Sequence record: NC_001901.1
Source of the DNA: Escherichia phage N15
Reading direction: 5' to 3' (one strand)
DNA: 46,375 nucleotides
Part shown: positions 1 through 46,375 of the stretch, one piece after another
How the letters are laid out: every line of letters starts with the position of its first letter
Numbering within the stretch: the stretch's first letter is position 1
The notes under the pieces: generated by a model
The model's input: the letters and a program-made list of their open reading frames with translations, nothing else
Database searches by the model: none
Told to the model about the DNA's origin: nothing
Program-made: the position numbers and the translations under genes

Positions 1-88
1 GGGCGGCGTCCGCGCAGATTCTCGCTATATATGAAAAATTTGGACATGAGGTTGTTGTTTAATCATTGCTGAAAACTGGTGAGGGAAT
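1..88. other. cos region (left end); first 12 nt gggcggcgtccg identical to last 12 nt of window, followed by AT-rich cosB-like segment
   Basis: Identical 12-mer at both termini; layout resembles lambda cos (GGGCGGCG...); terminase genes start immediately downstream. Confidence 0.8.
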
Positions 89-595
89 ATGGCCGTGTTA
101 TTGAATAAATCTGATATGGCTTCCTCGCTGGGAATATCCGTCCAGGCCTTTGATAAATGGGGTGTCCAGCCTGTAGAGAAGAGGGGTCGTGAAGTCTTCT
201 TTGATGTTCGGTCAGTCGTAGATAACCGGCTCGAAAACCAGAGCAGAAAACTACAACCATCTCCGGGTGACGACGATGATGGTGTCAATATTGATTATGA
301 ACGTTGGCGTTTAACTCGTGCGAATGCTGATGCGGCTGAGCTGGCCAATGAGAAAAAGCGTCGCGAGGTCGTAGAGACTGCGTTTTGTACCTTCGTGTTA
401 TCCAGAATTGCCGCTGAAATATCCAGTATCCTGGATGGCATACCCCTTTCGATGCAGCGCCGGTTCCCTGAACTGGAAAATCGGCATATCGAGTTCCTGA
501 AAGGGGACGTAATAAAGGCGATGAATAAGGCTGCGGCGCTGGATGAACGGATTCCGGGGTTGTTGAATGATTATATCGACCAGTCAGGTAGCTAA
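89..595 (+). CDS. terminase small subunit (lambda Nu1-like)
   Basis: First gene after cos, RBS GAGGGA before ATG, N-terminal HTH-like region, overlaps start of large terminase as in lambda. Confidence 0.8.
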   Translation: MAVLLNKSDMASSLGISVQAFDKWGVQPVEKRGREVFFDVRSVVDNRLENQSRKLQPSPGDDDDGVNIDYERWRLTRANADAAELANEKKRREVVETAFCTFVLSRIAAEISSILDGIPLSMQRRFPELENRHIEFLKGDVIKAMNKAAALDERIPGLLNDYIDQSGS

Positions 596-2489
596 TCTGC
601 GAACAGCGGTAAAAGCTGGTCTGAAATCACTATACCGCCCGGAACCCATGACAGCTGTCGAATGGGCCGATGCGCATTATTACCTTCCGAAAGAATCCGC
701 TTATCAGGAGGGTCGCTGGGAAACACTGCCATTTCAGCGCGCGATCATGAATGCGATGGGCAGTGACTATATTCGCATTGTTAACGTCATTAAGTCGGCG
801 CGAGTAGGCTATTCGAAAATGCTCCTCGGCGTCATTGCTTATTTCATCGAGCACAAACAGCGTAATGAGTTGCTGTGGCTGCCGACCGACGGCGACGCAG
901 ATAATTTCATGAAGTCACACGTTGAACCGACGATTCGTGATGTCCCTTCTCTGTTATCACTTGCACCCTGGTACGGGAAAAAGCACAGGGACAATACCCT
1001 GTCGATGAAGCGTTTTACCAATGGCCGTGGATTTTGGTGCCTGGGCGGTAAGGCTGCAAAAAACTATCGTGAAAAATCAGTAGATGTAGTTGGTTACGAT
1101 GAACTGGCGGCGTTTGACGCAGACATTGAGAAAGAGGGTTCGCCGACCTTCCTGGGGGATAAGCGTATCGAGGGCTCTGTTTGGCCCAAATCCATACGCG
1201 GTTCGACACCGAAATTGCGTGGAACGTGTCAGATTGAGCGAGCAGCAAAAGAGTCCGGGCATTTTATGCGATTTCATGTCGCATGCCCGCATTGTGGTGA
1301 AGAGCAATATCTTAAATTTGGTGACCGGGATACGCCTTTTGGCTTCAAATGGGAGCCTGAGCAGGCCGAAACGGTCTACTACCTCTGCGAGCATAATGCT
1401 TGTGTCATTAAGCAACATGAACTGGACTTTTCCAACGCTCGTTATATTTGCGAATTGACCGGAATATGGACGCGAGACGGGCTTCGCTGGTTCTCATCGT
1501 CTAATGCTGAAATTGACCCGCCTGAAAGCGTAACTTTCCACATCTGGACTGCTTATAGCCCGTTTACCACCTGGGTACAGATTGTTAAAGACTGGTTCAA
1601 AACGAAAGGCGACACGGGTAAACGCAAAACATTCGTGAACACCACCTTGGGTGAGACGTGGGAAGCGAAAATCGGTGATCGGCCCGATGCGGACGTGTTA
1701 GCTGAGCGTAAAGAGCACTTTGATGCTGCAGTGCCTGAGCGAGTGGCGTATCTGACAGCTGGTATTGACTCCCAGCTCGACCGTTACGAAATGCGTGTAT
1801 GGGGATGGGGGCCGGGAGAGGAAAGCTGGCTTATCGACCGGCAAATCATCATGGGTCGTCATGATGATGAGTCTACGCTTGCTCGCGTGGATGAGGCGAT
1901 TAACAAGACATACACGCGCCGGAACGGTGTTGAAATGTCTATCTCCCGTATTTGCTGGGACATCGGTGGCATTGATCCCACTATCGTCTACAACCGCTCT
2001 AAAAAACACGGTCTGTTTCGTGTGATCCCGATTAAGGGTGCCTCGGTTTATGGAAAACCGGTAGCGAATATGCCCCGCAAGCGTAACAAAAACGGTGTTT
2101 ATCTGACTGAGGTGGGTACTGATACCGCTAAAGAGCAGATTTATAACCGCTTCACGCTGATTGTCGAGGGAGATGAACCTCTGGCCGGTGCCGTTCACTT
2201 CCCCAACAACCCCGATATTTACGATCTTTCTGAGGCGCAGCAGCTGACCGCCGAAGAGCTGGTAGAAAAGTGGGTTGATGGGAAGAGAAAAATCATATGG
2301 GACAGCAAAAAGAGGCGAAATGAGGCTCTCGACTGCTTTGTTTACGCACTGGCGGCGCTTCGTATCAGCATATCCCGCTGGCAGCTTAACCTTGATTCAC
2401 TTCTGGCCAGCCTGCTGGAGGAAGAGGGCACCCGTAACAATAACAAGACCCTGGCGGATTACGCGCGGGCATTATCTGGAGAGGAATAA
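567..2489 (+). CDS. terminase large subunit (lambda gpA-like)
   Basis: 640 aa; near-colinear similarity to lambda gpA as I recall it (e.g. [44 protein letters not shown]). Confidence 0.95.
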
Positions 2490-2695
2490 TGGCAACACAG
2501 ACTGAACTGGATGCCGCGCGCGCTGCGTTACATGACCTGATGATGGGGAAACGTGTGGCGACAGTACAAAAAGACGGTCGAAGAGTGGAATTTACAGCTA
2601 CCTCAGTCAGCGATCTGAAAAAGTATATCGCCGACCTTGAATCACAGGTCGGAACCACATCACGACGCCGGGGGCCTGCTGGGTTTTACGTATGA
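2489..2695 (+). CDS. head-tail joining protein (lambda gpW-like)
   Basis: 68 aa, same length as lambda W; [41 protein letters not shown] matches remembered W; start overlaps terminase stop. Confidence 0.85.
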
Positions 2696-4284
2696 AAATA
2701 CCATCTTTAGTGGGACCTGACGGGAAAACATCCCTTCGGGAATACGCGGGATATCATGGAGGTGGTGGCGGGTTTGGTGGTCAGCTGCGAGGCTGGAATC
2801 CGCCGAGCGAAAGTGCAGATGCAGCACTCCTTCCCAACTATTCTCGTGGAAATGCCCGCGCTGACGATCTGGTGCGAAATAATGGCTATGCGGCAAATGC
2901 CGTGCAGCTCCACCAGGACCACATCGTCGGGTCATTTTTCAGACTCAGTTATCGACCAAGCTGGCGTTATCTGGGTATTAATGAGGAAGATTCACGCGCA
3001 TTTTCGCGGGATGTGGAAGCTGCATGGAATGAGTATGCCGAGGATGACTTTTGCGGGATTGATGCCGAACGTAAGCGCACGTTTACGATGATGATCCGCG
3101 AAGGTGTGGCCATGCATGCGTTTAACGGTGAATTATGCGTGCAGGCGACCTGGGACAGCGATTCAACGCGTCTTTTCCGCACCCAGTTCAAAATGGTCAG
3201 TCCGAAGCGCGTCAGCAACCCGAACAATATCGGTGATACCCGGAACTGTCGTGCCGGTGTAAAAATCAATGATAGCGGTGCTGCGCTGGGATATTACGTC
3301 AGCGACGATGGCTATCCCGGCTGGATGGCGCAAAACTGGACCTACATCCCTCGCGAACTACCCGGCGGTCGACCTTCGTTTATCCATGTATTCGAACCGA
3401 TGGAGGATGGACAGACCCGTGGGGCCAATGCGTTTTACAGCGTGATGGAGCAGATGAAAATGCTCGACACCCTGCAAAATACCCAGCTCCAGAGCGCGAT
3501 AGTGAAGGCTATGTATGCGGCTACCATCGAGAGTGAGCTGGATACCCAATCGGCGATGGACTTTATTCTCGGTGCAGATAATAAAGAGCAGCAGAGCAAA
3601 CTGACGGGCTGGCTCGGCGAAATGGCAGCCTATTACTCTGCTGCGCCGGTTCGCCTTGGCGGGGCAAGGGTCCCACACCTGTTGCCAGGGGATTCTCTTA
3701 ACCTTCAGTCGGCGCAGGATACCGATAACGGCTATTCAACGTTCGAACAATCCCTGCTGCGTTATATTGCTGCAGGGCTGGGTGTGTCGTATGAGCAGCT
3801 TTCACGAAATTATTCGCAGATGAGCTACTCGACCGCACGCGCAAGTGCTAACGAGTCCTGGGCGTACTTTATGGGGCGTCGAAAGTTTGTGGCATCCCGA
3901 CAGGCCTGTCAGATGTTTCTTTGCTGGCTTGAAGAGGCGATTGTCCGCCGCGTGGTCACGCTTCCTTCGAAAGCCAGGTTCAGTTTCCAGGAGGCGAGAA
4001 CAGCCTGGGGGAATGCCAACTGGATTGGTTCTGGTCGAATGGCAATTGACGGTCTGAAAGAGGTGCAGGAAGCCGTCATGCTAATCGAAGCAGGTCTCAG
4101 TACGTATGAGAAAGAGTGCGCCAAACGCGGTGATGATTATCAGGAGATTTTTGCCCAGCAGGTCCGGGAATCAATGGAGCGTCGTGCTGCGGGTCTGAAC
4201 CCACCGGCATGGGCCGCTGCCGCTTTTGAGGCTGGAGTGAAAAAATCAAACGAGGAGGAGCAAGATGGCGCACGAGCTGCGTAA
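2692..4284 (+). CDS. portal protein (lambda gpB-like)
   Basis: 530 aa, position and size as lambda B; start overlaps W stop (ATGA). Confidence 0.9.
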
Positions 4285-5608
4285 TCTTCCGCATATTGCC
4301 AGTATGGCCTTTAATGAGCCACTGATGCTTGAACCCGCCTACGCGCGGGTTTTCTTTTGCGCGCTGGCTGGCCAGCTGGGTATCACCCGGCTGACAGATA
4401 CTGTCGCTGGCATCACGCTTGATGCAGGACAAATTGCCGAACCGCTGGCGTTATTTGGTGATGATGATGACATGGAACCCCGTCCATCACGCAGTTATCA
4501 AGTGGCAAATGGTGTCGCAGTTTTACCCGTTTCCGGCACGCTGGTCAGTAAAACCCGCTCGCTGCAGCCTTATTCCGGCATGACGGGTTACAACGGGATC
4601 ATCGCTCGCCTGCAGCAGGCAATCAGTGACCCCGGCGTAGATGGCATCCTGCTGGATATGGATACGCCAGGCGGAATGGTGTCCGGGGCATTTGACTGCG
4701 CCGACATTATTGCCCGTATGCGCGATATCAAACCCATCTGGGCGCTGGCCAATGACATGAACTGCAGCGCAGGGCAGCTTATTGCCAGTTCAGCATCGCG
4801 GCGGCTGGTCACACAAACGGCCAGAACCGGATCCATCGGGGTCATGATGGCGCACAGCAACTATGGTGCTGCGCTCAAAACTAACGGCGTTGAGGTCTCG
4901 CTGATTTACAGCGGCGATCACAAGGTCGACGGCAACCCTTACGAAAAACTACCAGAAGATGTGCGTGCTGATTTCCAGACGCGTATCGATGCCACTCGTC
5001 AGATGTTCGCCGAAAAGGTTTCCGCTTATACCGGTATGTCCGTTCAGGACGTACTGGACACCGAAGCGGCAGTATTCTCCGGCCAGGAGTCAGTGGACAA
5101 CGGTTTGGCGGATGAACTTGTTAACAATACCGATGCGCTCGGCGTGATGCGCGAAGCACTCGACAGACGCAAAAAAATAACCATTGGAGGAACTATGCCA
5201 TCACCTTCTGCATCAGCTGTGGCCACTAAGCCAGCTGACCAGGCAGCAACTCAGACAACTGCCTCAGCTGAACAGGTCACTACCGTTGACACGACCATTG
5301 CTTCCGTAGAGGCCCCTGTAGATGTCAGTGCGCAGGTCACTGCAGCAGTAGCTGCAGAGAATAGCCGCATCATGGGCATCCTGAACTGTGAAGAGGCGAA
5401 AGGGCGTGAGTCACAGGCGCGTGCACTGGCCGAAACGCCGGGTATGACGGTAGAGAGTGCACAGCGCATTCTGGCGGCTGCACCGCAAAGTGCCCAAGCG
5501 CGTACCGACACGGCGCTGGATCGTCTGATGGAAACAGCACCAGGCGCACTTTCAGCAGGCAGCGCATCTTCTGATGCCGCTGACGATTTGTTAAACACCC
5601 CAGTTTAA
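4265..5608 (+). CDS. head maturation protease / minor capsid protein (lambda gpC-like, S49/ClpP-like)
   Basis: 447 aa, strong RBS GAGGAGGAG, synteny after portal, Ala/Gln-rich C-terminal scaffold-like tail. Confidence 0.85.
   Translation: MAHELRNLPHIASMAFNEPLMLEPAYARVFFCALAGQLGITRLTDTVAGITLDAGQIAEPLALFGDDDDMEPRPSRSYQVANGVAVLPVSGTLVSKTRSLQPYSGMTGYNGIIARLQQAISDPGVDGILLDMDTPGGMVSGAFDCADIIARMRDIKPIWALANDMNCSAGQLIASSASRRLVTQTARTGSIGVMMAHSNYGAALKTNGVEVSLIYSGDHKVDGNPYEKLPEDVRADFQTRIDATRQMFAEKVSAYTGMSVQDVLDTEAAVFSGQESVDNGLADELVNNTDALGVMREALDRRKKITIGGTMPSPSASAVATKPADQAATQTTASAEQVTTVDTTIASVEAPVDVSAQVTAAVAAENSRIMGILNCEEAKGRESQARALAETPGMTVESAQRILAAAPQSAQARTDTALDRLMETAPGALSAGSASSDAADDLLNTPV
5195..5608 (+). 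CDS. putative nested scaffold protein (lambda Nu3-like), in-frame internal start within C
   Basis: GGAGG RBS 5 nt upstream of in-frame ATG at 5195; lambda C/Nu3 paradigm. Confidence 0.5.
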   Translation: MPSPSASAVATKPADQAATQTTASAEQVTTVDTTIASVEAPVDVSAQVTAAVAAENSRIMGILNCEEAKGRESQARALAETPGMTVESAQRILAAAPQSAQARTDTALDRLMETAPGALSAGSASSDAADDLLNTPV

Positions 5609-5617
5609 GAGGCTATC

Positions 5618-5950
5618 ATGGCAATTACTGAAGTTTTCACACATAAGCAGCCGCTCGGTAACAGCGACCCGGCACACACCGCGTATGGTCCTGGCGAACT
5701 GACGGCTTCCACTCCAGCCATGACACCGCTCATGCTGGATGCCACTTCTGGCAAGCTGACCGTCTGGGATGGTGCTCATGCTGGCGCGGCAACAGGCATC
5801 CTCGCTGTAACCGCAGACCAGAACAGCGCAGAACTGGCTTTTTATAAATCTGGCTCTTTCCGTATTGAAGATGTCCTCTGGCCATCTGCCGTCACCGACG
5901 AAAACATTAAACGTAACGCGTTCGCCGGTACTGCAATCAGCATCGTTTAA
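5618..5950 (+). CDS. head decoration protein (lambda gpD-like)
   Basis: 110 aa; GNSDPAHTA...AMTPLMLD...FAGTAISIV matches remembered lambda D. Confidence 0.9.
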
Positions 5951-5980
5951 TCCGCGTTTTTACAACCACCATCATTCATA

Positions 5981-6006
5981 AAAGCCGCCTGCGCGGCTTT
6001 TTTTAT
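5981..6006 (+). terminator. rho-independent terminator-like hairpin after D gene
   Basis: agccgcctgcgcggct stem-loop followed by T8. Confidence 0.6.
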
Positions 6007-6017
6007 GGGAAAAATCT

Positions 6018-7043
6018 ATGTCCGTTTACACCACTGCCCAGCTGCTGGCGGTCAATGAGAAGAAATTCAAATTCGATCCGCTCTTCCTGCGCATCTTTTT
6101 CCGCGAAACTTATCCCTTCAGTACAGAGAAGGTTTACCTGTCGCAAATTCCTGGCCTGGTCAACATGGCGCTGTACGTCTCGCCGATTGTCTCCGGCAAA
6201 GTGATCCGCTCCCGTGGCGGCAGCACGTCTGAATTCACGCCAGGTTATGTGAAGCCGAAACACGAAGTTAACCCACTGATGACTCTTCGCCGCCTGCCGG
6301 ATGAGGATCCACAGAACCTCGCTGACCCGGTCTACCGCCGTCGCCGCATTATCCTCCAGAACATGAAGGATGAAGAGCTGGCGATTGCGCAGGTCGAAGA
6401 GAAGCAGGCTGTTGCGGCGGTACTCAGTGGGAAATACACCATGACCGGGGAAGCGTTCGAGCCTGTTGAAGTTGATATGGGGCGCAGCGCTGGTAACAAC
6501 ATTGTCCAGGCCGGTGCGGCTGCGTGGTCCTCCCGCGACAAAGAAACGTATGACCCGACCGATGACATTGAAGCCTACGCGCTCAACGCCAGCGGTGTGG
6601 TCAACATCATTGTGTTCGATCCGAAGGGCTGGGCGCTGTTCCGTTCCTTCAAGGCAGTGAAGGAGAAACTGGATACGCGTCGAGGCTCTAACTCTGAGCT
6701 GGAAACCGCCCTGAAAGACCTGGGCAAGGCAGTTTCCTACAAGGGGATGTATGGCGATGTGGCCATCGTGGTCTACTCCGGCCAGTACATCGAAAACGAC
6801 GTCAAAAAGAACTATCTGCCAGACCTGACGATGGTCCTGGGTAACACTCAGGCGCGCGGCCTGCGTACCTATGGTTGCATTCTTGATGCCGATGCCCAGC
6901 GAGAAGGTATCAACGCTTCGACGCGTTACCCGAAAAACTGGGTGCAAACGGGCGATCCGGCGCGTGAATTCACCATGATTCAGTCAGCCCCGCTGATGCT
7001 GCTGGCAGACCCGGACGAGTTCGTGTCCGTCAAGCTGGCATAA
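6018..7043 (+). CDS. major capsid protein (lambda gpE-like)
   Basis: 341 aa, same length as lambda E and near-colinear with it (YTTAQLLA...KFKFDPLFLR...GLRTYGCI...MLLADPDEFVSV). Confidence 0.95.
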   Translation: MSVYTTAQLLAVNEKKFKFDPLFLRIFFRETYPFSTEKVYLSQIPGLVNMALYVSPIVSGKVIRSRGGSTSEFTPGYVKPKHEVNPLMTLRRLPDEDPQNLADPVYRRRRIILQNMKDEELAIAQVEEKQAVAAVLSGKYTMTGEAFEPVEVDMGRSAGNNIVQAGAAAWSSRDKETYDPTDDIEAYALNASGVVNIIVFDPKGWALFRSFKAVKEKLDTRRGSNSELETALKDLGKAVSYKGMYGDVAIVVYSGQYIENDVKKNYLPDLTMVLGNTQARGLRTYGCILDADAQREGINASTRYPKNWVQTGDPAREFTMIQSAPLMLLADPDEFVSVKLA

Positions 7044-7088
7044 CTTCCACCTGTGGCCCATTCGGGCCACCTTTCTGGAGTATTACCC

Positions 7089-7523
7089 ATGACAGAGAAA
7101 GAAAAGCTGATTGCTCGGCTGAATGAACTTGGTACCCAGCTTAACCGCGAAGTCAGCACCAGCGGCACCATTCAGGAACTCACTATGCGTATTGCTGAGC
7201 TTGAAGAGGAGCTGGATGGAGACGCCACCTCGGTTGACGGCGAAAGCGGCGGGCAGAATGCTGCCGACAGCACCGACAGCACCGACAGCACCGACAGCAC
7301 CGACAGCACCGACAGCGATGTTGCTGATGTGGAAAAAGTAAAATCGGAAGCGGGTACAAATGGTGACCAGGTATCAGTAGAAACGCTGGCTACCCTGCAT
7401 GTTGAGGCACTACATGCCACGCGTAACGAACCGGTATCCATCGTTGAGCCCGGTGTGATTATCCGCGTATCCGAACAGGATGCAGACGAGCTGATCTCAA
7501 AGGGGCTGGCTCGCGAAGTCTGA
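7089..7523 (+). CDS. DNA packaging protein (lambda gpFI-like) with internal (TDS)n repeat
   Basis: RBS CTGGAG then ATG at 7089; LIARLNELGTQLNREVS and LHVEALHATRNEPV resemble lambda FI; longer ORF from 7053 lacks RBS. Confidence 0.75.
   Translation: MTEKEKLIARLNELGTQLNREVSTSGTIQELTMRIAELEEELDGDATSVDGESGGQNAADSTDSTDSTDSTDSTDSDVADVEKVKSEAGTNGDQVSVETLATLHVEALHATRNEPVSIVEPGVIIRVSEQDADELISKGLAREV
7266..7316 (+). repeat. tandem 9-bp repeat (gacagcacc) x5.7 encoding DSTDSTDSTDSTDSTDSD inside FI-like gene
   Basis: Direct reading of sequence; perfect tandem copies. Confidence 0.95.
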
Positions 7524-7533
7524 AGGGGGCCGC

Positions 7534-7887
7534 ATGGCTGATTTCGATAATCTCTTTGACGAGGCCATGTCGCGAGCAGATGGTGCTATCCGTGGTGTGA
7601 TGGGTACAGAGGCAAAGGTGATGTCAGGCACTTTGTCAGGTGCAACCCTGGTCGGTGTATTTGATGATCCAGAAAACATCGGTTATGCCGGCGCCGGGAT
7701 TCGCGTTGAAGGTACCAGCCCGACGCTGTTTGTTAAAACCTCCACAGTCAGCCAGCTGCAGCGTATGGACACACTGACGATTAACGGGCGGCAATTCTGG
7801 GTTGATCGTGTTGGTCCTGATGATTGTGGATCATGTCACATCTGGCTGGGTAACGGCACTCCGCCAGCTTCTTCGCGCCGCCGTTAA
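7534..7887 (+). CDS. head completion / head-tail joining protein (lambda gpFII-like)
   Basis: 117 aa; MADFDNLFD...FDDPENI...FWVDRV...PDD.GSCH.WLG matches lambda FII. Confidence 0.9.
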   Translation: MADFDNLFDEAMSRADGAIRGVMGTEAKVMSGTLSGATLVGVFDDPENIGYAGAGIRVEGTSPTLFVKTSTVSQLQRMDTLTINGRQFWVDRVGPDDCGSCHIWLGNGTPPASSRRR

Positions 7888-7896
7888 GGAGCGCCC

Positions 7897-8451
7897 ATGT
7901 CATTAAAAGGCCTTGAACAGGCGATAGAAAACCTTAACAGCATCAGCAAAACGGCTGTCCCGCGTGCGTCGGCGCAGGCTGTTAACCGCGTGGCAAACCG
8001 GGCCGTCAGCCGCAGCGTGGCGGTCGTATCAAAAGATACGCGCGTACCGCGAAAACTGGTAAAGCAACGCGCCAGGGTGAAGCGTGCGACGGTCAATAAA
8101 CCTCGCGCGCTTATCCGTGTAAACCGGGGCAATTTACCGGCCATTAAACTCGGAACCGCAAGCGTGCGACTTTCCCGCAGAAAACGGGATAAGAAAGGGG
8201 CCAACAGCGTTCTGCGTATAGGGCCGTTCCGTTTTCCGGGCGGTTTTATCCAGCAACTTAAAAATGGCCGCTGGCATGTCATGAGGCGTACGTCAAAACC
8301 TCGTTACCCCATTGAAGTGGTCAGCATCCCGCTGGCAGCTCCATTAACTACGGCGTTTAAAGAAGAACTGCCAAAGCTCATGGAGTCAGATATGCCCAAA
8401 GAACTCCGGGCATCCCTTACCAACCAACTCAGGTTAATTCTGACACGATGA
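7897..8451 (+). CDS. tail completion protein (lambda gpZ-like)
   Basis: 184 aa; LEQA.ENL..ISKTAVP...KLVK.RARLKRATV resemble lambda Z. Confidence 0.85.
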   Translation: MSLKGLEQAIENLNSISKTAVPRASAQAVNRVANRAVSRSVAVVSKDTRVPRKLVKQRARVKRATVNKPRALIRVNRGNLPAIKLGTASVRLSRRKRDKKGANSVLRIGPFRFPGGFIQQLKNGRWHVMRRTSKPRYPIEVVSIPLAAPLTTAFKEELPKLMESDMPKELRASLTNQLRLILTR

Positions 8452-8846
8452 AACACAGAGATATTCGCAAGGTGATTATTGACGCGCTGGAGAGCGCGAT
8501 TGGTACTGACGCCATTTATTTTGACGGCAGACCTGCAGTGCTCGAAGAGGGTGATTTTCCCGCTGTTGCCGTTTACCTGACCGATGCGGAATACACAGGG
8601 GAAGAACTGGACGCCGACACCTGGCAGGCCATTCTGCATATCGAAGTCTTTCTTGAGGCTCAGGTACCTGATTCTGAGCTGGATGACTGGATGGAGACGC
8701 GAGTGTATCCGGTTCTCGCAGAGGTTCCAGGGCTTGAATCCCTTATCACCACAATGGTTCAGCAGGGCTATGACTACCAGCGCGATGACGATATGGCGCT
8801 GTGGAGTTCTGCCGACCTGAAATATTCCATTACTTACGACATGTGA
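8448..8846 (+). CDS. tail terminator protein (lambda gpU-like)
   Basis: 132 aa; [39 protein letters not shown] matches lambda U. Confidence 0.9.
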
Positions 8847-8853
8847 GGACCCT

Positions 8854-9591
8854 ATGGCCACACCAAACCCGCTGGCACCAACAAAAGGTGCTGGTACCAC
8901 CCTCTGGGTTTACACCGGAACCGGTGATCCATACGCCAATCCGCTTTCAGACGTTGACTGGCTGCGTCTGGCAAAGATTAAAGACCTGCAGCCCGGTGAA
9001 CTGACCGCCGAATCTGAGGATGACACCTACATCGATGATGAGAATGCCGACTGGACATCAACGATGCAGGGGCAGAAATCAGCCGGTGAAACCAACCTCA
9101 CTCTCGCGTGGATGCCGGGAGATTCCGGTCAGCAGGACCTGGTGAACTGGTTCGATGAAGGCACCGTGAAGGGGTATAAAATCAAATATCCGAATGGTGT
9201 TGTCGACGTCTTTAAGGGCTGGGTGAGCAGTCTAGGCAAGACCATCTCGTCTAAAGAGGTCATGACCCGCACGGCAAAAATCACCAACAATGGCAAACCA
9301 TCGCTGGCCGAAGACAGTGGTACAGCGCCGATTGCTGTTACGGGGATCAGCCTGGATAAATCCACGGCGGCTGTGGCGGTTGCAGCCACGACGCAACTGG
9401 TGGTTTCTGTCCTGCCAGCAAGTGCTTCAGATAAGTCTTTCCGCGTAGCCAGCTCTGATCCATCAAAAGCAACGGTCACCGTCAGCGGTAATACCCTGAC
9501 TGTCACCGGCGTAGCGGCAGGCACCGTCGAAATCATCGTCATGAGCAATGATGGTAACTTTGTGGCGATCTGCAAAGTCACTGTTTCCTGA
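8854..9591 (+). CDS. major tail tube protein (lambda gpV-like) with C-terminal Big_2-like Ig domain
   Basis: 245 aa; C-terminal [15 protein letters not shown]...[16 protein letters not shown] typical of bacterial Ig-like domain; synteny. Confidence 0.9.
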
Positions 9592-9628
9592 TAACCGGGG
9601 CGCGAGCCCCGTTCCCCCCGGAGTAATT

Positions 9629-10051
9629 ATGTTTCTAAAGAGCGAACTGCTTGAATGCAACGGCAGCAGCGTCACATTGTTCCAGCTGTCAGCGCTACAG
9701 CGTATTGAACACCTCGAATACCTGAAACAGCTGGAAGCGGTTGAGGTGGGCGATTTTCAGGCGGCCATTACCTTTACTGTGAAGAGTGGAGCGTATCTCG
9801 TCGCAATGTCGCTCTGGCACGGACACCCTTTGAAAGGCTCACAGGGAGAAAACGCGGCGGCGGAAGTGGCAAAGATTCAGGATGAGGTCATGCAGACATG
9901 GCCGACCGAACTGGTTGCCGAAGCGGAATATAAGGTGAAACTCCTGTCCGGAATGATTGCGCCTGTCATTGATGAACCGACTTCATCCGGTGAAGAACGT
10001 AATGAACCTGCTGAACCCGTTACTGCGGAAAAGCCCTCGCCAGTGAGCTGA
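9629..10051 (+). CDS. tail assembly chaperone (lambda gpG-like)
   Basis: RBS GGAG before ATG 9629; MFLKSE...VTLFQLSALQRIEHLEYLKQ resembles lambda G. Confidence 0.8.
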   Translation: MFLKSELLECNGSSVTLFQLSALQRIEHLEYLKQLEAVEVGDFQAAITFTVKSGAYLVAMSLWHGHPLKGSQGENAAAEVAKIQDEVMQTWPTELVAEAEYKVKLLSGMIAPVIDEPTSSGEERNEPAEPVTAEKPSPVS

Positions 10052-10059
10052 AATTTGCC

Positions 10060-10380
10060 ATGAAACTGGCGCGTGAGTTCGGTCGCCCGGACTGGCGTGC
10101 CATGCTTGCTGGCATGTCCTCAACGGAGTACGGCGACTGGAAAATCTTCTACCAGGACAATTATTTTCATGATGCGCAGCTGGATGCTCATTTCTCCGGT
10201 TTGCTCTACACCATCTCAACCCTGTTTTTTGCCGATCCGGAGTTAACCCCGGACAGTTTCAGCATTCTTTCCCCTGCACCGGAAGCCATCGACATCGATG
10301 ATCCGGATGACGATACGCTGATGGCGAAGGCTGCAGGTATTTCAGGAGGCGTGCGCTATGGCCCAGACGGCAGTCGGTGA
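10060..10380 (+). CDS. gpT-like region, probably expressed only as G-T fusion by -1 frameshift near 10027-10033
   Basis: ORF in -1 frame relative to G, open from 10015; lambda G/T programmed frameshift paradigm. Confidence 0.55.
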   Translation: MKLAREFGRPDWRAMLAGMSSTEYGDWKIFYQDNYFHDAQLDAHFSGLLYTISTLFFADPELTPDSFSILSPAPEAIDIDDPDDDTLMAKAAGISGGVRYGPDGSR

Positions 10381-12874
10381 CCTGGTCGTTAACCTTGACG
10401 TTAACTCGACAAAATTCAACGAGCAGCTCAGCTACGTTAAAAAAGAATTAAAGCAGACCGGCAATACGGCAAACGATGAAGCGTTACGTATCCAGCAGTC
10501 CTTCAGCCGCCAGGAGAACGCCGCGCGTAAGGCGGGTATTTCAGTGGGTCAGTATAACGCAGCGATGCGTATGCTCCCGGCGCAGTTTACTGACGTGGCC
10601 ACGCAGCTTGCGGGTGGGCAGAACCCCTGGCTGATTCTGCTTCAGCAGGGCGGTCAGGTTAAGGACTCCTTTGGCGGGATCATTCCGACATTCCGGGCGT
10701 TGCTGGGGACGATTTCCCCGTTGATGGTCGGCATTGGTGCATTGTCCGTTGCAACGGGCGCGTTGTTCTATGCCTGGTACCAGGGCTCTTCCACTCTGTC
10801 TGATTTCAACAAAACGCTGGTACTGTCGGGGAACACAGCCGGACTGACAGCTGACCGCATGCTGGCACTGGCGCGGAACGGACAGGCAGCGGGGCTAACG
10901 TTCAACCAGACCAGTGAAGCCCTGACCGAGCTTATCAATGCAGGTGTGCGTACTGGCTCGCGCTTTGATGAAATGAGCCAGGCGGTGGCGCGGTTTACTG
11001 ATGCCTCCGGCGTGCCGGTGGAGAAAGTCGCGGCAGCCTATGGCAAGCTCGCAACTGACCCGACATCGGGCCTGATCGCGATGGCCCAGCAGTTCCATAA
11101 CGTTACCGCTGAACAGATTGCCCATGTGGCGCAGCTGCAGCGTGCCGGTGATGAGGCTGGCGCACTGCAGGCGGCTAACGAGGCTGCAACAGCCGGATTC
11201 AACGACCAGACCAAAGCCATCCGCGACAATATGGGGACGATTGAATCTTCAGCGGACTCCCTGAAGCGCGCCTTCAAGTCGATGTGGGATGCGGCTCTGG
11301 ATATTGGGCGACCTGACACCGCGCAGGAGATGGTGGCAAAAGCCGAAGCTGCGTTCAAAAAAGCCGATGAAATCTGGAACCTGCGTAAAGGTGACCGATA
11401 TGTCAATGATGAGGCCCGCGCCCGATTCTGGAATGACCGCGAAACAGCCAGACTGGCGCTGGATATGGCGCAGCAGCAGGCGGGAATAGCCAGGGCGAAT
11501 GAAGAGAATGCATCGCGCGAAGCGGCTGCTGAATCGGATCGCCAGAAGTATGCTGCGCAGGCACAGGCAAACTATGCCAAAACGCAGACGGCACTGGAGA
11601 AATACACGGCCAGGCAGAGCGAGCTTAACAAGGCGCTGAAAGAGGGGCGGATCCTCCAGGCTGACTACAACATCAACCTGGCTGCCGCGAAAAAAGAGTA
11701 CGAAGACACCCTTAAAAAGCCGAAGAAGACCCCGGCAATCAGAACCCCCGCAGGTGCCCGTGCAACCGATACGGCCAGCGCCCAGACGCTGGAGCTGCAG
11801 GCACAGCTGCGCACCCTGCAGGAGCATAAGAGCATCAATGACACCATCAGCCAGCAGCGTCAGGAGCTGTGGCGTCAGCAGTCCCGCTTTACGGTTCTGG
11901 AAGAGGCCGCGAAGACCCGGACGCTTTCTGCTGAGGAAAAATCCCTGCTGGCCAGTAAAAGCGAGGTGCTTTCCCGTGCGGAGCTGAATGCGAAGCTCGG
12001 CGATCAGATAGTGGCTCAGGAGCGGCTTAATCGCCTGCAGGATACGTCTCAAAAATACGTCACGCAGATCGGCGAGAAAACCCGAGCCCTGGCGGAAAGT
12101 GCTGGTATGAGCAGTCGTGCAGCACAACGCCGCAATGAAGAGGCCCAGCTTCTTCAGGGCTGGAAAAATGGTGGCGGGTCTGAGAACGATGCCGGTTATC
12201 AGAATGAGCTACAGGCGCTGCAGGCGTATTACGCCGAGCAGGATAAGCTGCGGGACGACTGGCAATCCGGGGCCAAATCCGCATGGGCAGATTATGTTGA
12301 TTCTGCTTCAGATGCTTATGGCCAGATGAAGTCGTTTGCCACCAGTACGTTTGATGGCATCGGGCAAAATATGGCTGACATGCTGACGCGCGGAAAGGCT
12401 GACTGGGCTGACTTCACCCGCTCCACGCTCTCCATGCTGACACAGATCCTGCTGAAACAGGCGATGGTAGGCCTGGTGGATTCAGCGACAACCGCGCTGG
12501 GATTTGCAGGTGGCGGTTATACCGGTTCAGGCGGGAAATATGAACCTGCAGGTGTCGTTCACCGTGGTGAATTTGTTTTCACCAAAGAGGCTACAAACCG
12601 GATCGGCGTCGGCAATCTTTACCGGATGATGAAAGGGTATGCCACGGGTGGGTATGTCGGGGGCGGTGGTACAGGTCCAGCTGCAGCACCTTTCGGTGTC
12701 AGTGTATATGCCCCGGTGACGGTCGAAAATGCTTCCGGTAACGCACAGCAGCAAAACGACGGAGACAGGCTGGGTAAAGCGTATCAGCAGGTGATTAACA
12801 AATCTGTCAACGATGGCATCGCCAGGGCAATCCAGCCCGGTGGGCTTATCTGGAATGCGACCAATCGCAGGTAA
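10358..12874 (+). CDS. tail tape measure protein (lambda gpH-like)
   Basis: 838 aa, AGGAGG RBS, long coiled-coil-rich sequence, Gly-rich C-terminal part, synteny. Confidence 0.95.
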   Translation: MAQTAVGDLVVNLDVNSTKFNEQLSYVKKELKQTGNTANDEALRIQQSFSRQENAARKAGISVGQYNAAMRMLPAQFTDVATQLAGGQNPWLILLQQGGQVKDSFGGIIPTFRALLGTISPLMVGIGALSVATGALFYAWYQGSSTLSDFNKTLVLSGNTAGLTADRMLALARNGQAAGLTFNQTSEALTELINAGVRTGSRFDEMSQAVARFTDASGVPVEKVAAAYGKLATDPTSGLIAMAQQFHNVTAEQIAHVAQLQRAGDEAGALQAANEAATAGFNDQTKAIRDNMGTIESSADSLKRAFKSMWDAALDIGRPDTAQEMVAKAEAAFKKADEIWNLRKGDRYVNDEARARFWNDRETARLALDMAQQQAGIARANEENASREAAAESDRQKYAAQAQANYAKTQTALEKYTARQSELNKALKEGRILQADYNINLAAAKKEYEDTLKKPKKTPAIRTPAGARATDTASAQTLELQAQLRTLQEHKSINDTISQQRQELWRQQSRFTVLEEAAKTRTLSAEEKSLLASKSEVLSRAELNAKLGDQIVAQERLNRLQDTSQKYVTQIGEKTRALAESAGMSSRAAQRRNEEAQLLQGWKNGGGSENDAGYQNELQALQAYYAEQDKLRDDWQSGAKSAWADYVDSASDAYGQMKSFATSTFDGIGQNMADMLTRGKADWADFTRSTLSMLTQILLKQAMVGLVDSATTALGFAGGGYTGSGGKYEPAGVVHRGEFVFTKEATNRIGVGNLYRMMKGYATGGYVGGGGTGPAAAPFGVSVYAPVTVENASGNAQQQNDGDRLGKAYQQVINKSVNDGIARAIQPGGLIWNATNRR

Positions 12875-12879
12875 CAGTT

Positions 12880-13227
12880 ATGACGATAGAAACATTCTCC
12901 TGGGGGATTAAGGTCTCCAGCCAGCCCACCGAGGGAAGCAAAGACACTGTCAGGAAGATCCAGTTCGGCGACGGGTACGCACAGGTGAGCGGCTCAGGTC
13001 TGAATGACGAGATTCGCACCTATGAGTTTTCCTTTTCAGGGGATCCGATTACAGCGAATGAAATTCATGCCTTCCTTCGGCGGCATAAAGTGAAATCGTT
13101 TATTTTCACTCCGCCGTTCGGCGATACCGCGCTGTGGCGTGTCGAGGCTGACACGCTCAAAAAGGTGGTTAAAAACGTAAAAGTGATAACCGTAACCGCA
13201 ACGTTTGAACAGGCATTTGCACCATGA
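12880..13227 (+). CDS. minor tail protein (lambda gpM-like)
   Basis: 115 aa, synteny after tape measure. Confidence 0.8.
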   Translation: MTIETFSWGIKVSSQPTEGSKDTVRKIQFGDGYAQVSGSGLNDEIRTYEFSFSGDPITANEIHAFLRRHKVKSFIFTPPFGDTALWRVEADTLKKVVKNVKVITVTATFEQAFAP

Positions 13228-13979
13228 GTCTTAATGCTGATTATCAAAAACTTGAGCCGGGCAATGAAGTCCGGCTTTTTTCTGTCGATGGCACAGCGTT
13301 CGGTATGTCAGATGTACTCCGCTTTCACGCACATAACATCGCGCATACCCCGGAAGAGATTGAGGCTGCAGGCGGGGATGAGAATAAACTTCCGGCGAAG
13401 TCCATCTGGTGGCAGGGGGAGGAGTATAAAGCCTGGCCGTGTCAGGTTGAGGGTATTGAAGCGACCACGGACGGTACTAGTCCACAGCCAAAACTGACGG
13501 TGGCGAACCTCGACAGCTCTATCTCGGCGCTCTGTCTGGCGTATGACGATCTGCTGCAGGCGAAAGTCACTATCCATGACACGCTGGCGAAGTATCTGGA
13601 TGCCAGAAACTTTCCGCAGGGTAACCCCACCGCAGATCCGTCACAGGAAAAGCTGAAGGTCTTTTATATTGACGCCAGAAACACCGAGACGGATGAAGTG
13701 GTGGAATTTATCCTTTCCAGCCCGATGGATTTACAGGGCCGGATGATACCGACCCGGCAGCTGCATTCTCTGTGTTCCTGGTGCATCCGGAACAAATACC
13801 GAACCGGCGACGGCTGCGACTACGCCGGAACGCGCTATTTCGACAAGCACAATAACCCTGTTGACGATCCTTCGCTGGATGAATGCAACGGTACGCTGAC
13901 GGCCTGCAAGCTGCGTCATGGAGACAGCAACGAGCTGCCGTTCGGCGGTTTCCCCGGTACATCCCTTATCAGGAGCTGA
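13224..13979 (+). CDS. minor tail protein (lambda gpL-like)
   Basis: 251 aa, Cys-rich C-terminal cluster (CSWC...C...C), synteny. Confidence 0.8.
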   Translation: MSLNADYQKLEPGNEVRLFSVDGTAFGMSDVLRFHAHNIAHTPEEIEAAGGDENKLPAKSIWWQGEEYKAWPCQVEGIEATTDGTSPQPKLTVANLDSSISALCLAYDDLLQAKVTIHDTLAKYLDARNFPQGNPTADPSQEKLKVFYIDARNTETDEVVEFILSSPMDLQGRMIPTRQLHSLCSWCIRNKYRTGDGCDYAGTRYFDKHNNPVDDPSLDECNGTLTACKLRHGDSNELPFGGFPGTSLIRS

Positions 13980-13980
13980 T

Positions 13981-14712
13981 ATGCGCCAGAAAACCATTGA
14001 TGCCATCATGGCGCACGCCGCTGCGGAATATCCGCGCGAGTGCTGCGGCGTGGTAGCGCAGAAAAGCCGGGTTGAGCGCTATTTCCCCTGCCGCAACCTC
14101 TCAGCCGAGCCGACAGAGCATTTTCACCTTTCTCCTGAAGACTACGCAGCTGCCGAGGACTGGGGGACGGTGGTGGCCATTGTTCACAGCCACCCTGACG
14201 CCACGACACAGCCGAGCGAACTGGATAAAGCGCAATGTGATGCAACGCTGCTGCCCTGGCATATTGTGAGCTGGCCGGAGGGGGATTTACGCACTATTCA
14301 GCCGCGCGGGGAACTGCCGCTACTGGAGCGCCCGTTCGTGCTTGGCCACTTTGATTGCTGGGGGCTGGTCATGAGCTATTTCCGGCAGACCCACGGTATC
14401 GAACTCCATGATTACCGCGTCGACTATCCCTGGTGGGAGAACAGCTATCCGGACAACTTCTATCAGGACTGCTGGTACGAGTGCGGATTCAGGGAGTTTG
14501 ACGGCCCGCCTCAGGAAGGGGACCTCGTCATCATGCAGGTGCAGGCGGATAAGTGGAACCATGCCGGAATATTGCTGGAAGGTAACATGCTGCTGCACCA
14601 TCTTTACGGGCATCTGAGCCAGCGCGTGCCGTATGGTGGCTACTGGCAGGAGCGCACGATGAAAATCGTTCGATATAAAGATGTAAGGGGTAATGAAGCA
14701 TGCAGGAAGTGA
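13981..14712 (+). CDS. tail assembly protein (lambda gpK-like), JAMM/MPN + NlpC/P60-like
   Basis: HSHPDATTQPSELD JAMM-like motif and Cys/His motif FDCWGLV; ATG immediately after L stop. Confidence 0.85.
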   Translation: MRQKTIDAIMAHAAAEYPRECCGVVAQKSRVERYFPCRNLSAEPTEHFHLSPEDYAAAEDWGTVVAIVHSHPDATTQPSELDKAQCDATLLPWHIVSWPEGDLRTIQPRGELPLLERPFVLGHFDCWGLVMSYFRQTHGIELHDYRVDYPWWENSYPDNFYQDCWYECGFREFDGPPQEGDLVIMQVQADKWNHAGILLEGNMLLHHLYGHLSQRVPYGGYWQERTMKIVRYKDVRGNEACRK

Positions 14713-15290
14713 TGAGCCGTATTGAGCTTGGCGGTGTGCTCGGAAAAACGTTCGGCAAAGTTCATCATCGCCTGATTTCCCGCGTGAGCGAGGCGGGTGT
14801 TGCGCTGGCAAAGACGGTTCCGGGATTTGAGCAGTTTATGATCTCCAGCCAGCGCCGTGGGCTCACTTATTCCGTATTCAAAGGGAAAAAGAATATTGGT
14901 GTTGATGACCTTGGCTTCCCGGTCACCGGCGATGTTATCCGCATTGTTCCGGTCATTATCGGGAGTAAAAAAGCGGGTGTACTACAGACTATTTTAGGTG
15001 CGGTTCTGGTTGCTGTCGGTGTGGTTCTTAATTTCACGCCCTGGGCTGCGGCTTCACCATTCTTCTACAAACTTGGTGCCGCAGTCATGCTGGGCGGCGT
15101 TGTCCAGATGCTTTCCCCTCAACCAGCGGGTCTGGCCAGCAAACAAAGCTCTGATAACCGCGCCTCCTACGCGTTTGGCGGGGTCACAAATACCGCTGCG
15201 CAGGGCTACCCGGTACCACTTCTTTATGGTCGTCGGCGAATTGGCGGCGCGATTATTTCTGCCGGGATATATGTCGAAGATCAGCAGTAA
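14700..15290 (+). CDS. tail assembly protein (lambda gpI-like)
   Basis: 196 aa; hydrophobic Gly/Ala-rich middle and LLYGRRRIGG tail resemble lambda I. Confidence 0.8.
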   Translation: MQEVMSRIELGGVLGKTFGKVHHRLISRVSEAGVALAKTVPGFEQFMISSQRRGLTYSVFKGKKNIGVDDLGFPVTGDVIRIVPVIIGSKKAGVLQTILGAVLVAVGVVLNFTPWAAASPFFYKLGAAVMLGGVVQMLSPQPAGLASKQSSDNRASYAFGGVTNTAAQGYPVPLLYGRRRIGGAIISAGIYVEDQQ

Positions 15291-15304
15291 ATAAAAACCT
15301 TCTT

Positions 15305-15331
15305 TCAGCCACCTCCGGGTGGCTTTTTTTA
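15305..15331 (+). terminator. rho-independent terminator-like hairpin between I-like and J-like genes
   Basis: agccacctccgggtggct hairpin followed by T7. Confidence 0.6.
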
Positions 15332-15341
15332 TGGGCGCAAT

Positions 15342-18300
15342 ATGGCTACATCTACTCCGATTAGAGGCCGCAAGGGCGGCAGCTCCAGTTCCCGCACCCC
15401 TACCGAACAACCAGACGATCTCCAGTCCGTAGCGAAGGCCAAGATTCTTGTTGCGCTGGGAGAGGGGGAATTTGCCGGGCAGCTAACGGCTAAAGATATT
15501 TATCTTGATGGCACACCACTTGAGAACGCTGATGGGTCGCAGAACTTTAGCGGCGTGGCGTGGGAGTTCCGTCCGGGGACTCAGGCTCAAAACTACATCC
15601 AGGGAATCCCCGGTACCGAGAATGAAATCAGCGTCGGTACCGAAGTTTCAAGCGCTACCGCCTGGACGCACACCTTTACCAATACCCAACTGTCAGCTGT
15701 TCGTCTGCGGCTCAAATGGCCATCGCTGTTTAAACAGGAGGACGACGGCGATCTGGTTGGCTATTCGATTAACTACGCTATTGATCTGCAGACCGATGGC
15801 GGCACCTGGCAGACGGTGCTTAATACCAGCGTAACCGGGAAAACAACATCCGGCTACGAGCGCAGCCACCGTATCGACTTACCACAGGCGGGAAGCACAT
15901 GGACGGTACGCATTCGCAAGCTCACGGCAGATGCCAATAGCGCGAAAATAGGCGACAAGATGACGCTGCAGAGCTACACAGAGGTCATTGACGCCAAACT
16001 GCGTTATCCAAATACCGCGCTGCTGTACATCGAATTCGACTCAAGCCAGTTTAACGGCTCTATCCCGCAAATATCCTGCGAACCGCGAGGGCGTGTTATC
16101 CGCGTACCGGATACTTACGACCCAGAAACCCGCACTTATAACGGCACCTGGCTGGGGACGTTTAAATGGGCATGGACTGATAATCCGGCCTGGATTTTTT
16201 ACGATCTGGTGGTGAGTGACCGCTTTGGCCTTGGCGACCGCCTGACGGCAGCAAATATTGATAAATGGACGCTTTACCAGGTTGCACAATATTGCGATCA
16301 GCCGGTACCAGACGGAAAAGGCGGTTCCGGCACCGAGCCTCGCTATACCTGTAACGTGTATGTGCAGGAGAGGAATGACGCTTATACCGTTTTGCGTGAT
16401 TTTGCGGCCATATTCCGTGGCATGACGTACTGGGGCGGCGATCAAATCGTTGCGCTGGCTGATATGCCCCGCGATGTGGATTACAGCTATACGCGCGCTA
16501 ATGTGGTTGACGGCCGTTTTACCTATTCAGGCAGCACCACGAAAACCCGCTACACCACGGCACTGGTTTCCTGGTCCGATCCGGGCAACGCCTATGCAGA
16601 CGCGATGGAGCCTGTATTTGAACAGGAACTCGTGTCCCGCTTTGGTTCAAACCAGCTCGAAATGACAGCTATTGGTTGTACCCGACAGTCAGAGGCAAAC
16701 CGTAAGGGGCGCTGGGGTATCCTGACCAATAATAAGGATCGCGTCGTATCGTTCAATGTCGGTCTGGACGGCAACATTCCACAGCCCGGTTATATTATTG
16801 CGGTTGCCGATGAGCTGCTATCCGGGAAGGTGATGGGAGGGCGTATCAGAGCGGTTAATGGTCGCGTCATTACTCTAGATCGTGATTCTGCAGCAGCAGC
16901 CGGAAGCCGCCTCATGGTTAACCTGCCGTCTGGCGCATCGCAGAGCAGGACGATACAGAGCGTAAACGGTCGGGCGGTCACCGTGACCACGGCATACAGC
17001 GAAACGCCGGAAGTAGAATCGGTGTGGATTGTCGAATCCGACGAGCTTTATGCGCAGCAATATCGCGTTATTAGCGTCGCTGATAATAATGATGGAACGT
17101 TTTCGATTTCGGGTGTTTTTCACGATCCGGATAAGTATGCCCGTATTGATACCGGCGCAATCATCGACCAGCGACCAATAAGCGTTATTCCTCCAGGTAA
17201 CCAGTCTGCGCCAGCCAATATTGTGATCAGCTCGTTTTCGGTGGTTCAGCAGAATGTCAGCGTTGAGACCATGCGCGTCAGCTGGGACCAGGCGAAAAAC
17301 GCAATTGCCTATGAGGCACAGTGGCGTCGTAATGACGGGAACTGGGTGAATGTGCCGCGCAGCTCCACCACATCCTTCGATGTTCCGGGCATTTACGCAG
17401 GACGCTATCTGGTTCGTGTGCGTGCCATAAATGCCGCCGAAATTTCGTCCGGATGGGGCTATTCAGAAGAGAAAACGCTGACGGGGAAAGTGGGCAATCC
17501 GCCAAAGCCTGTTGGATTCACGGCCACGGGCATTAACTGGGGGATTCGTCTGAACTGGGGGTTTCCGGCAAACACCGGCGATACGTTAAAAACGGAAATC
17601 CAGTACACAGCTAATAGCGACTTTTCAGATCCTTTGCTGCTTACCGACGTCCCATATCCCTCATCTGAATATATCCAGCTTGGACTGAAGGCTGGGCAAG
17701 AGTTCTGGTACCGCGCGCAGCTGGTCGACAGAACGGGTAACGAGTCCGGGTATACCGACTGGATAAGGGGGATGTCTAACGATAATGCCGATGATTATCT
17801 TGGCGATCTTGCAGACGACTTTATGAAGGCGGAGGACGGGGAGCGTCTTACCGGTGATATAGATACCAATATTGAGGGAATACTGCAGAACGCGCTGGCC
17901 AATCATGGAACAGTCGAGCATCAATGGGCGCAATACGGAGAAGTTCGTGCCGATATTCTTGTAGTCAAAACGACTATTGCTGAAGTTGACAGGGCAATGG
18001 CCGAAATGTCAACTCAGGTGCAGGCGCAGATAAGCGACGTCACTGCGGCACTGGAGGACAAACTTACCGCCGTGGTCGATGCCTCCGGCGCTTCGGCGAT
18101 CTACACCCTTAAAGCAGGCGTGAGGATAAACGGCATCATGTATAACGCAGGGATGTCGATTGCCGTTCTGGCGCAGGCAGGGCAGCCGATTGTTACCCGC
18201 GTAGGTTTCAACGCTAACCAGTTCGTGCTGATGAGTGGCAGTGGTGATACCCAGTATTCGCCGTTCGCGGTGGTTAATGGCCAGGTCTTTATCAGCTCTG

Positions 18301-18527
18301 CGTTTATCCAGGATGGCACGATCACGAATGCCAAAATCGGTAATTTTATCCAGTCCAACAATTATGTCGCCGGGCAGTCCGGGTGGAAACTGGATAAAGG
18401 AGGTACCTGGGAAAACTACGGCAGCGACGGGGAGGGCGCAAGAAAGACTACGAATGTAACGGACAGCATCAGGGACGCGAACGGCGTTCTCCGCGTACAG
18501 ATTGGTAAAATTACGGGGGTATTTTGA
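15342..18527 (+). CDS. central tail fibre / host specificity protein (lambda gpJ-like)
   Basis: 1061 aa; gpJ family N-terminal region and internal fibronectin-III-like segment; synteny. Confidence 0.95.
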   Translation: MATSTPIRGRKGGSSSSRTPTEQPDDLQSVAKAKILVALGEGEFAGQLTAKDIYLDGTPLENADGSQNFSGVAWEFRPGTQAQNYIQGIPGTENEISVGTEVSSATAWTHTFTNTQLSAVRLRLKWPSLFKQEDDGDLVGYSINYAIDLQTDGGTWQTVLNTSVTGKTTSGYERSHRIDLPQAGSTWTVRIRKLTADANSAKIGDKMTLQSYTEVIDAKLRYPNTALLYIEFDSSQFNGSIPQISCEPRGRVIRVPDTYDPETRTYNGTWLGTFKWAWTDNPAWIFYDLVVSDRFGLGDRLTAANIDKWTLYQVAQYCDQPVPDGKGGSGTEPRYTCNVYVQERNDAYTVLRDFAAIFRGMTYWGGDQIVALADMPRDVDYSYTRANVVDGRFTYSGSTTKTRYTTALVSWSDPGNAYADAMEPVFEQELVSRFGSNQLEMTAIGCTRQSEANRKGRWGILTNNKDRVVSFNVGLDGNIPQPGYIIAVADELLSGKVMGGRIRAVNGRVITLDRDSAAAAGSRLMVNLPSGASQSRTIQSVNGRAVTVTTAYSETPEVESVWIVESDELYAQQYRVISVADNNDGTFSISGVFHDPDKYARIDTGAIIDQRPISVIPPGNQSAPANIVISSFSVVQQNVSVETMRVSWDQAKNAIAYEAQWRRNDGNWVNVPRSSTTSFDVPGIYAGRYLVRVRAINAAEISSGWGYSEEKTLTGKVGNPPKPVGFTATGINWGIRLNWGFPANTGDTLKTEIQYTANSDFSDPLLLTDVPYPSSEYIQLGLKAGQEFWYRAQLVDRTGNESGYTDWIRGMSNDNADDYLGDLADDFMKAEDGERLTGDIDTNIEGILQNALANHGTVEHQWAQYGEVRADILVVKTTIAEVDRAMAEMSTQVQAQISDVTAALEDKLTAVVDASGASAIYTLKAGVRINGIMYNAGMSIAVLAQAGQPIVTRVGFNANQFVLMSGSGDTQYSPFAVVNGQVFISSAFIQDGTITNAKIGNFIQSNNYVAGQSGWKLDKGGTWENYGSDGEGARKTTNVTDSIRDANGVLRVQIGKITGVF

Positions 18528-18829
18528 TGACGTGGGGCATTCAGACGTGGGATGCCAATGGCAACCCGAACAATTACGGTATTAAGCCAGTTTCAGTGGT
18601 AGGCCGCATCCCGCTTTCTGAGGGGCAAAATTCCGGAAGCTGGTCTTTTGCCATTCCGGCAGGAATGAAGGTTGGGTTTGCCGTTTCTCTGGATAAGGGG
18701 GCGGTCTCTGTGGGACGACGTATCGTCGCCAGCGGAAATACGATAACTCTTTCCGCGGCAAGCAGCGTAGGGATTGGAAACTATCCAGCATCTGAATGTG
18801 AGCTCATAGTTTATGTGGAGAAAGCCTAA
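18527..18829 (+). CDS. hypothetical protein downstream of J
   Basis: ATG overlapping J stop (ATGA); shares W-x-I/F-x-x-WDA-x-G motif with next ORF. Confidence 0.5.
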   Translation: MTWGIQTWDANGNPNNYGIKPVSVVGRIPLSEGQNSGSWSFAIPAGMKVGFAVSLDKGAVSVGRRIVASGNTITLSAASSVGIGNYPASECELIVYVEKA

Positions 18830-19506
18830 TGGCAGATTATGGCGCGCTGATTGCTCTGGAAAACGGAAATCCTTTTATTACCCCACAGTCCACACCATTC
18901 TGTCTATACAGAAAGGTAGTGGTTAACTCAGTGGCAAATGGGGCATACCACGGTGCTTCTGCGACGGTAGCTCTGGATGCTTCTTATCCGGCGATGGTTT
19001 TTTGCAAAACGAGTGATACAGCCCAGCCCACTACAGTCGGGGCAACCCGGTCAGGAGGAAACATTCTTGTTGGATCGAGCAGTCCTTATGGACAGGCACA
19101 TACATTAACGGCTTACATCTTTGCTATTTATCCTCAGACATTGCCAAAATGGGGATTTGCTATCTGGGATGCCACTGGGAAGTTGGTTCTGACAAACGAA
19201 AGTCGGATATTGAGTGACCTTGTGACTGTTGGGTCGCCTGGATCTACGACAGGTGGAATTAATATTGACGTCACTCTGCCTGGTAGTTATGCGGTGGCAC
19301 CCGCTATTCTTGGCTCCCAGATAATCCAGAACAATAACACTAAACCACCCACTATTGTGAATATCACCGCTTACTCAGGATGTCGGTTTAATGGTTCATC
19401 AACCAGAATTAATGCCGCGCCGTCGACAACGGCTACAGGTTCTGCTGCGGGAGGGACAACGACTGGAATAGCTTTGACGGCCATCAACACCGCAGCATAC
19501 GATTAA
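18829..19506 (+). CDS. hypothetical protein downstream of J (paralogous motif to preceding ORF)
   Basis: RBS GGAGAAAG; start overlaps previous stop; Thr/Gly/Ala-rich C-terminus. Confidence 0.5.
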   Translation: MADYGALIALENGNPFITPQSTPFCLYRKVVVNSVANGAYHGASATVALDASYPAMVFCKTSDTAQPTTVGATRSGGNILVGSSSPYGQAHTLTAYIFAIYPQTLPKWGFAIWDATGKLVLTNESRILSDLVTVGSPGSTTGGINIDVTLPGSYAVAPAILGSQIIQNNNTKPPTIVNITAYSGCRFNGSSTRINAAPSTTATGSAAGGTTTGIALTAINTAAYD

Positions 19507-19617
19507 TTGATCGTTATTATCGATTGATTAATGAATATCTATATACCTTATTGGCTATTATTGGCATCGTAATACTGTTATTGTTTATAAACTTATATTT
19601 ACGGGGAATTTTCAAAA

Positions 19618-19854
19618 ATGGGAAAAACCATTATTGCCATTGGATTTTCGTTATTACTTTCTGGATGCTCAGGTATGCTCGAAAAGCAGTCTCCAGTGTG
19701 TACTGGCACAGCTTTGATAGGTGGTCAGGAAACAGAAGTTCAAATTTACAGCATTCGTAAGCAAAACAATCAGACTATGTATCGAGCTGGCTATCCGTTC
19801 AATTGGCAGTGGGTTGGGAAAAATAACTTTATTTCAACCACGTGTGGCACCTAA
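19618..19854 (+). CDS. cor: small lipoprotein, Cor-like (FhuA-directed superinfection exclusion / lysogenic conversion)
   Basis: 78 aa, signal peptide with lipobox LLSGC; AT-rich upstream region; terminator downstream; position after tail genes as for phi80/N15 cor. Confidence 0.6.
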   Translation: MGKTIIAIGFSLLLSGCSGMLEKQSPVCTGTALIGGQETEVQIYSIRKQNNQTMYRAGYPFNWQWVGKNNFISTTCGT

Positions 19855-20020
19855 ATTTGTTATTAAAAATGCTATAAGGTAGCATTATGTCGCTGTTGTG
19901 AATCCACCTATGCGGATGGGCGTACAGCTGAGCTATCTCTGATGAGATCGTAAACGAGACCGCGGACTCTTTGGCTGGAGAGTTCACTGGGAGGCACCCA
20001 GCACAACAGCAACCAATTAC

Positions 20021-20047
20021 AAACCCTGCTTCGGCAGGGTTTTTTAT
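20021..20047 (+). terminator. rho-independent terminator
   Basis: accctgcttcggcagggt hairpin followed by T-run. Confidence 0.7.
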
Positions 20048-20065
20048 TGCCCAAAAGGAGGGCAT

Positions 20066-21478
20066 ATGTCAGCAGGAACGATCACCCTGACAAACGGGTC
20101 CGCTATTGTTGGCGGTTCCGGAACCTCATTCGCAACTGAACTTGCTGCAGGTGACTTCATTGTCTCTACTGTGGGCGGCGTTCCGTATACGCTGCCCGTT
20201 AAATCGGTAGAGAGTAATGCCCAATTGACACTGGTCAGCAACTTTACAGGGCCGACACAGTCTGGGGCAGCTTGGTCAGCTGTTCCCCGCGTGGCGCTGA
20301 ACATGGTAACTGCCGCGCTGGTAGCGCAAAGTGCTGAAGCGCTGCGGGGACTGAATTACGACAAACAGAACTGGCAGCAGGTCTTCAGCGCGGCAGGCAA
20401 CATAACTGTGAAGCTACCAGACGGCACCACCTTCACCGGCCCGTCATGGCCGTCTGTAATCAGCCAGACAAGCACATTGAACGGGAAAACTGGCGGACTA
20501 GTTCAGGGTTCCTTATTGGTAACGCCAGGCGATTCTATTGGTGTCAAGAGTGGAACAGGCGGAGACAAAACCATTGTTCTGGTAAATAGCCCTTCCGATG
20601 GTCCGGTTGGCACGTATGTGAACTCTATTGCGGGAAATTATTACTCAGGTAATTGGCGAATGGGGGCTGTTCGCGGTGATGGGGTGGATGTATCCCGAGT
20701 TCAGTTGAATATTTACGATGGTGTTTCATCATCCGCATCGTTTATGTTTTATCCTAATGAGCTATTTAAGGCATCTTCTTGTGGTGCTCCTGGAGATTTT
20801 CGGGGGGATGCGTGGGGTGTTCTTAATGGTTGGGCAAAAAACATTTCATTCTATAGAGAGAATTTATCCTCGCCTAATAACGGTGGTTTTGTACCCTTTG
20901 GTAGATGGAATAGTTACTGTTCTGGTGGTTACTACTCCACAGCAGGACTCGGTTCTTTGGCAACCGGGCCCCAGTCCTTTGCTGATATAGTTATGACAAC
21001 ATTATGCGATGCTGGTAATGCTGGCCAGAGAACTTTTTACTTTCAGACAACTTCTGGCGACATTGTTACAACCGGAGCTGGCGCGGCTCCAGGTAACTAT
21101 ATTTTTTCCAAGCAAGCTAACTGTGATATCACGCTGAAGCATAATGTGAAATACGATGATGGTTACCAGTCATACGAAAATATTAAACAATTACAGCCCA
21201 CTACATACGTCTACAAAGATGATCCTCGTGAGAGAGTCCGTCGTGGCATCATTGCTCAGGATGTTATGAAGATCGACAGCGAGTATGTAAAGTTAGTCCC
21301 GGCAACACCGAAATTTGATAGCGAAGGTAACCGGATTGATGCTGACGATACGCTAGCACTGGATAACAACGTCATCATGCTTGATACCGCGCTGGCGCTG
21401 AACTATGTCATTAAACAGCTGGAAGCTACACAGAAAGAACTTGCTGACCTTAGAAATCATTTTGCTGGTTCTTTATAA
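20066..21478 (+). CDS. side tail fibre protein with C-terminal intramolecular chaperone (peptidase S74-like) domain
   Basis: RBS AAGGAGGG; C-terminal GIIAQDV...ALDNNVIMLDTALALNYVIKQLEA is the typical auto-cleaving chaperone domain of tail fibres/tailspikes. Confidence 0.75.
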   Translation: MSAGTITLTNGSAIVGGSGTSFATELAAGDFIVSTVGGVPYTLPVKSVESNAQLTLVSNFTGPTQSGAAWSAVPRVALNMVTAALVAQSAEALRGLNYDKQNWQQVFSAAGNITVKLPDGTTFTGPSWPSVISQTSTLNGKTGGLVQGSLLVTPGDSIGVKSGTGGDKTIVLVNSPSDGPVGTYVNSIAGNYYSGNWRMGAVRGDGVDVSRVQLNIYDGVSSSASFMFYPNELFKASSCGAPGDFRGDAWGVLNGWAKNISFYRENLSSPNNGGFVPFGRWNSYCSGGYYSTAGLGSLATGPQSFADIVMTTLCDAGNAGQRTFYFQTTSGDIVTTGAGAAPGNYIFSKQANCDITLKHNVKYDDGYQSYENIKQLQPTTYVYKDDPRERVRRGIIAQDVMKIDSEYVKLVPATPKFDSEGNRIDADDTLALDNNVIMLDTALALNYVIKQLEATQKELADLRNHFAGSL

Positions 21479-21659
21479 GCAAACCGCCGCCCATCGCATG
21501 CAAGAATGGGTGGCGGCTTAAATCTGCTCACAAAGAGCTACTGCCAAAAAATTTACAGAAGCCATAATTCGAATCGTGAGAATAACTTAGAAACGAAACT
21601 GCGAGCCTTTCAACAGCTACGCGCTGGCTGATACTTGCATATACTTTGAAATAAAACTA

Positions 21660-21675
21660 CTGTATAAAAAAACAG
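21660..21675 (+). promoter_or_regulatory. LexA (SOS) box CTGTATAAAAAAACAG
   Basis: Matches CTGT-N8-ACAG consensus with AT-rich centre; upstream of UmuD'-like gene. Confidence 0.75.
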
Positions 21676-21691
21676 TTATATGGTGAGAGTT

Positions 21692-22078
21692 ATGGGATTC
21701 CCGAGCCCGGCACAGGACTACGTTGAAGAACGAATATCACTGGACAAGCTCCTCTTGACTAGGCCATCGGCTACCTACTTCATGCGCGCCGGTGCCACTC
21801 ACTATCAAGAAGGTATCCTGTACGGTGCATTGCTGGTTGTTGATGCGTCACGTACACCATGTGACGGCTCGTTACTTGTTTGCCGGATGGATGGCGAACT
21901 TAGGATAAAGCGGTACCGTAAGTCACCAACCCCTCATCTTGAGGATTTGCAAACAGGAAGAAGAGAAGAGATACCGAAATATGATGATGAAACGAGTCCG
22001 GATGCAATATTTGGCGTGATCACGTACAGCATTAACGACATGAGGTCAGGTGAATTTGATGATTGTCCAGTGTTGTAA
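21692..22078 (+). CDS. UmuD'-like protein (already lacks UmuD N-terminal arm)
   Basis: GFPSPAQDYVEERISLDKLLLTRPSATYF aligns with E. coli UmuD from the Cys24-Gly25 cleavage site onward; alternative start 21680. Confidence 0.75.
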   Translation: MGFPSPAQDYVEERISLDKLLLTRPSATYFMRAGATHYQEGILYGALLVVDASRTPCDGSLLVCRMDGELRIKRYRKSPTPHLEDLQTGRREEIPKYDDETSPDAIFGVITYSINDMRSGEFDDCPVL

Positions 22079-22085
22079 AAAGCGA

Positions 22086-22115
22086 AAAGCCCCACGTATG
22101 TGGGGCTTTTTTTAT
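22086..22115. terminator. bidirectional terminator between umuD'-like and sopB
   Basis: agccccacgtatgtggggct hairpin flanked by A-run and T-run. Confidence 0.7.
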
Positions 22116-22120
22116 TGACC

Positions 22121-23149
22121 CTATTTTTTCTCTTTATTTTTTATAATATTTTCCAACTTATCGAGGTCGCGATTAACCTGCTCAGCTGCACCTAATTCTG
22201 CCTCCAATAACGCTTCTATTTTTTTTATTAAATTAGAGGGTATTTTACGGCTATCTACTTTCAAAGTGACAAAACTACCCTTGTATTTAGCTACAACACC
22301 TTCACCATATTTCTTCTCGGTCTTGGGCATTTCTTCCTTATCGACAAGAATAAAGTCCTGTAGTGCCTGAATAATTCTTGCGGGCTCGAAATCCTCTCCA
22401 GCTTGCTTCATACGAAGCAACTGCTTCGCACCATCGAGCATAGTCTGCTCGTTACCCTTATACACTTTAGATAAAGCATCGCCAGCGCGAGCTGATAGCT
22501 CTCCCGGATGCTTGAAGATAGACAGGATCTCCCTCGGTAATCCGGCGGTATTCATGCAGCGGTTCACGATATTACGGTCGATGCCCTCTGCTTCAGCCAG
22601 GGCTTTAACGTTACCATCAAATTCTTTCAGTCGGCGCAAGTACCGTTTCCCGCGTTCGTATGCACTGGTTGGCCGATAGTCGTTACCCAACTGTGACAAC
22701 TGCTGCATTTGTTCATCATCCAGCTCTCCAACGAGAACCCGATAATCGCTACCAGTGATGATGGCTGTTTTGCGGCGGCGTGAGCCATCGGCAATTTCGA
22801 TAATGCCTGACGTCCTTCTGGCGAACGCGGGGTTCTGCTGTCCTGAAGTGAGGAATGAAGGGATAAGGTCGGCCAGCGCTGATTCGTTCAGCAATTCCTG
22901 ATCACGTTCATTACCGAGCCAAACCATTGTGGCCTTTTCGACTTTATCAGCAGGAATGGTTTCCAGCTTAAAAGTCACGTTGCGGCCGCAAACCGGTAGC
23001 GTAATGCTATTCCCGGACAACGAACTTAATTTGCTCTGTAAGTCGCCAACCATCGGCGAAACCGATGGCGCTTTTTGCGGCGCATTATGGTTATTGCTCA
23101 TGAACGTTTCGATGTTGGGCGCATTTTTTAATATAGAGCGATTCTTCAT
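22121..23149 (-). CDS. sopB: partition protein SopB (ParB family)
   Basis: ITLPVCGR, GNERDQELL, DLIPSF, GIIEIADGSRRRK, GELDDEQM, GNDYRPTSAYERG match F-plasmid SopB; ATG 23149 with GGGAGG RBS. Confidence 0.9.
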   Translation of the reverse strand: MKNRSILKNAPNIETFMSNNHNAPQKAPSVSPMVGDLQSKLSSLSGNSITLPVCGRNVTFKLETIPADKVEKATMVWLGNERDQELLNESALADLIPSFLTSGQQNPAFARRTSGIIEIADGSRRRKTAIITGSDYRVLVGELDDEQMQQLSQLGNDYRPTSAYERGKRYLRRLKEFDGNVKALAEAEGIDRNIVNRCMNTAGLPREILSIFKHPGELSARAGDALSKVYKGNEQTMLDGAKQLLRMKQAGEDFEPARIIQALQDFILVDKEEMPKTEKKYGEGVVAKYKGSFVTLKVDSRKIPSNLIKKIEALLEAELGAAEQVNRDLDKLENIIKNKEKK

Positions 23150-23151
23150 AG

Positions 23152-24315
23152 TTAGTCCTCCCAACGAGGTTTGATTAGATCTTCGAAAATTTCTTTGCAG
23201 ACTGGCTCCCAGATTTCCACTGCATTTCGCCAGGCATTAAGCGTTGAGCGTTGATTTGCTGCTTGCTCAAATACGGTGCGCATCTTGATCTGGCCTTTAC
23301 CAACTTCATCAGTGACCCGCACGACCTGTCGCAAGACCATAGCTCCCCAGGTATTTCGAATCTGCTCCTCCATCCACCGGGACTGATTGCCGTTAGTAAG
23401 GCTGTATTTGGTCAGGAGCAGGCGGACGACAGGTTCAAAGCCGCCCAAATCGACGGTTTCAAGCAGGTCGAGCAGCATGGTGAAAAACTGAAGAACTGAT
23501 GCATAGTCGAACAGCTCTGCAGGGGTTGCTACCACGATGACGTCAGCAGCACAGACAACGTTAATAGTTCCCGTACCCAAGTTTGGCGCGCTGTCTATGA
23601 CGATAATGTCGTAGTTATCCCATACAGACTCGATAGCAGCACGAAGCATCAGATGAGGGGGATGAGGTAGCTTCCCCTCGGAATGGTACTGCATCAGATC
23701 TGTTTCAATGCGGTGAAGGGCCAGGCAGCTGGGGATTATGTCGAGACCCGGCCAGCATGTTGGTTTTATCGCATATTCAGCGTTGTCGCGTTTACCCAGG
23801 TAAAATGGAAGCAGTGTATCGTCTGCGTGAATGTGCAAATCAGGAACGTAACCGTGGTACATAGATGCAGTCCCTTGCGGGTCGTTCCCTTCAACGAGTA
23901 GGACGCGGTGCCCTTGCAAGGCTAACCATTGCGCCTGGTGTACTGCAGATGAGGTTTTATAAACCCCTCCCTTGTGTGACATAACGGAAAGTACAACCGG
24001 GTTTTTATCGTCAGGTCTTTGGTTTGGGTTACCAAACACACTCCGCATATGGCTAATTTGGTCAATTGTGTAGCCAGCGCGACGTTCTACTCGGCCCCTC
24101 ATCTCAAAATCAGGAGCCGGTAGACGACCAGCTTTTTCCGCGTCTCTGATAGCCTGCGGTGTTACGCCGATCAGGTCTGCAACTTCTGTTATACCCCAGC
24201 GGCGAGTAATACGACGCGCTTCCGGGCTGTCATCGCCGAACTGTGCGATGGCAATAGCGCGCGTCATTTCCTGACCGCGATTGATACAGTCTTTCAGCAA
24301 ATTAATTAACGACAT
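23152..24315 (-). CDS. sopA: partition ATPase SopA (ParA family, Walker-type)
   Basis: EMTRAIAIAQF..DDSPEARRITRRW, KGGVYKTS Walker A, near-colinear with F SopA; likely start 24315 (GAGG RBS); ORF extends to 24360. Confidence 0.9.
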   Translation of the reverse strand: MSLINLLKDCINRGQEMTRAIAIAQFGDDSPEARRITRRWGITEVADLIGVTPQAIRDAEKAGRLPAPDFEMRGRVERRAGYTIDQISHMRSVFGNPNQRPDDKNPVVLSVMSHKGGVYKTSSAVHQAQWLALQGHRVLLVEGNDPQGTASMYHGYVPDLHIHADDTLLPFYLGKRDNAEYAIKPTCWPGLDIIPSCLALHRIETDLMQYHSEGKLPHPPHLMLRAAIESVWDNYDIIVIDSAPNLGTGTINVVCAADVIVVATPAELFDYASVLQFFTMLLDLLETVDLGGFEPVVRLLLTKYSLTNGNQSRWMEEQIRNTWGAMVLRQVVRVTDEVGKGQIKMRTVFEQAANQRSTLNAWRNAVEIWEPVCKEIFEDLIKPRWED

Positions 24316-24376
24316 CCTGTTTCCTCTCAAACATGCCCTTATCTTTGTGTTTTTCATCATACTTTACGTTTTTAAA

Positions 24377-24420
24377 GCAAAGCAACATAAAAAAAGCAAA
24401 GTGACTTAGAAAACGCAAAG
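24377..24420. promoter_or_regulatory. three GCAAAG (=CTTTGC on - strand) repeats with 19-bp phasing upstream of sopA; putative SopA autoregulatory operator
   Basis: GCAAAG at 24377, 24396, 24415; F-plasmid sopAB operator is built from CTTTGC repeats. Confidence 0.6.
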
Positions 24421-24774
24421 TTAAGGTTCAAATCAATTTTTTGATGCGCTACAGAAGCTATTTAGCTTCATCTAAGCGCAACGGTATTACTTACGTTGGT
24501 ATATTTAAAACCTAACTTAATGATTTTAAATGATAATAAATCATACCAATTGCTATCAAAAGTTAAGCGAACATGCTGATTTTCACGCTGTTTATACACT
24601 TTGAGGCATCTCTATCTCTTCCGTCTCTATATTGAAACACAATCAAAGAACATCAATCCATGTGACATCCCCCACTATCTAAGAACACCATAACAGAACA
24701 CAACATAGGAATGCAACATTAATGTATCAATAATTCGGAACATATGCACTATATCATATCTCAATTACGGAACA

Positions 24775-24830
24775 TATCAGCACACAATTGCCCATTATAC
24801 GCGCGTATAATGGACTATTGTGTGCTGATA
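24775..24830. other. telRL telomere resolution site: 56-bp inverted repeat with central 22-bp perfect palindrome (telO) CCATTATACGCGCGTATAATGG
   Basis: TATCAGCACACAAT...ATTGTGTGCTGATA outer arms and central palindrome read directly; matches remembered N15 telRL. Confidence 0.9.
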
Positions 24831-24994
24831 AGGAGAACATAAGCGCAGAACAATATGTATCTATTCCGGTGTTGTGTTCCTTTGTTATTCTGCTATTATG
24901 TTCTCTTATAGTGTGACGAAAGCAGCATAATTAATCGTCACTTGTTCTTTGATTGTGTTACGATATCCAGAGACTTAGAAACGGGGGAACCGGG

Positions 24995-26890
24995 ATGAGC
25001 AAGGTAAAAATCGGTGAGTTGATCAACACGCTTGTGAATGAGGTAGAGGCAATTGATGCCTCAGACCGCCCACAAGGCGACAAAACGAAGAGAATTAAAG
25101 CCGCAGCCGCACGGTATAAGAACGCGTTATTTAATGATAAAAGAAAGTTCCGTGGGAAAGGATTGCAGAAAAGAATAACCGCGAATACTTTTAACGCCTA
25201 TATGAGCAGGGCAAGAAAGCGGTTTGATGATAAATTACATCATAGCTTTGATAAAAATATTAATAAATTATCGGAAAAGTATCCTCTTTACAGCGAAGAA
25301 TTATCTTCATGGCTTTCTATGCCTACGGCTAATATTCGCCAGCACATGTCATCGTTACAATCTAAATTGAAAGAAATAATGCCGCTTGCCGAAGAGTTAT
25401 CAAATGTAAGAATAGGCTCTAAAGGCAGTGATGCAAAAATAGCAAGACTAATAAAAAAATATCCAGATTGGAGTTTTGCTCTTAGTGATTTAAACAGTGA
25501 TGATTGGAAGGAGCGCCGTGACTATCTTTATAAGTTATTCCAACAAGGCTCTGCGTTGTTAGAAGAACTACACCAGCTCAAGGTCAACCATGAGGTTCTG
25601 TACCATCTGCAGCTAAGCCCTGCGGAGCGTACATCTATACAGCAACGATGGGCCGATGTTCTGCGCGAGAAGAAGCGTAATGTTGTGGTTATTGACTACC
25701 CAACATACATGCAGTCTATCTATGATATTTTGAATAATCCTGCGACTTTATTTAGTTTAAACACTCGTTCTGGAATGGCACCTTTGGCCTTTGCTCTGGC
25801 TGCGGTATCAGGGCGAAGAATGATTGAGATAATGTTTCAGGGTGAATTTGCCGTTTCAGGAAAGTATACGGTTAATTTCTCAGGGCAAGCTAAAAAACGC
25901 TCTGAAGATAAAAGCGTAACCAGAACGATTTATACTTTATGCGAAGCAAAATTATTCGTTGAATTATTAACAGAATTGCGTTCTTGCTCTGCTGCATCTG
26001 ATTTCGATGAGGTTGTTAAAGGATATGGAAAGGATGATACAAGGTCTGAGAACGGCAGGATAAATGCTATTTTAGCAAAAGCATTTAACCCTTGGGTTAA
26101 ATCATTTTTCGGCGATGACCGTCGTGTTTATAAAGATAGCCGCGCTATTTACGCTCGCATCGCTTATGAGATGTTCTTCCGCGTCGATCCACGGTGGAAA
26201 AACGTCGACGAGGATGTGTTCTTCATGGAGATTCTCGGACACGACGATGAGAACACCCAGCTGCACTATAAGCAGTTCAAGCTGGCCAACTTCTCCAGAA
26301 CCTGGCGACCTGAAGTTGGGGATGAAAACACCAGGCTGGTGGCTCTGCAGAAACTGGACGATGAAATGCCAGGCTTTGCCAGAGGTGACGCTGGCGTCCG
26401 TCTCCATGAAACCGTTAAGCAGCTGGTGGAGCAGGACCCATCAGCAAAAATAACCAACAGCACTCTCCGGGCCTTTAAATTTAGCCCGACGATGATTAGC
26501 CGGTACCTGGAGTTTGCCGCTGATGCATTGGGGCAGTTCGTTGGCGAGAACGGGCAGTGGCAGCTGAAGATAGAGACACCTGCAATCGTCCTGCCTGATG
26601 AAGAATCCGTTGAGACCATCGACGAACCGGATGATGAGTCCCAAGACGACGAGCTGGATGAAGATGAAATTGAGCTCGACGAGGGTGGCGGCGATGAACC
26701 AACCGAAGAGGAAGGGCCAGAAGAACATCAGCCAACTGCTCTAAAACCCGTCTTCAAGCCTGCAAAAAATAACGGGGACGGAACGTACAAGATAGAGTTT
26801 GAATACGATGGAAAGCATTATGCCTGGTCCGGCCCCGCCGATAGCCCTATGGCCGCAATGCGATCCGCATGGGAAACGTACTACAGCTAA
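24995..26890 (+). CDS. telN: protelomerase (telomere resolvase, tyrosine-recombinase-like)
   Basis: 631 aa starting MSKVKIGELINTLVNEVEAIDASDRPQGDK, recognised as N15 TelN; acidic C-terminal tail; adjacent to telRL. Confidence 0.95.
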   Translation: MSKVKIGELINTLVNEVEAIDASDRPQGDKTKRIKAAAARYKNALFNDKRKFRGKGLQKRITANTFNAYMSRARKRFDDKLHHSFDKNINKLSEKYPLYSEELSSWLSMPTANIRQHMSSLQSKLKEIMPLAEELSNVRIGSKGSDAKIARLIKKYPDWSFALSDLNSDDWKERRDYLYKLFQQGSALLEELHQLKVNHEVLYHLQLSPAERTSIQQRWADVLREKKRNVVVIDYPTYMQSIYDILNNPATLFSLNTRSGMAPLAFALAAVSGRRMIEIMFQGEFAVSGKYTVNFSGQAKKRSEDKSVTRTIYTLCEAKLFVELLTELRSCSAASDFDEVVKGYGKDDTRSENGRINAILAKAFNPWVKSFFGDDRRVYKDSRAIYARIAYEMFFRVDPRWKNVDEDVFFMEILGHDDENTQLHYKQFKLANFSRTWRPEVGDENTRLVALQKLDDEMPGFARGDAGVRLHETVKQLVEQDPSAKITNSTLRAFKFSPTMISRYLEFAADALGQFVGENGQWQLKIETPAIVLPDEESVETIDEPDDESQDDELDEDEIELDEGGGDEPTEEEGPEEHQPTALKPVFKPAKNNGDGTYKIEFEYDGKHYAWSGPADSPMAAMRSAWETYYS

Positions 26891-26894
26891 AAGA

Positions 26895-26927
26895 AAAGCC
26901 ACCGGTGTTAATCGGTGGCTTTTTTAT
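26895..26927. terminator. rho-independent terminator after telN
   Basis: gccaccggtgttaatcggtggc hairpin + T-run. Confidence 0.75.
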
Positions 26928-27063
26928 TGAGGCCTGTCCCTACCCATCCCCTGCAAGGGACGGAAGGATTAGGCGGAAACTGCAGCTGCAACTACGGACA
27001 TCGCCGTCCCGACTGCAGGGACTTCCCCGCGTAAAGCGGGGCTTAAATTCGGGCTGGCCAACC

Positions 27064-27858
27064 CTATTTTTCTGCAATCGCTGGCGATGTTAGTTTCGTG
27101 GATAGCGTTTCCAGCTTTTCAATGGCCAGCTCAAAATGTGCTGGCAGCACCTTCTCCAGTTCCGTATCAATATCGGTGATCGGCAGCTCTCCACAAGACA
27201 TACTCCGGCGACCGCCACGAACTACATCGCGCAGCAGCTCCCGTTCGTAGACACGCATGTTGCCCAGAGCCGTTTCTGCAGCCGTTAATATCCGGCGCAG
27301 CTCGGCGATGATTGCCGGGAGATCATCCACGGTTATTGGGTTCGGTGATGGGTTCCTGCAGGCGCGGCGGAGAGCCATCCAGACGCCGCTAACCCATGCG
27401 TTACGGTACTGAAAACTTTGTGCTATGTCGTTTATCAGGCCCCGAAGTTCTTCTTTCTGCCGCCAGTCCAGTGGTTCACCGGCGTTCTTAGGCTCAGGCT
27501 CGACAAAAGCATACTCGCCGTTTTTCCGGATAGCTGGCAGAACCTCGTTCGTCACCCACTTGCGGAACCGCCAGGCTGTCGTCCCCTGTTTCACCGCGTC
27601 GCGGCAGCGGAGGATTATGGTGTAGAGACCAGATTCCGATACCACATTTACTTCCCTGGCCATCCGATCAAGTTTTTGTGCCTCGGTTAAACCGAGGGTC
27701 AATTTTTCATCATGATCCAGCTTACGCAATGCATCAGAAGGGTTGGCTATATTCAATGCAGCACAGATATCCAGCGCCACAAACCACGGGTCACCACCGA
27801 CAAGAACCACCCGTATAGGGTGGCTTTCCTGAAATGAAAAGACGGAGAGAGCCTTCAT
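27064..27858 (-). CDS. antirepressor with N-terminal Bro-N domain
   Basis: IRVVLVGGDPWFVALDICAALNIANPSDALRKLD is a typical Bro-N signature; RBS GGGGAGG. Confidence 0.75.
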   Translation of the reverse strand: MKALSVFSFQESHPIRVVLVGGDPWFVALDICAALNIANPSDALRKLDHDEKLTLGLTEAQKLDRMAREVNVVSESGLYTIILRCRDAVKQGTTAWRFRKWVTNEVLPAIRKNGEYAFVEPEPKNAGEPLDWRQKEELRGLINDIAQSFQYRNAWVSGVWMALRRACRNPSPNPITVDDLPAIIAELRRILTAAETALGNMRVYERELLRDVVRGGRRSMSCGELPITDIDTELEKVLPAHFELAIEKLETLSTKLTSPAIAEK

Positions 27859-28085
27859 TGCGCCTCCCCGGATTTCAGCTGCTCAGAAAGGGACAGGGAG
27901 CAGCCGCGAGCTTCCTGCGTGAGTTCGCGCGCGACCTGCAGAAGTTCCGCAGCTTCCTGCAAATACAGCGTGGCCTCATAACTGGAGATAGTGCGGTGAG
28001 CAGAGCCCACAAGCGCTTCAACCTGCAGCAGGCGTTCCTCAATCGTCTCCAGCAGGCCCTGGGCGTTTAACTGAATCTGGTTCAT
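27855..28085 (-). CDS. small protein in antirepressor operon (76 aa)
   Basis: RBS GAGG 5 nt upstream; overlapping start/stop with neighbours. Confidence 0.55.
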   Translation of the reverse strand: MNQIQLNAQGLLETIEERLLQVEALVGSAHRTISSYEATLYLQEAAELLQVARELTQEARGCSLSLSEQLKSGEAQ

Positions 28086-28246
28086 GCGATCACCTCGCTG
28101 ACCGGGATACGGGCTGACAGAACGAGGACAAAACGGCTGGCGAACTGGCGACGAGCTTCTCGCTCGGATGATGCAATGGTGGAAAGGCGGTGGATATGGG
28201 ATTTTTTGTCCGTGCGGACGACAGCTGCAAATTTGAATTTGAACAT
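28082..28246 (-). CDS. small protein (about 54 aa), first gene of antirepressor operon; start uncertain
   Basis: AGGA RBS 9 nt before ATG at 28246; longer ORF to 28384 runs into the terminator. Confidence 0.35.
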   Translation of the reverse strand: MFKFKFAAVVRTDKKSHIHRLSTIASSEREARRQFASRFVLVLSARIPVSEVIA

Positions 28247-28411
28247 GGTATGCATTCCTATCTTGTATAGGGTGCTACCACCAGAGTTGAGAATCTCTAT
28301 AGGGGTGGTAGCCCAGACAGGGTTCTCAACACCGGTACAAGAAGAAACCGGCCCAACCGAAGTTGGCCCCATCTGAGCCACCATAATTCAGGTATGCGCA
28401 GATTTAACACA

Positions 28412-28489
28412 CAAAAAAACACGCTGGCGCGTGTTGTGCGCTTCTTGTCATTCGGGGTTGAGAGGCCCGGCTGCAGATTTTGCTGCAGC
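28412..28489 (-). ncRNA. candidate small regulatory RNA / attenuator leader: promoter (TTGACG-18-TAGAGT) followed about 75 nt later by intrinsic terminator
   Basis: -35 at 28525-28520, -10 at 28501-28496, hairpin aacacgc/gcgtgtt + U-run at 28435-28412 on - strand; N15 immA and P4/P1 immunity RNA paradigm. Confidence 0.45.
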
Positions 28490-28613
28490 GGGGTAACTCT
28501 ACCGCCAAAGCAGAACGCACGTCAATAATTTAGGTGGATATTTTACCCCGTGACCAGTCACGTGCACAGGTGTTTTTATAGTTTGCTTTACTGACTGATC
28601 AGAACCTGATCAG

Positions 28614-28964
28614 TTATTGGAGTCCGGTAATCTTATTGATGACCGCAGCCACCTTAGATGTTGTCTCAAACCCCATACGGCCACGAATGAGCCACTGGAA
28701 CGGAATAGTCAGCAGGTACAGCGGAACGAACCACAAACGGTTCAGACGCTGCCAGAACGTCGCATCACGACGTTCCATCCATTCGGTATTGTCGACGACC
28801 TGGTAAGCGTATTGTCCTGGCGTTTTTGCTGCTTCCGAGTAGCAATCCTCTTCACCACAAAGAAAGTTACTTATCTGCTTCCAGTTTTCGAACCCTTCTT
28901 CTTTGAGCCGCTTTTCCAGCTCATTCCTCCACAAAACAGGCACCCATCCTCTGCGATAAATCAT
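28614..28964 (-). CDS. hypothetical membrane protein (last gene of repA operon)
   Basis: RBS AAAGGA; hydrophobic C-terminal segment LWFVPLYLLTIPFQWLI. Confidence 0.5.
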   Translation of the reverse strand: MIYRRGWVPVLWRNELEKRLKEEGFENWKQISNFLCGEEDCYSEAAKTPGQYAYQVVDNTEWMERRDATFWQRLNRLWFVPLYLLTIPFQWLIRGRMGFETTSKVAAVINKITGLQ

Positions 28965-28966
28965 GA

Positions 28967-29296
28967 TTATTTGTCCTTTAAATAAGGCTGTAGAACTGCA
29001 AAATCGCTCTCGTTCACATGCTGTACGTAGATGCGTAGCAAATTGCCGTTCCATCCCTGTAATCCACCTTCTTTGGAAAGATCGTCCTTGACCTCACGAA
29101 GAACCTTATCCAATAGCCCTGCGGCACAAGAAATTGCCTGCTCTGGATCAGCAAATTCATATTGATTAATAGGTGATTGCCACACACCAAAAACAGGAAT
29201 CATCTTTTCGGCTAAACGCCTCTCCTGTTCTTTCTTAATCTCAAGTTGTAAGCGGACCAGCTCACCATCCATCATTTTTTGTAGATCATGCGCCAC
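28967..29296 (-). CDS. hypothetical protein
   Basis: Tightly packed with neighbours; RBS-like GGGGGTGA. Confidence 0.5.
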   Translation of the reverse strand: MAHDLQKMMDGELVRLQLEIKKEQERRLAEKMIPVFGVWQSPINQYEFADPEQAISCAAGLLDKVLREVKDDLSKEGGLQGWNGNLLRIYVQHVNESDFAVLQPYLKDK

Positions 29297-29299
29297 TAT

Positions 29300-29629
29300 T
29301 CACCCCCACTGGCCATCAGCAAATAAAGCTTCATACTCGGACACCGGCAGGCGGCTTCCACGGATTGAAAGGTCAAGCCAACCACGTCCAGATGGGTCAG
29401 CCTTATCCGATTCTTCCCACCGTTCTGCAGCTGTAGCAACCAGGCATTCTACCGCCTTCATGTAGTCTTCTGTACGGAACCAGCCGTAGTTAATGCCACC
29501 ATCAGTAACTGCCCAGGCCATCTTTTTCTCTTCGGCCTCAATAGCCCGGATGCGGTTATCGCACAGCTCGCGACAGTACTTCAGCTGTTCGTAATCCAGT
29601 TGCTTCAGGAACTCTGGTGTCGACGTCAT
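29300..29629 (-). CDS. hypothetical protein
   Basis: Tightly packed, AAGGTGA upstream. Confidence 0.5.
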   Translation of the reverse strand: MTSTPEFLKQLDYEQLKYCRELCDNRIRAIEAEEKKMAWAVTDGGINYGWFRTEDYMKAVECLVATAAERWEESDKADPSGRGWLDLSIRGSRLPVSEYEALFADGQWG

Positions 29630-29874
29630 AGTGGCTTCACCTTATAGGCTTTTAGAAGCGCCCTGGCTTCGTCTGTGTGGTCTTCCATGCTCTTATCGCT
29701 GGCAATGCAGCAATAAACTCCCTCACTATCTGAGAACCCGTTCATCCGAATGATCGTGAATGGAAGTTCCCGGCCAGTTTTATAATCGCTATAGCTTGTC
29801 GCGTCGTGGCTGACCTTGACCACATAAGGGTCGTAGCCCTCCACGATGACAAGGCATTCCCGTTGTTTTCCCAT
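29626..29874 (-). CDS. hypothetical protein (82 aa) immediately downstream of repA
   Basis: GGAGGGG RBS; ATG 11 nt after repA stop. Confidence 0.5.
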   Translation of the reverse strand: MGKQRECLVIVEGYDPYVVKVSHDATSYSDYKTGRELPFTIIRMNGFSDSEGVYCCIASDKSMEDHTDEARALLKAYKVKPL

Positions 29875-29885
29875 TACCCCTCCGG

Positions 29886-32800
29886 TTATATCGCCACGGC
29901 TTGCCGCTGGCTTAGAAACGCTTTCAGCAGCCTTATTTCGCGTACTGATAGCAGGTCCATAAATTCGGTCATGTACAGCGAGGCGAACGTTCTCGCGATG
30001 CTGGCCACTGGCCACAGGCGTACCGCCTCCATTTCGGTTGCTGGCAACGCGTTCTCCGCCCACGCCTCCGGTACCGCCACCGGGATAGCCTCCAGTGCCT
30101 GGATAATTACTGATTGTGGGGCGTCCGGAACGTGCTCTGTTTTGGATCGAGGGTTACCATGTATATCTATATTTAGATCCAAATCGCGATCCACTTCGAT
30201 GGTGGTTTTTTCCACCTTACGTGCGTGAATTGATAAACCGGCCTCGCGGCGCTTCTCCACGATATTCATGAGGAACTCGACCGAGTCCGGGTCAATGGAA
30301 CGCATCGTGGGGCGTGCATCGCCGTCTCTGGCGCGTCTGGTCTTACTGGATAGCCCCATAGACTCCAGGATGCCTATGCAGAGGTCTGCAGGCGCTTTCT
30401 TCTTGCCTTTCTCTGTGTTGAAGCCGCCGATGCGTAAAACGTTGTTTAGCAGATCGCGCCGTTCCGGCGTGAGCAGGTTATCTCTGGCGCGTTTGAGGGC
30501 GTCCATGTCTGCTTCACCTTCCAGGGTTTTTGGATCGATACCGCAGTCGCGGAAGTACTGCTGCAGCGTCGCCGATTTGAGGGTGTAGAAACCACGCATG
30601 CCTATCTCAACAGCAGGGGTCGATTTCACTCGGTAATCGGTTATGGCCGGGAATTTAGCCTGGAACTCTGCGTCGGCCTGTTCCCGCGTCATGGCCGTAG
30701 TGACGAACTGCTGCCATCTTCCGGCAACGCGATAAGCGTAGGTAAAGTGAATCAACGCTTCTTCACGGTCAAGGCGACGGGCGGTTATCTCATCCAGCTG
30801 CATGGTTTCAAACAGGCGCACTTTTTTCAGGCCGCCGTCGAAATAGAATTTTAACGCCACCTCGTCGACATCCAGCTGCAGCTCCTTTTCGATGTCCCAG
30901 CGGACCAGCTGGGCCTGCTCATCCAGGGACAGGGTGCGTTTTTTTATCAACTCATCGTGTTCGGCCTGGTCAGGAGTATCGACACTCAGGTGGCGCTCCA
31001 TAAGCTGCTCAAAGACCAGTTCACGGGCTTCTTTACGTAAATCCTTACCGATGCTGTTTGCAAGCGCGTCGGTGGCCATAGGCGCGACCTGATAGCCATC
31101 ATCATGCATGATGCAAATCATGTTGCTGGCATAATCATTTCTGGCCGATGCCTCGAGCGCGGCGGCTTTAATTTTGAGCTGCATGAATGAAGAGTTAGCC
31201 ACGCCGAGTGAAATTCGGTCACCGTCAAAGACAACGTCTGTCAGCAGCCCGGAGTGGCCAGCCGTTTCGAGCAAGGCCTGCGCGTAGGCGCGTTTGATTT
31301 TTTCCGGATCGGTTTCACGTTTACCGCGAAGCTTGTCGAAACCGATAATGTATTCCTGAGCTGTACGGTCGCGGCGCAGCATCTGGATGGCGTCGCTGGG
31401 GACCACTTCGCCGCAGAACATGCCGAAATGGCGGTGGAAGTGTTTCTCCTCAATCGATACACCTGAAGATATCGACGGGCTGTAGATGAGGCCGTCATAT
31501 TTTTTCACCATCACTTTAGGCTGGTTGGTGAAATCGTCGACTTCCTTCTCCTGTTTGTTTTTCTGGTTAACGCAGAGAAACTTTTTGTCAGGGAACTGTA
31601 GTCTCAGCTGCATGGTAACGTCTTCGGCGAACGTCGAACTGTCGGTGGCCAGCATGATTCGTTCGCCGCGTTGCACTGCAGCGATAACCTCGGTCATGAT
31701 CCGATTTTTCTCGGTATAAAATACGCGGATAGGCTTGTTGGTTTCGCGGTTGCGAACGTCGACCGGGAGTTCAATCACGTGAATTTGCAGCCAGGCAGGT
31801 AGGCCCAGCTCCTCGCGTCGCTTCATCGCCAGTTCAGCCAGGTCAACAAGCAGATCGTTGGCATCGGCATCCACCATAATGGCATGCTCTTCAGTACGCG
31901 CCAGCGCGTCGATAAGCGTGTTGAATACGCCTACCGGGTTTTCCATCGCACGCCCGGCCAGAATGGCACGCAGGCCCTGTGTTGCTTCATCGAAGCCGAA
32001 GAAGTCATGCTGGCGCATCAGCGGTTGCCAGCAGCCTTTAAGTATGGAGTTGATGCAAATAGTCAGCTTGTTGGCATATGGCGCCATTTCCTGATAGCCG
32101 GGATCCTGATAATGCAGAATGTCGGCTTTCGCGCCTTTCCCTTCGGTCATCATTTCATGCAGGCCGCCTATCAGGGATACGCGGTGCGCGACGGAAACGC
32201 CACGCGTGGACTGCAGCATCAGTGGACGCAGGAGGCCTGTCGATTTACCCGACCCCATCCCGGCGCGGACAATAACGATGCCCTGCAGCTGTGCGGCGTA
32301 TGTCATCACCTCATCGGTCATCCTGGAGGTTTCAAACCGTTTGTAAGTGATGTGTGACGGGCGAAGGTTCGGGTTGGTGATGCGTTCACTGAACGAACGT
32401 GATGTTTGCGCGGCACGGCATTTGCGATTCAACCGGCGCGTAATGTGATCTTTAACGGTACCGTTATAAATTTCTGCGATACCCATATCCCGCAGCGTGC
32501 TGCTGAAAAGGCGCATAAGTTCTTTCGGGCTGTTTGGTACCGGGCATGTCAGCATGCCAATATCAACGGCGCGAAGCAGTTCTTTGGCAAAAGTGCGTCT
32601 GTTCAGACGCGGGAGAGTACGCAGCTTATTCAGCGTGATCGACAACAGGTCGGTTGCACGGCTCAGATGATTTCTCGTTAACTGGCGAGCGACTTCCTTC
32701 AGCCCTCTCAGGCTGTGCAGGTCGTTAAAATCGCTGCATTCCAGCTCAGGGTCATCCTCAAAAGTTGGGTAAACACATTTGACGCCGGAAAACTTCTCCA

Positions 32801-33860
32801 TGATGTCGAATCCGGTGCGGAGGCCTGTGTTGCCTTTTCCTTCAGCTGAGGATTTGCGGTCGTTATCGAGAGCGCAAGTGATTTGCGCAGCCGGGTACAT
32901 GTTCACCAGCTGCTCGACAACGTGAATCATGTTGTTAGCGGAAACCGCAATGACTACCGCGTCAAAGCGTTTTTTCGGGTCGTTTCTGGTCGCCAGCCAG
33001 ATGGATGCCCCGGTGGCGAAACCCTCTGCAGTCGCAATTTTTTGCGCCCCCTGCAGGTCGCCAATAACAAAGCATGCACCGACGAAATCACCGTTAGTGA
33101 TGGCGCTGGTCTGGAACTTGCCACCATTCAGATCGATACGTTGCCAGCCAACAATCCGCCCGTCTTTTCTTCCGTCCAGGTGGGACAGAGGTATCGCCAT
33201 GTAAGTTGTTGGTCCACGGCTCCATTTCGCACTGTCGTGACTGGTCACGCGACGTATATCACAAGCGCCAAATACGTCACGAATTCCCTTTTTTACCGCA
33301 TAAGGCCAGGAGCCATCTTCAGCTGGCGAATGTTCCCAGGCGCGATGGAAAGCCAACCATCCAAGCAGGCGTTCCTGCTCCATCTGATTGTTTTTTAAAT
33401 CATTAACGCGTTGTTGTTCAGCTCGGAGGCGGCGTGCTTCAGCCTGGCGCTCCATGCGTGCACGTTCTTCTTCCGGCTGAGCGACCACGGTCGCACCATT
33501 CCGTTGCTGTTCACGGCGATACTCCGAAAACAGGAATGAAAAGCCACTCCAGGAGCCAGCGTCATGCGCTTTTTCAACGAAGTTAACGAAAGGATAACTG
33601 ATGCCATCCTTGCTCTGCTCAAGGCGTGAATAGATTTCCACACGGCCTTTAAGGCTCTTCTGCAGAGCTTCCGGGGAGGAATTATTGTAGGTGGTATAGC
33701 GCTCTACACCACCGCGCGGATTGAGCTGAATCTTATCAGCACACGCAGGCCAGTTGATACCGGCCATCTTCGCCAGCTCAGTCAGCTCATCACGTGCCGC
33801 GTCAAGCAGTGAAAACGGATCGCTGCCAAAGCGCTCCGCGTAGAATTCTTGTAAGGTCAT
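29886..33860 (-). CDS. repA: replication protein RepA, multidomain primase-helicase
   Basis: 1324 aa; Walker A GMGSGKST; size and position (downstream of cB) as N15 RepA. Confidence 0.9.
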   Translation of the reverse strand: MTLQEFYAERFGSDPFSLLDAARDELTELAKMAGINWPACADKIQLNPRGGVERYTTYNNSSPEALQKSLKGRVEIYSRLEQSKDGISYPFVNFVEKAHDAGSWSGFSFLFSEYRREQQRNGATVVAQPEEERARMERQAEARRLRAEQQRVNDLKNNQMEQERLLGWLAFHRAWEHSPAEDGSWPYAVKKGIRDVFGACDIRRVTSHDSAKWSRGPTTYMAIPLSHLDGRKDGRIVGWQRIDLNGGKFQTSAITNGDFVGACFVIGDLQGAQKIATAEGFATGASIWLATRNDPKKRFDAVVIAVSANNMIHVVEQLVNMYPAAQITCALDNDRKSSAEGKGNTGLRTGFDIMEKFSGVKCVYPTFEDDPELECSDFNDLHSLRGLKEVARQLTRNHLSRATDLLSITLNKLRTLPRLNRRTFAKELLRAVDIGMLTCPVPNSPKELMRLFSSTLRDMGIAEIYNGTVKDHITRRLNRKCRAAQTSRSFSERITNPNLRPSHITYKRFETSRMTDEVMTYAAQLQGIVIVRAGMGSGKSTGLLRPLMLQSTRGVSVAHRVSLIGGLHEMMTEGKGAKADILHYQDPGYQEMAPYANKLTICINSILKGCWQPLMRQHDFFGFDEATQGLRAILAGRAMENPVGVFNTLIDALARTEEHAIMVDADANDLLVDLAELAMKRREELGLPAWLQIHVIELPVDVRNRETNKPIRVFYTEKNRIMTEVIAAVQRGERIMLATDSSTFAEDVTMQLRLQFPDKKFLCVNQKNKQEKEVDDFTNQPKVMVKKYDGLIYSPSISSGVSIEEKHFHRHFGMFCGEVVPSDAIQMLRRDRTAQEYIIGFDKLRGKRETDPEKIKRAYAQALLETAGHSGLLTDVVFDGDRISLGVANSSFMQLKIKAAALEASARNDYASNMICIMHDDGYQVAPMATDALANSIGKDLRKEARELVFEQLMERHLSVDTPDQAEHDELIKKRTLSLDEQAQLVRWDIEKELQLDVDEVALKFYFDGGLKKVRLFETMQLDEITARRLDREEALIHFTYAYRVAGRWQQFVTTAMTREQADAEFQAKFPAITDYRVKSTPAVEIGMRGFYTLKSATLQQYFRDCGIDPKTLEGEADMDALKRARDNLLTPERRDLLNNVLRIGGFNTEKGKKKAPADLCIGILESMGLSSKTRRARDGDARPTMRSIDPDSVEFLMNIVEKRREAGLSIHARKVEKTTIEVDRDLDLNIDIHGNPRSKTEHVPDAPQSVIIQALEAIPVAVPEAWAENALPATEMEAVRLWPVASIARTFASLYMTEFMDLLSVREIRLLKAFLSQRQAVAI

Positions 33861-33975
33861 TTTTTAGCCTTTCCATGCGAATTAGCATTTTTTCGGGTTG
33901 AAAAAATCCGCAGGAGCAGCCACAATAAACGCACTATCTTTCTGAAGGACGTATCTGCGTTATCGTGGCTACTTC

Positions 33976-34013
33976 CTGAAAAAGGCCCGAGTTTGCCGAC
34001 TCGGGTTTTTTTT
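33976..34013. terminator. bidirectional terminator between cB and repA
   Basis: cccgagtttgccgactcggg hairpin flanked by A- and T-runs. Confidence 0.65.
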
Positions 34014-34078
34014 CGTCTTTTTTCGGCTGCTACGGTCTGGTTCAACCCCGACAAAGTATAGATCGGATTAAACCAGAA

Positions 34079-34094
34079 TTATAGTCAGCAATAA
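34079..34094. promoter_or_regulatory. palindromic site TTATAGTCAGCAATAA upstream of repA (operator candidate)
   Basis: Same TTAT(A/T)-N6-(T/A)ATAA architecture as the two sites in the cB-cro intergenic region. Confidence 0.4.
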
Positions 34095-34108
34095 ACCCTG
34101 TTATTGTA

Positions 34109-34717
34109 TCATCTACCCTCAACCATGAACGATTTGATCGTACCGACTACTTGGTGCACAAATTGAAGATCACTTTTATCATGGATAACCCGTTGAGAGT
34201 TAGCACTATCAAGGTAGTAATGCTGCTCGTCATAACGGGCTAATCGTTGAATTGTGATCTCGCCGTTATTATCACAAACCAGTACATCCTCACCCGGTAC
34301 AAGCGTAAGTGAAGAATCGACCAGGATAACGTCTCCCGGCTGGTAGTTTCGCTGAATCTGGTTCCCGACCGTCAGTGCGTAAACGGTGTTCCGTTGACTC
34401 ACGAACGGCAGGAATCGCTCTGTGTTGGCAGGTTCTCCAGGCTGCCAGTCTCTATCCGGTCCGGTCTCTGTCGTACCAATAACAGGAACGCGGTCTGGAT
34501 CAGATTCAGTGCCATACAGTATCCATTGCACGGGCTTACGCAGGCATTTTGCCAGCGATAGCCCGATCTCCAGCGACGGCATCACGTCGCCACGTTCTAA
34601 GTTTTGGACGCCCGGAAGAGAGATTCCTACAGCTTCTGCCACTTGCTTCAGCGTCAGTTTCAGCTCTAAACGGCGTGCTTTCAGTCGTTCGCCTCGTGTT
34701 TTCATACCCTTAATCAT
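34109..34717 (-). CDS. cB: CI-like prophage repressor (N-terminal HTH, C-terminal S24-like fold with catalytic dyad substituted)
   Basis: LTLKQVAEAVGISLPGVQNLERG HTH; C-terminal ..VGNQIQ..PGDVILVD...EITIQRL aligns to lambda CI/LexA but Ser and Lys are replaced. Confidence 0.85.
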   Translation of the reverse strand: MIKGMKTRGERLKARRLELKLTLKQVAEAVGISLPGVQNLERGDVMPSLEIGLSLAKCLRKPVQWILYGTESDPDRVPVIGTTETGPDRDWQPGEPANTERFLPFVSQRNTVYALTVGNQIQRNYQPGDVILVDSSLTLVPGEDVLVCDNNGEITIQRLARYDEQHYYLDSANSQRVIHDKSDLQFVHQVVGTIKSFMVEGR

Positions 34718-34728
34718 AAATGATCTCT

Positions 34729-34744
34729 TTATAGCTGGCTATAA
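34729..34744. promoter_or_regulatory. operator-like palindrome TTATAGCTGGCTATAA in cB-cro intergenic region
   Basis: 7-bp inverted arms read directly; between divergent cB and cro. Confidence 0.55.
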
Positions 34745-34777
34745 TTTTTATAAATTATACCTAGCTTTAATTTTCAC

Positions 34778-34793
34778 TTATTGATTATAATAA
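34778..34793. promoter_or_regulatory. operator-like palindrome TTATTGATTATAATAA just upstream of cro
   Basis: 5-bp inverted arms; same architecture as 34729 site. Confidence 0.45.
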
Positions 34794-34798
34794 TCCCC

Positions 34799-35014
34799 AT
34801 GAAACCCGAAGAACTTGTGCGCCATTTCGGCGATGTGGAAAAAGCAGCGGTTGGCGTGGGCGTGACACCCGGCGCAGTCTATCAATGGCTGCAAGCTGGG
34901 GAGATTCCACCTCTACGACAAAGCGATATAGAGGTCCGTACCGCGTACAAATTAAAGAGTGATTTCACCTCTCAGCGCATGGGTAAGGAAGGGCATAACA
35001 GTGGAACTAAATAG
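34799..35014 (+). CDS. cro: Cro-like repressor
   Basis: 71 aa, divergent from cB, HTH GVTPGAVYQWLQAG. Confidence 0.75.
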   Translation: MKPEELVRHFGDVEKAAVGVGVTPGAVYQWLQAGEIPPLRQSDIEVRTAYKLKSDFTSQRMGKEGHNSGTK

Positions 35015-35747
35015 CATTCGGGCCTGTGTATCTACGGCTCTGTCAGATATTCATTATCTCCAGCGCGGCATCCTTGAGGTCCAGCTGGAGCAGCTGCGTC
35101 TCGCAAGCTCTGACCGTTTCACTGACAAACCAACCAGAACGATCTGCATCGGCGATACGGAATCTTATGAAATCTCTGTGCCTGCCGAACCCGTTCGTTA
35201 TCACGTTGGTAAATCCTTCAAACGGTCTTCAATGCTGCTGACTGAATTAGATTTCATGACCGCCAGCTGGCGACGTGCCATTGAGCAGTTAAACAGTGAA
35301 GAAACTGCATGGTTGCATTATTGCTATGGATGCAAACCAAATTATAAGAATGATGTAACTGTTTGCCAGTGGCTGTGGATGGATTTTTTAATTGCGCATT
35401 CCAGAGCGGGCTTTAAAAAAATGAAAGCCCCAACAAAAAAAATTATGCAGAGATTAACTTACTACGGAATACAGCAAGTTAAATGTGAAATATTTCACGA
35501 ACTGCATGATTCGGATATTGATGGAATGGAGCGAGACGAACACATAAGTTCTTTAGTGGGTGTATCCGTCGAAAGCTGGCGTAAGGATTATAAAAAACGC
35601 TGGTTATTACTGAAATCACGATGCATGCATCTTAACGATACCGCGTTATTAAATGCGGCGGAGAAGCGCTGTGAAATCATCGAAAGCCATCGTGCAAGAA
35701 GTGCCGACCTGCCTGTGTCAGCAGGTTATGCTCAGGAAACCAGATAA
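35001..35747 (+). CDS. putative late-gene antiterminator (Q-like by position); start uncertain (GTG 35001 with AAGGAAGGG RBS, or ATG 34959)
   Basis: Position immediately after cro as in lambdoid phages; Cys cluster CYGC...C; no motif-level confirmation possible. Confidence 0.4.
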   Translation: MELNSIRACVSTALSDIHYLQRGILEVQLEQLRLASSDRFTDKPTRTICIGDTESYEISVPAEPVRYHVGKSFKRSSMLLTELDFMTASWRRAIEQLNSEETAWLHYCYGCKPNYKNDVTVCQWLWMDFLIAHSRAGFKKMKAPTKKIMQRLTYYGIQQVKCEIFHELHDSDIDGMERDEHISSLVGVSVESWRKDYKKRWLLLKSRCMHLNDTALLNAAEKRCEIIESHRARSADLPVSAGYAQETR

Positions 35748-35973
35748 GCCTGTACTCCGGTACTCTGGCCTCCGTAACGAGTACATCATCTGGTGCCCGA
35801 CATGCGGCTATCGGACTCTTCCTGACAGTAACAGGCAATCCGTAATTACTGAATGGTATTTATCAAATCAACCAGGCAACAAGCATATAGAAAATATCTG
35901 GCTCAAACGTTATCTGGAAATCAAAGAGGGTGCGACCTCGGTCGCACGAGATAATGAAGAATACTCCATTTAA
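35719..35973 (+). CDS. possible small protein with CPTC motif; contains centromere-like palindrome in its 3' end
   Basis: 85-aa ORF, weak RBS; coding status uncertain. Confidence 0.25.
   Translation, partial: QQVMLRKPDKPVLRYSGLRNEYIIWCPTCGYRTLPDSNRQSVITEWYLSNQPGNKHIENIWLKRYLEIKEGATSVARDNEEYSI
35930..35947. repeat. centromere-like palindrome GTGCGACCTCGGTCGCAC (SopB-binding site candidate)
   Basis: One of three copies of GTGCGACC-NN-GGTCGCAC in the window. Confidence 0.7.
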
Positions 35974-36157
35974 GCAAGGCCCCATGTCGCGCACTGATGC
36001 GGAAAATATTTCTGACCTTTATAAGAAAAAAGGTCATGAAGTAGTTATCGCAGAATCCATGAATTTAGATGGAACTTATTATGTTTACGTTACGCTACCT
36101 GAATTAAAGCAAGAGCCTAAGCCATCCAAAACCTTTCAACAAAGAATATGGGAGTAA
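35954..36157 (+). CDS. hypothetical small protein (alternative start 35984)
   Basis: ORF with AAGG RBS before 35984. Confidence 0.35.
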   Translation: MKNTPFKQGPMSRTDAENISDLYKKKGHEVVIAESMNLDGTYYVYVTLPELKQEPKPSKTFQQRIWE

Positions 36158-36159
36158 CA

Positions 36160-37074
36160 ATGGTAAATATCCAAAAAACGATTTTAGCGATGATTATGCA
36201 TAAATGGCTTAAGAGCGATTATGTTGTCATTGACACGGAAACAACAGGGCTGGGCGAATATGCTGAGATTATCGAAATTGCGATCATCAATATGCGCGGA
36301 GAAGTTTTGCTGGACACTTTGGTTAAACCGACCAAACCGATCCCTCCTGAAGTAACCGAAATAAACCACATCACAAACGAAATGGTCGCCAGTGCACCAG
36401 CGTGGTGTGATGTGTTCCCGAAGGTGCTGGCGATCATCAGTAAACACAAATGGCTGGCCTGGAATTCTGGTTTCGATGCTCGCATGCTGGAACAGACCTG
36501 CTTGAACACGATTTTTTTAAATAAAAATGCTTATTACGTGACCGCAATGGTTTCCCGTATTCACACGAGCCATATTGACGCTAAAGCAGTCTACGACACG
36601 TGGTACGGAGAGTACGATGCGAAGCACCAGGCTTTCAAGCGCCAGAGCCTGACAATCGCAGCTGCCCGACACGGTGTATTGCTGGAAGGAGCACACCGCG
36701 CTCTGGCCGACTGCAAAATGGTTCTGGCCGTACTGCAAAAAGTCTGCGCTCCCGTTCCTCAGATTGAAAGCTCTGTCGAGAAAGACCTGCCACCCTGCCC
36801 GTTCTGTTATGGGCCACCATCGTTGTTCACCCATTACCTGAATGACAAAGGCTATTCCCCTTTATATCAGCCCGTGAATTATGGCGATGATGGCCTGTAC
36901 GTAGGTTCGTATGTCTTTTGCCATGAATGCGGCGCACAGGGTGAAGAAGTAGGAGGCCACGCCTACGAAGATTCAGATGTAGAGCAGCTCGAAGCAGCAG
37001 CCAGGAATGTCTGGTCCGATCGCAACGAACGCCACCGCGACCTGTATACAGCCTCTCGAAACGTCGAAGAGTAA
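36160..37074 (+). CDS. DnaQ-like (DEDDh) 3'-5' exonuclease with C-terminal Cys-rich zinc-ribbon-like domain
   Basis: VVIDTETTGL (Exo I), WNSGFDARML (Exo II), HRALADC (Exo III); C-terminal CPFC...CHEC; RBS GGAG. Confidence 0.7.
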   Translation: MVNIQKTILAMIMHKWLKSDYVVIDTETTGLGEYAEIIEIAIINMRGEVLLDTLVKPTKPIPPEVTEINHITNEMVASAPAWCDVFPKVLAIISKHKWLAWNSGFDARMLEQTCLNTIFLNKNAYYVTAMVSRIHTSHIDAKAVYDTWYGEYDAKHQAFKRQSLTIAAARHGVLLEGAHRALADCKMVLAVLQKVCAPVPQIESSVEKDLPPCPFCYGPPSLFTHYLNDKGYSPLYQPVNYGDDGLYVGSYVFCHECGAQGEEVGGHAYEDSDVEQLEAAARNVWSDRNERHRDLYTASRNVEE

Positions 37075-37079
37075 GATGA

Positions 37080-37580
37080 ATGAACAGACTCAATCAAATC
37101 GCACTGGTGACAGCCATCACCAAAGAACTTAACCGACAAATTCCCGATTTACCCGCAGATGGACGGATGAACATAGTCATCAAAGCAGCCAACGATATCT
37201 GTGCTGAGTATTCCCGTGAACTGGTTGCCGCTTCTGCAGGTATGGGGTTGGAAGCATGGTTGAATAGCGACGACACCGGCAGCAGCAGCCTCTATTTGGC
37301 ATGGTGCTTGAGTCACGGCCAGTTTGGTTACTGGCAGGGACGCAAGCAGCCAGAGGTGGCTTATCCCCATGACCCAGATGATCTTGGGCGCTGCATTCGC
37401 CTGATAGAGGCAGTGCCTGAGTTCGGCGGCAAGATACCAGAGATGTCTCACCGTGGGCATGAGTGGCTGGCGGTAACAACCAATTGGGAACGGTGGGTTG
37501 AACTTTACGCCTGCGGTAAGGCCCGTGAACTCTATAGAGAAATGAAGGCTGCATATTTAAGAGGTAGCAGCGATGAGTAA
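37080..37580 (+). CDS. hypothetical protein
   Basis: 166-aa ORF, tight packing. Confidence 0.5.
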   Translation: MNRLNQIALVTAITKELNRQIPDLPADGRMNIVIKAANDICAEYSRELVAASAGMGLEAWLNSDDTGSSSLYLAWCLSHGQFGYWQGRKQPEVAYPHDPDDLGRCIRLIEAVPEFGGKIPEMSHRGHEWLAVTTNWERWVELYACGKARELYREMKAAYLRGSSDE

Positions 37581-38166
37581 ATCCCCTAAAGAAATGTATG
37601 CGGTCCCTGAGTGGATGCGTCAGTTCCTGCCGTTGTTTCAAAACACAGGGGGTAATGACGTCGAGGAGCTGCTGCACGATGAAGACACCAACATGTTTGC
37701 CAATAGCGTTCGCTACATGTTTATCGTGTCAGCGCGTTCTCAGTTTGCCTTGCTGATGGATATGTATAGCAAAGGCATCATCACTGGCAGAACTGGCGCA
37801 GAAGAAAGTTCCGACACACTAACCGATGGTCAATTACTTTTTCGCTTGCAGGACTTCTATGGCGCAGGACAAGACGCCATTGAGATTAACGATCATGAAT
37901 ATGCTCAGGAATGTACTGACGTTGTAAGCATCATTCGCGAGGTCATTGAATCACGGAAAAAACTGAAAGACGCAGAGAAGCGGATTGCTGAACTGGGTCG
38001 CAAGCCGACATGGATTAACCATTGTGACAAGACGGTTCCAGCTGCACTGCGATATTTAGCCGAGAATCCGCGACCGATTGGTGGAAGCTCGACTTATAAC
38101 ACCGAACATCTTTATGACCTGGCGCGTGAAATAGAAGTTACTGCCGGTACCACGAAAGGAGAGTGA
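37573..38166 (+). CDS. hypothetical protein
   Basis: 197-aa ORF overlapping neighbours by a few nt. Confidence 0.5.
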   Translation: MSKSPKEMYAVPEWMRQFLPLFQNTGGNDVEELLHDEDTNMFANSVRYMFIVSARSQFALLMDMYSKGIITGRTGAEESSDTLTDGQLLFRLQDFYGAGQDAIEINDHEYAQECTDVVSIIREVIESRKKLKDAEKRIAELGRKPTWINHCDKTVPAALRYLAENPRPIGGSSTYNTEHLYDLAREIEVTAGTTKGE

Positions 38167-38477
38167 GCATGGCTAACTTGCTCGACTTACTCGGCATCGA
38201 ATCCCGGCGCTGTAGCATGACGCTTGTTGAGTACAAATATGACCCGAATGAGAGGGAGCGACTTTCAAAGTATCTCGTCAGGCATACATCCAGCGTTAGC
38301 AAAACAACCCTAGAGCAATACGTCACCGTTGAGCGCGACCGTTATGGAGCATTCAAGCCTGTTGTCGCATTGGACGATTTTCCCAGCGGACTAAGCGACA
38401 GGGAATCAATGTTGAAACTGGCGGACTGGCTGCATCGCCTTGGCGTAGCGATTGAAGATGAATGGAGTAACCCATGA
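38163..38477 (+). CDS. hypothetical protein
   Basis: RBS AAGGAGAG; overlapping start/stop. Confidence 0.55.
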   Translation: MSMANLLDLLGIESRRCSMTLVEYKYDPNERERLSKYLVRHTSSVSKTTLEQYVTVERDRYGAFKPVVALDDFPSGLSDRESMLKLADWLHRLGVAIEDEWSNP

Positions 38478-38893
38478 TCACTATCACCAAAGAATGGCTG
38501 CAGAAGACCATCGCTGAATTTGAAACTAACTGCGACGATATTCCCTTTGGACTGGACGATGATGACGCGAAAATTCTGCAGGTTCTGAAATGGAAACTCG
38601 CATCGCTGGCCGTTGATACTTCTGCGGCTGGTATCGTCGACTACGGCGGCCCTTTATCACTTTCAGAGGAGTTTGTTTATACGTTTCGATCCTCGCGCTT
38701 AATCGCGTTGGGTGAGCCTGTGTATACCGTTCCACCTGCAAAGGATGTCCAGCAAGTAGCCGAACTGACAATGCTGGTTAAACGCTTAGCCTACTCCCTC
38801 AGACACGCTAAACCAGACAGTAAATTGCCCGATGATGCTATGTCCTATTTGAGCGGAAAGGGCCTGATTAGGATTGAGGATATTTTGCGATGA
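38474..38893 (+). CDS. hypothetical protein
   Basis: RBS GGAG; overlapping start/stop. Confidence 0.55.
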   Translation: MITITKEWLQKTIAEFETNCDDIPFGLDDDDAKILQVLKWKLASLAVDTSAAGIVDYGGPLSLSEEFVYTFRSSRLIALGEPVYTVPPAKDVQQVAELTMLVKRLAYSLRHAKPDSKLPDDAMSYLSGKGLIRIEDILR

Positions 38894-38945
38894 TCACCAC
38901 CAGAAAATGCATGCCGGCAGCGGCAGTATCACAGGAGACTAAGTG

Positions 38946-39272
38946 ATGGCACTGACACCCGCAGAACGGCAAAGGATCCGCCGAGAGAAGCTAAAAAAGC
39001 AAGGAACCACCAGGCGTGATTGGGTTCTGGAGCCGGATGAGCTGCGTATGCTCGGCGAAATTTGCATACAGCGTCGTCCGGGGCGAGAGCCGTATTCTGA
39101 AAATGAGGTTATTGGCCTCCTGATCCGCAAGAACTACAAAGAGCTGCAAAAGAAACTTTCCGGTTCGTGTTCGCGGTGTGGGAAGCAACTTCCGGTAGCC
39201 GATTGCCTGTTTGATGGCGAAGGTACATGCCAGCTGACCACTCTCAGATTGAAGCTGGCCATTAAAGCGTGA
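38946..39272 (+). CDS. hypothetical protein with C-terminal CxxC
   Basis: RBS AGGAG before ATG 38946. Confidence 0.5.
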   Translation: MALTPAERQRIRREKLKKQGTTRRDWVLEPDELRMLGEICIQRRPGREPYSENEVIGLLIRKNYKELQKKLSGSCSRCGKQLPVADCLFDGEGTCQLTTLRLKLAIKA

Positions 39273-39292
39273 CTGGTCACGGAGGGTTAAAA

Positions 39293-39514
39293 ATGGATAA
39301 AAAAGCATTGTTATTCGAACGCCTTCGGCAGAGAAGCGAAAGCAGTCTGGCCAGCGGAGGTGATGGGTTTATTTTTGCCTCAATGCTGGCGTTCGACATC
39401 GGTCTGAACACAAGAACGATCCGGGGGATGCTGGACTCTGCTGTGAAAAATGGAACCCTGGAAAAAAAAGAACGTGGAGCTGGCCGTGCACATAAGTACC
39501 GGACAATTCAGTAG
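39293..39514 (+). CDS. hypothetical protein (73 aa)
   Basis: RBS GGAGGG 5 nt before ATG; preceded by palindrome GTGACTGGTCAC. Confidence 0.5.
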   Translation: MDKKALLFERLRQRSESSLASGGDGFIFASMLAFDIGLNTRTIRGMLDSAVKNGTLEKKERGAGRAHKYRTIQ

Positions 39515-39563
39515 TTTAATCAAAAAAATTGCCAAAAAATGGTTGTATCGTTTGCGGATTTCC

Positions 39564-39579
39564 CTGTGTTTATATACAG
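39564..39579 (+). promoter_or_regulatory. LexA (SOS) box CTGTGTTTATATACAG
   Basis: CTGT-N8-ACAG with AT-rich centre, immediately followed by TATTAAAT (-10-like). Confidence 0.7.
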
Positions 39580-39603
39580 TATTAAATAACCTTGGTAGAC
39601 AAA

Positions 39604-39831
39604 ATGGTATACGATTCAATGACAGATGCAGCCGTGTCATGTTGTGAAAAACTTGATTCCCAGCTAAGCGATCTCGATGCTGTCCTGGATATGGTGAGCA
39701 CCGTTATGGCCTCACCAGAGGCCAGCCTTCATATGAATGAGGCGGCACGTCTTCTGCGCATGTCTCGTAATATGGTCCACAGATGCAAGGATGTTGTCGC
39801 GGATGAGCTCATTCGGCAGGCTGGCGAATAA
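39604..39831 (+). CDS. small protein (75 aa) under LexA box; candidate SOS-inducible antirepressor
   Basis: First ORF downstream of LexA box; N15 is reported to be induced via an SOS-regulated antirepressor, but assignment to this ORF is my inference. Confidence 0.4.
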   Translation: MVYDSMTDAAVSCCEKLDSQLSDLDAVLDMVSTVMASPEASLHMNEAARLLRMSRNMVHRCKDVVADELIRQAGE

Positions 39832-39866
39832 AAAAGGGAAAGGCGAGATACCCTCGCCTTTCCCTT
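39827..39866. terminator. bidirectional terminator (12-bp stem) between + strand small gene and - strand toxin-antitoxin operon
   Basis: gggaaaggcgag / ctcgcctttccc stem with A-run upstream. Confidence 0.65.
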
Positions 39867-39895
39867 GTTACTTCACCTGCAGATACTCGTCTTAA

Positions 39896-40183
39896 TCAAT
39901 ACACAGCATGAATATCAATGCTTGCACCGCAAGCCTTAGCGTATCGAGATAGTGTCTTCATGCTGGCACCTAGTGGGTTGCTTTCCAGGCGGCTAATTGC
40001 TGATGGCTGCAACCCCATGCGTTCAGCCAGCGCAGACTTCGTCAGGCCAGCTTTCTCCCTCATCTCGTAGAGCATTTCAACCATCGCCAACTCCTTGTCG
40101 GCATCTTCGTAACCCCGGATAGCCTCCGGGGTATTGAGCAGTTCTTCTTTCACCTGATTAAATGGGATGCCTTTTACTTTCAT
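39896..40183 (-). CDS. HTH (XRE-family) antitoxin, HigA-like
   Basis: 95 aa; LTKSALAERMGLQPSAISRLE HTH; ATG overlaps toxin stop (TAATG). Confidence 0.75.
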   Translation of the reverse strand: MKVKGIPFNQVKEELLNTPEAIRGYEDADKELAMVEMLYEMREKAGLTKSALAERMGLQPSAISRLESNPLGASMKTLSRYAKACGASIDIHAVY

Positions 40184-40494
40184 TAGCTCATCTCCTTCAG
40201 ACGCGTTCTGGCGATATCAATTGCGTGGGTAGGCGTCTTTTGCGTCTTCTTAACAAATGCATGTAGCAGATAAATTTCGTTACCTACCGCGTAAGCGTAC
40301 AGCGTTCTCGCTATGTTTTTATCCCCTACCCTTAGTTCGAAAAGGCCACCACCGATAACGCGGCTATGAGGCATTTTCAGCTTGTTCCCTTCACTTTCCA
40401 GTCTCTCGATCAGCCGGGTCATGCGACCGCGTAGCTCATCAGGTAATTCTTTAAGCTCATCCAGCGCTGCCGGGTGGGTTATCACGTTAAACAT
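40183..40494 (-). CDS. RelE/ParE-superfamily toxin, HigB-like (toxin-first operon)
   Basis: 103 aa from ATG 40494 with AGGAGG RBS; LKMPHSRVIGGGLFELRV...LYAYAVGNEIYLLHAFVKKTQKTP typical of this family. Confidence 0.75.
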   Translation of the reverse strand: MFNVITHPAALDELKELPDELRGRMTRLIERLESEGNKLKMPHSRVIGGGLFELRVGDKNIARTLYAYAVGNEIYLLHAFVKKTQKTPTHAIDIARTRLKEMS

Positions 40495-40554
40495 AGTATA
40501 ACCTCCTGATGTGGAAAATATACTAAAAACGTAAAAATCACACAATAGGCAAAT

Positions 40555-40570
40555 TTCACTAAAAAGTGAA
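40555..40570. promoter_or_regulatory. palindrome TTCACTAAAAAGTGAA upstream of toxin-antitoxin promoter (operator candidate)
   Basis: 5-bp inverted arms; candidate -35 TTGTGT / -10 TATATT on - strand just downstream. Confidence 0.45.
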
Positions 40571-40660
40571 AAATAAAGCTGGATGTGCTTATTGGGCAGA
40601 GTTACAGTTTGTGTCGTTGAGAGGGGTAAAGCCCATAACCGCATGAATCTGGAGTAAATT

Positions 40661-40882
40661 ATGAATTATCAAGGCAACGAAAAAATGCGCAAAGATGCGG
40701 CAGATATTTCTAACGAGCTGTATGAGTTATGGCAGAAAGTGAAGCGTTTTGAGCGTGAATACAGCTTTAACAGTAAAAACCTGACCGACCGACTGGCTGG
40801 CCGCCTTATTGGAACGATGGAGCCTAAGCTGGCAGAGTTGAACAAATTTATGGCCGATGTCGATTACCAGTTCGAAGATTAA
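40661..40882 (+). CDS. hypothetical protein (73 aa)
   Basis: RBS GGAG; clean ORF. Confidence 0.5.
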   Translation: MNYQGNEKMRKDAADISNELYELWQKVKRFEREYSFNSKNLTDRLAGRLIGTMEPKLAELNKFMADVDYQFED

Positions 40883-40891
40883 GGAGGCTCT

Positions 40892-41119
40892 ATGCACGCG
40901 AAAGAAATACGCCGGAATATGACCGAAGAAGCGTTAAGCGTTGAGTTCGTAATGCGTGGGCATCCACGCATTAGCCTGGCAGAGCTGAGTGAAGCCTGCC
41001 GCTTAAGCCAGGCATCAACAGAGTTTATTATTGAGCAGATGGTTTGTTTTGGTGTGGCGCGGCGCGGCGCTTTCGGAAGATACTCACTAACAAACGAGTA
41101 TGAAAACGGAATAATCTGA
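40892..41119 (+). CDS. hypothetical protein (75 aa)
   Basis: RBS AAGGAGG. Confidence 0.55.
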   Translation: MHAKEIRRNMTEEALSVEFVMRGHPRISLAELSEACRLSQASTEFIIEQMVCFGVARRGAFGRYSLTNEYENGII

Positions 41120-41123
41120 TATC

Positions 41124-41141
41124 GTGCGACCATGGTCGCAC
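41124..41141. repeat. centromere-like perfect palindrome GTGCGACCATGGTCGCAC
   Basis: Perfect 18-bp palindrome (20 bp with flanking C/G). Confidence 0.75.
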
Positions 41142-41161
41142 GGAATAGAAAACGAAAAAGG

Positions 41162-41190
41162 TTGGCAAAACAGCTATTTTTAGGTATCTT
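41162..41190 (+). promoter_or_regulatory. candidate promoter TTGGCA-17-TATCTT (possible late promoter)
   Basis: Good -35/-10 match with 17-bp spacer; intrinsic terminator about 40 nt downstream, as in lambdoid PR'/tR' units. Confidence 0.45.
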
Positions 41191-41226
41191 TTTTCTAAGT
41201 TGGGATTTTTACGCCTGACTTCCGAA

Positions 41227-41251
41227 TAACCGCCTACGGGCGGTTTTTTTG
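41227..41251 (+). terminator. rho-independent terminator (tR'-like)
   Basis: accgcctacgggcggt hairpin + T7. Confidence 0.7.
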
Positions 41252-41386
41252 TGCCTGAAAAAGTGGGCGCGGGACGAGTTGCAGCTCATCCCGCGGTCAA
41301 CCCATGCCAGAGGTATAGGCTGAACCCAAAGCCCACCCGCGATGCGCATCGCTGGGTTAGCTTACCCAGGCAGAACCATAATAGCT

Positions 41387-42475
41387 ATGTTAAAAACTAC
41401 ACAAATCAATGGAGCGCAGCTCGTTTGCGCAGATTCTCTGCAATTCATAAAAACCATCCCTGATAATTCCGTAAACCTGATCGCGACAGACCCGCCCTAT
41501 TTTGGCGTTAAGTCGAACGACTGGGACAACCAGTGGGAAAGTGACGCGGACTTTTTGGGCTGGCTTGATGAGTTTCTGGCGGAGTTCTGGAGGATACTGG
41601 CCCCAAATGGAAGCCTGTATATGTTTTCCGGTTCGCGGCTTGCGGCAAAAGTTGAATTACTTACCCGCGACCGTTTCAATGTTTTGAACCACATCACCTG
41701 GGCTAAACCGAGCGGTGTATGGCGGCGGCAAAATAAAGAGAGCCTGCGAGCATTCTTCCCGGCAACCGAGCGCATCATATTCGCTGAACATTACGGCGCG
41801 TCTGGCTATGCGAAAGGTCAGTCGGGTTATGCCAGCAAATGTGCAGAGTTGCGGAAAGACGTATTTTCTCCGTTGATTGGAGCATTTGCATCAGCCCGAC
41901 AGCAGCTGGGGATTTCAGCTGCGGACATCAACGCTGCGACAGGGAAAAAGATGTGTTCACACTGGTTTTCCTCGTCGCAGTGGCAGTTACCGTCGCTGGA
42001 TGACTTCAACAAGCTGCATGAGCTGTTTATGCAGCGGGCGCAAGTTCTCGGCGTAGCATGTCCTCCGCCATTCGATATCGGGTATAGCGAGCATGAAAAG
42101 CAGTATGCCGATCTAAAAACGCAATACGATGCGGTTAAAGCGCAATACGATGGCCTTAAGGCTCAGTATGAAAGCCTGCGCCGCCCGTTCTCTGTGACTG
42201 CAGATGTTCCCTATACGGATGTTTGGGAGTTCCCACCGGTGCAGTATTACCCAGGGAAACACCCGTGCGAGAAGCCAGCTGCGATGATGGAACATATCAT
42301 CAGGAGCAGCTCTCGCCCCGGCGATGTAGTCGCCGACTTCTTCATGGGGTCCGGTAGTACGATTAAGGAGGCTCTGAAGCTTGGGCGTAAGGCCATAGGC
42401 GTAGAAATTGAAGAAGAGCGTTACCTGCAGACAGTAGAAGAAGTTAAAGAAGTAGTAAAAAAAGAAGAGAGTTGA
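41387..42475 (+). CDS. DNA N6-adenine methyltransferase (beta-class, DPPY before FxGxG)
   Basis: NLIATDPPYF (motif IV) precedes DFFMGSGST (motif I); start uncertain (41342 or 41387). Confidence 0.8.
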   Translation: MLKTTQINGAQLVCADSLQFIKTIPDNSVNLIATDPPYFGVKSNDWDNQWESDADFLGWLDEFLAEFWRILAPNGSLYMFSGSRLAAKVELLTRDRFNVLNHITWAKPSGVWRRQNKESLRAFFPATERIIFAEHYGASGYAKGQSGYASKCAELRKDVFSPLIGAFASARQQLGISAADINAATGKKMCSHWFSSSQWQLPSLDDFNKLHELFMQRAQVLGVACPPPFDIGYSEHEKQYADLKTQYDAVKAQYDGLKAQYESLRRPFSVTADVPYTDVWEFPPVQYYPGKHPCEKPAAMMEHIIRSSSRPGDVVADFFMGSGSTIKEALKLGRKAIGVEIEEERYLQTVEEVKEVVKKEES

Positions 42476-42488
42476 TCTCACTTATACA

Positions 42489-42512
42489 ACCCGCCTCTGG
42501 CGGGTTTTTTAT
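42489..42512 (+). terminator. rho-independent terminator after methyltransferase
   Basis: cccgcctctggcggg hairpin + T6. Confidence 0.7.
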
Positions 42513-42609
42513 TGGTGCCGTCCAGGCGACATCTTTGCGTTATTCCGTAATGCATCGGGCGGCGTTTCATCTGCACACAGCCTCCGCAAATATAGCGAGG
42601 TAAGAGACC

Positions 42610-42915
42610 ATGAGAATGAACGATCACTCAGGGAACATCTTCACGCAATTATTTGCGTGGCTTGGAACCATAGCTGCAGCGCTGGGTTTTACCACCCAAG
42701 ACATGATTTACATGTTTTTCGGGGCTGTGGGGCTTCTAATCTCCCTTGCATCCTTCATCAACGGAAGAATTGATGCACGCCGCCGTCGGAAAGAAGATGA
42801 GAAGCGAACGGCAATGATAAGGGCTTACCTGGAAGAAGTTAGCGATAAGCCTATCGAAGAACGTCCGACAGCGGTGAGCGTAGTAGCGGATGTACTCGCT
42901 AAGGCAGGCGAGTGA
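42610..42915 (+). CDS. holin (two TMDs, dual-start MRM motif)
   Basis: Two hydrophobic helices, charged C-terminus, Met-Arg-Met N-terminus; first gene of lysis cassette. Confidence 0.7.
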   Translation: MRMNDHSGNIFTQLFAWLGTIAAALGFTTQDMIYMFFGAVGLLISLASFINGRIDARRRRKEDEKRTAMIRAYLEEVSDKPIEERPTAVSVVADVLAKAGE

Positions 42916-43451
42916 TGGCTAACAGGGCAAAATTAAGCGCAGCCGTTCTAAGTTTGATTCTTGCTGGCGCGTCAGCCCCACAAATTCTCGACCAGTTTTT
43001 GGATGAGAAAGAGGGAAATAGCCTTACTGCTTACAAAGATGGCAGCGGCATCTGGACGATATGCCGTGGTGCCACAATGGTTGATGGCAAGCCAGTAATG
43101 CAGGGCATGAAGTTGACGCAGGCCAAATGCAATCAGGTAAACGCCATCGAACGCAATAAGGCTCTTGCGTGGGTTGACCGCAATATCAAAGTTCCTCTGA
43201 CCGAACCGCAGAAAGCCGGTATCGCATCTTTCTGCCCGTACAACATAGGCCCAGGCAAATGCTTCCCATCGACGTTCTATAAGCGTCTTAATGCTGGCGA
43301 CCGCCACGGGGCTTGTGAGGCGATCCGATGGTGGATAAAGGATGGTGGCCGCGACTGTCGACTGACCAAGGGCCAGAAGAATGGATGCTATGGGCAAGTT
43401 GAGCGGCGTGACCAGGAAAGTGCGTTGACGTGCTGGGAGATAGACCAGTGA
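42915..43451 (+). CDS. SAR endolysin, T4-lysozyme-like (GH24)
   Basis: N-terminal weakly hydrophobic Ala/Gly/Ser-rich signal-anchor; catalytic E...D...T in EGNSLTAYKDGSGIWT; phage 21 R-like. Confidence 0.85.
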   Translation: MANRAKLSAAVLSLILAGASAPQILDQFLDEKEGNSLTAYKDGSGIWTICRGATMVDGKPVMQGMKLTQAKCNQVNAIERNKALAWVDRNIKVPLTEPQKAGIASFCPYNIGPGKCFPSTFYKRLNAGDRHGACEAIRWWIKDGGRDCRLTKGQKNGCYGQVERRDQESALTCWEIDQ

Positions 43452-43993
43452 ATCCGTCCCCATTAATCGCAGCAATAAAAGCCTGGTGGAAGCCTTTATT
43501 CGTGCTGATTTTTGCGGCCAGCGCGTTTATCGCTGGCAATGTCTGGAGCAACAGGGCATGGGAAAAAAGGTGGGCTGACCGTGATAGTGCTGAGTCCTCG
43601 CAAAAGGTCAACGCGCAGACAGCCGCCAGAATGATAGAGCAAGGGCGAATTATTGCCCGTGATGAGGCCGTAAAGAATGCCAAAGAGAAAGCAGCTGCCG
43701 CGCGTGATGCTTCTGCTCGTTTGGCTGGCACTGTTAGTCAGCTGCAGCAACAGGCAAGAAAACTCGCTACCCGCCTGGACGCCGCAAAGCACACCGCAGA
43801 TCTTGCCGCTGCCGTCAGAGGCAAAACAGCCGGAGCCAACGCTGCAGTGCTCGCCGACATGCTCGGAAGTCTTGCAGCAGAAGCTAAATATTATGCTGAA
43901 CGATCTGACGAAAGCTATCGAGCAGGAATGACCTGCCAGCGTATTTATGACTCGGTTAGAGAGTCAAATAACCAATCTGGAGCCTCGCAATAG
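43430..43993 (+). CDS. Rz-like inner-membrane spanin (i-spanin)
   Basis: N-terminal TMD then Ala/Gln/Arg-rich coiled coil; GTG start (43430 or 43448) overlapping endolysin end. Confidence 0.7.
   Translation: MLGDRPVNPSPLIAAIKAWWKPLFVLIFAASAFIAGNVWSNRAWEKRWADRDSAESSQKVNAQTAARMIEQGRIIARDEAVKNAKEKAAAARDASARLAGTVSQLQQQARKLATRLDAAKHTADLAAAVRGKTAGANAAVLADMLGSLAAEAKYYAERSDESYRAGMTCQRIYDSVRESNNQSGASQ
43677..43931 (+). CDS. Rz1-like outer-membrane lipoprotein spanin embedded in +1 frame of Rz (start 43677 or 43707)
   Basis: Lipobox LLVSC after hydrophobic leader; Pro-rich mature part; embedded in Rz. Confidence 0.6.
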   Translation: MPKRKQLPRVMLLLVWLALLVSCSNRQENSLPAWTPQSTPQILPLPSEAKQPEPTLQCSPTCSEVLQQKLNIMLNDLTKAIEQE

Positions 43994-44029
43994 CGGGGCT
44001 TTTTTATAGCTAAAATCAGCGGAGAGAAA

Positions 44030-44233
44030 ATGGCGAAAATCAAACTGACCCTCGAACAAATTAAATCTTTGGCTAAGTTTGCAGAGGAAGAAGGCCAGCC
44101 TGAATACACAATCTGTCATGGTCAAATCCCCGGCTTCGATAATGTTCCAGATTACAATGGTTTGATTGCGTTTTCTGGCTCTGAAGAGCATGGCGTTCTG
44201 GCTTTGGAAGATATGGAGCAGGGTGATAAGTGA
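44030..44233 (+). CDS. hypothetical protein (67 aa)
   Basis: RBS GGAGAGAAA. Confidence 0.5.
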   Translation: MAKIKLTLEQIKSLAKFAEEEGQPEYTICHGQIPGFDNVPDYNGLIAFSGSEEHGVLALEDMEQGDK

Positions 44234-44565
44234 TGAAAGTTTATATCGCCGGGCCAATGACAGGCCGTGAAAATTATAACCGTGCCGCTTTCAATAAAGA
44301 GGCAGACCGCCTTACCCGCCACGGTCACACAGTTCTGAACCCAGCCAGCCTTCCTGATGGTCTGGAACAGCGCGAATACATGGATATCTGTTTTGCGATG
44401 CTCCGCTGCGCTGATGCAATCATGATGCTGCCAGGCTGGCAAGCGTCGTCCGGTGCGACAGCCGAATATCACTACGCGTACAAAATGGAATTGCCAGTCT
44501 ATACGGTTCTGCATTATCCACCTGTAGCGCTTGAGAAGGAAATTGATGAGCGCCTTTTACAATGA
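44233..44565 (+). CDS. DUF4406-like / nucleoside 2-deoxyribosyltransferase-like protein
   Basis: N-terminal MKVYIAGPMTG motif; ATG overlaps previous stop. Confidence 0.55.
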   Translation: MKVYIAGPMTGRENYNRAAFNKEADRLTRHGHTVLNPASLPDGLEQREYMDICFAMLRCADAIMMLPGWQASSGATAEYHYAYKMELPVYTVLHYPPVALEKEIDERLLQ

Positions 44566-45541
44566 ATTTGAAAGATATCCCGCAACATGGCTAAGCAACC
44601 TGATCGCGAACGGTTCAATAGCAAACGGCATTGTTGATGAGCGCTCTATTGTTGATGTTGCTCCGTCAGATGTTATCAATAAAACGCAATGCCACTGGTT
44701 TGCTGGGATTGGAGTTTGGAGTTATGCGTTGCGTTTAGCTGGCTGGCCAGATAGCCGTTCTGTATGGACAGCCAGCCTGCCATGCCAGCCGTGGAGCTCT
44801 GCAGGAAAGGGAGGAAAATTTGATGACGAACGACACCTCTGGCCTGTGTTTTTCAGACTCGTTAAAGAGTGCCGCCCTCCAGTCATTTTTGGTGAGCAGG
44901 TTTCAAGCAAGGACGGCCTTGAGTGGTTCTCAGCTGTACAAACTGACCTGGAAAATGCGGGCTATGCCGTTGCAGCGCTTGATACATGCGCAGCGAGCGT
45001 CGGTGCTCCGCACATCAGACAAAGAATCTTCTGGATGGCCTACGACTACAGCCAGCAATACCAAAACGGCGATAAAGGATGTAGTGAAAATACTGGCCAG
45101 AAGAGCAGCGGGACGACAGTCGAACTTGCAGGATGTAGCAGTTCTTGCCGGATGGAATACACCGACAGCATCAGACTGCAAAGGAGGGTATCAGGGAGGG
45201 AGGATACGAAACGGGAAATTATCGACCGACCGCCTGGATGTAACATCGCAGTTGGCGGGATGGTCACCCGAAACGCTCCCGTCACTGAATTCAAACCAGA
45301 AAATCACAGCGCCCTGGGGGCCGTGCAGACTGACTCATACTGGAGAGATATTGACTGGCTCTTCTGCCAGGATGGAAAGTGGAGGCCAGTTGAACCCTCA
45401 TCATTCCCGCTGGCTGATGGGATTGCCGGTCGAGTGGGCCAGTTGCGCGCCTACGGGAACGCGATAGTCGCTCCATTAGCGGCAGCATTCATCACCTCGG
45501 CTTATCAGGCAATCCAGGACTTCGAATCCCAAAAAAAATAA
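44546..45541 (+). CDS. DNA C5-cytosine methyltransferase-like protein
   Basis: FAGIGV (motif I-like), [11 protein letters not shown] (PCQ motif IV), FGEQV (ENV-like), QRIFWMAY (VIII), YGNAIV (X); RBS GAAGGAAA. Confidence 0.6.
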
Positions 45542-45560
45542 CATTTAGTGTTCCGCTTTC

Positions 45561-45578
45561 GTGCGACCACGGTCGCAC
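45561..45578. repeat. centromere-like palindrome GTGCGACCACGGTCGCAC
   Basis: Third copy of GTGCGACC-NN-GGTCGCAC. Confidence 0.7.
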
Positions 45579-45695
45579 GCTTTTCCATTCTCATAGACAT
45601 GAGCGTTGCTGCGTAACGGGTTCATTGCCCAATCTGCGTCGCGTATAGCGCTCATGTTTATGAGAGTTGCCTCAACACATCTAAAAGGATCTATC

Positions 45696-46319
45696 ATGTC
45701 AGAATCTGTAAGCATCAGTCATGTAGCAACGATGTCTAAACCGTTTGGTGTAAACGTCGAATGGAAATGGCCAAATGGCAGCAGCTGGTTTTCCAAGTTG
45801 GAACTGCAATGCCTCCGCGAAGACGGGCGGCTAGTGAAAGAGTGCATATATTATCCGAATACTAGCCATCTTATTTCCGGTCTTAAATGTGGTGAGCGCG
45901 TGCAGGTACGGGTGCGCATCGTTGCAGTGAACGGTTCTACCCGAGACTGGCAGGTTAGTGACTGGATTCAAGGCGAATCATCTGTTGATGCTGGCGATAT
46001 CGTCCAGTGGTTGGAAGACGAAATCCGGAACAGCGAGACGTTTAAAGTATTTCGCGGCCAGTGCTTTATTAACGAAGGAAAGATTGGCAATGGCATCGTT
46101 TCTACGAACTATAACGTGAAGTTGAACATGAGCGACACTGCCAAGCAGCATGGATGTGGATTGTTCGTTGGTATCGATGTGCAGAAGGGCAAGGCGTCAG
46201 GGGCTGAAGGGAAAACATCTGAGCTTAAAAAAGAGATCGACGAATGGATTACAGAGACGATCCATCTGCATTGCCGCCCAGGTGGCATTATCTGGCAGGC
46301 TACAAGGCGCAATCGATAA
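45696..46319 (+). CDS. hypothetical protein with FN3-like segment and tape-measure-like C-terminal motif
   Basis: RBS AAAGGA before ATG 45696; C-terminus PGGIIWQATRRNR resembles tape measure C-terminus PGGLIWNATNRR. Confidence 0.5.
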   Translation: MSESVSISHVATMSKPFGVNVEWKWPNGSSWFSKLELQCLREDGRLVKECIYYPNTSHLISGLKCGERVQVRVRIVAVNGSTRDWQVSDWIQGESSVDAGDIVQWLEDEIRNSETFKVFRGQCFINEGKIGNGIVSTNYNVKLNMSDTAKQHGCGLFVGIDVQKGKASGAEGKTSELKKEIDEWITETIHLHCRPGGIIWQATRRNR

Positions 46320-46363
46320 CTATTATCGTTTACGGGTCCTTTCCGGCAATCCGCCCTGTTACG

Positions 46364-46375
46364 GGGCGGCGTCCG
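46364..46375. other. cos right end; 12 nt identical to window start
   Basis: gggcggcgtccg at both termini. Confidence 0.8.

Follow-up and report, generated by a model that had tools for sequence, protein, structure and literature searches.

Our analysis covered the complete 46,375-bp genome of the coliphage and linear plasmid N15 (the window), a replicon that encodes both a ParA-type ATPase and a protein with a SopB helix-turn-helix domain and that also bears four dispersed inverted repeats, IR1 to IR4 (Table 1). Besides the ATPase domain, the N-terminal part of SopA gave a MerR-type match that remained below the Pfam threshold (23.0 bits against a cut-off of 28.2). A set of 19-bp repeats was also seen in the sopA promoter region, at 24374-24420.

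Table 1. Coordinates of the partition genes, inverted repeats, and neighboring elements in the N15 genome
Feature	Position	Strand	Basis and context
sopB, ParB-family centromere-binding protein	22121..23164	-	Pfam SoPB_HTH, E=8e-21; F SopB crystal structure 3mky, E=6e-39
sopA, Walker-type ParA partition ATPase	23152..24360	-	Pfam AAA_31/CbiA/ParA
telRL, protelomerase target palindrome	24775..24830	no strand	28+28 nt inverted repeat; neighboring telN with protelomerase Pfam domains
IR1	33479..33496	no strand	GAGCGACCACGGTCGCAC, 1 mismatch; repA codons 122-127; flanks match oligonucleotide f1t (PMC7205306, Table 4)
IR2	35930..35947	no strand	Center TC; flanks match oligonucleotide f2t; within 3' end of a small ORF
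IR3	41124..41141	no strand	Perfect 18-bp palindrome, center AT; flanks match oligonucleotide f3t
Putative late promoter TTGGCA-17-TATCTT	41162..41190	+	Consensus scan; comparable to lambda PR'
Intrinsic terminator after short leader	41228..41252	+	Terminator scan; comparable to lambda tR'
IR4	45561..45578	no strand	Center AC; flanks match oligonucleotide f4t

Four palindromic sites and their map positions

An exact search of the genome for GTGCGACCNNGGTCGCAC returned three matches, IR2, IR3, and IR4, in agreement with an earlier note on this DNA that had reported three copies of GTGCGACC-NN-GGTCGCAC at these positions and with these centers. Allowing one to three mismatches yielded exactly one further site, IR1, which departs from the pattern at a single base; this is the imperfect copy inside repA, the fourth site that the note had mentioned as reported and had not located. 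The mismatch in IR1 is synonymous (GCT vs GCA, both alanine) and is thus not forced by coding. No exact match to GTGCGACCNNGGTCGCAC occurred in 100 dinucleotide-preserving shuffles, so that the copies do exceed chance, as had been claimed, and a four-site recurrence of this kind is not expected by chance. An unbiased genome search for perfect palindromes of the form 7-N(0-4)-7 found 38, among which the only arm to recur was that of the IRs. IR4 is intergenic, with a C5-methylase-like gene on one side and the last gene before cos on the other. A search of Rfam gave no match at E<=0.1 across 33000-46375.

The distance between the sites and sopAB depends on the map that is used. The earlier note had placed its three copies 11-21 kb from sopAB, which holds for the virion (cos-ended) map, where IR2 to IR4 lie 11.6-21.2 kb and IR1 lies 9.1 kb from these genes, but not for the linear prophage map, opened at telRL (24802/24803) and joined at cos, where all four sites are 22.9-35.0 kb from sopB. 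Because telRL sets the ends of the prophage, the latter map gives the true plasmid positions of the sites, and all four IRs lie there on the telN-proximal arm, 8.7-20.8 kb from the telN-side telomere.

A conventional sopC array next to sopB, which the note had named as evidence that would contradict dispersed sites, was looked for with Tandem Repeats Finder (TRF) and a repeat search. Downstream of sopB, TRF reported no tandem array over ~11 kb (no entry between 12226 and 23240), the repeat search of 21300-24900 found no array, and the half-site TGCGACC/GGTCGCA was absent between 15.6 kb and 33.4 kb. An F-type sopC array adjoining sopB was therefore rejected.

Relation to F sopC and published identity of the sites

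The SopA and SopB proteins of N15 and F are homologous, N15 SopB matching the DNA-binding domain of its F counterpart, and the palindromes of the two systems are built alike, with 7-bp arms and a 2-bp center that is usually AC/GT. The 16-bp N15 core, TGCGACCNNGGTCGCA, and the F sopC core, TGGGACCNNGGTCCCA, are one base apart per half-site and identical at 14 of 16 positions; when the N15 genome was searched with the F core, the matches comprised only IR2 to IR4, each with two mismatches. The arrangement of the sites, however, differs: F sopC consists of 10-12 copies of a 43-bp tandem repeat directly beside sopB, each holding one 16-bp inverted repeat, whereas the four N15 copies stand singly, 9-21 kb from sopAB on the virion map, and form no array. 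The change of one base per half-site corresponds to a difference in specificity, as F SopB is nonfunctional with the N15 IRs, and a hybrid protein with the F DNA-binding domain does not bind them (PMC7205306).

Oligonucleotides representing the natural N15 IR1 to IR4 with their flanks have been tabulated (PMC7205306, Table 4), and all four genome sites match them together with the flanking sequence. The sole difference across the four is in IR1, where the synthetic oligonucleotide has the perfect arm GTGCGACC (PMC7205306) and the genome reads GAGCGACC, an arm that is also found at IR1 in close relatives of N15. Foci of N15 SopB form on an array of the four IRs, 4xIR (PMC7205306). N15 has also been grouped with RK2 and pSM19035 as a case of dispersed centromere-like sites, with Ravin and Lane (1999) and Grigoriev and Lobocka (2001) cited for N15 (PMC3235114). 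The claim of the earlier note that SopB-binding centromere sites are scattered through this genome is borne out by the oligonucleotide match, and its reading from sequence recognized a textbook exception to the usual layout, in which a centromere array adjoins parB. That N15 has dispersed SopB sites is already known from the literature of 1999-2008, which established the biology (four sites, one abutting the late promoter, and a role of Sop in late gene expression), and finding the sites therefore has no discovery value in itself. In the 1999 work of Ravin and Lane and the 2001 work of Grigoriev and Lobocka, an N15 site in cis reportedly stabilizes an unstable replicon given SopAB.

We consider it about 95% probable that the four palindromes are IR1 to IR4, the parS-type sites that make up the dispersed centromere of SopABC, the type Ia partition system of N15, and we infer that SopB is the protein that binds them. 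The sites, their recurrence, the oligonucleotide match, sopAB, the lack of an array, the conservation of position, and the change of site in phage PY54 (see below) come from the present analysis, and the SopB foci on the IRs and the centromere function come from the literature (PMC7205306 and secondary citations).

Conservation of site placement and alternative readings

phiKO2 and MStein-2023a each have four sites at positions syntenic with those of N15, and PhiR46_1 has five; the phiKO2 annotation labels its sites 'putative plasmid partitioning site'. IR1 lies 364 nt into repA and IR2 begins 183 nt past the stop codon of the Q antiterminator gene, distances that are identical in phiKO2 and kept in MStein-2023a, PhiR46_1, and many IMG/VR contigs; the same relatives also keep sites 19-20 nt ahead of the late promoter and close to the terminase/cos end. 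These positions are conserved even though the gp52 methylase of the relatives is only ~60% identical at the protein level. The motif occurred in at least 119 IMG/VR stretches, which were picked by the pattern itself, so that conservation of the 18-mer among them is circular and the informative features are the flanks, which are almost unconserved, and the gene contexts, which recur. In the Vibrio phage Valp1, the 16-bp core is kept and the outer bases differ.

Among the relatives, site sequence and ParB homologue change in concert. The SopB proteins of phiKO2 and PhiR46_1 are 75-77% identical to that of N15 and the N15 motif is kept, with the repA site of phiKO2 being imperfect on the other arm than in N15, whereas the SopB of PY54 is 54% identical and is accompanied by the F-type TGGGACCNNGGTCCCA, of which PY54 carries 8 perfect copies and 3 with one mismatch. 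As in N15, the sites of phiKO2 and PY54 are dispersed and lie in the 5' part of repA, past Q, ahead of the late promoter, and toward the end of the late region, and the F-type sites of PY54 thus occupy N15-equivalent positions as well as others elsewhere. The recurrence of the same positions in phiKO2, MStein-2023a, PhiR46_1, and uncultured relatives, and in PY54 with another specificity, points to selection on where the sites lie and not just on their presence. This comparison, which extends the shared positions to a relative with changed specificity, is the modest value added here. In another genome, phiARM81ld, we observed a dispersed 17-bp palindrome in 11-14 copies, many of them intergenic and followed by T-runs; it may be a parS and could equally be a terminator, and it was not counted as support for the reading of N15.

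The palindromes might instead act primarily as RNA hairpins, that is, as intrinsic terminators or attenuators at gene ends rather than as protein-binding centromeres, which we regard as very improbable. Although a terminator-like scan flagged IR4 (plus strand, tail CTTTTCC) and IR2 (minus strand) as weak hairpins and IR4 lies 20 nt past a stop codon, IR1 and IR2 lie within coding sequence, the T-tracts are poor, and the region, with 17 terminator-like matches, is not enriched relative to the 13.7 expected from shuffles. Nothing would lead independent terminators to have in common one and the same 16-18-bp sequence, which also differs from the F SopB site by one base per arm; the sites of PY54 have all switched jointly to the F-type sequence, and in phiKO2 a separate terminator is annotated 37 nt downstream of the IR4 equivalent. 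This reading was rejected, as it fits IR4 weakly and leaves the sites inside coding sequence unexplained.

Even less credible, in our estimation, is that the sites are operators of another N15 DNA-binding protein (the CB repressor, Cro, TelN, or another regulator) and serve gene regulation only. Three of the four adjoin regulatory landmarks (Q, the late promoter, and the point where the late-region genes end), but the motif is close to the F SopB site, and exactly these sequences have been used as SopB-binding IRs on which N15 SopB foci form (PMC7205306). In the N15 immB record, the CB operators are annotated at other positions and have unrelated sequences, and telRL, on which TelN acts, is another palindrome; the CB repressor and TelN were accordingly rejected as binders, with both targets unrelated to the IRs in sequence and position. 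Chance recurrence, or an origin as functionless remnants of small mobile or REP-like repeats, has nothing in its favor beyond the occurrence of short palindromic repeats in enterobacterial genomes, and the shuffle control together with the synteny across diverged relatives effectively refutes it; the unconserved flanks leave no larger repeat unit.

If the four palindromes are the SopB-binding centromere sites of N15, a SopB dimer would bind each 16-18-bp inverted repeat via its helix-turn-helix domain, and the bound SopB would nucleate a larger SopB-DNA partition complex. The ParA-type ATPase SopA would then act on this complex to position the copies of the linear plasmid prophage, whose copy number is low, and to segregate them when the cell divides. 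F has its tandem sopC array next to sopB, whereas in N15 single sites are spread along the telN-proximal arm of the prophage over ~12 kb, at landmarks of the lytic program: one inside repA, one just past Q, one directly ahead of the late promoter, and one before the terminase/cos end. From IR3, and probably also from IR2 beside Q, bound SopB would in addition influence Q-dependent late transcription, through a mechanism that we infer.

IR3 and the putative late promoter

The earlier note had placed a candidate promoter about 20 bp downstream of the copy now recognized as IR3, and the distance from the end of IR3 to the -35 hexamer of the putative late promoter is indeed 20 nt. The promoter matches the consensus at 9 of 12 positions, and such matches were not enriched in the region (8 found vs 15.8 expected); its credibility comes from conservation rather than from the scan. 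The order of IR3, -35, -10, and terminator is conserved in 25 distinct sequences (N15 and 24 relatives), with a gap of 19-20 nt between IR3 and the -35 hexamer, and across this set the -35 hexamer is invariant and the -10 region largely conserved. The stem of the terminator, the presumed target of Q antitermination, is likewise conserved among the relatives and its loop is variable. In phiKO2, the homologous stretch is annotated as 'putative plasmid partitioning site', 'putative late promoter', and terminator. The late-promoter element is also present in PY54, where the promoter-proximal site is ~12 bp closer to the -35 hexamer than IR3 is in N15.

The suggestion of the note that partition could be coupled to late transcription is strengthened by this conserved layout, and a 2008 article by Ravin, Rech, and Lane (J Bacteriol 190:3538) reportedly finds, in the words of its title, that the N15 Sop system facilitates late gene expression. 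The center of IR3 lies at about -64.5 from the inferred transcription start, and the 19-20 nt gap is fixed across the N15/phiKO2 clade. That SopB at IR3 serves as a position-specific transcription factor for the late promoter, beyond being bound to a centromere that happens to lie nearby, seems to us possible but rather doubtful. If this were true, centromere dispersal in telomere phage-plasmids would have been selected for a KorB-like regulatory wiring (IR2 with Q, IR3 with the late promoter, and IR1 with repA); only the direct, spacing-dependent mechanism and its family-wide conservation would be new, an aid of Sop to late expression having already been published.

The KorB protein of RK2/IncP-1, with its 12 dispersed OB operators, resembles N15 SopB in being a ParB-family protein that acts on single scattered palindromes, as do the chromosomal Spo0J/ParB proteins on parS (Spo0J sites around oriC), although the ParB subfamily and the site sequence differ from those of N15 in both cases. 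In RK2, the same sites are used for partition and for transcriptional control. KorB is primarily a global repressor, whereas N15 has only four sites and the effect announced in the title of the 2008 article is a facilitation of late expression.

The four palindromes in the N15 genome

The window, 46,375 bp long, is the genome of N15 oriented as in the virion (cos-ended); its right third shows 99.5-99.9% identity to partial Escherichia phage N15 entries in GenBank (U45242, U63085) and 89% identity to a Ravinvirus from Enterobacter. Directly upstream of sopA, 2.5 copies of a 19-bp direct repeat (AAAGCAAAGCAACATAAAA) presumably represent the sop promoter's SopA operator motifs, which PMC8465637 discusses for N15. 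In the structural-gene region, TRF found a perfect 9-bp tandem repeat (CCGACAGCA, 5.9 copies) that would, if in frame, encode a short peptide repeat.

An exact search for GTGCGACCNNGGTCGCAC returned exactly three matches, with the positions and centre dinucleotides that the earlier note had reported for three dispersed palindromes; 100 dinucleotide-preserving shuffles yielded none, which excludes a chance origin. The number of four reported sites given in the note was also right, as a search tolerating up to three mismatches added a single site, the imperfect copy GAGCGACCACGGTCGCAC inside repA. Unbiased enumeration of perfect 7-N(0-4)-7 palindromes gave 38 genome-wide, among which the GTGCGACCNNGGTCGCAC arm was the sole recurring arm. 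The repeated-palindrome observation is confirmed and completed by this fourth site.

Features of the N15 genome and site positions in two relatives
Feature	Position	Strand	Remark
SopB_HTH protein (sopB)	22121-23164	-	Pfam
ParA-type ATPase (sopA)	23152-24360	-	Pfam
19-bp direct repeats	24374-24420
telRL palindrome	24775-24830		56 bp
Protelomerase (telN)	24953-26890	+	Pfam
Large RepA primase/helicase	29886-33860	-	Pfam
IR1	33479-33496		inside repA
IR2	35930-35947		centre TC
IR3	41124-41141		centre AT
IR4	45561-45578		centre AC
TTGGCA (-35)	41162-41167
TATCTT (-10)	41185-41190
Intrinsic terminator	41228-41245		followed by T7 run
Late leader structure	41263-41336	+	ATG at 41342
9-bp tandem repeat	7264-7316
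PY54 (L123), perfect F-type sites	508, 6566, 26513, 31240, 34394, 39870, 40976, 44409
Valp1 (L125), sites	74, 8051, 26768, 35896

All four sites, flanks included, match the published oligonucleotides IR1-IR4 (PMC7205306), which supports the earlier reading of them as scattered N15 SopB-binding centromere sites. N15 SopB forms normal foci on a 4xIR array and, with its relaxed specificity, can use F sopC too, whereas F SopB works with its own site only (PMC7205306); N15 has also been cited as an instance of dispersed centromere-like sites (PMC3235114). The DNA-binding part of N15 SopB matches the F SopB domain of known crystal structure (E=6e-39), and the 16-bp cores, TGCGACCNNGGTCGCA in N15 and TGGGACCNNGGTCCCA in F (PMC3597684), differ by one base per arm. 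One discrepancy concerns IR1, whose published oligonucleotide carries the perfect left arm GTGCGACC, whereas the genomic arm reads GAGCGACC, as it does in the relative MStein-2023a and several IMG/VR relatives. The deviating base (33480, second of the site) is the third codon position of RepA Ala127; because GCT and the palindrome-completing GCA both encode alanine, coding does not require the mismatch.

A conventional sopC-type array adjoining sopB, which the note had named as evidence against its reading, was sought by TRF and repeat search and none was found, nor did any isolated half-site occur in the roughly 6 kb that lie downstream of sopB or the 9 kb upstream of sopA. Terminator hairpins were considered as another explanation, and a terminator-like scan did give weak scores for IR4 and IR2 on the minus strand, but such hairpins fail to account for sites in coding sequence, for the sequence common to all four sites, and for the concerted switch in PY54 described below. 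Operators of another protein are a very unlikely alternative; the CB operators and telRL differ in sequence from the IR sites. The reading of the palindromes as the dispersed SopB centromere sites of N15 is supported. On the virion map, they lie 9.1-21.2 kb from the sopA start; on the prophage map (opened at telRL, closed at cos), which represents the plasmid that undergoes partition, IR1-IR4 occupy one arm only. Their distances from the telN-proximal telomere are 8.7, 11.1, 16.3, and 20.8 kb, and sopB, located at the opposite end, is 22.9-35.0 kb away.

Site arrangement and sequence among relatives

In the phage phiKO2, whose SopB is 77% identical to that of N15, the depositors marked four sites as 'putative plasmid partitioning site'. 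The repA copy is 364 nt into the gene and another starts 183 nt past the Q stop codon, both distances being the same in N15; a third directly precedes a 'putative late promoter' annotated together with a terminator, and one precedes the last late-region gene block. MStein-2023a has four sites and PhiR46_1 five. The exact motif was present in at least 119 IMG/VR stretches and, where N15-like genes were recognisable, fell inside repA, after Q, upstream of a gp52-like methylase, or upstream of the small terminase gene. In-motif conservation among these loci is circular, the pattern itself having been used to ascertain them; the flanks held almost zero information across 105 distinct contexts, and there is therefore no larger repeat unit.

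In PY54, which has a SopB homologue (SpyB) sharing 54% identity with N15 SopB, eight perfect and three one-mismatch copies of the F-type site TGGGACCNNGGTCCCA are dispersed over the genome, including positions about 367 nt into repA, after Q, and just upstream of the late promoter. Several of these are syntenic with IR1-IR3. The Vibrio telomere phage Valp1, a more distant phage-plasmid, contains four dispersed N15 16-bp cores with T/A outer bases unlike those of N15. Dispersed layout and landmarks alike are thus features of the family, and site sequence can change along with the binding protein, a pattern expected of a protein and its cognate site. The dispersed N15 sites, including their link to late gene expression, are already known in the literature; the comparative evidence is new here and independent of it. 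Aeromonas phiARM81ld (L126), likewise more distant, has a dispersed palindrome, GGGGCCA-N-TGGCCCC (11-14 sites, often followed by T-runs), which was left out as support because it is ambiguous and also terminator-like.

Some N15-like phage-plasmids have an extra SopB-type site and so carry small local clusters rather than strictly single sites, with pairs 220 bp apart (L124, at 17794 and 18014, and loci L004, L011, L015, L030, L068, L073, L086, L089, L105, and L111) or 47 bp apart (L010, L078, L079). Separately, a group of IMG/VR contigs (L006, L007, L013, L018, L020, and about 20 other loci) each hold one exact N15-type site at a distance of 1.4-2.5 kb from a gene only 30-34% identical to N15 ORF 4241-5605 of the head-gene region. 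At least one contig with such a site (L010 and L080 being the same contig) also has repA and Q genes resembling those of N15, with their IR sites, so that in some relatives the virion-gene module contains a further site.

The putative promoter unit beside IR3 and the late leader

Twenty nucleotides separate IR3 from TTGGCA, which is followed by a 17-nt spacer, TATCTT, and an intrinsic terminator. Promoter-like matches in the region were not enriched (8 versus 15.8 expected), so a promoter scan is no proof by itself. Across 25 distinct aligned sequences (N15 and 24 relatives, whose gp52 proteins are as little as 60% identical), conservation covers the IR, an A-rich linker of 19-20 nt, the -35 hexamer, the greater part of the -10 region, the TTTTCTAAGTTGG box, and the terminator stem, while the surroundings diverge; the note's placement of this copy about 20 bp upstream of a candidate promoter holds. 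The unit resembles the lambda PR'-qut-tR' architecture, which the upstream Q antiterminator gene fits, and the IR3 centre would lie at about -64.5 from the start site. The homologous PY54 promoter (TTGCAA-17-TAAAAT, with terminator) has its F-type site 9 nt upstream; the site-promoter link outlasts the change in specificity, although the site is displaced by about 12 bp. Ravin, Rech and Lane are reported to have implicated the IRs next to Q and next to the late promoter. To judge from its title, their paper (Ravin, Rech & Lane 2008) holds that the N15 Sop system facilitates late gene expression.

The first late gene encodes an N6/N4 DNA methylase, and its leader contains, between the terminator and the ATG, a conserved multi-helix RNA structure in which an outer helix (GUGGGC/GCCCAC) accompanies an inner hairpin (RNAalifold, 26 distinct sequences: N15 and 25 relatives, phiKO2 and PY54 among them). 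No Rfam family matched it at E<=0.1. Compensatory changes occur at one pair as GC/AU/UA and at another as AU/GC/UA/CG, and the structure may be an undescribed cis-regulatory element.

Follow-up and report, generated by a model that had tools for sequence, protein, structure and literature searches.

The closest described systems are the toxin-antitoxin modules of the tad-ata type, among which gp49-gp48 of N15 was itself described by Dziewit et al. (2007, J Bacteriol 189:1983), who are cited for a stabilising function of this kind in PMC2701414, PMC5906591, PMC3581621 and PMC12977533. Going by the title of the 2007 paper and its secondary citations (PMC5906591, PMC3581621, PMC12977533), growth inhibition by the toxin, neutralisation by the antitoxin and stabilisation of replicons are reported for this locus. 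Operons with a Gp49-domain toxin are presented as reverse, toxin-first modules where Dziewit et al. are cited in PMC5906591, and PMC3581621 speaks of the "chaperone-less gp49-gp48 locus of the E. coli N15 prophage". The same work is cited together with a paper on P1 phd-doc for addiction modules possibly encoded by phage-plasmids (PMC12977533), N15 is counted among the phages with toxin-antitoxin systems (PMC4553209), and the part of Makarova et al. that deals with this toxin places it in COG4679/DUF891 (PMC2701414). A 2025 survey describes the PF_gp49 group (gp49, tad, HigB1) as ribosome-dependent mRNases encoded in toxin-then-antitoxin order (PMC11980606). HigB2 and HigB3 of M. tuberculosis, which also belong to the Gp49 family, are non-toxic (PMC9098466), so that membership of the family alone is not proof of activity.

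We analysed the sequence of Escherichia phage N15 (NC_001901.1), a stretch of 46,375 nucleotides referred to below as the window. An earlier note on this DNA, made by a reader without tools, had picked out a minus-strand cassette with a HigB/RelE-type toxin gene followed by a gene for a helix-turn-helix (HTH) antitoxin, and our analysis confirms that such a cassette can be recognised from the raw sequence. The cassette is the gp49-gp48 type II toxin-antitoxin operon of the phage-plasmid N15, of the tad-ata type and also called Gp49-type higBA. This makes it a known module, correctly recognised but not new; as later papers cite it, its experimental description dates from 2007. The note's remark that the cassette had not been functionally characterised is thus wrong, since gp49-gp48 is the subject of Dziewit et al., to whom later reviews refer. 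As a discovery the cassette carries little weight, since the module is published and a Pfam family bears the name of Gp49, its prototype; the sole addition made here, a modest one, is the covariation of an upstream palindrome across lineages. In the 2007 work the N15 locus is said to have stabilised heterologous replicons and overexpression of the toxin to have been bactericidal, and the four toxins tested reportedly varied in their effects on cell morphology. Deletion of the homologous pair s045-s044 of SXT did not raise the loss of the native element (PMC2654960), and stabilisation of a test plasmid is therefore not proof of a role in the native replicon.

Organization of the gp49-gp48 operon

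By exact-sequence look-up, the toxin encoded in the window is identical to Gp49 of N15 (AAC19088.1 / O64357_BPN15) and the antitoxin to Gp48 (AAC19087.1 / O64356_BPN15). The toxin gene starts with the ATG at 40494 and ends with a TAA at 40185..40183, which shares one nucleotide with the antitoxin ATG (40183..40181) in the sequence TAATG. The AGGAGG, the 103-aa and 95-aa reading frames and the TAATG overlap named in the earlier note are all present in the sequence and in the list of open reading frames (Table 1). That list also contains an extended toxin frame of 153 aa with an ATG at 40644; the 103-aa product is preferred, in view of its strong ribosome-binding site and of how relatives are annotated; in these, the Shine-Dalgarno sequence is kept as GGAGG. 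The toxin gene comes first and overlaps the antitoxin gene in all seven of the seven homologous loci compared, with overlaps of 4 or 11 nt. These data support a type II operon in which a RelE-superfamily toxin precedes an antitoxin of the XRE-HTH type and which has a promoter region and a terminator of its own.

Table 1 Features of the gp49-gp48 cassette and of its surroundings in the window.
Feature	Position	Strand	Remarks
gp49 (toxin, 103 aa)	40183..40494	-	ORF list and sequence reading of 39700-40800
gp48 (antitoxin, 95 aa)	39896..40183	-	ORF list and sequence
Toxin Shine-Dalgarno AGGAGG	40502..40507	-	7 nt 5' of the toxin ATG
Antitoxin ribosome-binding site AAGGAG	40192..40197	-	within the 3' end of the toxin gene; 8 nt to the ATG
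Candidate promoter	40517..40545	-	-35 TTGTGT (40545..40540), 17 nt, -10 TATATT (40522..40517); 8/12, weak
Second operator-like site (tentative) TTTGCCT-ATTG-TGTGATT	40536..40553	-	degenerate in N15, overlaps the -35 hexamer
Palindrome TTTCACT-AAAA-AGTGAAA	40554..40571		perfect, 7+4+7 bp; likely primary operator O1 for a Gp48 dimer
Intrinsic terminator of gp49-gp48	39834..39866	-	G+C-rich 15-bp stem, then U-tract
SopB	22121-23164	-	N15 hallmark
SopA	23152-24360	-	N15 hallmark
Protelomerase (TelN)	24953-26890	+	N15 hallmark
Large RepA	29886-33860	-	N15 hallmark
CB-type repressor	34109-34717	-	N15 hallmark
Q antiterminator	34959-35747	+	N15 hallmark
Exonuclease	36148-37074	+	
DNA methyltransferase	41342-42475	+	
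Lysozyme	42912-43451	+	

The promoter that had been proposed upstream of the toxin gene stands only at a lowered threshold. A sigma-70 scan of positions 39500-41000 at the threshold of the tool gave no promoter, and the scan relaxed to 8/12 gave two upstream candidates. The hexamers of the candidate in Table 1 are conserved in all aligned relatives, phage-plasmid and chromosomal alike, as TTG(N)G(T/A), 17 nt and TATATT. The other candidate, TTCACT-17-TATTGT, was set aside because relatives do not keep the final T (position 6) of its -10 hexamer. The 2007 work reportedly described two promoters of unequal strength, the second one before the antitoxin gene; just before this gene the relaxed scan gave no convincing candidate. 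At the other end of the operon, the hairpin folds at -35.6 kcal/mol on the minus strand (z = -7.6) and at -30.6 kcal/mol on the plus strand. The earlier note had taken it for a bidirectional terminator. The hairpin is strong, but the bidirectional reading is unsupported by the sequence because the U-tract is found on the minus-strand transcript only (UUUUUUAUU, against GUUACUUCA on the plus strand); the terminator caller likewise reports the minus strand only.

Gp49 is a RelE-superfamily protein with conserved catalytic residues

Gp49 matches the full length (1-90) of the Pfam model PF05973 'Gp49', which is named after it as the founding member, with an E-value of 8.5e-30 (103.1 bits, cut-off 23.9). 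This is its sole Pfam match at E <= 0.01, and the canonical HigB models PF05015 and PF09907 give none. Searching 5.8 billion proteins, we found 820 homologues of Gp49, and PF05973 was present in 120 of 120 among the matches listed. An NCBIfam search left the toxin without a match and gave only sub-threshold HTH matches for the antitoxin. The family search thus bears out the earlier note on a toxin of the RelE superfamily, here of a HigB1-type family, and, as shown below, on an HTH antitoxin, which falls in HTH_3. The label 'HigB/RelE-type' holds for the superfamily, by both family and fold, and fails for the canonical HigB family: Gp49 is a HigB mainly by gene order, because its family is PF05973 (Tad and HigB1 type) and not PF05015 or PF09907.

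The AlphaFold2 model of Gp49 (pLDDT 86.9, pTM 0.81) is predicted to consist of a short N-terminal strand, two helices, four antiparallel strands and a helix at residues 89-102, which is the RelE/BECR fold with a long C-terminal helix. A Foldseek search with this model returned ribosome-bound HigB1 as the best match (7nbu_Y, TM 0.78), along with 7awk and 6af4 (TM 0.75-0.78 for these top matches), followed by RelE and YoeB. Comparison of a 48-homologue profile with the PDB pointed to the same proteins, S. pneumoniae HigB (6af3, 1.6e-9) and M. tuberculosis HigB1 (1.8e-7; 7nbu and 7awk both at about 2e-7). Residues P42, S44, G50, F52, E53, L54, R55, R63, Y66, L77, K82, K83, T84 and R98 are invariant in the alignment of the 48 homologues, and among these E53, R55, R63 and K82 align with E66, R68, R77 and K95 of HigB-TAC. 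In HigB1, mutagenesis showed that K95A abolishes toxicity and that K58, R68, R77 and K99 are also required, E66 having a partial effect (PMC9098466). We infer that Gp49 itself cleaves mRNA in a ribosome-dependent manner.

Gp48 is a HigA-like antitoxin

Gp48 is an Ata or HigA-like antitoxin. Its residues 38-90 match HTH_3 (E 1.4e-12), an HTH of the XRE/Cro type, and are preceded by an N-terminal extension of about 37 residues. In PHROGs it falls in phrog_1373, transcriptional regulator (1.3e-34), and in the PDB it gives a weak match to S. pneumoniae HigA (6af3_B, 0.0095).

A palindrome that covaries across lineages is the likely operator

The palindrome that the earlier note had seen upstream of the operon, TTCACTAAAAAGTGAA, is present but was given too short; it is one base longer on each side, which makes 7+4+7 bp, with its end 8 bp upstream of the -35 hexamer in the candidate promoter. 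Its 18-mer pattern occurs once in the window, even with two mismatches allowed. The palindrome alone is not statistically striking: the window contains 5.1 perfect inverted repeats per kb with 6-bp arms and 0-10 nt spacers, so that about 0.85 would be expected in the 166 bp that separate gp49 from the divergent gp50. This intergenic spacer is 87% identical among four phage-plasmids, against about 81% identity between N15 and the Klebsiella members across the full 1.1-kb region. We consequently rely on a comparison with seven distant cassettes, whose toxins are 63-79% identical to Gp49. They come from phage-plasmids of S. fonticola and Pectobacterium, from unrelated chromosomal sites in Xenorhabdus, Yersinia, Buttiauxella and Edaphovirga, and from a short contig of Photorhabdus that adjoins a second Gp49-HTH pair.

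Across cassettes the palindrome keeps its register, 71-83 nt before the ATG, and its arms change together. They read TTTCACT / AGTGAAA in the phage-plasmids of N15, Enterobacter (E. hormaechei) and K. aerogenes, TTTCTCT / AGAGAAA in Xenorhabdus, ATTTATCT / AGATAAAT in Pectobacterium and AAATTAACT / AGTTAATTT in Yersinia. In the small sample of six distinct sequences, the arms were complementary in 92.9% of cells, and at three of the seven arm positions both sides had changed. The observed covariation score was reached by only 3 of 500 shuffles, and complementarity fell to 17-55% when the partner arm was slid by 1-3 columns. The palindrome is imperfect in S. fonticola and KpLi5; its conservation is not universal, because at this register the Buttiauxella cassette lacks a palindrome and that of Photorhabdus retains no more than a degenerate remnant. 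The palindrome travels with the cassette into sites without gp50, which indicates that it belongs to the toxin-antitoxin module.

Compensatory symmetry of this kind is expected for the binding site of a dimeric HTH protein and therefore supports an operator. As judged from the sequence, the palindrome is a likely operator for Gp48, which would bind there. Read as an RNA hairpin, the palindrome folds no better than at -6.5 kcal/mol, and transcription is likely to start downstream of it; for these reasons a DNA operator is favoured over this rejected alternative. The transcription start is predicted near 40510. The centre of the palindrome, some 52 bp further upstream, falls outside the core promoter; this, and the weakness of the predicted promoter (8/12), count against the proposed regulation of the operon. 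In Yersinia and S. fonticola the first CT-N4-AG core is followed by another one 18 nt downstream, and a second palindrome lies across the -35 region in Yersinia, Pectobacterium and Edaphovirga. In N15 the corresponding stretch (Table 1) is a weak match, and we tentatively regard it as a second operator-like site. The co-evolving candidate operator is a precise target for footprinting, and the comparison of operators could help to predict antitoxin-operator pairing across Gp49-type modules.

Genomic setting and relatives

The cassette lies antisense within the rightward operon spanning Q to the lysis genes, in a plasmid prophage with sopAB, and no other minus-strand unit occurs in this interval, either in N15 or in its relatives. 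The earlier view of an independently regulated cassette among late genes is thus reasonable. In a DNA search of a phage collection from which N15 itself is absent, the best matches were phiKO2-like Klebsiella phages (about 81% identity); a plasmid collection yielded an E. hormaechei phage-plasmid (94.6%) together with about 240 plasmid records from Klebsiella. The toxin-first overlapping pair is found as well in unrelated chromosomal contexts in Xenorhabdus, Yersinia, Buttiauxella and Edaphovirga, indicating that gp49-gp48-type modules move as a unit.

Discussion

Beyond the observed identity, family, fold, catalytic residues, operon anatomy and palindrome covariation, the module would be expected to work as follows. 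A single promoter, some 25 nt before the AGGAGG, would give a bicistronic mRNA ending at the terminator hairpin (39834-39866). Gp49 would be made first, and translation of Gp48 would be coupled to it through TAATG, with a contribution from its own AAGGAG. Gp48, as a dimeric XRE-HTH protein, would bind and neutralise Gp49 and, alone or together with Gp49, would repress its own operon by occupying the palindrome (40554-40571) and, probably, a second and weaker site that covers the -35 hexamer. After loss of the linear plasmid prophage, Gp48, presumably labile, would decay, and free Gp49 would enter the ribosomal A site and cleave mRNA, so that the cured cell would stop growing or die. Such post-segregational killing would supplement the partition provided by sopAB.

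It is conceivable, if unlikely, that the main role of the cassette is anti-phage defence (abortive infection, superinfection exclusion or phage-phage competition) and not addiction, although both may coexist. In that event a foreign phage or a shut-off of host transcription would deplete Gp48, and Gp49 would halt translation before the invader finishes, a course of events that we hold to be just as unlikely. A Gp49-family HigB in a toxin-antitoxin-chaperone module of E. coli does mediate abortive infection triggered by a lambda tail protein (PMC11980606), Gp49-type domains are effectors of the Menshen (NsnC) defence system (PMC12065111), and N15-like phage-plasmids of Klebsiella, Enterobacter, Serratia and Pectobacterium retain the cassette with sopAB partition already present. 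However, the literature searched yielded no experiment on a defence role of the cassette in N15 or its relatives, no PADLOC model calls gp49-gp48 as defence (the toxin matches only a domain of NsnC and the antitoxin only generic HTH models), and the published function, as the secondary citations give it, is replicon stabilisation and not defence. The question of phage defence touches N15-like phage-plasmids of clinical Klebsiella and Enterobacter. We think it quite improbable that the antisense position within the Q-antiterminated operon makes the cassette a switch of the phage life cycle. As such a switch, it would serve addiction or defence under its own regulation in the lysogen; upon induction or shut-off by a competitor, convergent late transcription or lost synthesis of Gp48 would free the Gp49 mRNase and turn off translation of the host or of the competitor. 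If this were true, the cassette would have an abortive-infection or exclusion function, undescribed so far for N15-like phage-plasmids.

That Gp49 acts like ParE, by poisoning gyrase or otherwise blocking replication instead of cleaving mRNA on the ribosome, we regard as very improbable. In the 2007 work some toxins of the Tad family reportedly caused filamentation and inhibited replication, unlike the textbook RelE phenotype. The RelE/ParE superfamily does include gyrase poisons of the same fold (PMC11980606), and ParE structures are present in the fold-search list of Gp49. These ParE chains, however, score far below the HigB, RelE and YoeB RNases (TM 0.43-0.52, with E > 0.02, against 0.75-0.78), the toxin has no match to the ParE family PF05016 in the Pfam search, the catalytic Glu, two Arg and Lys of the RNases are invariant in the Gp49 homologues, and the PF_gp49 members tested to date are ribosome-dependent mRNases (PMC11980606). 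It is hardly credible that the two genes form no toxin-antitoxin pair at all, with Gp48 an ordinary phage regulator of neighbours such as gp50-gp52 and Gp49 its harmless co-factor. PHROGs does label the family of Gp48 'transcriptional regulator' and that of Gp49 'unknown function', a Gp48 homologue is called 'repressor' in one Klebsiella phage annotation, and gp49 and the divergent gp50 have their intergenic region in common. But pair and palindrome move together into chromosomal sites that lack gp50, the palindrome occurs only once in the N15 genome, the catalytic residues of the toxin are conserved, and the literature, as far as it was cited above, reports a toxin-antitoxin function for gp49-gp48. 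A toxin-antitoxin operon that stabilises its replicon through an mRNase remains our preferred reading, and we consider it very probable.

Comparison with known systems

Among known systems, phd-doc of P1 resembles gp49-gp48 in that it gives a plasmid prophage an addiction module in addition to active partition (PMC12977533); its proteins are unrelated, with a Fic-fold kinase as toxin, and its antitoxin gene comes first. Canonical HigBA (Rts1, E. coli K-12; PF05015, PF09907) shares with gp49-gp48 the toxin-first order and the HTH antitoxin; it also regulates itself through promoter palindromes, stabilises plasmids and cleaves mRNA in a ribosome-dependent manner (PMC11980606), as gp49-gp48 probably does. 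Unlike Gp49, its toxins belong to other Pfam families and give no sequence match, and the canonical HigB folds of E. coli and Shigella (5ycl, 6kml, 5ifg) match the Gp49 model much more weakly (TM 0.5-0.58, E > 0.03). HigBA of S. pneumoniae (6af3, 6af4) combines, like the N15 module, a Gp49-type toxin with an HTH antitoxin and is the best sequence match in the PDB (1.6e-9 for the toxin, by profile, and 0.0095 for the antitoxin), but its HigB has 141 aa with an N-terminal extension, is about 22% identical to Gp49, and is encoded on a chromosome and not on a phage-plasmid.

HigB1 of M. tuberculosis (TAC, Rv1955; 7awk, 7nbu) is in the same Pfam family as Gp49 and is its top structural match (TM 0.77-0.78), with a long C-terminal helix, aligned E, R, R and K, and a toxin-first operon with an XRE antitoxin (PMC3581621), although sequence identity is only about 24-27%. 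The TAC antitoxin needs a SecB-like chaperone, whereas gp49-gp48 of N15 has none (PMC3581621), and a codon preference and initiator tRNA contacts are described for HigB1. To the tad-ata family (tad-ata of Paracoccus aminophilus pAMI2, s045-s044 of SXT and Z3230-Z3231 of E. coli O157) the N15 locus belongs as a member itself: as far as PMC2701414 describes the family, gp49-gp48 likewise has the toxin gene first, an XRE-HTH antitoxin and a toxin of COG4679/DUF891, and does not differ from it.

Sequences flanking the N15 cassette

Comparison of the gp49/gp50 spacer among N15-like phage-plasmids revealed a block of about 26 nt that is invariant across N15 and the Enterobacter and Klebsiella elements and partially retained in those of Serratia and Pectobacterium. 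The block was not found in the chromosomal Gp49-HTH cassettes (a Gp49-type toxin gene paired with an HTH antitoxin gene) that we compared. Because it is kept in the phage-plasmids and missing from these chromosomal cassettes, the comparison indicates that it belongs to the phage backbone, and it may help to control the divergent genes gp50-gp52, as a promoter or as a regulatory site. The gene order gp49-gp48, gp50, gp51, methyltransferase is common to the N15-like elements. No Pfam match was obtained in our scan for the gp50 protein, and its Serratia and Pectobacterium counterparts carry a precomputed match to PF27407 (YubE).

On the antitoxin side of the cassette, DNA similarity between N15 and the Klebsiella phiKO2-like elements ends at 39951, within the 3'-terminal part of the antitoxin gene. 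The phiKO2-like lineage thus has other sequence in place of the C-terminal end of the antitoxin, of the terminator and of gp47. In searches of phage and plasmid DNA, the full 1.1 kb was matched only by the Enterobacter plasmid. The ORF converging on the cassette terminator hits PHROG 6301, a family of unknown function, with a weaker hit (1.3e-8) to a PHROG labelled "anti-repressor"; the scan gave no Pfam match. Elsewhere in N15, one polypeptide carries an exonuclease domain of the RNase_T type and, at its C-terminal end, a Lar restriction-alleviation domain.

Features of N15 and of related loci
Feature	Coordinates	Strand	Remark
Gp49 toxin gene	40183-40494	-	
Conserved block, TCTCAACGACAC(A/G)AACTGTAACTCTG	within 40590-40625	read on -	gp49/gp50 spacer
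gp50	40661-40882	+	73 aa; divergent from toxin gene
gp50 counterparts	L005 1109-1330; L008 1117-1338		Serratia and Pectobacterium phage-plasmids
Region without Klebsiella DNA similarity	39896-39951 and on down to 39700		antitoxin 3' end and beyond
Converging ORF	39592-39831	+	79 aa
Exonuclease-Lar protein	36148-37074	+	308 aa; domain matches
Chromosomal Gp49-HTH cassette	L007 and L010, 1501-2096		Buttiauxella and Edaphovirga
Photorhabdus Gp49-HTH cassettes	L009 701-1316 and 1501-2093	divergent	

Gp49-HTH cassettes in other genomes

Two genera, Buttiauxella and Edaphovirga, carry a chromosomal cassette at an identical location in a formate-hydrogenlyase neighbourhood, flanked by hycI on one side and an Fe-S/molybdopterin oxidoreductase gene pair on the other. 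The Xenorhabdus copy adjoins formate dehydrogenase-type genes. This recurrent location next to formate genes could stem either from an insertion that was inherited or from a preference for the site. The Photorhabdus contig holds two cassettes arranged back to back around a single common intergenic region.

Residues 43-93 of Gp49 match the C-terminal part of a PADLOC NsnC model (E 1.2e-6), because some Menshen defence systems use a Gp49-type RNase domain as their NsnC effector (PMC12065111).

Follow-up and report, generated by a model that had tools for sequence, protein, structure and literature searches.

Comparative sequence analysis of a very probable late-gene control region in Escherichia phage N15, with a SopB-binding site, a promoter and a terminator within 130 bp

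The lambda pR'/qut/tR' unit resembles the N15 locus considered here in comprising a sigma70 promoter with a -10-like hexamer right after the -10 and then GGG, as well as an intrinsic terminator before the late genes through which the Q protein permits read-through. The terminated pR' RNA of lambda is far longer than the approximately 56 nt expected in N15. The lambda pR' pause involves the -10-like element, GGG at +7-9 and downstream sequence, with sigma70 holding the polymerase at +16 (PMC5001585), and Q proteins load on RNA polymerase engaged in a promoter-proximal pause (PMC5001585, PMC9388147). The Q protein of lambda is from a different family (PF03589) and is encoded right beside pR', whereas N15 Q belongs to PF06323 and is encoded remotely; moreover, lambda, unlike N15, has no centromere site. 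Phages 82 and 434 share the Q family of N15 (PF06323, 26-27% identity), known as the Q82 family (PMC9388147), and the terminator tail of N15, T7-8 (A/G)TGCC, resembles those of 434 and Phi06_2987; unlike in the N15 layout, the pause element of phage 82 is placed another 9 bp downstream, with pausing at +25 (PMC5001585). The Q gene of phage 82 adjoins its promoter, whereas that of N15 is remote, unlike in every classical cassette. To our knowledge, no binding-element consensus has been defined for the Q82 family.

The centromere of the F plasmid, sopC, is likewise an inverted repeat bound by SopB/ParB protein; however, its copies are tandem and lie beside sopAB, whereas the N15 sites are single and dispersed, two of them flanking the gap between Q and the late promoter. 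Use of a ParB-family site for gene control is represented by KorB of RK2, a ParB-type protein that influences transcription. For N15, the late promoter p52 has reportedly been confirmed with Northern blots and lacZ fusions, antitermination by Q is said to have been shown, and terminators are said to lie between p52 and the first ORF. Lysis is reportedly delayed in ir2 and ir3 mutants, and p52::lacZ expression in ir3 mutants is said to be lower, not higher. The 5.4-kb gap between Q and the promoter was reportedly taken up in the same work as an oddity. The title of that paper states that late gene expression is facilitated by the N15 Sop system (Ravin, Rech, Lane, 2008, J Bacteriol 190:3538), and its IR3, p52 and terminators are the same DNA as that analyzed here, with no difference. 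We conclude that the 130-bp stretch starting at 41124 is very probably the late-gene control region of N15, consisting of a SopB-binding site, the late promoter and a terminator. The original prediction, a candidate late promoter unit, was thus right, yet the region had already been published and experimentally characterized. What the present analysis adds is comparative and drawn from sequence only: a pause-element candidate, a possible helical phasing of the centromere site, and a structured leader RNA.

The window analyzed is the whole stretch of 46,375 nucleotides (Escherichia phage N15, NC_001901.1), and all coordinates refer to it. Its first and last 12 bases (1-12 and 46364-46375) are identical, GGGCGGCGTCCG, as would follow from the cohesive end having been written twice. 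Three matches at the Rfam gathering level were also observed: C4 antisense RNA (28301-28388, minus strand, 78.8 bits) and isrK (28414-28489, minus strand, 62.4 bits), both located between telN and repA, and STnc100 (19863-20048, plus strand, 72.5 bits). The features of the partition system, together with the protelomerase and Q genes, are as follows.

22121..24360, minus strand: sopB (22121-23164; PF18090, SopB HTH) and sopA (23152-24360; ParA-type ATPase domains PF13614 and PF01656)
24953-26890: protelomerase gene, found by domain search
33479..33496: IR1, centromere copy within the long minus-strand ORF 29886-33860 (palindrome scan and published oligonucleotide)
35001..35747, plus strand: gene of the Q antiterminator, phage-82 Q family (longest ORF from 34959; PF06323, E 1.4e-110)
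35930..35947: IR2, centromere copy 183 bp past the Q stop codon (palindrome scan and published oligonucleotide)
41123..41142: IR3, SopB-binding centromere palindrome with a perfect 18-bp core at 41124-41141 (match to published oligonucleotide)
45561..45578: IR4, centromere copy in the right arm (palindrome scan and published oligonucleotide)

The palindrome at 41124-41141 had been described as perfect and as a centromere site, and both statements hold. It is the 18-mer GTGCGACCATGGTCGCAC, part of a longer 20-bp form (CGTGCGACCATGGTCGCACG), and, flanks included, it is identical to N15 IR3: 37 of 38 bases agree with the published oligonucleotide f3t, the sole mismatch being the engineered 5' end of the latter. 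A scan of the whole window with up to 3 mismatches permitted revealed four copies (at 33479, 35930, 41124 and 45561), each with at most 2 mismatches, vs. 0.02 expected from shuffled controls, and all four with their flanks match the oligonucleotides for N15 centromere sites IR1-IR4 (PMC7205306, Table 4). In its natural form IR1 is imperfect (GAGCGACC...); GTGCGACC is the reading in the published oligonucleotide. The ORF that contains IR1 is, by synteny, the counterpart of the phiKO2 replicase gene, the Pfam match being weak. Over 300 bp around IR2, the window and the partial N15 record U45242 align at 99%; IR2 reads GGCTG-AC in that old record and GGTCGCAC in the window, probably due to an early sequencing error. 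The features of a SopABC-type (type Ia) partition system are present, namely the SopA and SopB genes and an inverted-repeat site repeated in four copies. A tandem cluster of sites beside sopAB, as in F sopC, is absent: the copies are found at 33.5, 35.9, 41.1 and 45.6 kb, with sopAB at 22-24 kb.

The gene previously called Q-like and placed 5.4 kb away proved to be a genuine Q. The ORF 34959-35747 shares 99.6% identity with the Q 'antiterminator' annotated in N15 record U45242 and 27% with phage 82 Q; among solved structures, none is similar in sequence to the N15 protein. Q does not lie immediately upstream of the promoter, the 5,415 bp between its stop (35747) and the -35 being occupied by early-region genes and a minus-strand toxin-antitoxin-like pair. 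This pair (39896-40644, minus strand) comprises a Gp49-like gene (PF05973) and an HTH gene, breaks the run of plus-strand genes from Q to the late promoter, and is followed by a strong 15-bp minus-strand terminator (39834-39866). The stretch just after Q was scanned for a rival promoter-plus-terminator pair on the plus strand, and none was found. A putative Q binding site was sought as a motif common to the late promoters of N15, 434 and Phi06_2987, but nothing was shared beyond TTGCAA and the terminator tail.

The elements between IR3 and the end of the terminator are listed below.

41151..41161, plus strand: A-rich stretch AACGAAAAAGG directly 5' of the -35, possibly a proximal UP-like element
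41162..41190, plus strand: late promoter p52, -35 TTGGCA (41162-41167), 17-bp spacer, -10 TATCTT (41185-41190) (scan and register in relatives)
41196..41211, plus strand: candidate sigma70-dependent pause element, TAAGTT, GGG and AT-rich ATTTTTA (invariance and lambda pR' layout)
41197..41221, plus strand: predicted 5' hairpin H0 of the nascent transcript, AAGUUGGG / CCUGACUU (fold)
41228..41252, plus strand: intrinsic terminator T1, tR'-like, stem 41228-41245 and T7 41246-41252 (scan and fold)

The claim of a strong promoter at 41162-41190 stands as to the site, with 9 of 12 consensus matches; its strength is unproven by the hexamers alone, because such matches are no rarer than chance (three promoter-like sites found in a 6-kb region vs. 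5.8 expected). Likewise, the hairpin and T7 terminator are present, one base downstream of the position first assigned (41228-41252 instead of 41227-41251). T1 has a 7-bp stem with five G-C pairs, a 4-nt loop and then T7; its fold at -14.3 kcal/mol (z = -3.7) was not equaled by any of 200 shuffled sequences, while terminator-like sites in the 6-kb region occur at chance frequency (7 found vs. 6.8 expected). The promoter and terminator calls, made at the sequence level, have real support from conservation across relatives and not from motif rarity. All relatives have a TAnnnT -10 hexamer at a fixed register, preceded at a distance of 17 bp by a -35-like hexamer, and the T1 stem (CCGCC/GGCGG) and T7 are invariant, the loop being variable. 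In the A-rich stretch, which is possibly a proximal UP-like element, GAAAAAG is kept in the N15 and Klebsiella clades.

Five bases past the -10 lies a block TA(A/T/C)GTTGG that is invariant in the aligned N15-like relatives, with GGG in N15. Transcription is predicted to start near 41197 (about 41196-41198), which would place the terminator hairpin from about +32 and the end of the T run at about +56. With such a start, the N15 layout TAAGTT-GGG-ATTTTTA matches the geometry of lambda pR' and not that of phage 82, and the TAAGTT-GGG block is a candidate for a sigma70-dependent pause element. Its invariance may have two causes, because the block also forms one arm of the RNA hairpin H0. H0 pairing variants read from the alignments differ by clade (GUUGGG/CCCAAC, GUUGG/CCAAC and GUUGGC/GCUAAC), the N15 hairpin contains G-U wobbles on the plus strand, and the pairing, as far as can be judged by eye, seems to be retained through the changes across clades.

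Upstream and downstream of the control region the following features were identified.

40892-41119: gp51, small wHTH gene (phrog_331)
41258..41392, plus strand: structured leader RNA, helices P1-P4, running through the methylase start codon (covariance model)
41387..42475, plus strand: gene 52, DNA adenine methyltransferase, the first gene of the late transcript (PF01555, E 3e-50; PHROG 'DNA methyltransferase')
42488..42512, plus strand: second intrinsic terminator, in the gap between gene 52 and the holin gene (scan; terminator annotated at the homologous position in phiKO2)
42610..43993, plus strand: lysis cassette, with holin (42610-42915), lysozyme (42912-43451) and Rz-like DUF2514 (43430-43993) genes

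More plus-strand ORFs follow the Rz-like gene up to the cos end, and the long ORFs at 567-21478, also on the plus strand, were taken as structural genes. The gene layout, all on the plus strand, is consistent with the proposal that the late transcript runs through the methyltransferase gene, the lysis cassette and cos into the head and tail genes. The likeness to a lambdoid PR'/qut/tR' unit, as originally suggested, is supported by the identity of IR3, the genuine Q gene, the order of the downstream genes and the annotation of phiKO2.

In phiKO2 (GenBank AY374448) a 'putative plasmid partitioning site', a 'putative late promoter' (-35 and -10) and a 'terminator' are annotated, with a second terminator past gene 52. 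The order is the same as in N15 (gp51 gene, partition site, -35, -10, terminator, methylase, second terminator) at about 78% identity over the unit; the loop and leader sequences differ from those of N15, and the phiKO2 labels are 'putative' and based on sequence. The late unit was also found in 14 phage records, 215 PLSDB plasmids (mostly from Klebsiella) and about 50 IMG/VR contigs, and in each of the N15-like relatives examined the methylase gene is preceded by the trio of palindrome, promoter and terminator. Among the aligned clades, which diverge by 20-40% elsewhere, the promoter register, the -35 spacing and TA(A/T/C)GTTGG are kept. A Klebsiella pneumoniae plasmid (NZ_CP137410, L086:560-975) retains the palindrome, the promoter, the TATGTTGGG block and the terminator, while the methylase and most of the leader are absent and a different small gene and another terminator come next; therefore, the four retained elements make up a unit of their own. 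One IMG/VR contig (3300036846_000707, L032:~6250-6370) has unrelated sequence, perhaps inserted, in place of the palindrome, the promoter and the terminator's 5' half, while the leader and the terminator's 3' half are intact. A pattern scan of representative genomes yielded almost entirely chance matches, two being real (one on a Pseudocitrobacter contig, the other on one labelled 'Limoniibacter' that bears a Klebsiella-type leader), and a search for related loci with the mEp460 methylase returned near-identical loci only and added no diversity.

The positions of the centromere copies relative to Q and to the late promoter are shared by relatives with different palindromes. In N15, IR2 follows the Q stop by 183 bp and IR3 precedes the -35 by 19-20 bp; in phiKO2, one annotated partition site is situated 183 bp after Q and a second before the late promoter; in PY54, one centromere copy is found 228 bp after the Q stop and another before the late promoter. 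A second centromere type is represented by the PY54 palindrome, TTGGGACC-NN-GGTCCCAA, in which the two arms have changed symmetrically relative to N15 (this type was seen at L089:10976-10993, L087:~655-672 and in L013). As PY54 keeps both positions despite the changed palindrome, it provides independent support for a functional tie between the partition site and Q-dependent late expression. The gap between the palindrome and the -35 is 8 bp in PY54 types vs. 19-20 bp in N15 types, the difference being approximately one helical turn.

The unit is read here as a Q-utilization cassette, and the following sequence of events is proposed. The sigma70 holoenzyme would start at p52 near 41197, approximately 20 bp downstream of IR3, and the TAAGTT-GGG-AT-rich run would then hold the polymerase in a promoter-proximal pause via sigma70. 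N15 Q, encoded 5.4 kb upstream, would load on the paused complex. Without Q, transcription would stop at the hairpin and T7 (41228-41252), yielding an RNA of approximately 56 nt, and with Q it would read through T1, the leader, gene 52, the second terminator (42488-42512), the lysis genes and cos into the head and tail genes. Occupancy of IR3 and IR2 by SopB would raise late expression, the likely route being pairing of IR2 with IR3, which would unite the Q gene with its target promoter.

It is unlikely that SopB at IR3 is mainly a silencer, nucleated 20 bp before the -35 and spreading over p52 so as to keep the late promoter quiet in the prophage, which would make IR3 a repressor operator and not an aid to Q. 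The palindrome does lie near the -35 in all clades, whether the gap is 8 bp (PY54 types) or 19-20 bp (N15 types), an assay of SopB-mediated silencing has been described (PMC7205306), and, with the terminator alone already limiting leakage, an extra layer of control is plausible; however, the 2008 paper credits the Sop system in its title with facilitating late expression (Ravin, Rech, Lane, 2008), and the second conserved site right after Q fits pairing better than local silencing. It is decidedly improbable that the main product is the terminated RNA of approximately 56 nt, acting through H0 and the terminator hairpin as a small regulatory RNA to which late read-through is secondary. Two hairpins are indeed predicted in such a transcript (-20.4 kcal/mol, z = -3.3), and the H0 pairing is, by eye, apparently kept across clades. 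The short lambda pR' transcript is similar to it in outline, which also counts in favor of a small RNA. Nevertheless, no Rfam family matches this transcript, the conserved H0 bases coincide with the pause element and are explained equally well by it, and such an RNA would in any case be compatible with a late-promoter role.

The hairpin and T7 could instead terminate transcription of the upstream genes 50-51, the promoter-like hexamers being incidental. In phiP27, mEp460 and Phi06_2987 a hairpin does occur directly after the homologous wHTH gene with no promoter between them, and the hexamer match by itself is at chance level. This explanation is nevertheless highly improbable given that the promoter register, the -35 spacing and TA(A/T/C)GTTGG are conserved across clades that are 20-40% different elsewhere, that the methylase-less Klebsiella plasmid keeps the palindrome, promoter, pause block and terminator, and that the annotators of phiKO2 made the same promoter call. 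The probability that the three motifs came together by chance is vanishingly small: promoter-like and terminator-like motifs are individually common, but four palindrome copies were found vs. 0.02 expected and the same arrangement recurs in 215 plasmids and 14 phage records, so that chance is refuted by conservation. The late-gene control region thus remains the preferred reading. Within it, two further possibilities were considered jointly and are held only tentatively, as a pair on the doubtful side: either the leader is an undescribed cis-regulatory RNA, or SopB at IR3 touches RNA polymerase directly. A face-specific contact between SopB and the polymerase is conceivable because the 8-bp and 19-20-bp spacings differ by about one helical turn.

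The 135 nt from the terminator to the methylase start contain invariant blocks between stems with compensatory changes. A covariance model built solely from lambdoid, Morganella and Hafnia sequences matched N15 at 41258-41392 (43.5 bits, E 8e-9), as well as all N15-like relatives, Serratia OS31, Vibrio MAR and Aeromonas ARM81ld. In the leader alignment, standard pairs made up 91.4% of cells, compared to 66.9% in shuffled alignments and 34-56% with the 3' partner slid by 1-3 columns; 26 of 30 pairs were changed on both sides (19.3 shuffled, 7-16 slid); and the covariation score was 0.573 vs. 0.169 in shuffled alignments, none of 500 reaching the observed value, and 0.043-0.173 in slid ones. These pair statistics are somewhat inflated, the alignment having been fitted to the model. 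From a MAFFT alignment, in which the stems were out of register, RNAalifold retrieved the invariant P1 helix alone; the covariance model resolved this problem. An Rfam search over 40900-41600 produced no hit near the gathering score (best E 0.1, RNAI, 22 bits vs. a gathering score of 47), and the scan of the whole window gave no gathering-level match within 41258-41392. Counterparts of the leader were located at L091:1367-1506, L092:1366-1506, L090:1367-1506, L173:588-715 and L177:508-648, and the leader is always ahead of the same methylase, in N15-like, lambdoid, Serratia, Morganella, Hafnia, Vibrio and Aeromonas phages.

A hairpin within the leader (41268-41295) was flagged by the scan as a minus-strand terminator. 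Read on the plus strand, every non-Watson-Crick position of this hairpin is C-A in N15-like sequences; the minus-strand assignment was rejected because lambdoid homologs show U-G/G-U at these positions on the plus strand and no conserved minus-strand promoter was seen. The center of helix P2, in the same segment, has a non-Watson-Crick step in every case: N15-like phages have C-A/A-C there, lambdoid phages U-G/G-U, Hafnia U-U and Phi06_2987 a bulge. Hence, at this position it is the irregularity that is conserved, rather than the sequence.

By eye, gene 52 has no obvious Shine-Dalgarno sequence, which makes translational control the leading guess for the function of the leader; the RNA might gate methylase translation in response to the protein encoded by the wHTH gene or to a ligand. 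The small wHTH gene, in turn, may be a methylase regulator. It precedes the leader-methylase pair in N15-like phages and in most of the lambdoid and other enterobacterial phages examined (also at L092:1153-1350 and L091:1147-1350); its stop codon lies within or beside a hairpin, and in phiP27 it is annotated as a 'TrmB family regulator'. In Aeromonas phiARM81ld, a 'Com-like translational regulator' is annotated beside the homologous methylase.

In SfV, Morganella IME1369_02, Hafnia yong2 and Phi06_2987 the gene order is Q, terminator, wHTH gene, approximately 150 bp, methylase (56-58% identity) and lysis genes. Given this lambdoid order of Q, terminator, wHTH gene, leader, methylase and lysis genes, the N15 unit is the usual Q82-type late cassette moved off Q. 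On this comparison, what is changed in N15 is that Q is 5.4 kb apart and that the promoter and terminator are placed between the wHTH gene (gp51) and the methylase leader.

The analysis rediscovered a published case in which a plasmid partition system helps a phage antiterminator to reach a promoter 5 kb off, and the recovery of this known unit from sequence alone shows that the initial interpretation was sound. The structured RNA in front of a widespread phage DNA methylase gene, which is well supported and matches no Rfam family, may merit specialist attention. Finally, the arrangement of one centromere copy after Q and another before the late promoter has been kept in these phages despite a change in the palindrome sequence itself, which independently backs the published model.

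What the first reader, a model, noticed from the sequence alone, without database searches (positions are those of the whole stretch)
44233..45541. DUF4406-like gene translationally coupled to a C5-cytosine methyltransferase-like gene near the right cos end
The 110-aa ORF begins MKVYIAGPMTG, the signature of the DUF4406 / nucleoside 2-deoxyribosyltransferase-like family. The next ORF carries C5-methyltransferase motifs ([22 protein letters not shown]) but has an unusually short spacing between motif I and the PCQ motif and a 45-aa N-terminal extension. Together with the separate N6-adenine methyltransferase at 41387 the phage has at least two DNA-modifying enzymes. The pairing suggests an anti-restriction or DNA-modification function, but I cannot tell from sequence whether the second enzyme is a plain Dcm-like methylase or acts on a modified base.
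Basis: partly seen in the sequence, partly recalled or inferred. Interest (0 to 1): 0.5.

Follow-up and report, generated by a model that had tools for sequence, protein, structure and literature searches.

The report
Phage methylase gene hiding second gene

Summary
A DUF4406 gene lies at 44233-44565 (Pfam E 7.5e-35). A C5-cytosine methyltransferase gene follows, starting at ATG 44546 rather than 44531, and overlaps it by 20 nt.

Inside the methylase gene (frame A, 331 aa) lies a 215-codon ORF in the +1 frame (frame B, 44820-45467) with its own GGGAGG ribosome-binding site.

- Both frames are open in all 93 homologues examined.
- Synonymous sites of A are suppressed where both frames are conserved.
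- In the gene's middle, substitutions fall on B's third codon positions. Window versus nearest relative: B syn:nonsyn 21:10, A 7:24.
- A nevertheless never acquires a stop there.

A carries motifs I, IV, VI, VIII and X around an unconserved, disordered linker. B carries WPTP-type modules and a motif-IX-like [16 protein letters not shown].

This matches the published M.EcoHK31I architecture, in which a beta subunit is encoded in another frame inside alpha and both are needed for activity. I therefore read it as a two-subunit orphan anti-restriction methylase.

DUF4406 adjacency occurs in only 5 of 93 loci, so it is not a conserved module. All of this is computational: expression of B, association of the two proteins, and homology to M.EcoHK31I are untested.

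The parts
44030..44233 (+). 67-aa ORF upstream of DUF4406 (phrog_9518, unknown function). Its stop overlaps the DUF4406 start (TGATG).
44233..44565 (+). DUF4406 gene (nucleoside 2-deoxyribosyltransferase-like fold family), 110 aa.
   Evidence: PF14359 E 7.5e-35; phrog_355 E 2.5e-45
44546..45541 (+). Frame A: C5-cytosine methyltransferase alpha-like chain, 331 aa. Motif I 44699-44716, PCQ 44780-44788, GEQV 44891-44902, PHIRQR 45008-45025, GNAIV 45455-45469. Overlaps the DUF4406 ORF by 20 nt.
   Evidence: PF00145 E 1.2e-15; phrog_363 E 1.4e-78; HMMER and Foldseek matches to M.HhaI/HaeIII; AlphaFold residues 1-170 mostly pLDDT above 80
44546..44692 (+). N-terminal 49 aa of frame A ([16 protein letters not shown]...VDERSIVDV). 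Motif II/III-like segment lying before motif I, an apparent permuted order.
   Evidence: Best hhalign hits fall on the motif II region of the canonical-order relatives ABMM1 (residues 28-47) and BKO1-TP3 (27-41), but only weakly (E 0.059, 0.23). Strand-helix pattern in the AlphaFold model. No PDB sequence hit.
45056..45325 (+). Frame A linker: unconserved, length-variable, predicted disordered, yet never interrupted by a stop.
   Evidence: A consensus frequency 0.13-0.40; pLDDT below 50; 0 stops in 81 sequences against 1.74 expected per sequence under B-synonymous shuffles; A syn:nonsyn 7:24 versus L014
44809..44814 (+). GGGAGG Shine-Dalgarno for frame B, 5 nt before TTG 44820 and 8 nt before ATG 44823.
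   Evidence: Sequence. The GGAGG and TTG are kept in the window, L014, L015, L016 and L102.
44820..45467 (+). Frame B (+1 relative to A): nested 215-aa ORF, a beta-like chain. [10 protein letters not shown] 44925-44954; WPTTTAS 45036-45056; WNTPTASD 45153-45176; [17 protein letters not shown] 45387-45437; stop TAG 45465-45467.
   Evidence: tblastn 217 phage records, most at full coverage; phrog_1008 and phrog_31772; open in 93 of 93 homologues; substitution phase switch and syn:nonsyn 21:10; 17,189 cluster representatives
44736..44738 (+). TAG in frame B that cuts off the N-terminal extension of roughly 30-65 residues found in most homologues. Upstream of 44820 the DNA evolves as A-only.
45326..45467 (+). 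Doubly constrained block. Frame A reads [40 protein letters not shown]; frame B reads [46 protein letters not shown].
   Evidence: All three codon positions 0.76-0.95 conserved in 93 sequences; 2-5 times fewer differences per site than the A-only regions in the L015 and L016 comparisons
41387..42475 (+). Separate N6/N4-type DNA methyltransferase (context).
   Evidence: PF01555 E 3.6e-50

Best explanation
The right end of this cos phage carries a small late operon: orf67, then DUF4406, then a methylase gene. The methylase DNA encodes two proteins.

- Frame A (44546-45541) gives the catalytic large-domain chain. It has AdoMet-binding motif I, the catalytic Cys of PCQ, motifs VI and VIII, and motif X with its helix. 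These are joined by a long unconserved linker where a normal C5 methylase has its target-recognition (small) domain.
- Frame B (+1; 44820-45467) is translated from its own ribosome-binding site. It gives a 215-aa chain with a beta-hairpin segment ([10 protein letters not shown]...), WPTP-type modules and a motif-IX-like [16 protein letters not shown].

By analogy with M.EcoHK31I, where beta is nested in another frame of alpha and both chains are required, I propose that A and B associate. In this model B supplies the small-domain and motif-IX function, and probably the DNA recognition. The complex would methylate cytosine C5 in phage DNA to evade host restriction.

Shown here: both frames are open, both are under purifying selection, and a start signal for B is present. 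Inferred: translation of B, association of A with B, B's role in recognition, and the anti-restriction purpose. DUF4406 is a co-transcribed neighbour of unknown nucleotide-related function, not part of the enzyme.
For: - Conservation of both frames: A and B are conserved at the same places in diverse phages.
- Openness: the +1 frame is open over 73-100% (median 91%) of the gene in 93 of 93 homologues. The +2 frame is open over a median of 18%. Synonymous-codon shuffles give P 0.000-0.008 per genome.
- Synonymous-site suppression: the majority-nucleotide frequency at A's third codon position is 0.43-0.66 upstream. It rises to 0.70-0.81 and 0.83-0.95 in the two overlap blocks and drops again after B's stop.
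- Window lineage: differences fall on A3 in the A-only parts and on B3 in the middle. Counts at A1/A2/A3 there are 20/7/4, 52/28/29 and 55/16/15. Against L014 in the middle, B syn:nonsyn is 21:10 and A is 7:24.
- A kept open: no stop in A's unconserved middle in 81 sequences, against 1.74 expected per sequence.
- Start signal: GGGAGG followed by TTG/ATG, conserved in close relatives.
- Distant relatives: nested B-type ORFs occur in Firmicute (Pagassa), Acinetobacter (ABMM1; hhalign probability 95%, E 3e-8) and Bacteroides phages.
- Structure prediction of A: residues 1-170 mostly pLDDT above 80 and similar to M.HhaI/HaeIII; residues 170-305 below 50.
- Precedent: M.EcoHK31I, as described in PMC2836561 and PMC3404938.
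Against: - There is no expression, proteomic or methylation data.
- B alone gives a poor AlphaFold model (pLDDT 55, pTM 0.27).
- Neither Pfam nor PDB profiles recognise B or its 'motif IX'.
- Artificial A-B-A composites gain no PF00145 score.
- hhalign links between B and actinophage frame-A C-termini are short and weak (E 4e-4 and 2e-3).
- Homology to M.EcoHK31I alpha/beta could not be tested because the sequence is not held.
- The literature places M.EcoHK31I's predicted TRD in alpha, not beta.
- In the window, B lacks the N-terminal stretch that most homologues have. In M.EcoHK31I the beta N-terminus matters for association.
Confidence: 0.6

Rival explanations
1. Frame B encodes a real, independently translated protein, but its job has nothing to do with the methylase. 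It could be an overprinted anti-defence, DNA-binding or regulatory protein that merely shares the DNA.
For: B is under purifying selection. It has no recognisable domain and no confident fold, as is common for overprinted proteins. The motif IX resemblance is not statistically supported.
Against: The nesting is strict across phyla and always inside this type of methylase, whose own variable region is degenerate. The M.EcoHK31I precedent has a functional beta chain in the same arrangement. The WLMGxPxGW motif lies in the methylase's own frame in actinophage enzymes, just before motif X.
Confidence: 0.2
2. One polypeptide is made by recoding. Ribosomes shift +1 from A into B after motif VIII and back -1 before motif X, giving a canonical single-chain enzyme. 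Alternatively a single shift gives an A-N::B fusion.
For: The order A(I-VIII), then B (modules plus IX-like), then A(X) mimics a canonical methylase. B's EW lies only about 6 codons before A's GNAIV. In actinophages the B-like ORF ends where frame A starts to look like real protein again.
Against: No conserved slippery or stall site was found, and the sequence at the junctions varies among homologues. Frame B is constrained over about 70 codons upstream of motif VIII, and frame A over about 40 codons upstream of motif X; neither would be needed in such a product. A stays open through its entire junk region. B has its own SD and start codon in several lineages, including an ATG 4 nt after A's ATG in ABMM1. 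Composites gain no Pfam score.
Confidence: 0.07
3. An ordinary single-chain Dcm-like methylase. Frame B is a non-functional shadow ORF produced by composition and by conservation of frame A.
For: The gene is 51-70% GC in most homologues, and high GC favours open alternative frames. PGAP annotates only frame A.
Against: The +2 frame and the antisense frames are not open to the same extent. The shuffles reject chance. B is conserved exactly where A is not, substitutions there follow B's codon phase, and B syn:nonsyn is 21:10. B-type ORFs persist in genes of 46-50% GC from phages of other phyla.
Confidence: 0.05
4. One reading: DUF4406 and the methylase act together in a base-hypermodification or nucleotide-pool pathway, with the enzyme acting on a modified base or making something other than 5mC.
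For: The genes overlap by 20 nt in the window and its close relatives. DUF4406 belongs to a nucleoside/nucleotide N-glycoside-handling fold family. The top Foldseek hit of A is a C5-carboxymethyltransferase, at an E-value similar to those of M.HhaI/HaeIII.
Against: Adjacency occurs in only 5 of 93 loci. The methylase family occurs with many other neighbours. The catalytic motifs are those of ordinary C5 methyltransferases. The Foldseek ranking does not discriminate between these enzymes.
Confidence: 0.08

Closest known systems
M.EcoHK31I (YGGCCR) heterodimeric C5 methyltransferase (Lee, Kam & Shaw 1995, as described in PMC2836561 and PMC3404938)
   Same: Two polypeptides come from one stretch of DNA. 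The smaller chain is encoded entirely in another reading frame inside the larger one. [quoted passage not shown] Both are needed for activity.
   Different: M.EcoHK31I is part of a restriction-modification system, whereas this enzyme is an orphan phage methylase. Its TRD is assigned (by prediction) to alpha, whereas here alpha's variable region is unconserved and disordered and the conserved modules lie in the nested chain.
M.AquI alpha/beta split C5 methyltransferase
   Same: A naturally two-subunit C5 methylase split within the variable region.
   Different: In M.AquI the two subunits divide the canonical motif order between them: I-VIII plus part of the variable region, then the rest of the variable region plus IX-X. 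They are not described as one chain nested inside the other, and motif X is on the small subunit.
Rz/Rz1 spanin genes of lambdoid phages
   Same: A complete gene nested in the +1 frame of another, encoding partners that act together. This window has such a pair at 43430-43993 / 43677-43931.
   Different: Unrelated proteins and function. The Rz1 overlap is about 250 nt, against 648 nt here and up to about 900 nt in ABMM1.
Multispecific phage C5 methylases (SPR, phi3T type; from my own knowledge)
   Same: Orphan phage anti-restriction C5 methylases with tandem, variable-number recognition modules between motifs VIII and IX.
   Different: Those are single chains with TRDs in frame. Here the variable-number WPTP modules (0-5 per protein) lie in a separate nested chain, and a role in specificity is only a hypothesis.
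DUF4406 / nucleoside 2-deoxyribosyltransferase-like proteins (PF14359, PF05014)
   Same: The 110-aa ORF matches the full DUF4406 profile and keeps the SxGxxxE-type motif (SSGATAEY).
   Different: It scores below the Pfam cutoff for true Nuc_deoxyrib_tr (25.4 against 28.8 bits). No function is established for DUF4406.

Membership tests
C5-cytosine DNA methyltransferase (PF00145) | Score above Pfam's gathering threshold | tested here: met
   58.3 bits against a cutoff of 22, but only profile positions 65-180 are matched
C5-cytosine DNA methyltransferase (PF00145) | Catalytic motifs: I FxGxG, IV PCQ (Cys nucleophile), VI ENV (Glu), VIII RxR, X GNxV | tested here: met
   FAGIGV, PCQ, GEQV (Q in place of N), HIRQR and GNAIV are present and invariant or nearly so in 60 homologues
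C5-cytosine DNA methyltransferase (PF00145) | Canonical motif order I-II-III-IV | tested here: not met
   M.HhaI residues 33-71 have no counterpart between motifs I and IV. The motif II-like segment lies N-terminal of motif I, with weak support.
C5-cytosine DNA methyltransferase (PF00145) | Folded target-recognition (small) domain plus motif IX between motifs VIII and X in the same chain | tested here: not met
   The region is unconserved, variable in length, and has pLDDT below 50
C5-cytosine DNA methyltransferase (PF00145) | Methyltransferase activity giving 5mC in DNA | not testable with these tools
   Needs methylation-sensitive digestion, bisulfite or EM-seq, or nanopore sequencing
Nested alpha/beta C5 methylase (M.EcoHK31I type) | Second ORF wholly inside the methylase gene in another frame | tested here: met
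   44820-45467 in the +1 frame of 44546-45541
Nested alpha/beta C5 methylase (M.EcoHK31I type) | Both frames are protein-coding (under purifying selection) | tested here: met
Nested alpha/beta C5 methylase (M.EcoHK31I type) | Large chain has motifs I-VIII and X; small chain has motif IX | tested here: inconclusive
   The motifs in A are clear. B's [16 protein letters not shown] resembles motif IX by eye, and resembles the in-frame EFYEWLMGLPRGW that precedes GNGVVPQ in actinophage enzymes. Pfam does not score it and the hhalign links are weak.
Nested alpha/beta C5 methylase (M.EcoHK31I type) | Sequence homology to M.EcoHK31I alpha and beta | not testable with these tools
   The sequence is not held in any reachable collection, and the 1995 paper is not in the library
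Nested alpha/beta C5 methylase (M.EcoHK31I type) | Both chains are made, associate, and are required for activity | not testable with these tools
   Needs expression, pull-down and activity assays
DUF4406 (PF14359) | Score above the gathering threshold over the full profile | tested here: met
   119.7 bits against a cutoff of 22, profile positions 1-90 of 91
Nucleoside 2-deoxyribosyltransferase (PF05014) | Score above the gathering threshold | tested here: not met
   25.4 bits against a cutoff of 28.8
Conserved DUF4406-methylase gene module | Recurrent adjacency across the methylase family | tested here: not met
   5 of 93 loci, four of them near relatives of the window

The most novel reading that the evidence does not exclude
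The nested chain, not the annotated methylase chain, is the DNA-recognition subunit of a very large, cross-phylum class of phage C5 methylases. Its variable number of WPTP-type modules would set the target specificity, possibly several specificities at once. If so, tens of thousands of 'DNA cytosine methyltransferase' annotations describe only half an enzyme. The 650-900-nt dual-coding region would be among the longest and most widely conserved overlapping gene pairs in bacterial viruses, and the dual-coding arrangement would predate the split between the phages of Gram-negative, Firmicute and Bacteroidota hosts sampled here.
Probability: 0.3. Interest if true: 0.8.

Novelty: new variant of a known kind. 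Interest (0 to 1): 0.6.

Why it matters
- Missing subunit: if the nested chain is needed for activity, cloning or annotating only frame A gives an inactive or non-specific enzyme. Specificity predictions for thousands of phage and prophage methylases would then be looking at the wrong polypeptide.
- Blind spot in annotation: the family has at least 17,189 clusters at 50% identity but no Pfam or NCBIfam model. PGAP annotates only frame A in the homologues seen here. Other gene callers pick frame B and lose the methylase.
- A study system: it offers a well-sampled natural case for how two proteins co-evolve on one DNA sequence.
- This phage: it means at least two DNA methylases (N6-adenine and C5-cytosine) are likely used against host restriction.

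Tried and rejected
- Pfam, NCBIfam and PDB-sequence profile searches with frame B found nothing.
- AlphaFold on window B with a 66-sequence alignment gave pLDDT 55 and pTM 0.27, too poor for a fold search.
- Artificial A-B-A composites scanned against Pfam gained nothing over A alone. I therefore dropped the double-frameshift single-chain idea as the lead model.
- I looked for a +1 shift site near 44809-44825 (SD followed by TTT G). There is no in-frame stop or rare codon, and the site is not conserved in homologues that read GF(A)DER.
- Tests of the N-terminal permutation: phmmer and hmmsearch of the first 49 aa against the PDB gave nothing relevant. hhalign against canonical-order relatives picks motif II but is weak. 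I keep it as 'apparent'.
- hhalign of the B profile against actinophage frame-A proteins gave only a 15-19 column match.
- DUF4406 co-occurrence: rejected as a conserved module.
- Literature: eight searches. No paper describes the nested ORF in phage methylases. 'Mte8-like' is only a GenBank label. The M.EcoHK31I precedent came, and the original 1995 paper is not held.
- Megablast against complete E. coli genomes gave no match.
Full report
**1. The observation**

The window is a complete cos-ended lambdoid genome. Terminase genes lie at 89-2489, the lysis genes at 42610-43993, and the sequence ends in a cos-like GGGCGGCG.

At the reported place there is a 110-aa ORF (ATG 44233-44565). It matches DUF4406 over the whole profile (E 7.5e-35). 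It scores below the cutoff for true nucleoside 2-deoxyribosyltransferases and hits phrog_355.

It is followed by a C5-cytosine methyltransferase gene. This matches PF00145 (E 1.2e-15, motifs IV-VIII only), phrog_363 full length (E 1.4e-78), M.HhaI by HMMER (E 2e-15), and M.HhaI/HaeIII by Foldseek (E about 1e-7).

Homologue alignments place the start at ATG 44546, not 44531. The gene therefore overlaps the DUF4406 ORF by 20 nt, as it does in the close relatives L014 and L102. The N6 methylase at 41387 is also real (PF01555, E 3.6e-50).

**2.

The ORF listing shows a 215-aa ORF at 44820-45467 in the +1 frame of the methylase gene. I call the methylase frame A and the nested frame B.

- tblastn with A hits 413 phage records. 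tblastn with B hits 217 records at 43-55% identity, 207 of them covering at least 80% of the query (most listed hits cover all of it).
- The two sets of hits coincide in Salmonella, Edwardsiella, Aeromonas, Klebsiella, Pseudomonas, Burkholderia, Bordetella, Rhodobacter, Xanthomonas, Vibrio and Erwinia phages.
- In 13 annotated phage loci and 80 IMG/VR loci both frames are open. The +1 frame spans 73-100% (median 91%) of the gene in 93 of 93 cases. The +2 frame spans a median of 18% and antisense frames a median of 45%.
- Shuffling synonymous codons of A gives an equally long +1 ORF in 0-0.8% of trials per genome, tested on 12 lower-GC members.

**3. Both frames are under selection**

On a 93-sequence codon alignment I measured the majority-nucleotide frequency at A's third codon position.

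| Region | A third-position frequency |
|---|---|
| Upstream of the overlap | 0.43-0.66 |
| 44786-45025 | 0.70-0.81 |
| 45326-45445 | 0.83-0.95 |
| After B's stop | 0.64, then 0.54 |

This is classic synonymous-site suppression.

In the middle (45056-45325), A is unconserved (0.13-0.40) and variable in length, while B keeps GWPTP-type modules.

The window's own lineage shows the same thing in comparisons with L014, L015 and L016.

- In A-only DNA, including 44739-44819, differences fall on A's third position.
- In the middle they fall on A's first position, which is B's third: 20/7/4, 52/28/29 and 55/16/15 at A1/A2/A3.
- In the L015 and L016 comparisons the two doubly conserved blocks have 2-5 times fewer differences per site than the A-only regions.

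Against L014 the middle gives B syn:nonsyn 21:10 and A 7:24. The A-only N-terminal part gives A 9:3 and B 2:10.

Frame A nevertheless has no stop in its 54-165-codon middle in any of 81 sequences. B-synonymous shuffles predict 1.74 stops per sequence, with P(none) of about 0.13-0.19 each. A is therefore read through a spacer whose sequence does not matter, while B is a conventional coding sequence there.

**4. Anatomy**

Frame A:
- Residues 1-170 give a mostly confident Rossmann-type large domain (pLDDT above 80, dipping around residues 81-100 and 149-157).
- Residues 170-305 have pLDDT below 50.
- The helix after GNAIV has pLDDT of about 90.
- M.HhaI residues 33-71 (motifs II-III) have no counterpart between A's motifs I and IV.
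- The conserved N-terminal YYNEIDPYAAQWLRNL...VDERSIEDV looks like motif II/III moved in front of motif I. hhalign puts it on the motif II region of two canonical-order relatives, but weakly (E 0.059 and 0.23). PDB sequence searches do not confirm it.

Frame B:
- Family consensus...ASLSARQAKExGLLTSGT...GSTLYKLTWK..TP.GR..ALRAS..RTS..GWPTPTA..(0-5 WPTP-type modules)..ARLTASGEMLTGS.[30 protein letters not shown].
- In the window a TAG at 44736 removes the N-terminal stretch that most homologues have. Those start at ATGs equivalent to 44624-44666.
- Translation here most likely starts at TTG 44820 or ATG 44823, behind GGGAGG (44809-14). The GGAGG and TTG are kept in all five close relatives.
- B has no Pfam, NCBIfam or PDB-sequence match and no confident fold on its own.
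- It does form PHROG families phrog_1008 and phrog_31772.
- It has more than 7,500 predicted relatives in the word-indexed search, and 17,189 representatives of 50% clusters at E of 1e-3 or better.

**5. How old and how widespread**

- Paenibacillus phage Pagassa (gene GC 47%, canonical motif order) has the nested ORF annotated as PAGASSA_60...YLTWK...FWGTPSASD...MWPTPAAQD...GQLNPDWVECLMGFPIGWTD.
- Acinetobacter phage ABMM1 (GC 50%) has a +1 ORF covering 298 of 304 codons. It starts 4 nt after the methylase ATG and shares its Shine-Dalgarno. hhalign to the B profile gives probability 95%, E 3e-8.
- A Bacteroides phage (GC 46%) has a 329-codon B-type ORF.
- In the actinophages Chanagan and Trax only the first part of B is open in +1. 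The xFxEWLMGLPxGWVT motif lies in frame A about 15 residues before GNGVVPQ. This fits motif IX, but the statistics are weak.

**6. Is it known?**

Some GenBank records annotate both ORFs. Examples are K1H ('C-specific methylase' plus 'Mte8-like protein'), K1G and Pagassa. Others annotate only frame B (Cr-LKS3, PhiXhv-7). PGAP annotates only frame A. A metagenome gene caller called only B in P2-like Edwardsiella prophages.

I found no paper discussing this for phage enzymes.

The literature does hold a precedent. M.EcoHK31I consists of alpha (motifs I-VIII, X and the predicted TRD) and beta (motif IX). [quoted passage not shown] I could not obtain its sequence, so kinship is inferred from architecture alone.

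**7. Interpretation**

The best reading is a two-chain orphan C5 methylase. A is the catalytic chain. B is the nested small-domain, motif-IX and probably recognition chain.

Dual coding itself I hold at about 0.9. The functional model (A-B complex needed for methylation, anti-restriction role) I hold at about 0.6.

Rivals, with evidence in the Rival explanations section:
- B has an unrelated function (0.2).
- Recoding into a single chain (0.07).
- B is a shadow ORF (0.05).
- A DUF4406-linked hypermodification pathway (0.08).

DUF4406 lies next to this methylase family in only 5 of 93 loci. I treat it as an operon neighbour of unknown nucleotide-related function.

**8. Verdict**

The reported genes are ordinary in themselves. 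The locus is interesting because it is a clear, statistically strong instance of a nested, doubly constrained gene pair of the M.EcoHK31I type. It belongs to a very large and mostly half-annotated phage family.

It shows three variant features:
- an apparently permuted N-terminus;
- a degenerate variable region in A, with the conserved modules in B;
- an N-terminally shortened B in this lineage.

All functional claims await experiment.

Noticed in passing
43430-43993 and 43677-43931 (+): The Rz-type gene holds a nested +1-frame 84-aa ORF with a lipobox (MPKRKQLPRVMLLLVWLALLVSC...), i.e. an Rz1-type o-spanin. The phage therefore has two nested +1-frame gene pairs within 2 kb.
   Followed up: partly
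41342/41387-42475 (+): The N6/N4-type methylase (PF01555) carries a heptad-like insert, YADLKTQYDAVKAQYDGLKAQYESL, between its two PF01555 stretches. The insert gives weak leucine-zipper/DivIC hits.
   Followed up: no
45606-46319 (+): A 237-aa ORF between the methylase and cos matches phrog_13555 (E 1e-101). It has weak fibronectin-III and tail-fibre-J-like matches, an odd place for a tail-like domain.
   Followed up: no
40183-40644 (-): The C-terminal part of this ORF (MFNVITHPAALDELKELPDELRGRM...YLLHAFVKKTQKTP) looks like a Gp49/HigB-type toxin. Not tested.
   Followed up: no
L103/L104 2501-3367; L006 1616-2353; L009 1577-2383: In P2-like Edwardsiella prophage contigs, and in the GenBank records of Cylindrospermopsis phage Cr-LKS3 and Xanthomonas phage PhiXhv-7, only the nested frame B is called. 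The methylase frame is left unannotated.
   Followed up: yes
L099 848-1762 (Acinetobacter phage ABMM1): The methylase ATG (848) and the nested-frame ATG (852) are 4 nt apart behind one GGAG. The nested ORF spans 298 of 304 codons, the most complete overlap seen.
   Followed up: partly
L097 791-1708, L100 791-1654 (actinophages Chanagan, Trax): Here the WLMGxPxGW motif and GNGVVPQ are both in the methylase frame, and only the first half of the B-like ORF (with LLPTPLARDSKG) is open in +1. This suggests frame changes during the family's history.
   Followed up: partly
44891-44902: Motif VI reads GEQV (E-Q-V) rather than the usual E-N-V. The E and Q are invariant in 60 homologues.
   Followed up: no
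whole window: There is no megablast match to this region in 5,426 complete E. coli genomes. The closest hits are a 49.8-kb Citrobacter freundii 'plasmid' (frame B 83% identical) and Salmonella or Logan contigs, so the host is probably Citrobacter, Enterobacter or Salmonella rather than E. coli.
   Followed up: partly

Follow-up and report, generated by a model that had tools for sequence, protein, structure and literature searches.

Gene 59 of phage N15 joins a J-fiber-like segment to a tape-measure-type C-terminus and belongs to a family of small accessory proteins that may mimic the tail tip

Gene 59, the last gene before cos

The window analyzed here is the whole 46,375-nucleotide stretch of Escherichia phage N15 (NC_001901.1). 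Its last gene before cos, gene 59, lies on the plus strand at 45696..46319 and, just as the original prediction described it, runs from an ATG at 45696 through a reading frame of 207 amino acids to a stop codon at 46317-46319. A Shine-Dalgarno sequence (AAGGA, 45685..45689, plus strand) can be read 6 nt before the ATG, and the protein ends in ...CRPGGIIWQATRRNR. The product is 100% identical to the database entry 'gp59 [Escherichia phage N15]', has 72 homologs with E-values down to 1e-131, and matches PHROG 13555 (annotated as function unknown) across residues 1-205 with E=7e-102. Since an equivalent MSE... start is present in every homolog, the ATG at 45696, and not an upstream TTG at 45606, is the true start. 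Comparison with the closest diverged relative yields a dN/dS of 0.40, and by this sequence measure the gene is under purifying selection. Gene 59 is on the same strand as the late genes, and a crude consensus scan recovered no sigma-70-like promoter upstream of the family gene in either N15 or HK639; the co-orientation and the missing promoter suggest that gp59 is expressed late and speak against its expression from the prophage. Gene 59 is a real, selected and probably non-essential accessory gene in the N15 late operon. In alignments, it is a shortened member of its family, with ~25-60 internal residues missing relative to the longer members, and the N15 version could be partly decayed.

A hairpin belonging to the upstream centromere block

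Upstream of gene 59 is a palindrome at 45561-45578, within an unstranded feature (45560..45579) that is one of four such sites in the genome and also has the form of a terminator-like hairpin with a T-rich run. Given the biology of N15 and the sopA/ParB annotations of related plasmids, we take it to be a SopB-type centromere site. Just downstream of it, as originally noted, are CTCATAGACATGAG (45590-45603) and CTCATGTTTATGAGAG... (45651-45664), which lie 61 bp apart and are the sole exact CTCAT-N4-ATGAG sites in the genome. These paired palindromes are present where they had been located, but they are better understood as the arms of a single structure. A repeat finder identifies an inverted repeat with 17-nt arms (45589-45605 and 45649-45665) that are 94% complementary, and with RNA folding this resolves into a conserved, extended hairpin of ~80 nt (45586..45668, plus strand), the outer stem of which is built from the two "palindromes". 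The fold has a z-score of -6.9 and recurs in a related phage with a G.U pair changed to G-C, while natural one-sided changes in the hairpin keep G.U pairs on the plus strand. The element is 96-99% conserved in nine N15-like elements.

Among plasmids, the hairpin occurs only in N15-like ones and at the same position, and no copy was found in 5,426 E. coli genomes, which sets aside a dispersed mobile repeat. It does not qualify as an intrinsic terminator, there being no T-run behind the long hairpin, or as a described RNA family, the only Rfam match being at chance level (E=0.45). A promoter-containing operator region is likewise discounted by the absence of a sigma-70 consensus. Nor is the hairpin a dedicated gene 59 element: in one of the loci compared (L097) it is conserved together with the centromere block above an unrelated downstream gene, and it is absent upstream of gp59-family members in other phages. 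We assign the hairpin, which would form in the rightward transcript, to the centromere block; it is not an operator dedicated to gene 59. The view that the two palindromes are an operator pair through which a dimeric DNA-binding protein regulates gene 59 could draw on their uniqueness and spacing just upstream of the gene and on their conservation in related elements, but it is very improbable, since similarity beyond the palindromes is only inverted and their spacers are complementary rather than identical, the entire stretch folds as one hairpin whose variants retain pairing on the plus strand, the block follows the centromere irrespective of gene 59, and no promoter-like site lies between the palindromes.

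An N-terminal half derived from the central fiber

At the sequence level, the closest counterpart of the gp59 N-terminus is FNIII domain 2 of the central fiber protein J, and a stub of the J fiber follows it (FNIII-2 and shaft are named here after the lambda J domain nomenclature, PMC11101478). BLASTP aligns residues 17-136 of gp59 with residues 733-854 of N15 J (17538..17903, plus strand; E=1e-7), a segment comprising FNIII-2 and the beginning of the shaft that represents the paralogous source of this half. The FN3 domain itself, the copy of the second FNIII of J, spans residues ~10-95 (45723..45980, plus strand). AlphaFold models a confident β-sandwich over residues 10-95 (pLDDT 80-91), and Foldseek matches this sandwich to FN3 domains with E~1e-4 and a target TM-score of up to 0.76; the Pfam fn3 model reaches 18.4 bits, under its gathering cut-off of 25. 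The resemblance to the FN3 segment of J noted originally is thus borne out by both sequence and predicted fold.

The FN3 domain is followed by a short helix and β-hairpins (residues ~99-143; 45990..46124, plus strand), which we interpret as a stub of the J shaft/β-prism fiber, i.e., the Phage_Tail_Tip/DUF1983 region. This part gives a further BLASTP match to J 981-1008 (E=0.03) and matches PHROGs 29765 (1e-10) and 31, and it falls in the middle third of the AlphaFold monomer, which is of low confidence. It is beyond this stub that N15 gp59 is missing the ~25-60 residues found in longer members of the family. Most gp59-family members match PF09327 (Phage_Tail_Tip/DUF1983), whereas this match is no longer detectable in N15 gp59 at E<=10. 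A family profile also matches the solved J-type fibers 9l9p, 25vf and 23gd. Compared to J (lambda gpJ, N15 gp21), gp59 retains the FNIII-2 domain and fiber segment but not the hub domains or the receptor-binding end; it is about one fifth the size of J and is encoded outside the J locus.

A C-terminal module homologous to the tape measure end

Residues ~170-207 of gp59 (46203..46316, plus strand) form a tape-measure-type module composed of a helix, R-P-G-G, I-I-W and a basic end. Its counterpart is found in residues 810-838 (12785..12874, plus strand) of the N15 tape measure protein, which is encoded at 10358-12874, is 838 amino acids long and ends in ...IQPGGLIWNATNRR. The motif of the original prediction is present there, although it starts at 12836 and not at 12830. 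Local alignment of the two C-termini by BLASTP pairs gp59 178-205 with tape measure 810-837 (10/28 identical, E=0.002), in register with both ends. An HMM built from the last 40 residues of 43 gp59-family proteins and run against 2,367 reading-frame segments detects the N15 tape measure with E=4.9e-9. In the other direction, an HMM constructed from 62 tape measure tails only detects N15 gp59 (E=3.4e-4) and five other family members (E from 1.5e-7 to 1.5e-4), with nothing beyond tape measures and the gp59 family scoring under 0.02. Profile searches in both directions hence recover only these two kinds of proteins among ~2,400 phage reading frames. The predicted resemblance is true homology, conserved in related phages, throughout the gp59 family and in lambda-family tape measures, so the lack of conservation originally named as grounds for refutation is not seen.

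Within the family, P195, G196 and G197 of gp59 are at least 90% conserved, and 43 distinct tails contain an ...ALKPGG segment followed by two hydrophobic residues, an aromatic and a basic end. The tape measures of lambda, phi80, HK639, N15 and their relatives have variants of the same helix-(P/D)GG-hydrophobic-aromatic-basic arrangement. In the AlphaFold model of gp59, a helix over residues 170-193 breaks at the P-G-G and is succeeded by a short helix (198-205). The 3' ends of the genes for gp59 and the tape measure are only 54% identical in nucleotide sequence, and the codons differ at half of the residues that the proteins share, indicating that the match was kept at the protein level and did not arise by recent DNA exchange; a recent gene conversion event is thereby ruled out.

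The lambda structures provide a role for this segment. Within the lambda tail tip, residues 818-849 of the 853-residue gpH are resolved as a coiled coil that docks on gpI (PMC10721106, PMC12617516). More precisely, 818-842 are helical, with the chain modeled to 849; inside the lumen of the tip they form a three-helix coiled coil seated on the gpI tripod, with the post-helix residues reaching past the coiled coil onto gpI (PMC10721106, PMC12617516, PMC11101478). As the gp59 tail corresponds to the gpH segment docked on gpI, we infer on good grounds that it could use the same docking interaction as the tape measure, as was originally suggested. By analogy, the partner of both tails in N15 would be the product of gene 20 (14700..15290, plus strand), a lambda gpI homolog; the phi80 annotation likewise reads 'similar to lambda I, N15 gp20'. 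Lambda gpH (818-853), N15 gp16 and phi80 gp15 share with gp59 the helix, (P/D)-G-G, two hydrophobic residues, aromatic and basic extreme C-terminus. The differences are that the gp59 module sits on a 170-residue J-derived body instead of an 800-residue tape measure, and that gpI binding is established for lambda gpH alone. A tape-measure-type tail on small proteins is apparently undescribed in the literature that we searched.

The gp59 family: modules, tails and gene slots

The gp59 family comprises about 100 clusters of small stand-alone proteins with intact ORFs, in which a constant C-terminal core is combined with interchangeable N-terminal modules, of which there are at least four, and the tail comes in two kinds. 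The alternative N-terminal modules contain no recognizable enzyme or effector and match no Pfam domain, and we accordingly abandoned the idea that they are enzyme or effector cargo. Members fall in PHROGs 13555, 17079 and 29765 and are frequently labeled 'DUF1983 domain-containing' or 'phage tail tip fiber protein'. Phi80 orf66 (PHI80_66, 'ORF x171.28; similar to N15 gp59') is homologous over the fiber segment and C-terminal tail, as are HK639 gp13 and SP016_00205 of phage FSL SP-016, which occupy the same gene slots; all three are annotated as hypothetical. N15 gp59 differs from them in being shortened and in its FN3-type N-terminal module. The searched literature mentions gp59, orf66 and the small DUF1983 proteins only in annotation notes. 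The link to described biology, which the original prediction could not make, is through the phi80 orf66 family, the J domains and the tape measure/gpI interface. A separate scan of genome contigs returned just two loci and added nothing.

The relationship between these tails and the tape measures of the same phages is uneven. The aromatic (W versus Y/F) matches that of the resident tape measure in N15, MStein, AsXd-1 and HK639-type prophages, but the match fails in phi80 (W versus Y), and the SP-016 tape measure does not have the motif. Co-evolution of the small protein and tape measure via this residue was rejected as inconsistent and represented by too few independent lineages. Two N15-like plasmids (L101 and L102) have slot proteins with an unrelated tail. 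A prediction that their tape measures would end like these variant tails failed, as the tape measures keep the G-G motif. In other cases, the slot is occupied by another tail-protein-like fragment.

Two gene slots are used. The first, between the lysis and terminase genes, houses the family gene in N15, MStein, phi80, SP-016, AsXd-1 and Fraca; it is the hotspot upstream of the packaging module that also harbors Tai defense genes, with taiEcA/atiEcA located two genes from orf66 in phi80. The second, between the major tail and chaperone genes and bracketed by terminators, is seen in HK639 and ~30 Enterobacter prophages. HK639_13 is itself bracketed by terminators, and a terminator-like hairpin lies upstream of gene 59 in N15. 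The presence of gene 59 varies among close relatives. In phi80, phage without orf62-orf66 are viable and form plaques, the published deletion taking all but the last codons of orf66; orf66 is therefore not a required structural part, and the phi80 homolog is dispensable. Judged from its position, module shuffling and presence/absence pattern, gene 59 looks like an accessory or conflict gene and not a core virion gene.

Comparison with the Tai and Tab systems

The two regions copied in gp59 are also those on which known tail-assembly blockers act: the target of Tai is the C-terminal part of J (He et al. 2024, PMC11364771), and that of Tab is the corresponding part of the tape measure (Patel et al. 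2024, PMC10884400). The gp59 family is like Tai/Ati (PMC11364771) both in lying in the same hotspot upstream of the packaging genes, where phi80 orf66 is a neighbor, and in copying the region of J that Tai targets. However, gp59 does not resemble TaiEcA or AtiEcA in sequence; its gene runs in the direction of the late operon, whereas taiEcA is oriented divergently and is expressed in the lysogen; and orf66 has no reported phenotype. Tab/anti-Tab of the Pseudomonas phage JBD26 (PMC10884400) differs in coming from a Mu-like phage group and in that Tab is expressed from the prophage. BLASTP of gp59 against phi80 orf63 gave no match, tblastn of phi80 orf63, orf64 and orf65 against the N15 genome gave none at E<=1, and homology of gp59 to TaiEcA, AtiEcA or phi80 orf65 was discarded in the absence of a sequence match. 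The N15 genome is without Tai/Ati, and gp59 matches none of the PADLOC defense or NCBIfam models. As deletion of atiEcA alone sensitizes the phage, phi80 orf66 gives no protection against TaiEcA.

A possible tail-tip mimic

We tentatively favor, with a probability of roughly 0.4, the reading that gp59, expressed late and not essential, forms a trimer that mimics parts of the tail tip and acts as a competitor or decoy in tail-tip assembly. The protein would be a mosaic "mini tail tip", in which the J FNIII-2 domain and a stub of the J shaft/β-prism are joined to the tape measure C-terminal module, with these ~30 residues standing where a receptor-binding domain would be. The fiber-derived part would make gp59 a trimer displaying three tape-measure-like ends, and these might engage, or imitate engaging, the gpI/J/L initiator complex while the tail tip is being built. 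Such an encounter of the trimer ends with the initiator would place gp59 at the tail-tip assembly step, where, by analogy with the tape measure docking end that it copies, it probably acts. It might then serve as a competitor or decoy in conflicts between phages or between phage and defense, and not as a required building block. The mosaic homology, the family-wide conservation of the tail, the hotspot locations, the co-orientation with late genes, the purifying selection and the dispensability of the phi80 homolog are established; we infer trimerization and gpI binding from structures solved for lambda and from a monomer model that is of low confidence in its middle third; and the direction of the effect, i.e., poisoning the tails of rivals versus soaking up Tai/Tab-like inhibitors, is speculative.

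Several points tell against the mimic. It would be made along with the phage's own tail genes and has a tail most like that of its own tape measure, and should thus hinder the phage's own assembly, yet no antidote gene is evident. The lack of similarity to TaiEcA/AtiEcA, the absence of Tai/Ati from N15 and the failure of the PADLOC and NCBIfam searches count against it, phi80 orf66 does not protect against TaiEcA, and the co-variation of the tails with resident tape measures is inconsistent. With still less assurance, the gp59 family could be seen as an unrecognized class of tail-assembly conflict proteins, a doubtful proposal in which mimics jam the initiators of rivals or act as decoys for Tai/Tab and the N-terminal modules set specificity. 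A more exotic and speculative variant is that the tail is a loading signal that puts exchangeable heads into the tail lumen for delivery to the host.

Of the other explanations, the one that survives best, while still unlikely, is the virion-borne or injected protein of the original prediction: the tail would dock gp59 on gpI, and the protein would ride in the lumen, with its variable N-terminal module delivered to the envelope before the DNA. Homology of the tail to the gpI-docking end of tape measures, resemblance to the phage's own tape measure at the protein level in several lineages, late-gene co-orientation and the location inside the tail operon in many prophages all suit such a protein, as does the layout of a constant C-terminus and variable N-terminus, which fits a "constant anchor, variable head". 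In the Ur-lambda work, six copies of the tape measure are reported, of which just three have their C-termini on gpI, so the stoichiometry of the tip is not fully settled. Conversely, the lambda gpI tripod is one three-helix site already filled by the tape measure, and three FN3-plus-fiber chains would have to fit a lumen that the tape measure occupies. The viable phi80 deletion, the N-terminal modules without enzyme or effector domains, and a variable presence among close relatives that is unusual for a virion part also weigh against it. The literature searched yielded no virion proteomics of phages carrying a gp59-family gene.

Less probable again is that the tail is a generic C-terminal trimerization cap, foldon-like and without a specific partner. 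gp59 would then be either a free fiber-like trimer that works through its N-terminal module or a product of recombination among tail genes that is now decaying. The lambda segment is indeed a three-helix coiled coil, the tail is replaceable and does not always match the resident tape measure, and internal segments are missing from N15 gp59. Yet the part most conserved in both classes of protein is not the helix but what follows it, the P-G-G, two hydrophobic residues, aromatic and basic end, and in lambda it is precisely these post-helix residues that extend beyond the coiled coil onto gpI. The intact ORFs in ~100 clusters and the purifying selection also weigh against this reading.

An assembly helper or placeholder fares marginally worse. 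Here, a trimeric surrogate would transiently cap the J/I/L/K initiator or nucleate J trimerization and then be displaced, so that more tail tips are obtained although the protein is not essential. This agrees with the late orientation, the location beside chaperone and tape measure genes in many prophages, the copying of both the trimerizing fiber segment of J and the docking end of the tape measure, and the dispensability in phi80. However, lambda and many relatives build tails with no protein of this kind; assembly chaperones do not typically swap modules rapidly, occur with alternative tails or give way to unrelated genes; and morphogenetic genes are not expected to have a dN/dS as high as 0.4.

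Implications

The interface between the tape measure C-terminus and gpI has been seen only recently, in the lambda structures, and Tai and Tab, two recently described defense families, block phages at this stage of tail assembly. Even if the gp59 family does nothing measurable, it is a clean example of module shuffling among tail genes. The conserved tail further raises the possibility that a short, portable sequence—a helix, P-G-G, a hydrophobic pair, an aromatic and a basic end—may suffice for targeting to the tail tip, which, if confirmed, would be useful for phage engineering. This widespread, unstudied family of small proteins offers a concrete way into the question of how the assembly of the tail tip is manipulated by phages and their rivals.

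Gene 59 encodes a mosaic of tail modules

The product of gene 59 is a mosaic of modules from the central tail fiber J and the tape measure protein. The window is the entire 46,375-bp genome of the linear plasmid-prophage N15, and its gene order agrees with this: lambda-like head and tail genes, sopBA, and protelomerase-sized and RepA-sized ORFs. The gene 59 ORF (ATG at 45696, with AAGGA upstream, and stop at 46319) specifies a protein 100% identical to 'gp59 [Escherichia phage N15]'. As an MSE... start is common to all homologs, this ATG is the true start. BLASTP aligns residues 17-136 with residues 733-854 of J (gp21; window 15342-18527, 1061 aa) at E=1e-7, and residues 117-139 with J 981-1008 at E=0.03. 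In an AlphaFold model based on the alignment of the family, gp59 comprises a confident β-sandwich (residues 10-95), a middle part of low confidence, and a C-terminal helix (170-193) broken at P-G-G and followed by a short helix. The structural matches of the sandwich are FN3 domains in the PDB, with Pfam fn3 remaining below threshold on gp59; together with the BLASTP match to J 733-854, this bears out the FN3-like, J-resembling N-terminal half of the original prediction. Lambda J is ordered as hub domains, FNIII-1, FNIII-2, an α-helical shaft, a β-prism fiber and a receptor-binding domain (PMC11101478). In gp59, FNIII-2 is followed by a short helix, a prism piece and then a tape measure tail at the place of the receptor-binding domain.

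N15 gp59 is a shortened member of its family, lacking 25 residues found in its nearest relative and about 60 residues of the common 260-275-aa forms. A dN/dS of 0.40 in the comparison with that relative points to purifying selection, though not of a very strict kind. N15 J itself ends just 21 residues past the Pfam Phage_Tail_Tip domain (903-1040 of 1061), and hence has no separate lambda-like C-terminal receptor-binding domain; the end of phi80 J is nearly the same (...VLRVQVGRLTGVF).

A tape-measure-type tail

The N15 tape measure (10358-12874; 838 aa; Pfam TMP_2 and Tape_meas_lam_C) and gp59 were originally noted to end alike. In a local BLASTP alignment, gp59 178-205 matches tape measure 810-837 with 10/28 identical residues (E=0.002) and both C-termini in register. 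The likeness also persists in related phages: the tail is a conserved trait of the gp59 family, nearly all 72 homologs ending in A(I/L)(R/K)xAL(K/Q)PGG, two hydrophobic residues, an aromatic residue and a few basic ones. Independent lambda-family tape measures share this plan, with endings of the N15 (RPGGLIWNATNRR), phi80 (SPGGLLYSRG), lambda (RDGGLFSGGGR), AsXd-1 (RPGTPLWNAIKGSR) and HK639 (KPGGMIYNFSKGR) types.

A hidden Markov model of the C-terminal 40 residues from 43 family members was run against nine phage sequences, divided into 2,367 reading-frame segments. Outside the family, its significant matches were tape measures only, namely those of N15 (E=4.9e-9), an Enterobacter prophage (4.5e-7), HK639 (3.2e-6) and Ravinvirus MStein-2023a (5.4e-5). 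The reverse model, made from 62 tape measure tails only, retrieved tape measures first, followed by six members of the gp59 family at 1.5e-7 to 3.4e-4, and no other match scored below 0.02. Judged from these profiles, the similarity is greater than chance would yield. The 3' ends of the two N15 genes show only 54% DNA identity, with different codons at half of the residues they share; hence, the likeness is held at the protein level.

In the lambda virion, residues 818-842 of the tape measure gpH form a three-helix coiled coil on the gpI tripod (~135-223) in the tail-tip lumen, and the model reaches residue 849 of 853 (PMC10721106, PMC12617516, PMC11101478). As gpH ends in ...ARDEIQTQMRDGGLFSGGGR, this resolved range implies that the gpI-bound piece is exactly the helix-plus-GG-hydrophobic-aromatic segment common to gp59.

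The aromatic residue of the small protein equals that of the resident tape measure in N15, MStein-2023a, AsXd-1 and the HK639 lineage; this matching fails in phi80, and the tail motif is absent from the SP-016 tape measure. Two N15-like plasmids with HK97-type heads and P27/HK97-type packaging genes carry slot proteins (L101 32851-33699 and L102 1969-2592) that have a different C-terminal tail in common (...AIQLAKAVKAAFNELNTEDATAN), a second type in the family that also occurs on the family representative P0230. We had predicted that the tape measures of these plasmids would share this tail, and rejected this as they end otherwise. This failure and that of the aromatic match point to the tail being a common module, one not in every case adapted to the tape measure of its own genome.

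Family, modules and gene slots

A search of 1.84 billion representative proteins recovered 325 clusters at E<=1e-3, among them J proteins of full length as well as about a hundred small proteins that stand alone. The C-terminal ~70 residues are the constant part, and the front part belongs to at least four unrelated types (FN3, MK.LSLQQAMLGMRV, the phi80 LSGAA.DVLYALFFRGAL and M..TY.I.EVTVTIP), none with a recognizable enzymatic domain. On the late strand, the family genes are found at two accessory hotspots. One lies between the lysis and terminase genes in N15, MStein-2023a, phi80, FSL SP-016, AsXd-1 and Fraca. The other is flanked by the major tail gene on one side and by the G/T chaperone and tape measure genes on the other, as in HK639, where annotated terminators lie on both sides, and in some thirty Enterobacter prophages. 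In N15-like plasmids, the family member in the gene 59 slot can carry a different front module or an unrelated tail, or its place can be taken by an unrelated tail-fragment-like ORF. One such ORF (344 aa; 2986-4020 of the Enterobacter cloacae plasmid p53EVA-1), situated after the centromere-hairpin block, matches the 'tail protein' PHROGs 5939 and 1419 and is another stand-alone tail-protein-like fragment.

In HK97-like phages, a conserved ~485-aa glycosyltransferase-like ORF (PHROG 1579; Pfam GT2 below cut-off) lies directly 3' of the gp59-like gene in FSL SP-016 (L093 33505-34962), AsXd-1 (L094 1878-3335), Fraca (L006 3002-4459) and a Salmonella prophage (L103 4330-5826), which suggests a two-gene cassette. 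The C-terminal half of the member from the Aeromonas phage AsXd-1 (L094 3591-4484) is nearly identical to those of HK639 gp13 and Enterobacter prophage proteins, an unexpectedly close link across hosts that recent exchange or host mis-assignment could explain.

Databases have so far listed the gene 59 product only as hypothetical, with labels in which the likeness to FN3 and J is implicit. The searched literature yielded no description of the family or its tail; the homology of the tail to the tape measure end that docks on gpI, the modular architecture and the hairpin upstream of gene 59 all appear undescribed there.

The upstream hairpin belongs with the centromere block

CTCAT-N4-ATGAG occurs in exactly two exact copies in the N15 genome, both a short way downstream of a centromere palindrome. 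The genome has four such centromere palindromes (GTGCGACCACGGTCGCAC, 0-1 mismatch), scattered over its right half at 33479-33496, 35930-35947, 41124-41141 and 45561-45578. The two CTCAT-N4-ATGAG copies and their position stand as originally described, but rather than paired palindromes they are arms of one 17-nt inverted repeat (TCTCATAGACATGAGCG / CGCTCATGTTTATGAGA), and 45586-45668 folds as one long hairpin (z=-6.9). A U-to-C change in MStein-2023a renders the arms perfectly complementary. Across five diverged copies, the 33 predicted pairs show no double compensatory change, and in seven variable pairs G.U pairing on the + strand is mostly retained, being kept in 10 cells and broken in 2; this is suggestive, not proof, of RNA structure in the rightward transcript. 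The hairpin has no following U-run, no Rfam family, no sigma-70-like promoter within it and no further copies in E. coli genomes.

The palindrome and hairpin block is 96-99% identical across nine N15-like elements while its flanks diverge, and one of the nine keeps it before an unrelated downstream gene; the other three N15 centromere sites have no neighboring hairpin. The hairpin belongs to the centromere block rather than to gene 59. The 45561-45578 palindrome additionally scores like an intrinsic terminator, as a hairpin followed by a T-rich run. Upstream of it lies a cytosine-methyltransferase-like ORF (TTG start; 44531-45541) that is missing at the matching position in MStein-2023a and several Enterobacter plasmids, where a DUF4406 gene abuts the block.

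A possible role in tail-tip conflicts

The last phi80 gene before cos, PHI80_66 (orf66), is annotated 'similar to N15 gp59', resembles it over 140 residues (E=4e-7) and ends in ...ECFPGGVIWQQCRR. Two genes away lie taiEcA (orf63), a defense by tail-assembly inhibition, and atiEcA (orf64), which is the antidote to it (He et al. 2024, PMC11364771). Tai genes usually reside in the region upstream of the packaging genes, and escape mutations map to the C-terminal part of J (PMC11364771). Phage phi80 deleted for orf62-orf66 still forms plaques, a titer drop being reported only for the orf64 deletion (PMC11364771). The deletion primer ends inside the ...MMECFPGGVIW codons, so almost all of orf66 was removed; orf66 is dispensable. 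The phi80 pair (L095 3366-4191) has no homolog anywhere in the N15 window, and N15 might thus be a Tai-sensitive phage; the two phages do share the neighboring orf66/gp59 gene, and their J proteins have very similar C-termini.

We propose, at a probability of about 40%, that gp59 is a competitor or decoy acting when tail tips are assembled, in conflicts of phages with one another or with Tai/Tab-type defenses. Its fiber-derived part would make a trimer, and its tail may engage the gpI tripod or the initiator complex. This reading draws on the hotspot location, module shuffling, patchy presence in close relatives, relaxed selection and dispensability, and on both copied regions being targets of known blockers. 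Against it stand the lack of homology to any known system (none to TaiEcA or AtiEcA, and no match of PADLOC and NCBIfam models to gp59), the late-strand orientation with no promoter, and the risk that gp59 would interfere with its own phage, no antidote being visible.

The gpH segment that the tail resembles is seated in the virion, and it is conceivable, if rather unlikely, that gp59 is a virion or injected accessory protein; the same patchy presence has to be set beside this. That the tail is a generic trimerization cap, or the gene decaying, is improbable: the gpH coiled coil and the shortened N15 form lie on one side, and purifying selection on the other. An assembly helper is about as improbable. 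As a protein built from known tail modules, gp59 yields a directly testable hypothesis.
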